A stretch of 61,064 bases of DNA, the filler included, from Sphacelaria rigidula (taxonomy: Eukaryota), in NCBI GenBank assembly GCA_964200075.2. It is 10 parts of 10 records of this genome, joined end to end, with 100 filler letters (N's around TTAATTAATTAA, not from the genome) between each part and the next. Parts side by side here need not be neighbours in the genome. Positions count along the whole stretch, not along the records: positions 12,235 to 18,251 come from CAXNAA020022770.1; 9 more parts are not named here. The stretch is one strand, 5' to 3'. Positions 1 through 61,064 of this stretch are shown in pieces. How positions within the stretch are numbered: position 1 is the first letter of the stretch; each line of letters begins with the position of its first letter. Under the pieces are notes generated by a model. The model was not told the DNA's origin. It made no database searches and was given only the letters and a program-made list of their open reading frames with translations. The position numbers and the translations under genes are program-made.

Positions 1-11344: not shown

Positions 11345-11603
11345 ACCCTTCTGGGTACTGGCAATGGAAAAGTGCTGATTTCGAGGTGCTGTCTTTTTAA
11401 CAACATATGGTTGATTGTTTGCAGCTTCCGAAGACCACTATTCTGCCCAAGGCGTGCTTTTCAGACCCGCGACCGCTTCCAACTGGCGGTGAATCGCGTA
11501 AATACTGTACCGCACCTCAATCCTTCCACGTGTGGTGAGGGGATTTCTCTATGCTCGACCATGCTACTTTGTTTCTGTGATGTGGCTTAGCACGCTTGCC
11601 AAG
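11345..11603. repeat. Interspersed repeat family E
   Basis: About 250 bp colinear with 29925-30172 (AAGTGCTGATTTCGAGGTGCTG ... GTGGCTTAGCACGCTTGCCAAGT). Starts after TTAA|CCCTT, possibly a piggyBac-like end. Confidence 0.7.
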
Positions 11604-12234
11604 TGTTGGGCGGATACGACCTCCGGACTGCAGCACAATAATACTCCGGTGGGGTGCGTCACTTATATAAATGCGTGCCGTAGTGCCACACGGGACTAAA
11701 TATATAGAAAATATAAAGTGTGCTGATTTTTGTTGTATGAAATTCAGAGGCCGCGGTGCTGTTTTTTGCTGTGTGCACAAAGTTGAACATACTTGACCCG
11801 TTGCGTCCCCTCATTCGATAAAACTAATCCAACCGCACCGGGGCGACATTTTTGGTGCGAGCACGGCCTATGTCAGTGGATTCTTCTGTGACCTTCCGCC
11901 GTAAAAATGGTTGTAGTCGGTATTTTCTTTTCCCATATTGTCTTCTTCATCAGCGCTCAAAATAATGAGGCGTCTGGACCGGGGACGGGAGGGGAGGTTT
12001 CCCAAAGGGTGAAATGAGCATTGGTTATTGTTCATGACACAGATATTGTAACTCTGACAAGACGGGCGAGAGAATTTTTGCCAAACGGTTAGATTTTTTT
12101 TCTTGTCCCCAGAGGACAGGAAGGAACCTTAAACNNNNNNNNNNNNNNNNNNNNNNNNNNNNNNNNNNNNNNNNNNNNTTAATTAATTAANNNNNNNNNN
12201 NNNNNNNNNNNNNNNNNNNNNNNNNNNNNNNNNN

Positions 12235-12307
12235 TTCAACGACGATCTGACTCGAAATTTCGAGCAACAAATAACCCAAAATACCCGCCCCCTATCGTAG
12301 GATGATT
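12235..12307. mobile_element. End of a second copy of the AGT...ACT (6-bp TSD) element
   Basis: CGAGCAACAAATAACCCAAAATACCCGCCCCCTATCGTAGGATGATT is approximately the reverse complement of the left end of 32591-32746. Confidence 0.7.
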
Positions 12308-12893
12308 CTCTCCGGGTTTCTCATCCCAAATAAAAGACCCATCCCCAATTTGTAAGATCCCGTGTTACTTGATTTGCTGATGGCGACATCCTTGAGCAGG
12401 TCGACACTATGTGCCATATGGTGGTGGTGCAACTTGCCGCCGAGAGCACTTGCTGCTGGTCAAACGTTCTGAAGCGTGTGTGTCGCGAAGGGTAGATAGT
12501 GGTACAAGCAGCACATTAGCTATTTTTTTTTATGTCTTGCTTCTATGACTGAAGGCGACTACACAATTCCTGCACATGACCTGCCTCCAACAGTGTGGAA
12601 AAATAGAGACAACACGACAATCGCCCGTTGAACGGAAAGTCAAACAGTGAAACACCAGAACGCTGCAGACAACATCATTTGAAAAACCTCCGCCATCGCA
12701 CAATTGTCTACACGCATGATACGGCAGCCTCCGCTTGCCCGTGCTACGTTTCCAACGATAGGATCGCACGAGCGGGAATACTCAAACTGACATGTATCGC
12801 ACAGATTTGTACACCACACTCGGCGCAGAGGACAGATGCATCGAAAAATCACCATGCCGAGCATCAGCCGGTAAAAGGGTGTGCATGGACTCT

Positions 12894-15558
12894 CTAACCA
12901 AGTCGTCTCCCTCGCGGGCGGGATAAGGCCGAGGAAACATTACTCGAGGGAGCACACACGTCCAGTTCCAGTTTCATGTCGGCATCCTCCTCTTCAGACA
13001 TAATATCCTCCTCCGCTGCCACATCAAATACCGCGTCATTCTGCATCGTCCTACGTGGTCTTTTCGTGTCCCTACAACTGGCGATACTGTTTCCGCGGCT
13101 CTGCTTTCTGGTGCCCGTGAAGCCGCTTTTGCCCATGCCGTCGCAACTGCTGGATTGCGAAGCCAGTCTACAGCTCGTTCTCATGCCCGCGGAAGCAACC
13201 GCAGGCGCGAGCGTCGGCTCCATCTTCATCTTCATGCGCGTCTTTGCCACACCCAGAAGAACCTCATCTGCTGCCGCTGCGCTGACAGCCCATTGCGAGG
13301 CAGCAAGCCCGGTGGTCTCAGCACGCGCACCTCCTTGCCTGGCACGGATGGCGCGCGAGCTGTGACGAGAATCAGCGGCACGACTACTATCGCTCGTGCT
13401 GGGACCACCACCCGACAGACGACGAAGATTTTCACCACGTTCATCGATACCGCCACCGCCACTTCCCTCGGCCAAGTCATTATCCAGGCACCTTCCTCCT
13501 TCGCCATCAGCCCCTGCTGCATCAGACGCGATAACCAGGTCGTGAGCAGCATGGCGGCGGATATCCCTGTGCTTCTGGGCCCGATTGGAACATCGCTGCG
13601 GAGAACTTTCATTGTCGTTCACGGGGATCATCCCTGCGCGTGTGTGTTTGACGCAAAACTCCGCTTTTCCACCATCAGCTGCACCGAACGATGGTCTTTG
13701 GCAGCAGCCCTGCCTGCCACAGTGCTTGTGGACCACATTGACCATGCCCGCCCGGGCGTGCGTATCGCAAAACGTCGCCTTTCCGTCACCGGCTGCCCCG
13801 AACGATGGGAGTTTTGAGCAGCCCTCTTTGCCGCACTGCTCGCTTCTTACATCGACTATGCCCGCCCGGGCGTGAGTAATACAGAACGTCGCCTTCCCAC
13901 CACCAGTTGTTCCGCGCGATGGTTGTTTGCAGCAGCCCTCCTCGCCACACCGCTTGCTTATTACGTTCACCGTGCCCGCCCGGGCGTGCGTAGCACAGAA
14001 AATCGGCTTCCGGCCACCGACTTTCCCGAACGATGGTTGCTTGGAGCAACCTTCCTTGCCACACCGCTTGCTTGTTACGTTGACCATGCACGCCCGGGCG
14101 TGCGTAGCACAGAACGTCGCCTTCCGGTCACCAGCTGTCCCGAATGATGCTTGTTTGGAACAGCCCTGTTTGCTACACTGCGTGCTTTTCACGTAGACCA
14201 TGCTCGCCGGCGCGTGTGTAGCACAGAACATCGTCGTCCTGCCACCGACCTTCCCGAAGGATGGATGTTTGGAACAGCCCTCTTTGTCACACCGCCTGCT
14301 TTTTACATCGACCATGCCCGCCCGGGCGTGTGTAGCACAAAACATCGCCTTCCCGCTACCGGCCTTTCCGAATAGTGGTCCTTTAGAGCAGCCCTGTTCG
14401 CCACACGGGCTTGCGTTTTACGTTGACCATGTCCGCCCGAGCGTGTGTACCGCAGAATGTCGCCCTTCCACCACCGGCTGCACCGAACGATGGTTGCTTG
14501 GAGCAGCCCTCCTTGCCACACTGCTTGCTTATTACGTTGACCATGCGCGCCCGGGCGTGCGTAGCGCAGAACGTCGCCTTACCGCCACCGGCTGCACCGA
14601 ACGATGGCTGCTTGGAGCAGCCCTCCTTGGCACACTGCTTGCTTGTTACGTTGACCATGCACGCCCGGGCGTGCGTAGCACAGAACGTCGCCTTCCGGTC
14701 ACCGGCTGTCCCGAACGATGCTTGTGTGGAACAGCCCTGTTTGCCACACTGCGTGCTTTTCACGTAGACCATGCCCGCCGGCGCGTGTGTAGCACAGAAT
14801 GTTGCCTTCCCGCCATCGGCTGTGCCGAATGATGGTTGTATGGAACAGCCCTCTTTGTCACACCGCCTGCTTTTCACATCGATCATGCCCGCCCGGGCGT
14901 GTGTAGCGCAGAACATCGCCTTCCCGCTACCGGCCTTTCCGAATAGTCGTCGTTTGGAGCAGCCCTGCTCGCCACACGGCTTGCGTTTTACGTTGACCAT
15001 GCCCGCCCGAGCGTGTGTACCGCAGAACTTCGCCTTGCCGCCACCGGCTTTCCCGAACGCTGGGTTTTTGGAGCAGTCTTTCTTGCCACACCGCTTGCTT
15101 TTCACATCCACCATGCCGGCTCGGGCGTGCGTAGCACAGAACGTCGCCTTTCCGCCATCGGCTGTCCCGAACGATGGTTGCTTGGAGCAGCCCTCTTTGC
15201 CACACTGCTTGCTTTTCACGTTGACCATGCCGACCCGGGCGTGCGTAGCACAGAACATCACCTTCCCGCCAACGGCTGTCCCGAACGACGGGCCTTTGGG
15301 GCAGCCGTCCTCGCCACACCGCCTGCTTACAATATCCACCATGCCCGCACGGGCGTGTGTAGCACAGAACGTCGCCTTCCCGCCATCGGTTGTCCCGTAC
15401 GATGGTTGTGTGCAGCAGCCCCGCTTGCGACACCACTTGCGTTTCACGTTGACCATGCCTGCCTCGGCGTGCGTAGCACAGAATTCTGCATTTTTGCTAT
15501 CAGCTGCGCCATGTGAAGCCCTCTTGGCGCAACCTGCGCGGATACATCCAGTGGTCAT
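12894..15558 (-). CDS. EsV-1-7 repeat protein (17 Cys/His-rich 38-aa repeats plus low-complexity tail), intronless, 1-bp frameshift near 14408
   Basis: Repeats C-x4-C-x3-PSFG-x6-A-x-FC-x2-H-x3-GMV-x-V with a 114-bp period. ORFs 14383-15744 and 12894-14345 join if one G is removed at 14407-14409. Likely ATG at 15558 (MTTGC), downstream of an acceptor-like TTTTATAACAG. Confidence 0.9.
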
Positions 15559-15769
15559 CCCTTTCGCTACTGTTATAAAAAAGGAGCCAAGGTGGCGGGA
15601 GTTCCACCACCAATACTTCAGCCGGCACCGCCACACACCCGCGCAATAGAACCAGCTCACGAATCCGGCAATAGCCTGAACAAACCAACCAGCGAAGGTA
15701 ACCACAGGTTGCGTCCAAGTGAGAGGAGGATAAACCGCCATCATACTATCTTTGTTGCAAATCGGGAAT

Positions 15770-17256
15770 TTGACTAGGATGGACTGGAAAATTTACCTCG
15801 GAATTAGAAGGCGACAGCGGTGCAGCTACCGCGCCATGGTCGCGCACAGGGAGAACGGCGCCTTCTCTACAGGACCCATAGCGTATCTACCATTACTGAA
15901 ACAAAGTAGCACGACTGAACAAGGGGAAGAGGTGTTGAACTCTGAAAATACCTAGGAAGCAGGTGCGCCGAGATCACCCGTATGGTCGCTCGTCCCATGA
16001 GATTTACCCAACACACGACGCGCCAACTGCCGCTCGGCTCTGTGCGCTTGAATTGGGAGTACGTGGAAGCGGGACTACTCCTGAAGTCAGTTATGAGGTA
16101 TGAATATGTCGCTAAGGATAGAAATACCTTGGCGTCATCGCCGGTAGAATTGAGATTGCGCGAGGAACATACACCATGGGCATGCAAGCAATCAGCGCCT
16201 GGCCTATGCGGGGTGAAACTGCAGTAACGCTCAAGCTACGAACATTCTCGAAACTGGGTACTTGCAGTTCTTACGGTATAAAAGTGAAGTGGGCGCGAGA
16301 GGAAAATAGACTCAGAGGGCTGAGGAAAAATATGGCAGGTAGCATGTCAATATTGCAAAGGAGCACACGATTCGGACACTGCGGCGAAGGACATAAGCAA
16401 CTCGGAAATTGGAACGAAGATAGCGGAGACATGGGGAAGCGAAAGACAACTCCTGATGGGACCTTCGCCGCAAGCGAGATGCTTCTGCATCAAGAGCCCC
16501 AATCGGAGAGCCGTGACCGCTGACACAACAAACGCAACAGCTCGCAAGGAATTCTGGATGAAAATGGTTGAGATATGTCCTCCTCTGTACCCGACTCAAG
16601 ATGAGTACCGGAAGCTGGGTCAACACAGAAAAGACACCTGTCTTCTATCGGTTGTTGGCGTTTTCCTTGGCTAGTCGCCTTGCTGTGTTACTTGGTTATG
16701 TGCTTGTACATGGCTCACGGTGTCCTCGGGTTTCATTGCTTCCAACTGTCCCTTCAACTCTTTTTTCCATCTCTATTTCCTCTCAGTGCTGTACGAGAGA
16801 ACTTAGCACCTCGCTCCCACATGGCTCATGGGTGAGAGCCCATGCCCAATATGATGGTCCCAACATGGCTGAGTCACAGCCTGATTCCACGGCCTATTGT
16901 TTTGTTCTGGATATGGGTGCTTGTTTTTTGCCTATCGCCCGTTTACACCTGCAGCCGTGCTGCAGGGGCTGGCCATTTCAAGTTCTACTTCGTATAAAAA
17001 TGTACATGTATTTCTGCTCTCGATCATACCACGTCCCTTTACTCTCGTTTTTCGCTTACGTTCGAATTTCTTTTGTTCCCTTTCGTTTGCTCTGCCGTTC
17101 ACTCCGTTCGATTCTTATAACCTTCGGTTCTCCACTTTTTGCTCTAAAGCGAGCGTTTCTGTTTCGTTCGTCTCGGGTACATACATCATGCGACCACTGC
17201 TGAGTCTCTCGGGGATAAGCTGCTGTGGAAAAATCAATGAATCGATAAATCAATAT
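15770..17256 (+). mobile_element. Degenerate non-LTR retrotransposon (LINE) 3' portion
   Basis: Broken RT-like KYLGVI motif near 16122, a pyrimidine-rich 3' UTR and a tail AATCAATGAATCGATAAATCAAT. Related 3' ends at 19380-19480 and 59770-59860. Confidence 0.4.
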
Positions 17257-17961
17257 ACAGAAGTAACCACAACATTATTTTGTCATCGCTCTGGGATAAA
17301 AGGGACCAGTGTGCTGGAGGGGCTTCGTCGCTTCGAAAAGAAAGGGTAAAGTGCACGAAACGAATGAACGAGAGAGACAGGAATCGACATCATCAACATG
17401 GTGCGTTGAGCTGCTGACAAATTACAGCCGTGGGGAGGAGGAAACAAGCGTCAACAAGCGGCAGGGAAAAAAATCACGTAAAAGAACCAAACCTTGAGAA
17501 ACATTTGTAAAAAGAAGCAAACATCGACGTCATGCTACAAACGGCACAACGCTTATGACGGTATGTATGCAAGCATACGCCATTAGTTGTCGGTGAGTAG
17601 ATCGGCCTTTGCTCCGGAGACTTCTAGGCACGAGGTTCTCTGTACTTTGTACTTCTCAGAGCCCAAAATGGGCGATTTTGGGAGGAGGTGTCCGTCTGTC
17701 TTTGGGCCCATTACCGTCCTCGGCGACGTTTTTTGTTCCCATTTACTAGGCCAAACCCCACCCCCTTTCAAAAGCATCTTTATCGACGCTGCAAAATTAA
17801 AGCGCAATGGGAAACGGAAGTACAGGGGGAAAATGCAGAATACGATTTGGCTGAAGGCTATGCGCAGCCTGCCCACCTCCCTACCCACCCCTCAACCGAT
17901 ACATTACACACACAACCAACCAATGCTTGGGAGCAAGGGGGCTGCTGGTACTCATTCGATT

Positions 17962-18251
17962 GCATGCCATAGCCATGAGAGCATTGACCTCGCATCCCTA
18001 CAAAGCCGGGACTGGCAGGTGGTAGGTTGGTGTACTCATGATCATGCATGCCATAGTCAGAAGACAACTGACCTCGCATCCCTACAAAGCCGGGAATGGC
18101 AGGTGGTAGGTTGGTGTACTCATGATCATGCATGCCATAGTCAGAAGAAAACTGACCTCGCATCCCTACAAAGCCGGGACTGGCAGGTGGTAGGTTGGTG
18201 TACTCATGATCATGCATGCCATAGTCAGAAGACAACTGACCTCGCATCCCT
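17962..18251. repeat. 84-bp tandem repeat (at least 3.4 copies, runs into contig end)
   Basis: CTCGCATCCCT recurs at 17989, 18073, 18157 and 18241; copies are near-identical. Confidence 0.95.
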
Positions 18252-18384
18252 NNNNNNNNNNNNNNNNNNNNNNNNNNNNNNNNNNNNNNNNNNNNTTAAT
18301 TAATTAANNNNNNNNNNNNNNNNNNNNNNNNNNNNNNNNNNNNNNNNNNNNATGGCTTGCATGATCTTGACTACCCCCCCCCCC

Positions 18385-18640
18385 CCCTCCTCGGAATGAG
18401 TTCGTGGTCTCCAGGTATTATCCCATCTCTCCCCCGGTACACACCCTGCAGTAGTTGACTATCAGCACTCCCGCACCACGTCAACTCACGACAAAAAAAC
18501 TCAGTCAACTACTTTGTTTACTCACGTTTTCACGCTTTCCACGGTGAAAATCAGACATCATGAAGTGAAAATCCAACGCAACAGGAATCGAACGCTCGTT
18601 CTCTCCACCAAATGGCGACAGTCGGACCATTACACATTGG
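18385..18640 (-). mobile_element. SINE family B copy
   Basis: Reverse complement of 10420-10690, including the A/B-box head. Confidence 0.78.
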
Positions 18641-19379
18641 AGAACATGTCGAGCGGTGCGCTCCGTCTCGAAAGGGATGATGGTCAATGGTCAACGGTCA
18701 AACGACTAAGGCAAGCTACAAATGAGTACGCCCCCCCACCCCCCCCCCCACTCCCCTTCCCGACACCCGCCACCCCCCCCCATCCCCCCCCACCCCCCCC
18801 CCACAACCCCNNNNNNNNNNCCCCCGAAAGGGGAGGAGGTAAAAGGAAAAAGGCAAAAAAAACAAAGCAAACAAAAAAAAGAAACCCCCCCCCCCCCCCC
18901 CCCCCCTCCCCTGGGGAATATGTGGTCTATAGTTGCAATAGGACTGTACACGCAGTACACTTTTTTCTGTAGCAACTTTTGACCACGTAATGTCCAGGAT
19001 GCCAAAAATTCGAGCACAGGAGTATGACCACGGCATAGCTTCTCGAATAAACGGCGTCTTCGGGAAGCATTCTTTGAGAGCAATGACAGTGAAGAGCTCG
19101 GGCAGTGCAAGCAGCAACACACTGACACCCTGCCGACAGTCGTATTCGATGTTGAATAGCTTCCTCTCTTTTCTTTTTTTTGCCGTACCTGATTTGTTGG
19201 CCGAATTTCCTCACAAACCAGCGAACATTTGCCTATAAAGGAGGCGAAGGAACGGCCCAACTCTTCTCGCGAAAAATTAGGGTAAGCACTGCAGGATAAA
19301 GGTCACCAACCGCAATGATAATAATTATCCTGTGTTCATTTGTTCCTTCATTTTCTCTTTCATTGTCAGTTTACGCTGT

Positions 19380-19480
19380 TTGTCTGTTCTGTACGTTCTC
19401 GGGTACGTCTATTATGTCATCACGGTTGGATCCCTAGGGGGTCAGTCGAGGTGCGACAATCAATAGTTCATCAAGCAATT
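19380..19480 (+). repeat. LINE/SINE-type 3' end fragment
   Basis: GGGTACGTCTATTATGTCATCACGGTTGGATCCCTAGGGGGTCAG resembles 59779-59823; followed by an ATCA-rich tail. Confidence 0.55.
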
Positions 19481-19681
19481 AATTTCGCCCGTCAACGCAC
19501 TACTACTCGAAGAGCAACGTTACCGAAGTGGAATGACGTAATCATACCGCCAACACACCAACACCTGTATTGCAGGCTAAAGTTCCGACACTTGAAGCAA
19601 ACAACAACACATGCTGCAGCAAGTCACCGTTTGATCAACGCCTGCTTCACCCGCTCAAGCAGAAACTCAAGCAGGTACTAG

Positions 19682-19683
<2 letters not shown>

Positions 19684-19733
<50 letters not shown>
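19684..19733. repeat. (GT)n microsatellite
   Basis: About 25 GT units. Confidence 0.95.
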
Positions 19734-19736
<3 letters not shown>

Positions 19737-20168
19737 GTCAGCGCAAAACGTTTGTAAAGCGTATGCGGTGCATTTGCCATCTCGGCGTTTCAAGTTTCGC
19801 ACGTTTAGCATGAACAGGGGGAAAAAAATCGAACACTGCCAACTTTGTGACTCTAACGCCACAACCCCACGACTTACGCTGCATAAAAAAATCAACACGC
19901 TCACACTCGAAAGCCAACAAAACATACTTGAGCATTTTCTATAGGTCATGATCAATGCCTGTCTGCCCCGGTGCAGTATTTTATATTCCTTTTCCCACCC
20001 CAAAACTTGCGATATTGCTCTCAAATCTCAACGACGCAAACCCGCAACACTTTACAAATTGCTCCCCGCTTGCCTGACTCGTTGCAAGCATCCCCTCAGC
20101 CTGAACGTTCTACACTTGCACATAACAAGTTTTGTACAGACAACGACACAACCACACGAAACACATAC

Positions 20169-20345
20169 CTTGTAGGTGATGTAGGCGTTTATCCCCTGCT
20201 CCTGCTTGACCGGATCGCACACGGTGATGTTCAGCCTGGAGCCCGGTGGCGCTTCAGCCTCGACGCTCCGGCCGACCGGGGCAGCCGCACTTCCGGGCAT
20301 GTCTACGTTGGAGAGCACGTTCGGGTAAGCGGCGCCGTTGCTCAT
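20169..20345 (-). CDS. SNX1: Sorting nexin (SNX1/Vps5-like), exon with the start of the PX domain
   Basis: LNITVCDPVKQEQGINAYITYK matches the first strands of SNX1-type PX domains (xITVxDPxKxxxGxxAYIxY). Donor AAG|gtatgt. Downstream exons not seen on this contig. Confidence 0.78.
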
Positions 20346-22416
20346 GTTTGCTACGTACGTACCTGCACTGTCTGCCCTGGGTGGTCCTAATGTCTGATAT
20401 TTTTAATGCAGGGCGGCGGAGAAGGCGAGGGCGGGGGGTGGGGTGGGTAGGGGTGGGTAGGGGTGGGCTGTGGAGGATGACTTCTGCAGCACCGTAAGCA
20501 CAATGTACCTCCGGGACCAAGAGTCTCCAATTCTCGAACGTTTAAATAAGGGATTCACGCAATCGGGATTTCTCCGCAGAGGATACGCAGTTGTCACTCG
20601 CAAGCTCGGGAATCGAAAGGCGATGGTAAAACAAGCAGGTTGTCGGTATTATAGGATACATTTCCCGACTCGATGGTGTCAGGTCAGTACGGAGCATGTT
20701 TTTCAGGGGTTTTTATTGGCCATATTTGGTCCCACCCAAAACACGCTTTTCCCGCAGCAGCGCAATGAACACCAAGGAATTGGGGGAACAACAGGGCATA
20801 ACCACAACATACGGGGTTGGTTCGGCCCGCCGAAAATATCACAGAGCCAGAGTCTGGAACTGCATCATACTAGGACCCCCGACGACCGGTTAGCCCCCAA
20901 GTCGTTTAAAAACTGATCGTGGAAATGACTTTATTTCAGGAGTCCATATCGGGTACCAACATATCTCGATCCCCAAAGCTTGAGATCAAAGGACGGCCGT
21001 GGTGACGTAGTGTACATGGTACCGTGGGGTGCTGCAATGTAACTCAACCCCCACCAAGTTACGTGGTTGAGCGCGCCGGTCGGACTTTTTGATCCTTGCC
21101 TAAATGTACAAGCGCCAAAGCCGCCCGAGGTCTGCCCTCTCTCGACACGACGCGTTCCTACTCGGGGCAGCCGGGGTTTGTGAGGGGAAAAAGCTCACGA
21201 TGCAGTGCCCAGCGGGTTGCTTGTCGCCATGTCAACCTTTTGCTCATCCCGTTCGTCGGCTGCGGGGGTTAGGGAGAATTTCCGCTCACAAACTCCACGC
21301 ACAAAACCGAAAACATCACCCACGCACATGACAAAACCAAAAATTCGTTCATTTTAAGACATGTGCTTTCCGCGCGTGCCATGTCCTGAGTCCGTTCAAA
21401 CATGGTTTTACGATAATTTCACTTTGGCACTCCGGCTCGATATATCTTACTAGGAATGTGAGACTTGAGCGTGGATTCAACATGGTCATGCGAAAGCTTG
21501 CTCCACACGTGACGAGCGATGCAATTTCTATTTCATCGTCCCGAGACAGCAAAGCACTGCTGATATTGGCTTGAGTGCAGAAAAATGATGCCCAGCACAT
21601 GCGTGGCAACAGCCCCTTCAAAGTAGGCGCTATCTCTTGACAAAAAAAATCTGACATCCCACCCAGAAACCCGGCCACCGTCTGATCAACCTGCGGGTTT
21701 GGGCGCCCGAAGGGATAACCCCCGACCGTCAGTCTCGTCTCGGAATAGAATAGTAACGTTGGCCGACCGTCCAGGACCATCCACAGGGTTACCAGGGGGA
21801 GGGAGTGTACTCATGATCTTCCATGCCGTAGTCATATGACTATTGACCTCGCATCCCAACAGAGCCGGGACGGAGCACGCCGGGTTTTCGCAAGACCACA
21901 CTCCCAATCGATCACCAAGCGCGAAGCGCCGTGACGTGTTCCGCGAGTCGCATGAAGGGTGAGCTGCATCCTGCTCGAATTGTTCGGCCCGACGCGTACT
22001 GATCATCTTGCATTTGGATGACAGCCTTCAATGACTTGCTTTATTGGGAGCGGGGGGGGGAACAATCATGCGTGTCTCCCGGAAATTTCCAGGTCACCCA
22101 ACAGGCCTGATGGAGATGTTGTAACAATTTTGATAGCTGTGATTGGTCGAAATGGTTCACATGTTCCGCTACAGTACAGTACGTACATATTGCCCAATAC
22201 TTGGCCGGTTGACCGTGGTTTTGACCATCTGAGCAACGACCACCCGACTGATATACAAAAAAATAGTGTTTTCTACTCTGTGCGTCGTCCTTGCCAGCTA
22301 TCTGCTCGCCTCTCTTACTCTCTCATCAAGTACAGAGCAGAGATAGATGCAGCGTGCAGTAGACTAACTGTCAATGCAAAGCAATGACGCGCTGATTGTT
22401 TGATACCGTTTATTCA

Positions 22417-23373
22417 GGTCCTGTCTTAGGAAATTATTTTCCGATCGAAAAGGTGCGGTGGAAATAAATGTTCCGATATGATGGGTCGTCAGTCGTGTCC
22501 ACATCACTTATGTTGAAATAACGGCCTATTACCTCGGAACCTTTTGTTTACACCGCGCTTTTTCGATCGGAGTGATCATGTGCTCCTTGTCTTGGCACAT
22601 TATTCCCGATCGAAAAAAAACTGCGGTGAAATTTATATGAGCGAATTCGTTCATGTTTCGCGAGTTGGGTCCACGCGAATTGGGAAGCTTTCGATCGAAA
22701 TTGAGACAGTGAAATTCGTGAAGCGGTACGTGTTCGCTCGTCTACGGTAGTACACACAGTACGAGTAGTGTACTACATGCATACAATAATCACTGAGTGT
22801 GTGTGCGTGATTCGTACAGTAGGATGCGAAGGAGAAGCGGGCAACGTGCAGTACAGACAGCACAGGTCTATCTGTACTCTCTGCTCACAGTGCGACGTGA
22901 GAAGGACTTGAACGATGTGCAGTGTACGCAAGTTGATCGCGAACACTACCACGCAATTTTGTCGCCGACCCCTACCGTCGAAGAAGTTGGTGAAGTGTTG
23001 GCCAACGAAAAAAAAACACATCATGCCCAACTACTACAGTCCATCTATCCCTATGCTCAACTCGTACGTTATGCTGCTGAGTTGCGGTGGTAGCTGAGAA
23101 TGAATTGTGCGGGCTCTGCATTGTTCTGTGAATGGGTGGTATCTGGCGTGGTAGTCTGCAAGACAGGAGTCAAGTGCCCGTTCGTGCCCTTTATCCACAT
23201 GTTTTTTATCGAAAAGGCTTAGCTTCATCATGTTTCTAATTCTCTCCGCGCGCCACTTATTGGAAACATGGTTGACACCAGCTAGAAACAGACATATCAT
23301 GGACCTACCAAACCGAATATTTTTTTCCACCGCATTTCTTCGATCGAACAAAAAATCTGCGAAGACACGACTC
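22417..23373. mobile_element. PIF/Harbinger-type non-autonomous element
   Basis: Left end GGTCCTGTCTTAGG...CGATCGAAAAGGTGCGGTGGAAA; degenerate right end TTCCACCGCATTTCTTCGATCG...GAAGACACGACTC|TTA. Internal 22795-22925 is repeated at 24224-24351. Confidence 0.55.
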
Positions 23374-23376
23374 TTA

Positions 23377-23563
23377 GGCCCTGTCTTGGCACATGAGTTT
23401 TCGATCGAAATTTTGCGGTGGAGAGCAAAAATCCCGATCGGATAGGTCGTGATTTCAACCATCGTCGTCAATTTTAAAGATGGTTGAAATCATGGCCTAT
23501 CAGATTGGGATCTTGTTTTCCACCGCACTTTTTCGATCGAAACTGATGTGCTAAGACAGGCCC
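23377..23563. mobile_element. Tourist/Harbinger-type MITE
   Basis: TTA|GGCCCTGTCTTGGCACAT ... ATGTGCTAAGACAGGCCC|TTA; long imperfect arms; 3-bp TTA TSD. Confidence 0.85.
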
Positions 23564-23566
23564 TTA

Positions 23567-24011
23567 GGCCGCTCCTTACTGGAAAAAAAAAAAAGTCATG
23601 TCAAAATGCTTTTCTGGTCCTTATTCGTCGTTATACCCCCCAAAAGAGAGCTGGGTGGAGCTTGAAACCTTGAAATGACTTGCTCGACTCGATGAGATGG
23701 TTCCAGGACATCTCCAAGTCTTTCGGTGGCTCCCCTTTCCTTTGGCCAATCTTGCATTCTTGCCCAAAAACGATTAAAACCAGTCAAATCTAAAAAAACT
23801 GAAAAAAAATGGACTTTACCGTCTCTAGAAAATTTTGCGTGTTTGGCCAAGACAGAAACTGCGGTCAAGATGACGAGGAACCGTCTCAACTAGTAGAGCA
23901 AGTCATTCCAAGGTGTCAAAATCCGCCCAGCTCTGTTTTGGGGCGTGAAACGACGAAGAGGGACCAAAACAGCCTCTTTACAGGACTTCTTCTTTGCCGT
24001 AGGGACACGTC
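23567..24011. mobile_element. Long-TIR Harbinger-like MITE, related to 59092-59543
   Basis: Inverted arms containing CCTTGAAATGACTTGCTC / GAGCAAGTCATTCCAAGG, shared with 59092-59543; begins after TTA. Confidence 0.7.
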
Positions 24012-24468
24012 TAGCATATAAACTTCCCATCGACCAGGTGCGGTGGAAAAAGAAAACTTCCATCTTATAGGTCATGATTTGAAACTATCGTTGTTAATTT
24101 TGAAGATGATTGAAATCACGACTTATCAGATCGGAAAAAAAAAATGAAATCCGTGAAACGGTCCATGGTCACTTGTGTACAGTACAGTCTGTGCTGTCTG
24201 CACTGCTTGCAAGCAGGGTGTCTTGAGTGTGTGTGTGCGTGTTTCGTGCAGGAGGGTATAAAGGACAAGCGGGCAACGTGCAGTGCAGACAGCCCAGGAC
24301 TATCACTTCTCTCTGGTTACAATGCGACGTGAGGACTTCAGCAACGTGCAGCTTTGTACTACCTGCACNNNNNNNNNNNNNNNNNNNNNNNNNNNNNNNN
24401 NNNNNNNNNNNNTTAATTAATTAANNNNNNNNNNNNNNNNNNNNNNNNNNNNNNNNNNNNNNNNNNNN

Positions 24469-26205
24469 GATGAAGTTACTGAACTTTCAAGGAAAGGTAT
24501 GCTACATACGGATGATGATGGTATAGTTCTGTTAGTTCGCCGGCCCACAGCAGCCCTCCCCAGGGGGAAGCCTACAAGTCGACATGCCCGCTTGCGAGGT
24601 GATGAACCCATCCGCATCTATGTTCCGATGCTTCTGCGCCCATGGGTTCTACACGAATGCCATTCACAGGCATCGACCCATTTAGGCGCCATTAGGACCT
24701 ACCAGATGTTGGAACGTTTTTATTGGTGGATTTGTATGGATCAGTGTTGTCGTTGGTGGGTGAGGCGTTGTCTTTTGTGTCAGGCGCGGAAAACGTCTCG
24801 TCAAACAGTTCGCTGGCCGATTATTTCCATACCACTCCCAAACGGGCCTGGTGAAGTAGTTTCGTGGGACGATTTTGGTCCTTTGCCCCTAACGGATAGT
24901 GGAAAAAAATATTTTGTTGTTTGCGGATAGATTTCAGTCGACATGCCGTGATGCACGCCGTCCCCCCAGTTCTCATACCGCGGAAGGTACCGCCAACAAT
25001 TCAGTCAATGCTGCTACGGGATTGTCGCCGAATGAAATTCATACTGGACGCATGCCTAAGTTACCCTTGACGGTATTCGAACGCAGAAATACAGGCGGAT
25101 ATCAGAGTCTAGATCGTGATGTTGTAGAGTATCATTTGTCGGTTAGCAATCGCCTTCGTCTTACATATGAAGTGGTACGAGAACAAAACCAAATCAATTT
25201 GGCCAAGGTGGCCAGGGCGAACTCGATGTTGGATAATGTGGTACATAACCGCCCGGTGTGGAAGGTAGGCCAATGGGTATGGGTGTGTAAAGATGTGAAG
25301 ACCATCAATCAAGGGGCCACCTCGAAGTCATTATCTTCGGACAAAGTGTTGAAGGCGAAACTATCCCTGAATTGGACTGGTCCTTGGCAAATTTTAGCTG
25401 TTGGTCCAAGCGCTACCGCACCCGACAAGTGTCCGGCGGGAGCGAAACTTTTGTATTTAGATTTTCCCGCGGATGAACCCGGTTTGAAACCGACAAATCG
25501 CGTCTCGATGCTACGATGCAAACCGTGTTTGCCCCCTCATGACTCCTCTGACATGCCCGAACAACTGCCGCTAGGGGCCAGTATGTGTTGACCAAGTATG
25601 CGATCAAAACTCCGCCGTCTCATATGACGGTCGAGGATGCGGACGCACCCCTGGAACGCATTGAGGTAGATGGGATTTTGGGCCATCAACTGGTTCGCGG
25701 TCGTGGAGGTAAGATAGCGGTAATGTATCAAACACATTGGACGGGTATCATGCGTGTTACATGGAAGCGTGAAGTTGATTTGCGTCATTTTCGTCGGGAA
25801 ATATTGCTGTACTGGGTAGGGGATACCGTCCAACACCGACCGCTGAATAAGAGATATCGATCGATGCATAAGGGAGCTGCCGCTCGGGAACTGGCACGTG
25901 AACACTCATCGCGGTTTGTTGTGACACGCTATAGCCTTCTTTCGCAATCACAATACATGCAGTATTTCCACGGAAAACGATTGCCGAAAGGGGCGTATTT
26001 TTGGTATAAGGCCTTGGATTCACTGTGGTGGTTGGGTAAAATTCACTTGGTGGTCGATCCTGCGTCTGACCACTCCTACTCTATCCGTTTCCTCAATGAC
26101 CCGAGCCCCCTTAAGATTCGCTTGGATGATGCTTACTACACCGAGGAGCCGACCGCTCGGAGGAGATCCTGGTGCCTCCAACGATACGACCAAGGCGAAC
26201 TCTAA
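24469..26205 (+). mobile_element. Ty3/Gypsy pol 3' remnant: integrase Zn-finger, deleted core, GPY/F, chromodomain and Tudor-like domain
   Basis: HECHSQASTHLG...YWW...CLLCQARK (HHCC), DFGPLP (first catalytic D), KLSLNWTGPW (GPY/F) and EVDGILGH...YQTHWTG...TWKRE (chromo). Frameshifts near 24910 and 25580; core jumps TAEGTAN|NSVNAATG, so the second D and the E are lost. Confidence 0.88.
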
Positions 26206-26399
26206 ACAGCTCTTCTACGGAACACGGACACCGCTTGGGATGCAGTTGACTCATGATGCCGCATCCGAGTCTGCTTCCCCATTCACCTTGCGTAGTGTAC
26301 CGCGTTCGAGTCGTTTGTCTTGCACCGCAGCGTCGTTGGAAAACCATGTTTACCCCCCCCACCCTTCATTTTGTCTTCGTGGTGATTAGCCCCGTACTT

Positions 26400-26692
26400 C
26401 ACGGGTGGCCACTGGGGTCTGTAACCTGGCCATTTTGGGACCTTATCTACCTTTGGCAAGGTCCGCGGGTTGGGTAGACAACTGAGGAGTATTCGCACAG
26501 CATGGACAGGATCGAAACAAAGCATGTTCCAGTCTACAGGGGAGTCACCCGCCTATTGACTGGGACATGTATTGCTTCGATCCTGTCCATGCTGTGCGAA
26601 TGCTCTTCAGTTGTCTACCCATCCCGCGGACCTTGCCAACGGTGGATAAGGTCCCAAAATGGCCAGGTTACAGACCCCAGTGGCCACCCGTG
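26400..26692. mobile_element. 293-bp foldback (whole-length hairpin) element with hAT-like ends
   Basis: CACGGGTGGCCACTGGGGTCTGTAACCTGGCCATTTTGGGACCTTATC... pairs with ...GATAAGGTCCCAAAATGGCCAGGTTACAGACCCCAGTGGCCACCCGTG over ~140 bp. Related end at 48714. Confidence 0.85.
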
Positions 26693-29600
26693 TTGTAGTG
26701 GTTGATATTGTGTTCTGTATTTGGTATTTCGTCTTTTTTTCCTGCATTTCGTACTTTTTCTTCTGCCGTGTTTCTTTTTTTGTTGCTTCGGACCCTGTTT
26801 TGTGTTTTGGTTTTCTTTGCCTTTGCGTCGTTTTGTTTTGATTTGCTTTTGCCTTTTGTTTTTTGTTTTTCTTCCCTTCTTCTCTTCTCTTTCCGCCTCG
26901 TGCTTTGAGTTCGTTTTTTTCGTGTTCAATGGGTAATTTTCTTGGTTATTTCTGGATTCATCTGGCAAAGTACAAGTGACGACCGTTCCATTCCTGATCC
27001 CGAGTCTGGAACTTTGAACCTCCGTCCTCCGCCTACATACATTCACAACCATTCCGTCTACTGGAACAATTGCCACGAGTTATTTATTTCTTCCTTTTTT
27101 TCGTTGTACGCACTTTTGGTCTTCCCTTGTTTAATAGATGGTCTTTATTTTTTAGTTTGCTTCTGAGGGGAGTTTCCGGAGCGAGCGCTAGCCATACCTG
27201 ACGCCCCACGTGTGGAATATTTGCGCTCTTGTTCGGTCACTCCGTACGCGAAGGCCGCCTCTCTCTTCGGAATCGGTCGTGATGTAGTTTTGTTTTGTGT
27301 GCGTACCACGTTGAGTTTATATTAACATGAGGGATAGTAAGCGAAGCCGAGTGCCTGAATTGTCTTGATCTTCTTGGCTAGAAATTTTGACCCTACTTGC
27401 TTCGCACACACGACAACCGCTCCCGTTTACAAGGACGGTTGCCACGTGTTGTTTTTCTGCTCCATGTTGCTGATATTTCGTTTTCGCTGTTGCCCAGCGT
27501 GCCCCTGGTTTTGTACTTTTTTTGTTTTGGTTTTTGCGTCTATGTCGGGAATTTCGCCATGAGTGTTCCAACGTTCTTGACCCTCGAGTCTAGAACACTT
27601 GGCCTACTTTTTTTGCGAATCCTTCCGCGTGTGACCGACCTCGTTTATAGGAGGGTCACGGGTGATGCAACGCGATTATTTATACTCAGTGATTGGTAAG
27701 TTACAACGAAGTCACCACTGGCCGCGTCGTACATAACGGTGTTGAGAATTGTCATGAAGTCGCGGTATGATCGGGTACAAACGTCTCCTCATACAGGACC
27801 ATTACGTATCATGATAAGGTAGATTGCTCTTCCGGAGCTGTCCGTTCCGTCATGTCGATATTCGACCGTTGGTACAGCCTACAGGCGCAGAGTCCGCCAC
27901 TCGCGATTTTTTCTGTCACTTTTATCAGCTTTTTGCGTACAATTACCCGCCCCTAAAATCGGTCGGTGGTGTATTGTTTTTGATCAGGGAGTACTGGACG
28001 AAGTCACGTGACGGTACGACCGGCTGTGGTTTGTACTCCAGTTTGTGTTCGGGCCAGTCTCGTTTTAGTCCGAACGGGCAAATCCTGTGAGGAGTGGGCT
28101 GCGTTGGTCCTCTCTGTCCTGTGTATTTGTCGTGGTTCAGAAATGTGTTGGGCGATCCGCCTCGGAACTACGTAGTAGGCCCGAAGGTTGTGTATTGTCC
28201 ACTACGTTTCTTTTAACGTGTACGGACACCTGACCTCACAAACCGGTTGGTTGTTTTCGTATCATCGTGTGAGAAAAAAAAGAAGATGCTATACGACTGG
28301 ATTATCAACCAGACGTCCCAAGCAAGTCGTTGCTCTCACAAACATGTACCGACAAGCCACTCACATCAAATGGGTTGATTTTTCCGTATCATGCATTTCT
28401 TTTTTCCCAACGTATGCTTTTCGCGGGAAACTACTTTTTTTGGCGACGAAATCGGCTGTACGTGGCTGGCTTTTGTTGATTGACTGGGACGAGCGATTAG
28501 CATGAACTTGGTTATCGGAGTGGTATAATGCCTTGGCGGGCTTGCTTGTTTTTCTACCAAATGACCTAAAATAAATCGGACATCCGGGAAAGAGTGAATT
28601 ATTTATTCATGATATAGTTATGGCAGGGTAGGATAATCGTTTCAATGATAGGTCTCTGATTTCCTGTGGCTATCCCGGAAATGCTCACGGCATTCTGAAG
28701 ACACTGCATTTCGTGGTATATGGTTTTGATAATTGATTTTGGATTGTTTTCTTTTTATTTCCCATGACTCCGTCTGAAAGGCTCACGGAACATGAGGACA
28801 CTGAATTATTGCATCAGTTCGATTTTTTTCTCTTTGTTCTTTGCTTGTGTTTTTCTTTTACAGATGTTTTTGGTGTTGATCGCCCCTTCCCGTTCCCGTA
28901 CCAACGGAGACTCGATCTTTAACATGAGTCTCAGTTTTCTGTGGTGTGGGAGAGGTGTGGCTCGATGGAAGTTCGTCCCTTCTAAAAAGGAACTGCACTT
29001 GAACGATCCAGGGTGGGCTAATGTGATGGTAAATGACTGAGTGCCTGAATTAAACTAGTTCTTTGAGATTTGCAGATGGTTCCCAGAAACGACCGACGGG
29101 TATGAACAGATTCTAGTCGAATGTGTGCTTGTGTAACGTCAGGGCCAATACAGCCCAATCGGCGTCGTTGCGCCTGCAGGCTGTAGTCGGATTGATTATA
29201 TCGGATTTGCCATATGGGGCACGCGCCTGCCATAACAGGTAGATAAAAGACACGCGCCACAACGAGTTGGTATTATGGCCATTGCATGCGTAGCTAGGAG
29301 GTTTTGAGGGTGAGGGCGAACAGCGCCCACCATCGCCTACGAGTTCACTTGCTATCCACTGGTCAAAGAGAGGCTTACCGTAGAACAAATCACAAGAAGG
29401 ATCCCCAGCTTTTGATCTGCTCTGCACGGAGTCTAACTCTCTGGCCAGCAAGCCGTTTCTCAAGAAGTGAGTGACGTGTACTATAATCCCTTCGCGTCTT
29501 TTGGGTTTTTTTTTTCTGAAAGAGCTCGGTGCTTACTTTCAATAACAGCTGTCTGCTGTTAACGAGTGCCGTGTGCGAGAGAACCCTCCTGCTTGAGTTA

Positions 29601-29924
29601 ACGAGCCGAACACAGGACCAGCGGGCCACATTTTCATCTACCTTGGGGTGTGGCTTGCTCTGCTGGTGGATACCACGGCAAAGACGCTTACATTATTACG
29701 AAGAAAATGACAGTAGAATAGGGTCTTGCACCTGACAGTGATACAAGTACAGACAGTACTTGTAGTATGAGCTGGGCCAGCGTAAAAGCGGATTTGAAGT
29801 TTGCAGATCCGTTTGCAATGTAATACTTGAGGTTTGACTACGAAATTTGATATGAACAATTGATGGGGTATAATAAAAACAATCATGCATGAATCATATC
29901 TTTTTTAATGGCTTGATCCATTTT

Positions 29925-30172
29925 GTACTGGTGATAGGAAAGTGCTGATTTCGAGGTGCTGTGTAAAAACAACATATGGCTGATTGTTTGCAGTTTCCAA
30001 TGACCACAACCTTGTCCAAGGCGTGTTTCTCAGACCCGCGACGGCTTGAAACTGGCAGTGAATCGCGTAAATATTGTATCGACCTCAATTCGTTCACGTC
30101 TGGTGAGGGGATTCCTATGTGCGCGACCGCGCTACTTTGTTTTTGTGACGTGGCTTAGCACGCTTGCCAAGT
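29925..30172. repeat. Interspersed repeat family E copy
   Basis: Colinear with 11355-11603. Confidence 0.75.
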
Positions 30173-31096
30173 AACAGCTGATTTGAAATTCTGGGGTTCA
30201 ACACTAAAATGGGATTGAAGTCGCATTTCTCTATTGCAGGGAAGATACAAAAGAGTAACACAGAGCGAAAGTATCTTCCTCCTCAAAACTACGCAGGAGA
30301 AGTTAAACGTCAGACCGTGAGAGTAGGTCACGCGCTGAATCGGCATCGATACTTACTTGAAAAAAGTACACGTGGCCCAGATGGACTACCGGCACCGTGG
30401 TCCAAGGATTAAGCAACTCTGTCTAGGTGCACCCAACGAATGCGGCGTACACGCGTGTCGATAACGATACCACCAGAGAGAGAANNNNNNNNNNNNNNNN
30501 NNNNNNNNNNNNNNNNNNNNNNNNNNNNTTAATTAATTAANNNNNNNNNNNNNNNNNNNNNNNNNNNNNNNNNNNNNNNNNNNNGTGCTGTTGTCAATGT
30601 TGTTGGCCGAGTCGGCGACAATGGTATCGATTGCGGGATTGTCGTAGGTTGTATTGAAGATGATGTCGACTGCGGCGGCTGTGGTGTCATCGGCGATGGT
30701 AAAGTGCTGGAAAGGTAGGAGGTGGTCTTGGGTGGTGCAATCGCGGGACTGTTGGAGCGGGAATAGAATGTGTAGCGGCGGTAGTAGGTGGTAACCACGG
30801 TGATGCGGTAAGGGGAAAGGTGACGGTAGTGTCGGTATGTCGGCGGCATTGACGGCGCGATGAATGTTGCTTCCCCCCCCCCCCGCCGTCGAGCGACGCC
30901 GCTGTGGGAAATGGCTGACGAGGCACCGTCCCCGGGACGCTGTTGGTGATGTCTACTTCTCGTTGTGGTTGGCCGTCCGTGGAGAGTCGTCGGTTGGGTG
31001 CCAGTGCCATGCTCCTTCTCTTCCCCTCACTCAAATCCTCAACACTTGGAAACCGAGTACAAGAATATTCGCGGAAATAATGGTCGACACTCAAAG

Positions 31097-31432
31097 GCTG
31101 TGGAGTAAAAGTGGAATTCGGGGGAAATTTACTGACACTAGTTCGCTGTGGAATTGAATCCGAAGCCAGCGGAAACTCACCGACACTTGCTCGCTGTGGA
31201 GTGGAAGCAGTATCAGAGGGAATCTTACTGACACTAACTAGCTGTGGAGCAGAGGCAAAATCGAGGGGAATCTTACTGACACTAACTCGCTGTGGAACAG
31301 AAGCAGAATCTGGAGGAATCTCACTGGCACTATTTCACTGTGGACCAGAAGCAGAATCTGGGGGCATCTTCCTGACACTAACTCGCTATGGAGCAGAGGC
31401 ACAACCTGGGGGAATTTTACTGACACTCACTC
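31097..31432. repeat. 48-bp tandem repeat x7, probably an ex-coding 16-aa repeat on the minus strand
   Basis: GCTGTGGA-like starts at 31097, 31145, 31193, 31241, 31289, 31337 and 31385. Minus frame reads (VSVSKIPPDSASAPQR)-like units, two with stops, leading into ORF 30687-31094. Confidence 0.85.
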
Positions 31433-31883
31433 CCTGATGCGGGGGTATTCGTCCACACAACTCAAATGTTCGTGAACGTTGATCAACAGCCTGGTTCAGT
31501 CTGTGCACAGAACAGTAGTGTATAACGCTTTGATTATCCCTGGTCGAACCCTTCGTATCTCAACCAATCTCACCCCCTCACACAATAACCCACGCTTAAT
31601 CTCTCAATCAGTCACTCACATACACTCACTACACACACTTACGCAAACCCCCAGAGCGAGGTACCTTGATAGCGGCATCAAACCAGACTTAACGATGGGG
31701 GGTGAGAGGCAGCTCGGTTGTCTGTGGGGCAAGTTTATTGTATTCGGGTAACTTACGTCATCAGACACTATTCCTCTGATTGTCCATGGCAATCCTCCGC
31801 AGTCCCAACATGGTTGATGCTACTTGTACTGCACGATATCTTACATCATTTTCGATCATGACTGAGGGTGAGCATATTCGATC

Positions 31884-32045
31884 AACCTTCTAACGGTTGG
31901 GTTGTGGGCTTAAATCTCGGAGCGATCTGAGATTGTTTTCTCACACCATGCCCAACAGTGGAGAGCGACTATGTCGTGGGTACACAAAATTCGACTCAAT
32001 GGCCGACGACGGAAAGGGGCTGCTGAACCCCTCTCGCGATAAAAC
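31884..32045 (+). mobile_element. SINE family A fragment
   Basis: TCTCACACCATGCCCAACAGTGGAGAGCGACTATGTCGTGGGTACACAAAATTCGAC shared with the other A copies. Confidence 0.8.
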
Positions 32046-32180
32046 TAAAGGGAAATATACAAAATAAAAGGGTACACCCTGGTACGTATGGAACAAAAAA
32101 GGGTAACAAATTTTTCGCTTTGGGGCGCGGCGCTGCACGCGGCCTGAACACCTCGAGCACACGTTCCAGCGCCTCAGCCC

Positions 32181-35100
32181 TGTGATGAAATTACGCCGTT
32201 ACGTCGAGTTGGTAGTGGTGATCTGGATAGTGACCGTAAGTCGTGATGATTTGGATAATGACCGGGGACACTAGGTTGATACTGTGGCCTGTCTAGGAGG
32301 GTGCCTTGGGACGGCACCCCTGGTAATAGGAGATGTTGTAAAGGCTGACGACTGAAACTGTGGCCAGTGAGACTGGGGAGTCCCTCAACAGCAGTGATCC
32401 ACCAGTCCTCCTTCTGGCTGGCGTCACAATATCGATAATAGTGCTAGTGCTAGGGCTAGAAATAGCACCTAGCAAAACCCGCCGGAGAGGATTTCGGGGG
32501 AGGAGTTTGGCAGCTGTGAAAAACCTGAAAACCACGGAGTCGTGGAGAGGGTTCCGGGTGAGACAGCTGCAGAAAGGCGGCTGGCATGTGAGTCATCCTA
32601 CGATAGGGGGGGGGGGGTATTTTGGGCCATTTGTTGCTCGAAATTTTGANNNNNNNNNNAATGCAAGTGTGGAAGCATGTCTGACACACGTATGAGCCTC
32701 TATTTTCGTGCAACCAAATACCCCCCCCTCCTATCGTAGGATGACTCATGTGATTGATCCAGACTGGAGACTTGCTGAAGCTGCGTGCAGCTGGAGTTTG
32801 GAGGCCCCTACGACTATGTGGTGCGGCGACGAAGCAAGGAAGTGTGCACTGCGTCTTCTTTCGGGTGTGCCGCTGCGCAAGCTGTTTTCGCTCGGGGCGC
32901 GGCAGGCCGTGACCGAATCCGGTCAGCATGTATACGTCATAGAGCGTACTGTTCCGCTGCAGCTGACTTTCACGACTTCCTGGGGGCCAGCGTAGTTGCC
33001 TCCGATCTCGTTTGCGTTCAAGCCGGGGTCGGATAACGTCATTCTTCTGGGGTTGCCGACGCTTCAGGATCTTGGAGTCGACGCTCGGCGGGTGTGGGAC
33101 TCCATGAAGACGCGGATGTCTCCGCCTCGTCCACGCTTGGACACGCCCGTCTTCTTGGGCGGTCGCCGCGTTAGTTTGTCGGTGGATGCTTTTCAGGAGG
33201 CTGGAGGGCAGGTGACCGAGGAGCGGGATGCGGGGTGGGACGCTCGGTAGAGGGCGGCCCGGAGATGTTAATGATTCCGGCGGAAGAGGGGTCCGCTCGG
33301 AAGGTTGCGCCGGAGGAGAGCGTGACGGATGCTGGGGCGACAGGCCTCAGCGCCTCAAAAGCGGAGCGCCTGCGCGGTATATTGCATGCCGCGTCAACGC
33401 GTTTCGTCGTGCGCTGCAGGGTGATCGCCCTGCGCGCGGAAAGCCCATGCGTGTTGAGCTAAAACCTGGGGCGTCCGCGGCAAGGGCGAAGCCTCGGTGG
33501 TACGATCCAGTGAAGTTGATTTGGTTGGCGTTATGCATAGCGGCTCTTTTGGCGCCCGGGTTGGTGATACGGAATATGCAGGTGGAATGATCTAGTCCAG
33601 ATATGGCGTTAACGAAGATGGCTGCATCGTGGGCGGAGGGCAGGCTGCAGGCGTGGGCGGCAGCGAAGGATCTGGTGGCTCATGCCGTGACGCTGTTCCA
33701 TCCTCGTCCTGACTGTCAGGTGTTTATGTTTCCGGATGCATCTGAGTGTCATTGGGGTAGTTTGGTCATGCAGGTGCCTACAGTTGAAATTCAAATGCCT
33801 GTGCACGCTATCGCTGTGTATGGTCCGTGTGAACCTGATAACTCGATGCCGTCCAAATATGTTGTCCGCCAAGCGCAACAAAAAGACCTTGGGGCCGAAG
33901 ATGCGGATGTGCAATCTTTCGAGTCGGACGTTGGTACTACTATCTTGGACAGTGAAGGTCTGTTTCGTGTGCATATGCGTGGCCGAAGCGTTTTGTGGGT
34001 TCCAAGCTCTGACAAGCAGTTGCAGGTATGTCTGATGATTTGCGCGCACATGCACGACGTCGGGCATCGTGGTGTGGCTGCGACACTCGTGCGCTTGCAA
34101 GAGTTTGTGTCTGGCAGGGGATAGAAGCTCATGTGCGCGAATTTGTCCACCAGCGTCTTCACTGTGCTGACTCGAGGGTGGGCGATGTTGTTCCCCGCCC
34201 GCTCATCGAAACGGTCCATGGGGCTGTGCCGAATGAAGTCGTTCACTTTGACTTCTTATACGTGGGCGAGAGTGGCCCGCTAGCTTCCCAAGGTTTGTCG
34301 GATGATGCTGGATTTCAATACATTTTGGTAATCATGGGTTATTTGAACAACTTCGTGTCTCTGGAACCAGTAGCAGTGTGTACTGCTGAATCGACCACTG
34401 CATCTTTGCTGAATTGGTGCAAAACTCTGGGGGTGCCGCGTGTGTGGGTGAGTTATACTGCCACGCATTTCAAGAATGCGATATTGGCCCGATTACAAGA
34501 GGCTTTGCACCTGTATCACCAGTTTACGGTCTCGTATTCTCCGTGGTTTAATGGTACGTGCGAACACATGGTCGAGGAAGTAGTTCGTGCTCTTCGCTCT
34601 ATTCTTATCGAGCAGCGTAGAGCAGTTTCCGAGTGAGTGGACGTGTTGCCGGCGGTGTAAGGCACTCAATACAGCGTATCGTCGTCGGTACGATAGTACG
34701 CCGTATCACGTGATGTTTGGTCGTGCTCCTCGGATGTTTTTCTCGATGCTGGCCTCTTCGTCGGCGGGGGAATGGAAATGTGATGTTTTGGACGATGTTT
34801 AAATTACGCGTGCACTGCGAGCAGTCTTTGACTTGCAAGAACGTTCCCATGTTCAAGTGCAGGAACATGTTGCCGCTGGACGTGCGCGTAGACGTGAGGG
34901 GTCCTCGTCGGGGTTGAAATGCCGAATTTTGAGGTAGGCGACCATGTCTTGTTACACGCGTGCGGCGTCCGGGTGTTACGCCCAAGCTGATGGCGACGTA
35001 GACTTGTCCATGGAGAGTGGTTGGTGCTCACCACCCGCACGTGTTTGAGATTCAGAACAGTTTTTCGGGTCGTGTTCAGACCGCCCATGTAGCTCGTTTG

Positions 35101-35691
35101 CGTTTTTATGCAGACTCACAGCTTAATGTTACGGCTGACCTTGACAACGTGTTCCAGTATGCTTTCAATCAGGAGCAATTTTAGATGGCTGGTATTGCCC
35201 GAGTTGCAGAAGTAGATGATCGTTCGTTGATCGTGTTGGTCGACTGGGTTGTTTTCGAAGGTGAGGAGCGTACGTGGGAGCCTTTCAAGGATTTGTTTGA
35301 GGCCGCTCCGGAATTTCTTGCGAAGGAGTTGCGTAAATTGCGCGTTATTCGTGCCGTTGCTGCTCGCATTACGAGTGAGTTTGGTATTCAGTTGTGACCT
35401 ACTCATCGTTTTGGCGTTCTCTATGTGTCAAGCTTGTTGATTGATTTTCGTCCAACGCGCTTTCGGGGTGCTGTGACGAAATTACGCCGTTACGTTGAGT
35501 TGGTCGTGATGATCTGGATAATGACCGTGGACACTAGGTTGATGCCGTGGCGTGTCTAGTAGGGTGCCTTGGAACGGCACTCCTGATAATATGAGATGTT
35601 GTGAAGGCTGACAACTGAAACCGAGGCCAGTGAGACTGGGGAGTCCCTCAACAGCAGTGATCCACCAGTTCTCCTTCTGGCTGGCGTCACA
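32181..35691 (+). mobile_element. Internally deleted chromodomain-bearing Ty3/Gypsy LTR retrotransposon with both LTRs
   Basis: LTRs 32181-32428 and 35472-35691 (TGTGA...CGTCACA); 4-bp TSD GCCC. Remnants of protease (ILLGLPTLQDLGV), RT N-terminus (MRVELKPGA..AKPRWY), RNase H (MFPDASECHWG), integrase (CAHMHDVGHRG, HFDFLY, SPWFNGTCE) and chromodomain (LVDWVVFEGEERTWEP), with stops and frameshifts. Confidence 0.93.
32591..32746. mobile_element. Small TIR element, AGT...ACT ends, 6-bp TSD (Polinton/Maverick-like signature)
   Basis: CATGTG|AGTCATCCTACGATAGG...CCTATCGTAGGATGACT|CATGTG. A paralogous empty site, GGCTGG-CCCGTG-ATTGATCC, lies at ~46710-46730. Contains an N gap, so the true length is unknown. 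Confidence 0.85.
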
Positions 35692-36744
35692 GCCCCACGC
35701 CCAAGGTGTCTGGGCAGCATACCTGTCCATTTGTTTTCATTTTCACAGGTGAACCTAGGCTGAACTACGGCGCCGAAAATATGAGCCTGTGAGAGTACCC
35801 TTTTTTGTAGGCAAAAGAGGAGGGTACGCCCTGCTCTCTGCTTAAAGGTTATAGTTTGCCCTTTTTTGTTTTACTGTTGGCTCTTTTTTTGTGAAGTGGT
35901 GACCGTACCACCGTCTCAGCACAAGATACGCCGAGAAGTCACAACCAGCCATTTTCGGTAAAATCACACCCCACGAAAGAAGGCCAAAACCCAACCATCA
36001 GAAGAGTGTATCACCCTTGCTGGTTGGCTTGAAGATCCGAAAGATCCAACGATGAATATAGGTCGCTTGTATGCCGCAGCTCACAAAGATCCAACGAACA
36101 TGGGTGAACATGTTGCCGACACACCGGCCCGAACGACATCATGCGGCGACAACGTCAGACCGTTGCCGGATCTGCAATTTGCGGCTCGGAAGTGGAGATG
36201 GACACCGACCGCATTCCGGATTGGAGGAAGAAGGCCTGAATCTAACAGTGTAGACTGTACATTTGGGTTTTTTTCCTCTGATCGTTGCCGTTGAACCCAC
36301 ACCCCTTCCAGACCAGCGCTCGCGACCGACGGACCACAACCCAAGCCACACGTGCAGAAAACTGAGTGATTATCCACAGTAGCAAAGGTCAACACACTAC
36401 ATCGCCACGGAACAATGAAAATGTCCCCCACAAAAAGTGCTACGCTGCAAGGCGGCGCCGATCATTCACCAAACAGAGAATTCACCTTGGCCCACCCCCA
36501 CAGGAAAGGACGAAAGGCCGGTTAGACACCCATGAGGCAGTGTAACAGCTGTAGCTGTCTCTGGAAGTGGCGATACAAAAAAAAAAAAAAACTCATTGTC
36601 NNNNNNNNNNNNNNNNNNNNNNNNNNNNNNNNNNNNNNNNNNNNTTAATTAATTAANNNNNNNNNNNNNNNNNNNNNNNNNNNNNNNNNNNNNNNNNNNN
36701 GAATCTCATCTCGGAGTTAAACCTCAATTCGCACAATTTGTTTT

Positions 36745-37042
36745 TTAACATCGATGATGCCAGTCTCTCGAGAGTTTGGTAATTGCCGAGCGAGGACACA
36801 CAAAGAACACGGGCGAGGAGCCTTCCTCTCTGTCGCTGCTTCTCTCTCTGGTGGTATCGTTACCGACACGCGAGTACGTCGCATTCGTTAGGTGCACCTG
36901 GCCACAGCTGCTTAACTGCTGCGGACATTTGGGGGAGAAGATGGCTTCGCTCGGTCGTAAGTGTTTCGCGTCATCCCTGCAAAAACAAAATGCCACTTCA
37001 ACCTCATTTTTGAGATGGGCCCCATTTTTCAGGATCCGCTGT
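36745..37042. repeat. Interspersed family D, terminal part (DNA-transposon-like)
   Basis: Reverse complement of 52753-53050; terminus ...TTTCAGGATCCGCTG|TTAA. Other pieces at 30420-30484, 48933-49018 and 55049-55968. Confidence 0.75.
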
Positions 37043-37048
37043 TAAACA

Positions 37049-37262
37049 CCGTGATGTCGTAGGTATCGTAGGTATGACATTTGAAAATACCCGATTGGGC
37101 GGGTACGGTAGGTACCGGTATCTCGAAATACCGTGGTATCGTAGGTATCGTAGGTATGACATTTGAAAACACCCCATTGGACCGGTATCGGTAGGGTATG
37201 ACACGTCCCATACTTCGAAGTATACCAATACCGGGTACCTGCCTTACCCGCTATACCGGTTT
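37049..37262. repeat. GGTATC/GTACC-rich subterminal-type repeat (hAT-like end) with an ~80-bp duplication
   Basis: CGTAGGTATCGTAGGTATGACATTTGAAAA occurs twice; many GGTA/TACC motifs. Confidence 0.55.
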
Positions 37263-39910
37263 CAAAACTTTTTTTTCGGTCTGTAGCCTCTGCCAGACGA
37301 TCTGGACAGAAGGACTTTCAACGAGGGACTCCTCCAGTATCACTGGCCTCGTGCTCGACAAGTCCTTTCTTCTCACCTGATATTACCACGGAGTGATCCA
37401 GAAACAGACCACATCATGAGCCAGACAGCAAGGGGCCACACAGATAAGGGTCATCAATCCAAGATCCCCTGTCCCCTGCCACTGCTCCAACCATGCATGC
37501 AATTATACTCAAACCTACGTCTTGGTATCATTTGGCTACATGTCGAGAAAAAGGGGCGCTTGATTGGTTTATTGGTTGTCGCATATTAATTGACCCCTCA
37601 GGGGTCCAGCCGTGGTCTCATGCGGTGGAATCGATTTGAGCGAAATTCGCTCATTCTTCTCGAATTGGGTCCAGGCGAATTGTCAAGCTTTCGACCGAAA
37701 AAAGACAGTGACATTCGTGAAATGGTACATACATGTGTCATGAAGATGCATAATAGCCTGTTGTCATGCCACTTCAGACCCGCTGTCGAAGTCTGGCTTT
37801 CGGTAATATTGGGAATCCCAGTAGACAAGATTGCAGGTCTCTTCACAGTTGGTCGGGTTCGGATGTGAGCTTGTATATTGGTAAAAGATGGCGAGATTGA
37901 TCGGCTGGGACCGATATAGCTCGCCCATCCTCCACCACTATCAACTGCTCCTCTATTGCCCTCCAGCAAAAGAGGTCTAACTATCGGTGAGACGCATTGG
38001 GTCGAATTGGAATGATTGAGTGGGTACTGAAGTTAGAATCAAGATAATCAAGAGAGAGATGAAGAACCTATTCGCGTGAACCTCGTCTGATATTGCGTTG
38101 AGCTGTGTTCAGCAGTGTGCAGAGCTGTGCCAGCCTGACTATTGCCCGCTGGCCTTGTGAGCCTGTACCTTGGACTACAACCTGTGTCCTTGCATTATAC
38201 TACCGCTTGCTCTTTATTACATTGGTGTTTGACTAAGGAGCTTCTTCTTTGGCTATTGCGTTTCTTTCTTGTACCGCTTTGTATCCCTGGCTGCCAGCTG
38301 TGTACTCCAGCTTTTGATCATTTGCCCCTTTTTCCCTTCAGGATAGTTCTAGTCAAATCTACCGCCCAGGTACTCAGTAGCTCTCGAGCTTCTGCCCCGC
38401 GTGTCTCTCGGTAAAGTGTATTCGTGCCCTGCTACTTGCAGTTGCTGTAGCGCTCGACGGCATAATATATTGTGTGGCCAACGTGGGGTCAACGCGCACT
38501 GCTTGCTAATCTTGCCGTGCGGTCAATTTGACACCACCTGCACAAGGCCCAACGGTATCAGTTGCGTCTGCACGTCTTCGAATTTTTTCGTGATTCACCA
38601 GCCCGGCATGACCACCACACCAAGCCATCGTTGGCTCGTGTATTTGGCCTTGTGGCCCCCTTCCCTTCTGCAGAATAAGTCTTCTACTACAGGTTTGTAC
38701 AGAACACCAGTGCACAAAGGCGCACTGTTGTTCATAGCCAGCCGCTGTCCTTGACCTGAGCTCCTGCCAAGCCGGCACGCTGCTGCTCTCATCTTTCAGT
38801 ATCGATTGTACGCGACTGTTGTATCTTTCCTTCACGAAATTACTGAACAAGTACAGACCGTGTTCACACAGTGTGATAACGGACGTCTGTACACGAACTT
38901 TAGATTGTTCCGGAACTTTACCTTCGTTGCTCGTAGCGACCTTGTTGTTGTTGTAGCTTTAGTTTCGTTGCTTGTGGCTACTTTGTTCTTGTTGTCCTCT
39001 TGTGTACTTCGCACAGCCGTAAGGCCACGTGGTACATCACCGTGGTAAGTAAAAATACACAGCATAACGTACTGTAAGATTTTCTCATTTGACCCCTTCT
39101 CGAACGAACAAATTTATTGTTCCGAGACGGTTTCGTTGAAATACTACTAGTTGAAACATTTCAACCTCCGTTACGTGCTCATTTGAACAGACAGCACTCG
39201 AAATCGGTGCCCCTTGCCTGTGCACTACATATGTTTCGTCACCCGCTCCCAGCGTTGCCCCTGTTGTGCATCACATCACCTTTGTTCCGCATACATACGT
39301 TGTCTCAACTTCGTTGGATAACAAGCCTTCGCTCTGCACTACGCAGCCCGAGTTCGCGGTCTACGACCCAAGCTCTGTAGAAGCTTTTGTGCTGCCTTAC
39401 GCTGCACAGTTTTCGTGCGTATCTGAGAATATATATATATATATATATATATCTTTAGTTCTTTTCATTTGCGCACCGCCAGTCGTTCCTCAACTTGTGC
39501 TGGAATCATACACTTACAGTCTGCCCGTGACGCTACATCCGGAACACGTGCAAGTTGTTCTACCACGTACCAACGCTGCTACAATCAGGTCTCCGCTTGC
39601 CCTCAACGGTATACGTCTGTTCTGTGCACAACCCCGTGCTAGCTATTACCGCCACAACTTGAATAAAGTTGTATTAATCAGACCTCGGGCATAGTTGTTA
39701 CAAACCACAATTCGCTTGAATAAAATACTCAAGTAAATGAGGTCCCACGGTCCCCTCAGGCGCTATTAGGCTTCATTATTCAGTATTTTCCGGATTAAGC
39801 GTCGGCTTCTGCACGTAGCATCACTCGGTGCCACGCTCCTTTGATTAGAGCCCGCAGATCAGACATACTGCACCTTCCCTTTTTGAGCACAAAGGCTGCG
39901 TACGATTATC

Positions 39911-42716
39911 ATGTCGCACAGAAATAACGCTGGCTCTTCCCCTCAAATAGGAAACCAACCATTTCGCCGGACCCGGAGTCAAACTACTGGCGGTTCGAAA
40001 TCTTTCAAGATGAGCGGCACGCCACCTTCAACACATCGCCGCACGTATGCGAGTGCTGTCCGTTCTTCGGGATCTGAAGACCAACATTCGAGCGAAGCTC
40101 ATTCTTCAACGCTTGAAGATCAGACTTTGACGCTGAGACCTGTTCTCTCACGTTCCGACCCGGACTCGGAGAACATGGTAGTGCAACCGGCCGAGTCATT
40201 GGTTCCTGACGAACATGTCAGTGAGCCCACAACGGTGGATTCCGTCGCACACCCCTCGCTGGCCCCTGCTCCCCCGAATCCCAATGTGGAATCCGGAGTT
40301 AGGATTGTGCCCTCAGTCGAGTCGTTGCCCTTGGACACACGTGTCCAGCTCGGCCCTGTCACGGTTGCTTCAACCGTGGCAGTCCGTCGCTTGACGGCTG
40401 ACAACTCTCGAGACGATTCTGTCCCGACGAAGCGCATCGCTTCTGGAGCAAGAGACTTTGTCACACGGGCTGCTTCCGTTACGGACCCCCTTCGCACGAC
40501 TCTTGATAGTCCCATGCCCCCTACTGCGCAGTCCAATGTCGGACCTGCAGTTGCGGCCATGCATGCTGCCATGCAAACTCTGCATCGCACTTCCTCGGCG
40601 TCATCGCCATCGCCAGCACCAGCTCTCATCGAGGAATTCACGGCTTTTTGCCACGCCACGCTCCGAGACCAGTCGGCGTCTGCTCATGTGCAATTCGATG
40701 ATGACTCTGCACCCGCCACGACCAAACCCGTACGTCTGGCGACCCGTTCCGCGACATCGCGTCCTCCGTTCGTCACTCATGATAAATTCAACGAACATGA
40801 GGCCAGCCCTTCCTCAACGTCGCAGCAGAGCCATACTCGCGCTTCTGACCGGCGCCGCACACCGAGACTTGGTCATGACCATGTCTCCCGTTCAAGCACT
40901 TCTAAAGGCCACTCCCAGCAAAGCTTGAGTTCATCGCGCGCTTCCATACGCCCGAAGAATATCGCTGATGGACACAAATATGAAGGTAGCTCACGCCATA
41001 GTTCCAATTCATCCCGCGCTCCTAAGCGCCCGGTGAACACTAACCATGGCCGTACTCACGAGGATGGCTTGCGGCCCAGATCAAGTTCTTCGCGCGTTAA
41101 CTCGCGCTTGAACAACTCCGAGCATGCACCTTCGCGCATCTCTACTGCTCAGCCTTTGTCACACAACCGTTATGTACGCAATGATAACACTGTGCATGCT
41201 GTGACGATATCCAAAACATATTTTCGGACATGTCACCGGCTCCGGAATCCTCACTTGCAGGATCCGACCGCACCTCATCGCACAATCGACGACAACGCAC
41301 TGACCGCGAACCACTTTCCCGTTCCGACGCTGCGCTTATTCGTTCTCTGCGACAACGTTTGACAGATGTCGAACAGCAACTAGCGACAGTAACTATGGAC
41401 GCCCAACGCACTACCACTACTGCCACCAAGACCATTCGCGCTCCCGCAGCTACTGCTGCCGCTACCGCGACTGCTGCGCCTGCGGCCTCCCCTGCGCCGG
41501 CTCATACAACCGCCGCCGCTCCGCCTGCTATCGACACGGATGCCGATAGCGGCTCCACCACAGCCTCTGTGCGCCCCCCCCCATCCGTGGAGGTTCTCCC
41601 TCCGCTTGGCGATGAGCACTGCCCCACCGGCCTGCTCTTACGCCTGTTTACCAACCGGCCACGCGCTGAACAGCAACAACTCATCGCTGACTATGAGTCG
41701 CAGGAGCTTGTGCTGACGCAAAACATCCTCGGCAAACAACGCGACGCCGACACCGCCGCGTCTCGCCCCCTTCTGGAGGAGCACGAGAGTACCCTCAAGG
41801 ACCTCCAGCGCCAGGCCTCCCTTGCTCAATCCACGAGCACGGCGGCTCAACGAGCGCTCGACGAAGGCCGTACTGCTGCTACGTCGGCTCAAAGACGGGT
41901 TCGTCAACTTGAAGATCATGTTCAGCGGGCCGCCCAAGCAGCGGCTTCGTCGGCGGCCCGCCTAACTGATCACCAGGCCGCTCCGCCTTCCACCGACAAC
42001 TTGTTCAGGCCCCACCTGCCGGCGTCCAACAGAGCGACGTATGTCATTCCTCGCAAGTCCAACAGGACGTCGCCTGCTGCGGCCGCTGCCGCCGCCGCCA
42101 CGACGCCTCCGACACCGCCGCGTCACGGAGTTGGCTCGGTGCCGCACACAGCTTCTCCGTCGAACTTGCGACTGGTGTCTCACGAACGAGAATGGCTTTC
42201 TCGTCCTGTGTCAACCTATACCGGTCCCTTCGACCGGCGAAACCATCTGCACTGCTCCCCAACCGCATGGACCTTGATATCCCAACGTATTTTTTACACG
42301 GTTGGGGTGTATGTCGAACAGAACGGCTTCCTCCCCAAGGCATGCGTGTCGGTGCTCACCTTGGGCCAACTAGTTTTGCAGACTACCATTGACGATCACG
42401 AGGACCACCACACTTACGTTCGAGCGGTCGAGGAACTTTTTGCCGCGCTTCGCGCCGCTGACAACACTCATCCCGGCGCTACCCTCAACGGAGACAAAGA
42501 TGAAGATGGGTGGACTCCCGCAACATCCAACTGCCGGGGACAGAAGAAAAACCACCGGCGCGACGACGATGATACCGATGGAGGGAATTCACGCCGCCGC
42601 CATGGCGGTGGAGGATCTTCTTCAAGCAGTTCCGGACCGAACCGCCCGCCCCGCAAGCCGAAAGGCAAGCACACTGGAGGCAACTCTTCCGGCTCATCCG
42701 CATCGGCCTGGAACCG
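39911..42716 (+). pseudogene. Long intronless Ser/Arg/Ala/Pro-rich, coiled-coil ORF (likely retroelement gag/ORF1), frameshifted near 41200, cut by contig end
   Basis: Overlapping 483-aa and ~495-aa ORFs in different frames; coiled-coil LKDLQRQASL...VRQLEDHVQR; no recognisable domain. Confidence 0.45.
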
Positions 42717-45649
42717 NNNNNNNNNNNNNNNNNNNNNNNNNNNNNNNNNNNNNNNNNNNNTTAATTAATTAANNNNNNNNNNNNNNNNNNNNNNNNNNNN
42801 NNNNNNNNNNNNNNNNGTGCGCGCGTCTCACGCGAATCATCATATCTCACGGAATTCTGAACCGATTTGAGCAAGGTCACGCACAGTGTGCTCAGCTGAT
42901 GAGCAGCAATGACTGGAGCGGTGTGTTTCGGTTTGGGAGGGCAATGCGGTCTTCAGGTTCACATTTGATTGTCTTGGCTTATCTGTCAAGACTTCGGTTA
43001 TGCCCCTGTCAACGGGATGTTTTATGTTCTCGTTCGAGGTTCCACAAAATCACTTTTTAAAAAGTGATTTCTTGGCACTTTTCGGGGGGGGGGGGGGGGG
43101 GGGGTTCCGCAACAACCAATCACCGGGTTTTTTTCACAAAAGTGTTTTTCTTAAAAAGAATAANNNNNNNNNNTGTTGTGTAGGGTGTGGTTGGGGTGTG
43201 GGGGGGGGGGGGGGGGGGGGGGGGTGGTATCGCAGCAACCAATCATCGGTCGTTTTTCACAAAAGTGATTTCCTGAAAAGTGATAATCACTTCTGATAAG
43301 ACCCCGCCTGATTGGTCAAAATGGTCATCCCACGCCACTCGGGTCTCGTGCACGAGTCATAACTTTCCGCGAGAAACTTCCACACACATGGTTGACTCCG
43401 TGAGCTTCTCCGATGCTCCGCGGAGAGACCCCCCCCCTCAAAACCACCCCCCCCGAGCCCTGGAAACCCCCGGATGTCTCGGGATTGTCCGCCTGTACAT
43501 CTGTTCCGAGGCGACGCTTGTCGTCTAAGGGTAAAGCGCGCTTTCGGGGCTAAAGCCTATTGGTCGGTGACTCTTTTTTTTGGCCTATTTTGGGGGGTGC
43601 AGCCATAACCGTTTGAAAAAGGAAAGTCAAGTTCCTCCGCATATCGCGCCGGTGTCTGACTTCGGCGCATATTGCAACGTCCTCAAGTTTTGACCCTTTG
43701 ACCCACAACCGCAAGAGCTTGGGATGTCTACGTCTGGTGGTGTCTATACTTTATAAGAAATGCAGTGCACTGTGCTTCTGTGGTCGAGAAATGAAAAGGC
43801 CTCTCGCACGTCAGAAATACCATGCCATGTCGAGTGTCGAGGGGCATACAACGTACGAGTACCCTTTCCGAACACCACGGTGGGTGCATATGCTTGTGGG
43901 AAATGGAGCCGACACGCCGTACTCCGCAAGAAGTATCACGATACATCAGAGCCTATGGGGCAAACACGCTAGTCGGAAGTCGATGGTTTCGCAATTCTAG
44001 AGGGGCATGTTGTCGACAGACGGCTGAACTCGGTAAACTACTGTCTGTGCTTCACTGTGTGGATCACACTGACCTCCTTGGCTTGATGCACCCGTTTTGC
44101 GGAGAATGTCACGCAGTAATTTTGAAGTATCACGCCCTTTCCTGTGCTTCGCGAGACTAACTCCCCTTGTCTTGGTCCTGCCACACTTCGATTAGTCCAT
44201 GCACACCGAAATATTCTGCGGCCAGCTTTCTATGGATGGAAAGGGGCAATGTCGTGAAGACTGTTCGGCTGTGGTTCCGTGCCCATGGGGTATCCTCTGC
44301 ATCGAAGGAAATTGAACGCACTGAATTAAATTTACCGTGGGAAAGTGTTATTTTCGGGCACACAAGCTGTGCGGTTTTCAGCCAGTGTTACGCCGGGAGT
44401 TAGTATCACGTTTCCCAACACCACCGCGCAGATATCGGAACGGTTTTTTAATGTAAAGACAACCCCAAAAATGGAGACGCGATGGAGTCAAAGAAGTGTA
44501 CACATAATTATATTGCAAAAAAAGTAATATGAAGCTGTAGTATGTATCTGAATCTACATTCTTATCGCAGTCTGGCTCAATTCCACGCGGTACAGCTCAC
44601 AAACCAGCGATTGATACCCCGAACGTCAACGAGAAAGCGTTTTTTAGTACATTTTGGCGGTTTGCAAAGGGATGTGGGCTCCGCGCCACGCGTTGTTGAG
44701 GTGAACAGCCGTTTCAGTGTAGTCTACAGTACTGATCAGCTACGGTGCAAAGGTATCCGTCTTCACGGGTTGTGACAGTTACATGCGGTGGGATTTGATA
44801 CCATAGTAGGCGTACGTCTTGTACCTACTACGTACGCAGTTTTTACTTGTCACGGTGTTGAGGTAGCCACACCCAGTCACTTCTTTCTCTCCCTTCTCTT
44901 CCCTTCCTTGTCTTGCTTCGTCAAGCTATGTAATACTACTCTTCTACAACAACGTGATTGGCTCAGCCGTGTCCTTTGATCAACTTCATCAGTCGTGTCT
45001 AGCTGTCCCTGTTTACGGATCACGTATCAAGGAACACGCGTTACGGAAGCCGCCCGGCACTGAAAATTTATGGTGTGTGGGAAGCGCGCGCATCAAACCG
45101 CACTCCAATACTTTGCTTCGTTGCCGAGATACCTGCGTTGAAAAATCATCACTTGCGGCTTCAGGAACAGCAGCGTTTATCGAGGTGAAAGATGGGAATC
45201 CTCAAAAAAAGCTCGGTGTTTGGAAACTAAAAAAAAAGCGAACTTACGCGCAGCATGGACGAAGTACAAGGAAAAAACGTTCAAGACTTATCCTGTGCCT
45301 TCTTGACAGTCGCGCGCAAGGCCAAGGCGGCGCCTCAACGCGCGGAAAAGGCTGAAAAAGAACTCAAGGCGACCACCGAAAGGCTCAACGCGGTCACCGA
45401 AAATCTTGATGCGTCTGTTCCATGTCAGAGTGTTAAATGCAGCGCGTAAGCTACGCCGGTGCGCCCAATTTTTATTGCGGTCCTTCGGCCCTTTCACAGT
45501 CGGGAGACACGATGATGTTTTCCGTAACTGACTGTGAATACTAATAATAACAATATGTGAACAATGCAACATGGGGCAAGCTTCGTTTTGAAGGGAATGT
45601 GTATGTATCTTCCCTCCTGCCATGTGGTGCTTATTTCTTGTAAGCGCTT

Positions 45650-46020
45650 GTGTGTGTGTTGTGTGTTGTCGTCCCATTTATTCTGGGCACCAGTCTACAC
45701 CTTTCGGTATATGTGGGCGCATCAGCCGGGGTCACACAGGAGGAAGGTCAACACAGGAACCTTTTTTTTCTTGCTTCTTTGTTTTTACTACCCCACCTTC
45801 CTTCTGCGGTGCTTGCCTTTTTATTTGTTTTTATCGCGAGAGGGGTGCAGCAGTCCCTTTCCCTCGTCGACCGTTAAGTCGAATTTTGTGTACCCACGGC
45901 ATAGTCGCTCTCCACTGTTGGGCATGGTGTGAGAAAAGGTTCCAGATCGCTCCGGGAATCGAACCCCCTACTCAACCATCAGAAGGCTACGAGGTTGCCG
46001 GCTGAGCCAACGGGGCGACC
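45650..46020 (-). mobile_element. SINE family A, full-length copy
   Basis: tRNA-like head (TTGGCTCAGCCGG; GGTTCGATTCCC), unique body and 3' AATAAATGGGACGAC(AAC/AC)n tail. Confidence 0.88.
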
Positions 46021-46292
46021 GTGTGTACAAGAGGCAATACATTCTCCCAACATAGTGTACCACGAACCATTTAGTTTGTTCTGATCAAAATCGGCTGTGT
46101 TGTGTCTACGCTGTCGAGCGCACAAGCCAGGGCCTCAAGCGCGGTGTTTTCTATGTTCGATGCACTGTCTTTGACAGACCGACGACAACTATGACGTTTG
46201 CTGTCACTACTGTACTGCCTGTGCACATTGATAACAGGAAAACAGAAGAAGGAAACTATTATATGGGACTGGACAGGCGGGGTACTTTGGAC

Positions 46293-48832
46293 TGTGGCGA
46301 AAATCACGCCGTCATGGTTGAGTATATGGTGGATCCTGGATGATGACCAGGGACAAGGACAAGGGCATTCTGTGTATGACGATCCTTGCTGTGTAGCCCA
46401 GGCCTGATGGTAGGGGCCTGCAGGTTTTTACTCCGAATAATGATAACGTGTTGTAAAGGCTGACAACTGAGACCTCGAGGCCAGTGGAGCTGGGGAGTCC
46501 CTCAACAACATTTAGACGCTGCAGTACTAGCAACCTGCTAGTGTCACAATATCGATATTAGTGCTAGTGCTAGGCGTGCAAGTGGATGCTATCGTTTCAG
46601 GTTGCCGAAAATTTTCAGCAGGGAGACGTCTGGACAGCTTGTAATTAGCTTCGGGCAAAGAGCTTCACGGACGCGTGAGGAGGCTTCAAGCCGACGTAGC
46701 TGCAAAGGCGGCTGGCCCGTGATTGATCCAGACTGGAGACTTGCTGGAGCTGCGTACAGCGGGTGTTTATTCGACCCCAGGGCTGTGTTGGAGCGGCGCA
46801 GAAAGCAGGTGTGATCTGAAGTTCGAGAATGTTTTACAAATCTTCAATTTTTCGTTCGAGAATGTCGACTAGTGAGGTATGTAGAGACCAAGCCACCATT
46901 GTTACCTAAGGCCAGGGACATTGTAGGTGGAGTTGCGGGTATGATTGCCGGACTCTGTGATGATGACCTCCATGGCGAGTAGGCTTGATTTTGCCACTCT
47001 GGTGGAGAGAGGCTATGTGGTCCTGTTCTCCTGTACTATGCTGAGGGTTAATACATAAATAACTAAAGCTGCTGAAGTCCATGTGCCCGTGATGGGAGGA
47101 GTCCAAATGGCAATCTGATCTTGAGTGACAGAGGTCTATAATGAACGTTCATTACGTCCGCTGAGGCGGTAGTTTCGCTGAAAAGCAGCTGACATTTCAA
47201 GATAGGGAAGTCTGCAGGCCTGATCAGTTTGCAGCAAACGAGACCAGCTTAGGGCGTATTAACGTCGCGAAGAGTTGGAGAAGTAGAGCCGAGGAGGTTA
47301 TGAGGCAGTGCTAGGGCGGGCTGTGGTATCGCTCGTGCGTGAGGTGCGGGCGGTCGATCGACAACTGGCGAGCCCAAGATCGTTCCAGAAAAGCGGCAAA
47401 ATTACTGCCTAGTGGAGTCAGCGAGAGTTGCTTGTTCCACGCTTGGCCAGGTACGGCCAGGAAGAGGAGTCTAAGGACTTCAAGCACGTGGTGAGACCTG
47501 CGTGAGGAACAGGCGCTGTGGCCATTGTCTTTGTAAGGTGGTACAGCGCGTCTCGGTATAAAAGGAAAGAGTTGTTGTTCCTGTGAGTGGGAGGCAACTT
47601 CGTTTTTCAAAAAGGCGTGTGGAGTGCTGTACTGCTGACCGAAATGTACGAGGTGCAGAAGTATATCGCGGTGGACGGCCATGTTGTTCGTGCGCCGCAA
47701 CAATATGTTGTCGTCGATGGTCGCGCTGTCCGTGTACGATTTCTGGATATGCCCTACTACGGTCGCAAGTGCTTCAGTGAAAAATGTGCTCAGTTTCTGC
47801 GGAAGTATGAGGACTACCTTCGTGAGGTGCACGTAACGAACGAGCATTCAGCACCCTGGCACGTTGTTGAGGAGCCAGCGGTCTCTGACCTCATGCCCGC
47901 ACATATCGAGTACTGTCTATCTGACACATTTTTGGATGGTGCGAATGATGTTGGGCAAGAGCAACTCCTCTTTGCGCTGCGCAAGCATGCGTCTTATGCA
48001 TCGCCGAGTGTGGTGCAAGATAGTGTGAAGGTCGCCGGCGGTAGAGACAGGCACGACGGTGCACCCGCCGAACGTGCAGTAGGTGCTGCGCGTTTGAAAC
48101 AACGATACAGGGCAGCTGCTTGCCCTGTGACAGCCGAGAAACATGTGTCTGCCCGAGGGGTCAGGCACGACAGTGCACCCGCCGAACGTGCAGTAGGTGC
48201 TGCGCGTTTGAAACCACAATACAGGGCAGATGCTTACACTGTGAAAGCCGAGAAGCATGTGTCTGCCCGAGGGGATAGATGCGATAGTGCAACCGCTGAA
48301 CGTGCAGTCGGTAGGGCGCGTCTTCACCCACGATACAGGGCAGCTGTTTCCACTGTGCAGAGCGGGAAGGAGACACAGCACGTGTCTATCGAAGCGGGGA
48401 GGCATGAGTACGCGCCCGCCGAAAGTATCACGGTAATAATTGGTTTGGATGCTGCTGGTATTTCTGCTGGAGAGGGCGAATATGTCACGCCGCTCGAGCA
48501 GACTGCAGGCCGCTCAGCTGCCGCTGTTGCAGTTCAGGAGTGCGCTGAGCAGGAGGTGGCGGCTGTAGCGAGTATGGGTGATACTGCTGCTGCTGTTGGC
48601 GATAGTGAGAGGGCGGGGCCTACATGGGCCAATGAACAAGTACTGGTGAGCGGAGGTCCCGGTTGCTTGTTGCCGCCGGACCAGCGCGAAGCTGGAAATA
48701 TTCCTTGCATGCTCCACACGTGGCCACTGGGGGGAGGCTCCAGGACCTTGCAGGCACCTTGCGCAACCTGGCCCGGCAAGGTAGGTTATCCACCTTTGGC
48801 AAGGTGGAGGTTGCGCAAGGTACGTTGCACAA
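46293..48832 (+). mobile_element. 5' part of a Gypsy element related to 32181-35691 (LTR 46293-46548, leader, gag-like ORF)
   Basis: LTR TGTGGCG...GTGTCACA shares TGTTGTAAAGGCTGAC and CTGGGGAGTCCCTCAACA, and has the same downstream ATATCGATA.TAGTGCTAGTGCTAGG. ORF from 47587 contains gag-like FLRKYEDYLREV...VSDLMP. Confidence 0.8.
48040..48423 (+). repeat. 114-bp (38-aa) coding tandem repeat x~3 in the gag-like ORF
   Basis: GCCGAACGTGCAG-like motif at 48067, 48181 and 48295; RHDxAPAERAVGAARLKxxYRA...AEKHVSARG units. Confidence 0.85.
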
Positions 48833-49119
48833 NNNNNNNNNNNNNNNNNNNNNNNNNNNNNNNNNNNNNNNNNNNNTTAATTAATTAANNNNNNNNNNNN
48901 NNNNNNNNNNNNNNNNNNNNNNNNNNNNNNNNGTGTTTCGGGTCTTCCGTGCCAGACAGATATGCCACTTCAACCCCATATTTTGTATGAACCCCAAAAA
49001 TATATAATCGGCTGTTAAAACGTGCCGCAGTGCAGCAAGGGACTCAGTATATTTAAAATAGACAGGTGGTGCCGATTTTCGTTTGTATAGACTTCAGGGA
49101 CGCAAGTGCTGGTTTGAGG

Positions 49120-49155
49120 TGTGACGGTTTAAGAGTAGTCTCTTAAACCGTCACA
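49120..49155. mobile_element. 36-bp perfect hairpin with TGT...ACA ends and 4-bp TSD
   Basis: GAGG|TGTGACGGTTTAAGAG-TAGT-CTCTTAAACCGTCACA|GAGG. Confidence 0.7.
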
Positions 49156-51150
49156 GAGGTCAACTGTTATGAACTTCAGCCCCAAAGCAACAGTGCCTCC
49201 CCTGGCCTAAAGTCGTGACAAATGGTTTTCGTATGGACGATCTCATGCCCCCCGACTTCCCTGAAACTATTTTTTGGAGTTTCCCGCGTCTTCCGTTCCC
49301 CAAGGGGTATCGCCCTCCCCCCCCCAGAAGGGTGTGTGCGAAAGAGCCATCCGGGGTGAAAAAGCGTCCCTTTCTCCACCACGAAATCGAATCAAAAGGG
49401 TGTTGTTGCACACACATACCTCACGAAGGAACAGAAGGGGGGAATCTCTCAAAAATAGTATCAGGGAGGTTGTGTTTTGGATTAGATAAAGGGTCCTAAC
49501 AATTCTAACCTCAGAAAATATATGTGTACCCCTACCGTAGCATCACACCACAGTAAGTTCGGACCGAAACATATCAGATGCTTGATCGGGCCGACAAACA
49601 TGAGGTCGCTTGTGCGGTACAGTAGCCATATAATACTCCGCAAAATCTGAACGAACATGTGACCATTTCCCCCTGAATATCTGGCAATAGCCGAGCCTTC
49701 GCTCGAGAATTGCTGTATTGCAACGGGATCAGAACAGCTTTGCCACGCCACCTCTTTCGCTGAGGTTGGTGTTGTCTTCACATTAAACACTACCGGTATC
49801 TACGCGGTACTCATTTCTCCATGCCGGGCATCTGATGCGGACGCCTTTCGTGGTCACACAGTAAGTACCCAAAATAAGGTACACGGAAATTAAATAAAAA
49901 TAAAGCAGGTCCTCTGGAGAAAATAAAAATAGACGCGATATGAATCAGAAAAACTACTGCTAACCCTATAAGATCCAGAGCCGCAGGCGACCGTTCCGAC
50001 TACTGGAGGCACTCGACACGCGAAGCCGAACAGGGAAGGAGTCAAACCCAGAGACCATTTATCAGTACCCATAGCAGCAGGAATCGTATATTTTCAACCT
50101 TATACCTCTAATAGGTCGAATTGTATTACCCGCCAGGGGTTACATCGGTTATATCCTTTCCCCGACAATATCTACACACGCCTGGGGGTATCACAAACGA
50201 AGGTACACATGTTGCTGGTATACTCTATTCCAAGACGACGGCACGGTAGCCCACATTCTCATTACGCTGGAATATTCCATCTCATGTTTTCACCGGCCAT
50301 GTGCGCAGATTTTAGAGGGACAGCCATGTGAACAATTATACGGGACATGGCAAAAAAATCGCCACATAACAATATACCACATCGAGAGAAGGGTATAATG
50401 GAAAAAAAAGAAAAGTAGCGAGAAGAAAAAAGACATGAGGGGGGGGGGGGTCATATATTGCTCACCATTGACCAAGCATCCCTTTCGAGACCGAGCACTG
50501 TTCCCACTCGCAATGAAGACACCTCCAACATTTGGGCGCTCATTACATTTCTTCCATATACTACATGAAACATTTTACATATCTTATCCATAATCGGCGC
50601 GACCCGTGCCCGCCCCCGTACGGGGCGGATCCCCCCCGGATCTCACACAACGGGGGGGGAAACGTGCTCGGGCGCGCCAGCGCTCCCTGGTTGCCGGATG
50701 CGGCTTACTTCGCGCAAGCAGCACTACTCACCCTCCCACAGGTGTGCTTCCTGCGAAGGAACTGGCTGTCTCGTGGTGACCCCTGCAACGTGGATGTTGG
50801 GAAGGCGGTACACACCTCGCATATGACTGCACATTGCTTTCCAAAACCCCGTGATCCGCAGTCTACCAAAATCACTTAACCGAGTGTGTTTTTGTTCAGA
50901 GATGTTTTGTTTGATACTTATCAGAAGGACAAAATAAGTTCGCCGTGAACAACAAATCAAGTAGCTCACTAGGCAACCTGGCACACTCTCAAGCACAAAC
51001 TCGTGCGTTTGGTTCTCATCATTGCCACTTCTTGACCGTTTTTTTTTCTGCCAGTACCATGCCCATGCTGTATGGAGTATATTGTATGCGTGCTATAAAG
51101 GCTGCACAGCATATTAACAGCGATGAATTCTACACGGAGTGACGGAACTC

Positions 51151-51390
51151 TGTGAAGCGCCCTGTGTGGCGCAAAATAATACCCTACAGTGAAATCCCCG
51201 CGAGAAACCCTGCACAGTTTCCCTGAACCCTGTGAAGCGTCCTGTGGGGCGCAAAAAACAAACTACAGCTATATCCCCGCGAGAAACACTGCACAGTTTC
51301 CCTGAACCCTGTGAAGCGTCCTGTGGGGCGCAAAAAAAACTACAGCCAGATCCCCGCAAGAAACACTGCACAGTTTCCCTGAACCCTGTA
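51151..51390. repeat. ~79-bp tandem repeat x3
   Basis: TGTGAAGCG starts at 51151, 51231 and 51310; each unit ends TGCACAGTTTCCCTGAACCC. Confidence 0.9.
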
Positions 51391-52014
51391 GATGTGCCCC
51401 ACAGGGTGCTATTCGTCCACGTGTGCTGCGATCCTTCGATGAAGGATTCAGCTTTAGCAGCAACAAGGGGGGCATGGTCGCTTACTTATGTGCTCGAAAG
51501 AACCGGCATTGGTGATAGTGGGGTGGTGATGACCTCTCTACGGCAGTGACGCTACATCACTACAGCTCGCCACAACACACGAGACATCTCGGGACTGTGA
51601 GCTGTTGAAACACGCTAAACATAAAACTCGAAACCCTGGTGGAGGTATACAAATCAGAACACTATGGTATGAAAATCTGTGTGCTGCCATAATATCGTTC
51701 CCGAAACCAAATTGACCGCGGACTTGTTTCACCAGAATTCAAAAATCTGTGGGCCAAAGATCTGTTGCCATAACATCCGGCCTCAGGAGGGATGAGGTCG
51801 TCCATATAAAAGTCATTGGTCATGAATTTAGGCCAGGGAAAGCACGGCTTTTGAGTTGAACCTAATTTTTCTTTTCAAACCCATTTTCGAAAATCCACTG
51901 TTAGTTCACATTATCATCACATACGCTTAGCAGGCAGGCGACCCAGTTACTTTTGTACATGGTCAATATATAGAAATGCGTCGGCCAGCACTGCTGCATG
52001 ACTCTTGCGGAAGT

Positions 52015-52355
52015 TGTACCTTGGTTGTACCTTGGTTGTACTACTTCTTCTTCTTTTCCCACACACTTTGAACCCCTCCCATTCCTCGCGATGAGTTCGT
52101 GGTCTGAAGGGATCGACCCATCTCTCCCCCGGTGCGCGCCTTTCATTCTGGTCTCGTGGATTGGGTTAGCACTCCCGCACCGCGTCAACTCACGTCACAT
52201 AAACCCAGTCGACTACTTAGTTTACTCACGTTCTCACGCTTTCGACGGTGGAAATCATACATTACAGAGAAAAAACCCAACGCATCGAGAATCGAACCCT
52301 CGTTCTCTCCGCCGTAATGGCAACAGTCAGACCATTACACCACCGGGGCGCGGCG
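52015..52355 (-). mobile_element. SINE family B copy
   Basis: Reverse complement of 10409-10745; head GCGCCCCGGTGGTGTAATGG...GGTTCGATTC. Confidence 0.82.
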
Positions 52356-52361
52356 ACTTGA

Positions 52362-52652
52362 AGCACCAGCCGGGATCACACAGGAGAAAGGCTATCACAA
52401 GGCCCTTTTTTATATTGTTTTAGTAAACCCCCTTCCTTCTGCGGTGCTTGTCTTTCTTTTATACCGCGAGAGGGGTTCAGCAGTCCCTTTCCCTCGTCGA
52501 CCGTTGAGTCGAGTATCGTGAACCCACGTCATGGTCGCTCTCCAATGTTGCGGGCATGGTGTGAGAAAAAATCCTAGATCGCTACGAGATTTGAACCCAC
52601 GACCCAACTGTCAGAAGGTTTCGAGGTTTCCAACTGAGCCGCCGGGGCGACC
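52362..52652 (-). mobile_element. SINE family A copy, 3'-truncated, abutting SINE B
   Basis: Colinear with 45720-46020. Confidence 0.85.
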
Positions 52653-52752
52653 AGCTTCATGTGTGTACTATGATCCATTACATTATTATATACTCACCAT
52701 CATCCACCAACGACCATTCCTCGATTCCTCGCCCACCTTAATGATCGTTCTG

Positions 52753-53805
52753 ACAGTGGATCCTGGAAAACGGGGTCTATCTCAAAAATGAGGTTGGAGT
52801 GGCATTTCTTTTTTGCAGGTATGGCGCGAAACACTTACGACCGAGCGAAGCCATCTTCCCCCTCCCAAATGTTCGCAGCAGTTGAGCAGCTGTGGCTAGG
52901 TGCACCTAACCAATGCGGTGTACACGCGTGTCGATGACGATATCACCAAAGAGAGAAGCAACGACAGAGAGGAAGCTCCTCGCCCGGGTCCTTTGTGTGT
53001 CCTGGCTCGGCGATTACCAAACTCTCGACAGACTGGCATCATCGATGTTACCAGCATGTACCCAATTTTCCATGTGCCGAAACATCGAGCCGCGGAGAGA
53101 TTTTCTCTCGTCTTACAATTGCCTGTCGAGCTCACGAATGCGAAGATCGATTTATTTTGCCTCTCACTTTGGACAAGACGCGCCTCTGTGCGCTGAAAAA
53201 CATGTCGTTGAAAAACATGGTAATGTTCCCGTTACCGCTACTACTGTTGTTTGTCAGACACATGTCTGCAAGGAAGGGCGGTGGTGCGGCCATAACAAAC
53301 AGACTCAATTTGAACTTGGGGGGTGTTATTCATCATTGATTTTACCCACATCTGATCCTCTGGGGGCCCGACGAGAATAACGTGCCACACGTCAGTTGAG
53401 GGGGTGTATGAGAGATCAAACACTTGTAGAGACCTTCTTGACATGCGAAGTGAAAAAAGATACGTATGGTGGTGACCTAACTGTTATGAGTGTGGCGCAT
53501 AGGAGTCCGTCCATGCTGCAATCTGGAGTACACGCTGGTCGCGTGAACACCTCGGTGCAGTACGAGTAGCTTTCCAGAATTATTCCGATGTGAGGAGGTC
53601 ATGCATCACAAGCTGGGACGAGAGTGCTATACGATCAACCACTTGTCGTTGCATTCGAGACCCACGCCATCAACCGTCGACAGCAAAGGTCTTGTGGCTT
53701 TCTCGCAACGCTGTCTGTAGTACGGCAGGCAAACCCGATCATAGCTAGCTTCCGTTGCTACCGTACTTATTCCCGACCGAAGTTCGCAACGGGTATGGAA
53801 GCTAA
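52753..53805. repeat. Interspersed family D, long copy
   Basis: Colinear with 55049-55968 over ~850 bp and with the reverse complement of 36745-37042. Confidence 0.8.
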
Positions 53806-55048
53806 ACAGTTGATTTTTCTCAACTTCACCCACCCAATTCAAGCGACTCTCAAGACCTGAGGGAAGGTGGCCGCCTCGGGTCCGGCTAAATACGCAAAAA
53901 TACCGTCGAACAGCAATATCAAGCTCTTCTGGGATTGGCATCAGGCAGTCCGTGGAGAACGGAACAGAAATAGACAAGTTACCGTTCGTTTCGGGAAACA
54001 ATGCGCATGAAACGCTTTGCAGGCTGGAAAACACGCACTTTCATGGAGAAGAAACTCTCCGTACCCCCATTAGTATTATGCGGTTGTAAAAGCTTTGCTG
54101 TCCTTCATTAATACCTGGCGGGGGGACAGGGAAGCCGTCCTCCTACACGCTACGGCCGAAAAAAAACGAATAACTGCAGAACCGCGACGTACCAACGAAG
54201 ATGATGGGCCAAAAAACACAAGCAAAAAACACCTGCAGGGTCGGCTAGTGACTGGCCCAGAGCAAACCCGTTCTCATGGGCTATGGTACCACCACAGGAC
54301 GCCAGACCTATGCTTTACAAGGCGACCGAAACGCGGAAGACGAAGCATGAAGCTGTGTACCGCTGCCTCACACGTCATCGACGCAGGCAATTTCCGTCGA
54401 CGGCTTCGAAGCGCTCTCCGTCTCAATGGATACCCCCTATTCCTCTGCAACTGTTAAGTGCAGGCCTCGAGTCTACAGTCACACTGTACATGATGGTGCA
54501 AGCATGTTTGGTTATGAAACCACTATGCTAAAGTTGGTAAAAAATGGCCGGTAACGGCAAACCTCGAATAAACTGGATAAACTGGCGTCCTCGTCGCCAG
54601 TTCCAATTTAGCTCCAGTTCCAGTTTAATAAATCGACAGTATACACTGGTGGTCCACTTCACAGCCTCACAAAATGTCCTATTTCAAATTATAACTACTA
54701 TAGCAGGACCTCTCTTCACTGCCCACAGCTCAATGCTGGCGATAGTGCGTGTTGCTGAAGGCTATTATTGAAAGAGCGGTCAGGACTATCCAGCGTAGAT
54801 GGGGAGTCGAAACGAAGACTTCCCCGCTGCGTCTCCCCGGCCGGTTGTTACCTCAAGCGTGGTCTAATAAACCGTAAAACCCAGAGCAAGCCAAAACATA
54901 AAATCAACACCACCACGTGCACCGGGAGCACACTTCAATCACGACAAANNNNNNNNNNNNNNNNNNNNNNNNNNNNNNNNNNNNNNNNNNNNTTAATTAA
55001 TTAANNNNNNNNNNNNNNNNNNNNNNNNNNNNNNNNNNNNNNNNNNNN

Positions 55049-55968
55049 TATCACCAGAGAGAGAAGCAACGACAGAGAGGAAGCTCCTCGCCCGTGTCCT
55101 TTGTGTGTCCTCGCTGGGCGATTACCAATCGCTCGAGAAATTGGCATCACCGATGTTATTACACCAGCATGTGCCAAATTTTCCATGTGCCAGAACATCG
55201 ACGTGCGGGGAGATTCCGTTTCTTCTTGCCTGTCGAGCTCATGAACGCGAAGATCGATTTTTCTCTGCCTCTCCTTTTGGACAGGACGAGCCTCTGTGCG
55301 CTGAAAAACATGTCGTTAAAAAATTGGGCAATGTTCCCGTCACCGCTACTACTGTTCTCTGCCACACACATGACAGCAAGGGCGGTGCTGAGGCAATAAC
55401 AGATAGATCCAATTTGAACTTAGGGGGTGTTATTCATCGTTGATTTTTGCCGACCTCCCCCTAACCGGGTGCCCGAGCAGAAGAGTGTGCCACACGCCAG
55501 TTGAGGGGGATGTATGAAAGATCAAACACTTGTAGAGACCTTCTTGACATGCGGAAAAAGATACCTATGGTGGTGACCTAACTGTTGCTAGCGTGGCTCA
55601 TAGAAGTCCGCCCATGTCGCAATCTGCAGCACAGGCTGGCCGCGTAAACACCTCAAAATTAGGTACAACAGTACGAGTAGCTTCCCATAATTAATAATTA
55701 TTTCGACGTCAGGAGGTCATGGAGTATTACAACTTGGGAGAAGAGACGAGAGTGCTCTACGATCAACCGCATGTCGTTGCATTCGAGACCCACGCCATCA
55801 ACCGCCGACAGCAAGGGTCTTGTGGCTTTCACGTGACGCTGTCGGCAGTACGACAGGCAAACCGGATCATAGCTACCTTTCGTTGCTCTACCGCACGTAC
55901 TCCCGTCTGCTCAGAGGTGGTCACGGTGACAACACGCACCGAAGTCGCAACACCTGTGAAAGCTAGAG
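55049..55968. repeat. Interspersed family D copy
   Basis: Colinear with 52941-53805. Confidence 0.8.
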
Positions 55969-55984
55969 AATGCGTGCCTCTATT

Positions 55985-56400
55985 TCAATCTCTATCCAAC
56001 GCATACCCCATGTACCATATGACCTCTCCGAGATTATTCGTGGGGAACTTGTCGTTCAAAATTTTGCCCACATTTCGCACATTTTCCTCAGTGCCACTGA
56101 TCAGAATGTCATCCACATGGACGACTAAAATCACAAGCACGTCTCCCGCATCTTCCGTCTTTAAAACACAAGGGTCAGCATCACACTGCACCATCCCGAC
56201 ATCCTTCAATAAAGTTTGGCACAGAGGTCGTGACCACTGCCTGCCTGCTTGCTTGATCCCGAAAATAGATTTTTCGAGCTTAACGGTTACGTCTGTCAAA
56301 CCGTAGCAACCATCAGGCAACCTTACGTGCACGTCAGTATCCATCTTCGCTTGAACAAGAGCCTGTGTTACGTCGAAATGGTACAGTGGCCACTGTGTCG
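55985..56400 (-). mobile_element. Ty1/Copia reverse transcriptase fragment
   Basis: WPLYHFDVTQALVQ...KLEKSIFGIKQAGRQW...DPCV...VVHVDDILISG...NLGEVIWYMG (RVT_2-type motifs). Confidence 0.92.
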
Positions 56401-56419
56401 CAATGGCCGAGGGGGCAAA

Positions 56420-56655
56420 GGAGAGACTGTTCGTGAAGGCAGTGTAGATGTTTCTGCGACTTCAGACTCTTGTCGAGGTGTGAGGAGGACCACGGTATTG
56501 TTTTGTACGACGACAACGAGGGAGCGAAGGCTCTGGCCAAAACTCCCCCGAGTTCCGAAAGGAGTAAGCACACCGACGTGAGATATCGCTTCATTCGAGA
56601 GCTGGTGGGGACGGGAAATATCAGGGTCGTGCATGTAGATTCAGGATGGTAGCAT
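56420..56655 (+). mobile_element. Ty1/Copia RNase H C-terminal fragment
   Basis: LYDDNEGAKALAKTP..SERSKHTDVRYRFIRELV..GNIRVVHV. Confidence 0.88.
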
Positions 56656-56814
56656 CAGGGGGCAGCGAAAAAACAATCAGGACAACACGTAGGCTCCAAG
56701 ATCGAAAATTCGAGTTTTTCAGGGGGGGGAGACACCCAGCTGTGTGTCCCCTGGTTTTTTGCCGAAGCGTTGGCGGATGCGGTCAGCTGCCGTAGACAGA
56801 AGAGAACCTTATGT

Positions 56815-56975
56815 GTTATATTTCATATATTATATGATATATATTATATGATATATATTATATATCATATAGTATGTATATATATCACAGTTCTATATTA
56901 TACATATGCTTCTTCTCCTTAATATATACAATATTATATACTATACAATATATTATATATTATACATGTACATGT
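56815..56975. repeat. AT-rich degenerate (TA)n tract
   Basis: Low-complexity TATA runs. Confidence 0.8.
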
Positions 56976-59091
56976 ATCATTTCGCATTTTTCGCCACTTT
57001 TGCCGAGTGTTCTCTGGCTGCAAGGCATCTTAGCCCGCGCTTTTTTTTGCAGTTCACGAAGGAGGATCAGCGGTACATTACAGTTCAGGTTTGAGTGTCA
57101 TCTGATACCTTTGGCGCGTGTTCTTGCCATCGAAAGTCGCCCACACTGGCTCTTTTTCGCGGGGTGTCGATCCCGAACCACAAAAGCCTTTCCAAGATCG
57201 TCGAAAACTTCAAACAAGAACCAAAAAAGCCCGCTCATGGCGGGGTATTTTTTCACCGTGATTTTCTTTGCGTTCTCGATGATTTGGGAACACGAAGACA
57301 TTGGTTCTGCAGCGAATGTCACGAGAACATGAGAGCAAAGCAGTTGAGAACAGCTGGACATTGCCTTGACTTGGTCAGCAGCAAACACAAGTCGAATGAT
57401 CTGAGATCCCTCATCATTTAGTTTTGACGTGAAGCCTCTGACACGGTCACATCTGCGTAATATGTGCCCCAATTATGCGAACGTAACAGTCCACAAAAAA
57501 AGCATCGCAAAGAACACTGAAGAATGTGTACATTGGTATTAGAGGAAGGGGTCACAATCACAGCTGCAGCAGGGGAAGTCGCTGATGGCCCTGTGTGCAT
57601 TGATACGGTGGATACCCACGGTGCGTGGCATTTTGTTTCTTCAACATCCTGCTGTCTGATGACGGCTAGAGAGAGTGGGGTACAATGATAGTTGATCACG
57701 CAGGCCGCGACGGATCCTGCCGGCCTCATCATCAATCTTCGCCCAGTTACGGATGAACGCTCGAAGAAACCCAGCAAATAAGCATCGGTTATGGTCCGCT
57801 ATATATGTAAGGGTTGGGAGCTGAACATTTCCGCTTCAAAAATCTCGACAGTCGAAGATTGAGCTCCTGTCGCGCGACCAGTGGGTAGTGCTGCGAACCC
57901 TTGCCGACGTACCTGGCACTGGGGGCGACATCCCGATACAGACAGTCCCAACACTACCGGGACGGCCGTGCACAGGCTGGCAGCCGGAATGGCCGTTGCG
58001 CTGGTGTTCTTCTAGCGTTAACAACTTAGAGTATGGTCGCACAGGCTTTGCACGTGAATATTTCGGTGATTGCCTCACTTCCACTTCGGCCATGTGCTGT
58101 GGAATATTTGACTATTTCACGATCTCACCGCCTGGTATGTATAGAATTGTATTACACCCTACACAAGAGCTTTCTACAGTCAGTATACAATTTCAAAACA
58201 TCTATTGTGCACAGTATAGAAGCTATTGCCTTCTGCGACGTGCACAATACTCGTACAAAAGTGGGAACTGCGCGCAGTATGACCTCAAGACAGTGTAGAA
58301 ATCTCCACGCGGTATGAATTGTTACAGCCGGCTTGCGCGCCATAGCGGCTGTGTTACCATCCGCTCAAGATACACGCAGGAATTATAGCGGCAGAGGCGG
58401 CCTATAACTCTTGCGTGCGCCATCTAGGGCAAATGCACACTTTGCTGCAACACCGACCGCTGTACTAGATGTGGCAGAGCGAGGGGTGGTACACGACGTA
58501 CACACATACAGCAAGCAACATCATATGCTGTATACAAGTGTGATTTGAAATCCGTGCGCGCGGGGTCGGGCCGGCATTTAGAGAATCCTGCACGAGTTCG
58601 CCGTGTACTACCGGGACGCGACCTTATTTCAGTAGCGATCACTTGCGATGTGTGCTGTGACGGGTCCCGTGCGTGATGGTGATTTTTCCACCTCAGCACA
58701 CCGCCCGTGAAGCGAGCTCTTCATGCTGGAAGTGTCCACCGCTCTTCCCGCCACTCTTGGTCCCAGACATTCGAAACTGCGAAATGTGATAATACGAGTA
58801 TCTACTGGAAGGTACATATTCTCCCACACAATTGCCTCTATAATATGGAAAAGGAATAACACAGGTATATCTTCGACTTGCGTCACCCCCGGGAGGCCAG
58901 TATCAACCTCCCGAAGGGGAACCTTGTATATATATATATATATATGAGTATTATTTTCTGCCGGTGCATGCCAGAGCAGTGTGGTACTTCGCCTCAGCAT
59001 GTTTTTTCATGGATACGAGGGTCCACACCCTAAATATTGCGGTCGTAGTAGGTGACCCGTAAGTTTTCTCCCCACATCCTTTTGTTTCTTA

Positions 59092-59543
59092 GGCTACTTC
59101 TTATGTATCGAAAAATATAACTTTTTGAAAAGTGCATTTCTGATCCTTCTTCATCGTTTTTCGCCCGAAAAGAGGGCCAGGGGGGATGTTGACACCTTGG
59201 AATGACTTGCTGTGCTCGTTGAGATCGTTCTAGAGCGCCTTTGCGGTTTCCGTAGGTCACGATTTCGTTTTTGACCAAACTTGTATTTTCAATAACAAAC
59301 AGTCAAGTTATCAGAAAACATGGGGGAAACTGCCATTCGTCTTATATCTTGACCTTTTGTTGTTGGGACTGCAAGTTTGGTCAAAAACAAAACTGTGACT
59401 TGCGGGAACGGTCTCAACGAACATAGCAAGTCATTCCAAGGTGTCAACATACCCCTGGCCCTCTTTTCGGGCGAAAAACGATGAAGAAGGGTCGAAAATG
59501 CACTTTTCAACAAGATTTATTTTTCGATACATAGGAAGTAGCC
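59092..59543. mobile_element. Harbinger-like MITE with ~140-bp TIRs
   Basis: TTA|GGCTACTTCTTATGTATCGAAAAA ... TTTTTCGATACATAGGAAGTAGCC|TCA. Confidence 0.85.
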
Positions 59544-60723
59544 TCACGACTGGGTATGAATGTGATTCTGCGCAAGACCTTTTCCGCCGAAGTAATGTGA
59601 CAAAGGCCGGCTCTTTTCTTCTTCTTTATTTTATATCCTTCTCTCTCTTCTTTTATTTAGTTTTCTCCTTGTCTTTTACCCATCTATTCTCTCCTCCTGT
59701 CCTGGTCTACTCTGTTGTTGTGTTCTATATTTTTTGTTCCTTTTTTCTTCAGCGAGTGTTTCGGTTTTGTTTTGTGTTGGGTACGCCCATCATGTGGTCA
59801 CGGCTGGATCCCTGGGGGGTCAGATAAAATGCGATAATCACTTAATATATAACTCAATCAGGTTATTGATTTATACCCTTCCCAACACACCCTTGGAACC
59901 TTAGTGGCCATGGTGTTCCCCGATGGGGTTAGAGGTAGTCGTATGGTTTATCATTAAGCCATTCATCTCCTGCAGTGAATATTCTCTCCCGAACTATTGT
60001 GGGACATGAGCGCTGTCTCCCAGCTCGGGGGGCAGAGCTCAGGATCGCGGTTTCACAGATGCATCACGGCCTACTCGAGCCATTTAGCACTCAAGTGTGC
60101 ATTGGCGCCGCGAGGCCAAGCTCAGGGGACAGACGCACTATGGGGCGAGGGGGTAGGTCTACCTCAGTTCGTCTACCCAAATCCATAGCTGACATATTTG
60201 TGAAACAACGCCAACCCTAACCCTAGCTCTCACCCTAACCCGAACCAAGGCATACGGATAACCCTCGGGCAAGGGGGGGGGGAGGATGCCCTAGACAAGG
60301 TGTGCGTTAGCAGACCTCAAATCGGGGCCGCAGGTGCCGATTTGGACAAAAACGCGTTCTGTGCATGTGCACGCTAGGAGCACTCGAGACCGTCAGCCCC
60401 ACCAAAGATTCGAATCCCGGTGTTGATACTCAAATCAGCTTCGTTCCAACCATAAATTTTGGGATGAAGAACTGGAGGGGCAAATTCAACTGGGTGCATC
60501 AGGGCATGGGTGTTATGCCACTTCCACTACTGCCACCCTACGTCTGTTGGCGCTACTTCAAAATCAACAAGCACACGCTACAAAAGAACAGGGCGAAAAA
60601 CACACACACAAAAGGGAAGAAGGGAGTAAATGAAGAAAAAAGTCGAACAAGGACACACCACGACTACGAATGATCAGCCACATCGCATGAACAAGCCGGG
60701 CATATGATATACAAAAGACGAAC

Positions 60724-60938
60724 CTTGTGAGCAGCCTCGAACGCAGCACCGCCCTTGATCAACACCCCATTCTTTGCTCCCACCCCGGTCCCCACCATCA
60801 CGGCAGTGGGAGTCGCCAACCCCAGAGCGCATGGACACGCCACGACTGTGACAGCGACGGCCGTCAGTAGAGCGTAGAGCAAGGCATCTGCAGCGAGGCT
60901 GTCAGGCTCTGGTGCAACCAGATCTTCGCCCAGCCACC
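60724..60938 (-). CDS. P1B-type heavy-metal (Cu+) transporting ATPase, internal exon
   Basis: [33 protein letters not shown]: the CPC transmembrane motif of ATP7/CopA/HMA5-type pumps. Donor AAG|gttcgt; 5' boundary tentative. Confidence 0.9.
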
Positions 60939-61064
60939 CTGGTCTTGGATTTCGAGAAAGCACCGTATACCTTCGTCGAATGGTTTGGTGTGAGCGCGCG
61001 CGGGGGGGGGCGTACTCATTTGTTGCTTGCCTTAGTCATTTGACCATTGACCACGCATCCCTTT

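Follow-up and report, generated by a model that had tools for sequence, protein, structure and literature searches.

A frameshifted array of 17 EsV-1-7 repeats in Sphacelaria rigidula bearing traces of unequal crossover or gene conversion

According to the portions of the published accounts available to us, the EsV-1-7 family is among the most strongly expanded families of brown algae and is common to phaeoviruses too; its members number up to hundreds per genome, often in tandem clusters, and the biochemical function of the proteins is given as unknown. The same portions describe IMM of Ectocarpus, a developmental regulator whose five repeats follow a unique N-terminal domain, as the only member with a genetic phenotype. 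What an earlier note on this DNA had said of the literature (the brown-algal expansion, the sharing with phaeoviruses and the membership of IMM) agrees with these passages. We analyzed a stretch of 61,064 nucleotides from Sphacelaria rigidula, filler letters between its ten parts included (the window), and the locus described here is an ordinary member of this known brown-alga/giant-virus cysteine-rich repeat family. It has the same repeat as EsV-1-7 of Ectocarpus siliculosus virus 1 (Q8QNQ2; PF19114 / IPR043822), with a matching predicted fold, but the viral protein is of 378 aa, while our gene is nuclear, belongs to the host and encodes 17 units followed by a conserved tail at the C-terminus. 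IMM belongs to the same brown-algal family; compared by architecture only, and with the available part of its description, it differs from our gene, which has 4 residues, then 17 repeats and a C-terminal tail, and which may have an upstream exon as well. Giant-virus EsV-1-7 arrays joined to a Vsr/DUF559-type endonuclease are also made of this repeat and are comparable in length.

Read through a frame break between units 10 and 11, the coding region covers positions 12894..15558 of the window on the minus strand (887 codons plus stop, from reading frames, coordinate read-through and Pfam), which corrects the earlier note as to the strand. It runs from an ATG at 15556-15558 through 4 residues, 17 EsV-1-7 units and a 237-aa tail to a stop at 12894-12896, with no intron inside. 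The array lies at 13608..15546 on the minus strand as 17 tandem units of 114 bp (38 aa), units 1-10 at 15546-14407 and units 11-17 at 14405-13608. TRF found one array, at 13684-15483, with a period of 114, 15.8 copies, 78% matches and 0% indels. Codon anchors for F-C-x2-H numbered 17 on the minus strand, and 15 of the 16 spacings between them were 114 bp while one was 115 bp. All 17 units were matched by Pfam PF19114 (EsV_1_7_cys) in 10 stretches at 428.6 bits and 7 stretches at 284.4 bits, far above the gathering cut-off of 25 bits; with the fold match described below, this confirmed the identity of the array. The 17 repeats reported earlier could thus be counted, but they make a single 17-repeat protein only if the break is read through. 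The longest array among 43 long relatives found had 16 units. The C-x4-C-x16-C-x2-H framework was present in 17/17 units with C1, C6, C23 and H26 invariant, as the earlier note had it, and G13 and F22 were likewise invariant; every one of the variable tripeptides that it listed (KQP, KHP, IQP, TQA, KGP, KNP, KLP and QRP) was found in the array. From this framework we infer that the units may be called zinc-finger-like, and each is predicted to bind, probably, one zinc ion through C1, C6, C23 and H26. The array has a pI of 9.7, with 108 K+R residues versus 37 D+E.

An AF2 model of units 6-8 had a pLDDT of 85.3, and its top match in BFVD was Q8QNQ2 itself (E 4.7e-12, TMq 0.78, 46% identity over 114 columns), so that structure prediction, which the earlier note had proposed as a check, returned the fold of the founding viral EsV-1-7. 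BFVD matches at E <= 0.001 numbered 27, of which four were named 'Endonuclease' and one 'DNA primase'. Foldseek against the PDB gave 0 matches at E <= 0.001, the best being the nsp13 zinc-binding domain at E 1.4 followed by RING, LIM and B-box domains. A wide VIA-align search placed 2 of 48161 chains at Z >= 2 (best Z 2.9, a RING domain), and a sequence profile had 0 matches in the PDB at E <= 1. This absence of solved-structure matches to the predicted fold does not show that the fold is new. The model of units 14-17 with the tail was poor and unusable (pLDDT 41.4; 24 sequences).

The C-terminal tail (12897..13607, minus strand; 237 aa, low complexity) contains 0 in-frame stops, whereas the two other frames have 4 and 18. 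Two of its motifs are kept in relatives, a basic TKRPRR at 13050-13067 and an acidic VFDVAAEEDIMSEEEDADMKLELDV at 12957-13031, both on the minus strand. Searching 1.84 billion representatives with the tail identified 23 relatives at E <= 1e-3 (best 1.6e-43). All eight of the named ones were from Sphacelaria rigidula, and the best of these was 48% identical across repeats and tail. Unnamed proteins of this species, such as CAM9931920.1 (P0006) and P0001, likewise have repeats followed by a tail; over 432 aligned columns P0001 reaches 48% identity. The tails of the Sphacelaria rigidula relatives are 37-46% identical to ours and have the TKR(L/P)RR and VKLELDV motifs in common with it, but these proteins carry 2-7 Pfam repeats and none has 17 units. 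Most of their gene models begin at a Met within a repeat (MVDVK...) and may therefore be shortened at the 5' end. A conserved tail of ~240 aa after the repeats thus marks a tail-bearing EsV-1-7 subfamily. An Atlas search with the tail gave no usable match, and a metagenome scan gave 358 pattern matches with 0 confirmed. In the 503-aa downstream frame Pfam matched only PF19114; the tail had no match to a nuclease or other domain, and the C-terminal Vsr/DUF559 domain of the giant-virus type was not found in it. Among six relatives scanned, taken from the 43 long ones, DUF559/Vsr-like or HA domains were joined to the repeat in P0063 and P0039, and P0063 combines 4 EsV-1-7 units, 7 DUF4379 units and DUF559. 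The tail is probably disordered, with a basic motif that resembles a nuclear-localisation signal and then an acidic end.

Outside the gene the window has 117 ORFs of 110 aa or more, of which we scanned 97 with Pfam; three more were scanned separately, the omitted ORFs being 17 that overlap N runs or those three. No giant-virus core gene was detected in these ORFs, and a viral insertion was rejected on that ground. Above the cut-off the 97 ORFs yielded only DUF4336, RVT_2 and E1-E2 ATPase fragments, with VPS13_N sub-threshold. Upstream of the start codon, a pyrimidine-rich tract followed by cag|G at 15676..15678 (minus strand) is a possible, weak candidate for a 3' splice acceptor. It is suggested by the sequence and by a contig of sequencing run X5 that departs from the genome at 15677 and continues for 86 unmatched letters; the first 30 of these had no match in the window even when 3 mismatches were allowed. 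X5 had no cover at 15696-15900, and the loose end of the X1/X2 contigs at 15702 likewise had no match in the window; X5 to X8 are taken as RNA runs by guess only. The charge of the array, the nuclease and HA fusions of relatives, the 'Endonuclease' and 'DNA primase' names in BFVD and the regulatory role of IMM together suggest that the protein is most likely a strongly basic, multivalent, zinc-dependent nuclear nucleic-acid binder.

The array contains a higher-order repeat. Block A (14635..15033, minus strand), which starts halfway through unit 5 and ends with unit 8, recurs five units downstream as block B (14064..14463, minus strand), from the middle of unit 10 to the end of unit 13, and the shift-570 identity per 57 bp of block A was 93, 93, 93, 82, 91, 93 and 98%. 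DNA identity at offset 5 was 85% for units 5/10, 93% for 6/11, 87% for 7/12, 96% for 8/13 and 84% for 9/14, against a unit-unit background of ~77%. When the order of the units was shuffled, 0 of 5000 permutations attained the observed four-in-a-row diagonal at this offset, and dS between units 6-8 and 11-13 was 0.16 versus 0.51 for other unit pairs. At the protein level RKPCGEQ and SRRCDKE are identical five units on, STQCGKQ becomes STQCSKQ and MVNVI becomes TVNVI. The earlier note's recurrence of repeats 6-9 as 11-14 therefore stands as an offset-5 periodicity but does not clearly extend to unit 9, whose identity to unit 14 (84%) is no better than that to unit 4 (85%) or unit 10 (87%). Similarly, its five-repeat block exists, but only ~400 bp of the 570 bp, from mid-unit 5 to the end of unit 8, clearly exceed the background (87-98%), and the first half of units 5/10 is within it (77%). 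Unit 9 (14521..14634, minus strand), whose halves we compared with the other units, resembles unit 10 in its first half (52/57) and unit 8 in its second (54/57); this is the pattern that a one-unit unequal crossover between neighbours would leave. Unit 12 (14178..14291, minus strand) is a mosaic by segment matches, its flanks matching unit 7 (35/38 and 37/38) and its centre matching unit 14 best (32/38). The hybrid and the mosaic indicate unequal crossover and gene conversion, and with the offset-5 block they are the kind of marks that growth by unequal crossover, as proposed earlier, or gene conversion would leave. For 14 of the 17 units the nearest neighbour is a unit of the same array. The sequencing runs entered the comparison in the form of Logan contigs and not of raw reads; none of these contigs reaches across the whole array, whose unit number and order rest on the assembly. 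Both block copies lie on separate contigs, exactly matching in X1, X2 and X5 and near-matching in X9, which argues that the assembly has neither collapsed nor doubled identical copies. None of the five contig joints listed skips 570 or 571 bp, as a 12-unit or deletion allele would; they skip 449, 826, 1148, 65 and 362 bp, have short sides of 20-25 letters and mostly foreign or unknown letters between, and are read as paralogue contigs.

The single 115-bp spacing is due to a CCC run at 14407..14409 (minus strand), one base longer than its counterparts at the homologous unit 5/6 junction and in the X9 allele, as seen from the spacing, the junction sequences and the contigs of sequencing runs. 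The surplus C puts the units from 11 onward out of frame with units 1-10, and a premature TAA at 14383..14385 (minus strand) ends the ORF that starts at 15558, for a predicted product of 391 aa (10 repeats and VWRTGLL). Beyond the break the frame is open for 503 codons, with 7 repeats and the 237-aa tail. This frameshift had escaped the earlier note; the assembly encodes 10 repeats and then a stop. In X1, a run probably from the same strain, a contig over 14347-14498 has the surplus base with 0 differences at a depth of 36.1. The base is absent from X9, an 'algae metagenome' run, in 1 contig at a depth of 20; over 3.2 kb the flanking X9 contigs have 21 sites unlike those of the window, and the intact X9 frame is of 887 aa. 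Among the listed contigs of X2 and X5 none lay over position 14407. Since X1 has the surplus base and the slightly diverged X9 lacks it, the frameshift appears to be an allele. In the sequenced strain it would cut the protein after 10 repeats, with loss of the tail, and the other sample, from the same or a very close species, would keep the full frame. The intact allele suggests that the break is recent and segregates as a truncation or loss-of-function allele, and that the locus is no old pseudogene. Programmed frameshifting was rejected since the X9 allele is simply without the base and the break presumably has no slippery site, none being recognised there.

Taken as a whole, we consider it probable that this is a nuclear EsV-1-7 gene of one coding exon for a protein of 17 units of 38 aa and a 237-aa tail, broken in the sequenced strain, whose array grew by internal crossover or conversion and whose product binds nucleic acid in the nucleus. 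The array would have grown and been reshuffled within the gene through unequal crossover and short gene conversions; a five-unit step may have copied units 5b-10a to 10b-15a, after which conversion patches would have partly overwritten the copy. A serious, though less probable, possibility is that the number of units never changed and that non-allelic conversion in an existing 17-unit array, along a tract of ~400 bp running from units 5b-8 onto 10b-13 or in reverse, produced the offset-5 likeness. The length of the clearly raised tract and the background level of units 9/14 and of the first half of 5/10 speak for this, and the spread of offset-5 dS between unit pairs, from 0.08 to 0.34, fits an unchanged unit number equally well. 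Other patches also point that way, namely the centre of unit 12, the two halves of unit 9 and the three X9 differences in unit 8, of which two equal the state of unit 13 (these three may also reflect paralogue mapping). However, the ends of the block still have rare residues in common (KRKP closing units 5 and 10, VNVISK in units 9 and 14), unit 10 is the best overall match of unit 5, and a duplication later eroded by patches accounts for the core and the faded edges alike. As to the break, we think it unlikely that the surplus base arose through an error of assembly or sequencing at a short homopolymer, with the sequenced individual in fact carrying an intact gene. The base does lie within a CCC run, the downstream frame is wholly open and X9 is without it, but the read-built X1 contig carries it at a word depth of 36.1, and no X1 contig lacks it (36.1 versus 0). 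X1 is probably the strain behind the assembly, perhaps the assembly's own data, and so gives no independent support.

That this copy is dying within a large, fast-turnover family, with the frameshift as its first visible lesion and neither allele functional, we regard as quite improbable. The sheer size and clustering of the family, in the part of the literature cited above, would suit such a copy, the allelic differences between X9 and the window in the coding region (11 nonsynonymous, 8 synonymous) indicate weak constraint only, and no RNA run is on record as carrying the gene. Against it are the intact X9 allele, the conservation of the tail in Sphacelaria rigidula proteins together with its freedom from in-frame stops, and a mean unit-unit dN/dS of ~0.4, showing that the units are under purifying selection. 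It is equally doubtful that the array is a programmable reader of the TALE or zinc-finger type, with its target set by a small number of variable residues in each unit. C2H2 zinc-finger arrays and TALE repeats are analogues of this array and not relatives, being tandem modules whose number is changed by unequal crossover. Their fold and metal-ligand spacing are unlike those of EsV-1-7, and they have hypervariable code positions, which we did not find in this array. The modular architecture, the strong positive charge and the nuclease fusions in some giant-virus relatives would agree with a reader, as would pN/pS values of ~1.0-1.25 at the most variable columns (9, 14, 35 and 38). However, entropy was at least 1 bit in 19/38 columns, and no column was greatly above neutrality (the highest per-column pN over the global pS was 1.25, the overall ratio 0.48). 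Variability per column also followed the family-wide pattern (Spearman 0.63, p = 2e-5), which suggests general tolerance and not a TALE-like code. The array thus showed neither the few fixed hypervariable sites nor the diversifying selection of a coded array, and the per-repeat specificity code suggested in the earlier note was not borne out.

For the broken 17-unit gene that we favor, the consequences are modest. The array is among the longest EsV-1-7 arrays seen in this analysis, and the locus is a readable record of growth, in which a step of five units can be followed together with a hybrid unit and patches of conversion. Should the units nevertheless be modular nucleic-acid readers, one per short target stretch, with columns 2, 4, 9, 14, 35 and 38 conferring specificity, which seems to us a long shot, they would give a repeat so far without a function its first molecular role open to testing, and this in a host genome; duplicating blocks within the array could then lengthen the target or retune it, and the 17-unit allele with its tail and the 10-unit truncation without it would be a natural allelic pair in wild populations. 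The frameshift allele, which appears to segregate, and its intact counterpart could in any case serve for a genotype-phenotype test, and single-base breaks of this kind can mislead repeat counts and gene models in the EsV-1-7 family. The locus leaves the known picture of the family unchanged and adds to it a long array, a record of its growth and a frameshift allele.

We first defined the layout of the EsV-1-7 gene at 12894-15558, whose repeats lie on the minus strand. TRF reported a single array at 13684-15483 with a period of 114 bp, 15.8 copies, 78% matches and 0 indels, while F-C-x2-H codon anchors located 17 copies. The spacing between anchors was 114 bp in 15 out of 16 cases and 115 bp between the 10th and 11th anchors, indicating a single extra base between units 10 and 11. 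Unit boundaries set at the first Cys gave 17 units of 38 aa, numbered from the N-terminus, with units 1-10 at 15546-14407 and units 11-17 at 14405-13608. The residues C1, C6, C23 and H26 together with G13 and F22 were invariant in all 17 units. The Pfam family EsV_1_7_cys (PF19114; cut-off 25 bits) was found in both frames: the upstream one contained 10 stretches with a score of 428.6 bits and the downstream one 7 with a score of 284.4 bits, in agreement with the family assignment made in the earlier note. The variable tripeptides and recurring junction strings listed there were also all found; thus the array described is real, but the description was incomplete since it overlooked the one-base frameshift. 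When an HMM of the 17 units was run against all six translated frames of the 61-kb window, it identified no further EsV-1-7 units. The locus adds a new, long member to the known EsV-1-7 family.

The junction of units 5 and 6 is AAGCCGTGT and that of units 10 and 11 is AAGCCCGTGT, with its CCC at 14407-14409. Because of the extra base, the assembly frame that opens with the ATG at 15558 stops at a TAA at 14383-14385, and the predicted product of the assembly allele is 391 aa, comprising 10 repeats and 7 foreign residues. The remaining 7 repeats and the tail are in a different frame that is open for 503 codons to 12894. We compared Logan contigs (not raw reads) of four public sequencing runs with positions 12700-15900 of the window. 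Run X1, from the same organism, showed zero differences across this region; its contig over 14347-14498 had 0 differences and 0 gaps at a word depth of 36.1 and carried the extra base, and no X1 Logan contig lacked the base at 14407. No contig was listed across 14407 for X2 and X5. Run X9 ('algae metagenome') is slightly diverged, with 21 listed differences from the window within 3.2 kb, and its contig over 14347-14505 (depth 20) omitted one base at 14407. A paralogue was ruled out as the source of this contig, since it would turn up in X1 as well. With the base present in X1, no X1 contig without it and a paralogue ruled out, the break is real at the read level in the reference strain, X1 itself possibly being the assembly's own data. 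We read the frameshift as a recent allele, the 887-aa frame having stayed intact in X9. The assembly allele and X9 had 19 coding differences, 11 nonsynonymous and 8 synonymous; three allelic differences in unit 8 were ambiguous because two of them equal the unit 13 state.

The 237-aa C-terminal tail after unit 17 had 0 in-frame stops, while the other two frames of this stretch had 4 and 18. When 1.84 billion representative proteins were scanned in full with HMMER, 23 tail relatives were identified at E <= 1e-3 (17 of them at <= 1e-10), all <= 504 aa, and all eight named ones were 'unnamed protein product [Sphacelaria rigidula]'. When 16 tail-bearing or related proteins were scanned with Pfam, 12 had 1-7 EsV-1-7 stretches and the other four were tail-only fragments with none. 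The best named relative, P0001, was 48% identical over 432 aligned columns spanning repeats and tail. Two motifs were conserved in the relatives' alignment: a basic one that reads TKRPRR in this gene (13050-13067, minus strand) and an acidic one with KLELDV at its end (12957-13031, minus strand). Most Sphacelaria models start at a Met within a repeat (MVDVK...); therefore, they are probably 5'-truncated and their repeat counts lower bounds. An internal-Met start (MV.V…) occurred in ten tail-bearing relatives (P0001, P0003, P0006, P0008-P0011, P0013, P0020 and P0024), eight of which are named S. rigidula models. This suggests systematic 5' truncation of tail-bearing models, for which comparable breaks in the frame, or gaps, may be responsible. 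The highest repeat count in a set of 43 longer relatives (673-2000 aa, E <= 1e-10, from 7999 candidates scored) was 16 (P0027), and the 17 units are the top of the observed range rather than of a different order.

The earlier note had also described a five-repeat, 570-bp block duplication and inferred that the array diversifies by unequal crossover. DNA identity at an offset of five units was 85% for units 5/10, 93% for 6/11, 87% for 7/12, 96% for 8/13 and 84% for 9/14, against a mean of ~77% for other pairs. Units 5, 6, 7 and 8 each had their best match five units downstream, a run that unit-order shuffling gave in 0 of 5000 permutations. Synonymous divergence was 0.16 between units 6-8 and 11-13 versus 0.51 for other pairs, ranging from 0.08 (8/13) to 0.34 (9/14) among offset-5 pairs. 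At a shift of 570 bp (57-bp steps), identity increased to 93% over the latter half of unit 5, was 82-98% through the end of unit 8 and went down to 82-86% over unit 9, not above that of unit 9 with units 4, 8 or 10. The first half of unit 9 matched unit 10 (52/57) and the second half unit 8 (54/57), exactly the pattern that a one-unit unequal crossover of neighbouring units would leave. Both flanks of unit 12 matched unit 7 (35/38 and 37/38) and its centre unit 14 (32/38). On their sequence, units 9 and 12 are marks of recombination within the array. In a set of 102 units, the nearest unit lay in the same array for 14 of the 17.

A doubled assembly of one copy was rejected, because the copies differ by 4-13% and separate contigs carry each of them, matching exactly in X1, X2 and X5 and nearly in X9. 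No contig spans the whole array, and the unit number and order rest on the assembly; the Logan contigs of the four runs showed no joints skipping 570 or 571 bp within 12700-15900. Pure gene conversion over ~400 bp, with the unit number unchanged, is a serious rival. The history we propose is a five-unit duplication by unequal crossover, after which short conversion tracts would have overwritten it at the edges and in patches. The offset-5 block, the hybrid unit 9 and the mosaic unit 12 bear out the mode of evolution suggested earlier.

The possible per-repeat specificity code, in contrast, was not borne out. Entropy was at least 1 bit in 19 of 38 columns, a spread of variation unlike that of a handful of coded positions set in units that are the same elsewhere. 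Relative to the global synonymous rate, the most variable columns were 9 (1.25), 35 (1.12), 14 (1.05) and 38 (1.00), and column entropy tracked that of 221 units of 51 other proteins (Spearman 0.63, p = 2e-5). Mean dN/dS between units was ~0.4 and pooled pN/pS for units 2-16 was 0.48. The pattern is that of a scaffold that stays fixed while its surface positions are generally tolerant.

A model of units 6-8 (30-row alignment) was locally confident (mean pLDDT 85.3, pTM 0.47), with a short two-stranded sheet formed from positions 12-14 and 31-33 of each unit. Predicted viral structures gave 27 matches at E <= 0.001, headed by EsV-1-7 of EsV-1 (E 4.7e-12, TMq 0.78, 46% identity) and including four named 'Endonuclease' and one 'DNA primase'. 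Among solved structures nothing significant was found by Foldseek (best E 1.4) or VIA-align (best Z 2.9), and a sequence profile had 0 matches at E <= 1; the weak rows were all small zinc domains and prove nothing. The array is strongly basic (pI 9.7, K+R 108 vs D+E 37). Domains were scanned in six of the 43 long relatives: one has a DUF559/Vsr-like domain (20.9 bits, cut-off 20.6) and treble-clef zinc fingers alongside 4 EsV-1-7 units, and another has a helicase-associated domain alongside 7 units. From the basic array, the nuclease- and helicase-type fusions and the viral structure matches, we infer a zinc-dependent, multivalent nucleic-acid binder, predicted to enter the nucleus via the basic tail motif.

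The DNA around the gene looks like intron-rich eukaryotic DNA. Pfam analysis of 97 of the 117 other ORFs of >= 110 aa identified no giant-virus genes and three families above cut-off, all on the minus strand: a DUF4336 exon (6889-7368, E 1.9e-19), a copia-type reverse transcriptase RVT_2 fragment (55988-56461, E 1.7e-18) and an E1-E2 ATPase exon (60667-61035, E 8.9e-8); a VPS13_N match was sub-threshold. These isolated exon-sized matches are in keeping with nuclear DNA that is rich in introns and contains the remnant of a retroelement. Just upstream of the start codon, contigs departed from the genome at 15677 in X5 (86 loose letters) and at 15702 in one contig each of X1 and X2 (255 loose letters), and a splice-acceptor-like tract (…ttgttcag|g) lies at 15676-15678. 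The loose letters were not found within the window; a 5' exon situated elsewhere, a paralogue with a common 5' end or a structural variant may be their source. A second 114-bp (38-aa) tandem repeat at 48046-48357 (2.7 copies, 85% matches), in a plus-strand 433-aa ORF at 47587-48885 with no Pfam match, has units (…DSAPAERAVGAARLK.QYRA…AEKHVSARG) with no Cys/His framework; it bears no relation to EsV-1-7, and its sharing of the period seems coincidental. At 39887-42765 on the plus strand, where the GC content of the window is highest (0.588), lie two long, overlapping, low-complexity ORFs (491 and 526 aa) with abundant S, A, T, R and P; they had no Pfam match and could be a gene of an unrecognised family or a piece of a mobile element. 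Non-coding-looking tandem repeats were present at 17961-18251 (84 bp x 3.5 copies, 95% matches) and 51145-51389 (79 bp x 3.1 copies, 90% matches). Nine pairs of 44-N runs that recur regularly every ~6.1 kb have the appearance of masking, and four 10-N runs (2266, 18811, 32650 and 43164) that of assembly gaps; no N run touches the gene, the closest being at 12135-12234.

According to Denoeud et al., brown-algal genomes have up to 335 EsV-1-7 members each, often in tandem gene clusters, and IMM (IMMEDIATE UPRIGHT) has five repeats together with an N-terminal domain that is unique. A 2026 preprint (10.64898/2026.04.27.720984) reports the absence of any other Pfam domain from all Ectocarpus EsV-1-7 genes and an expression of the family that is specific and at the periphery of the co-expression network. 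Neither higher-order repeats within a gene nor frameshift alleles of the family were found to be addressed in the accessible portions of the full-text literature on 'EsV-1-7'. Given the apparent systematic 5' truncation, published repeat counts for the tail-bearing subfamily may be too low. The most useful feature of the locus is its apparently segregating frameshift together with an intact counterpart.
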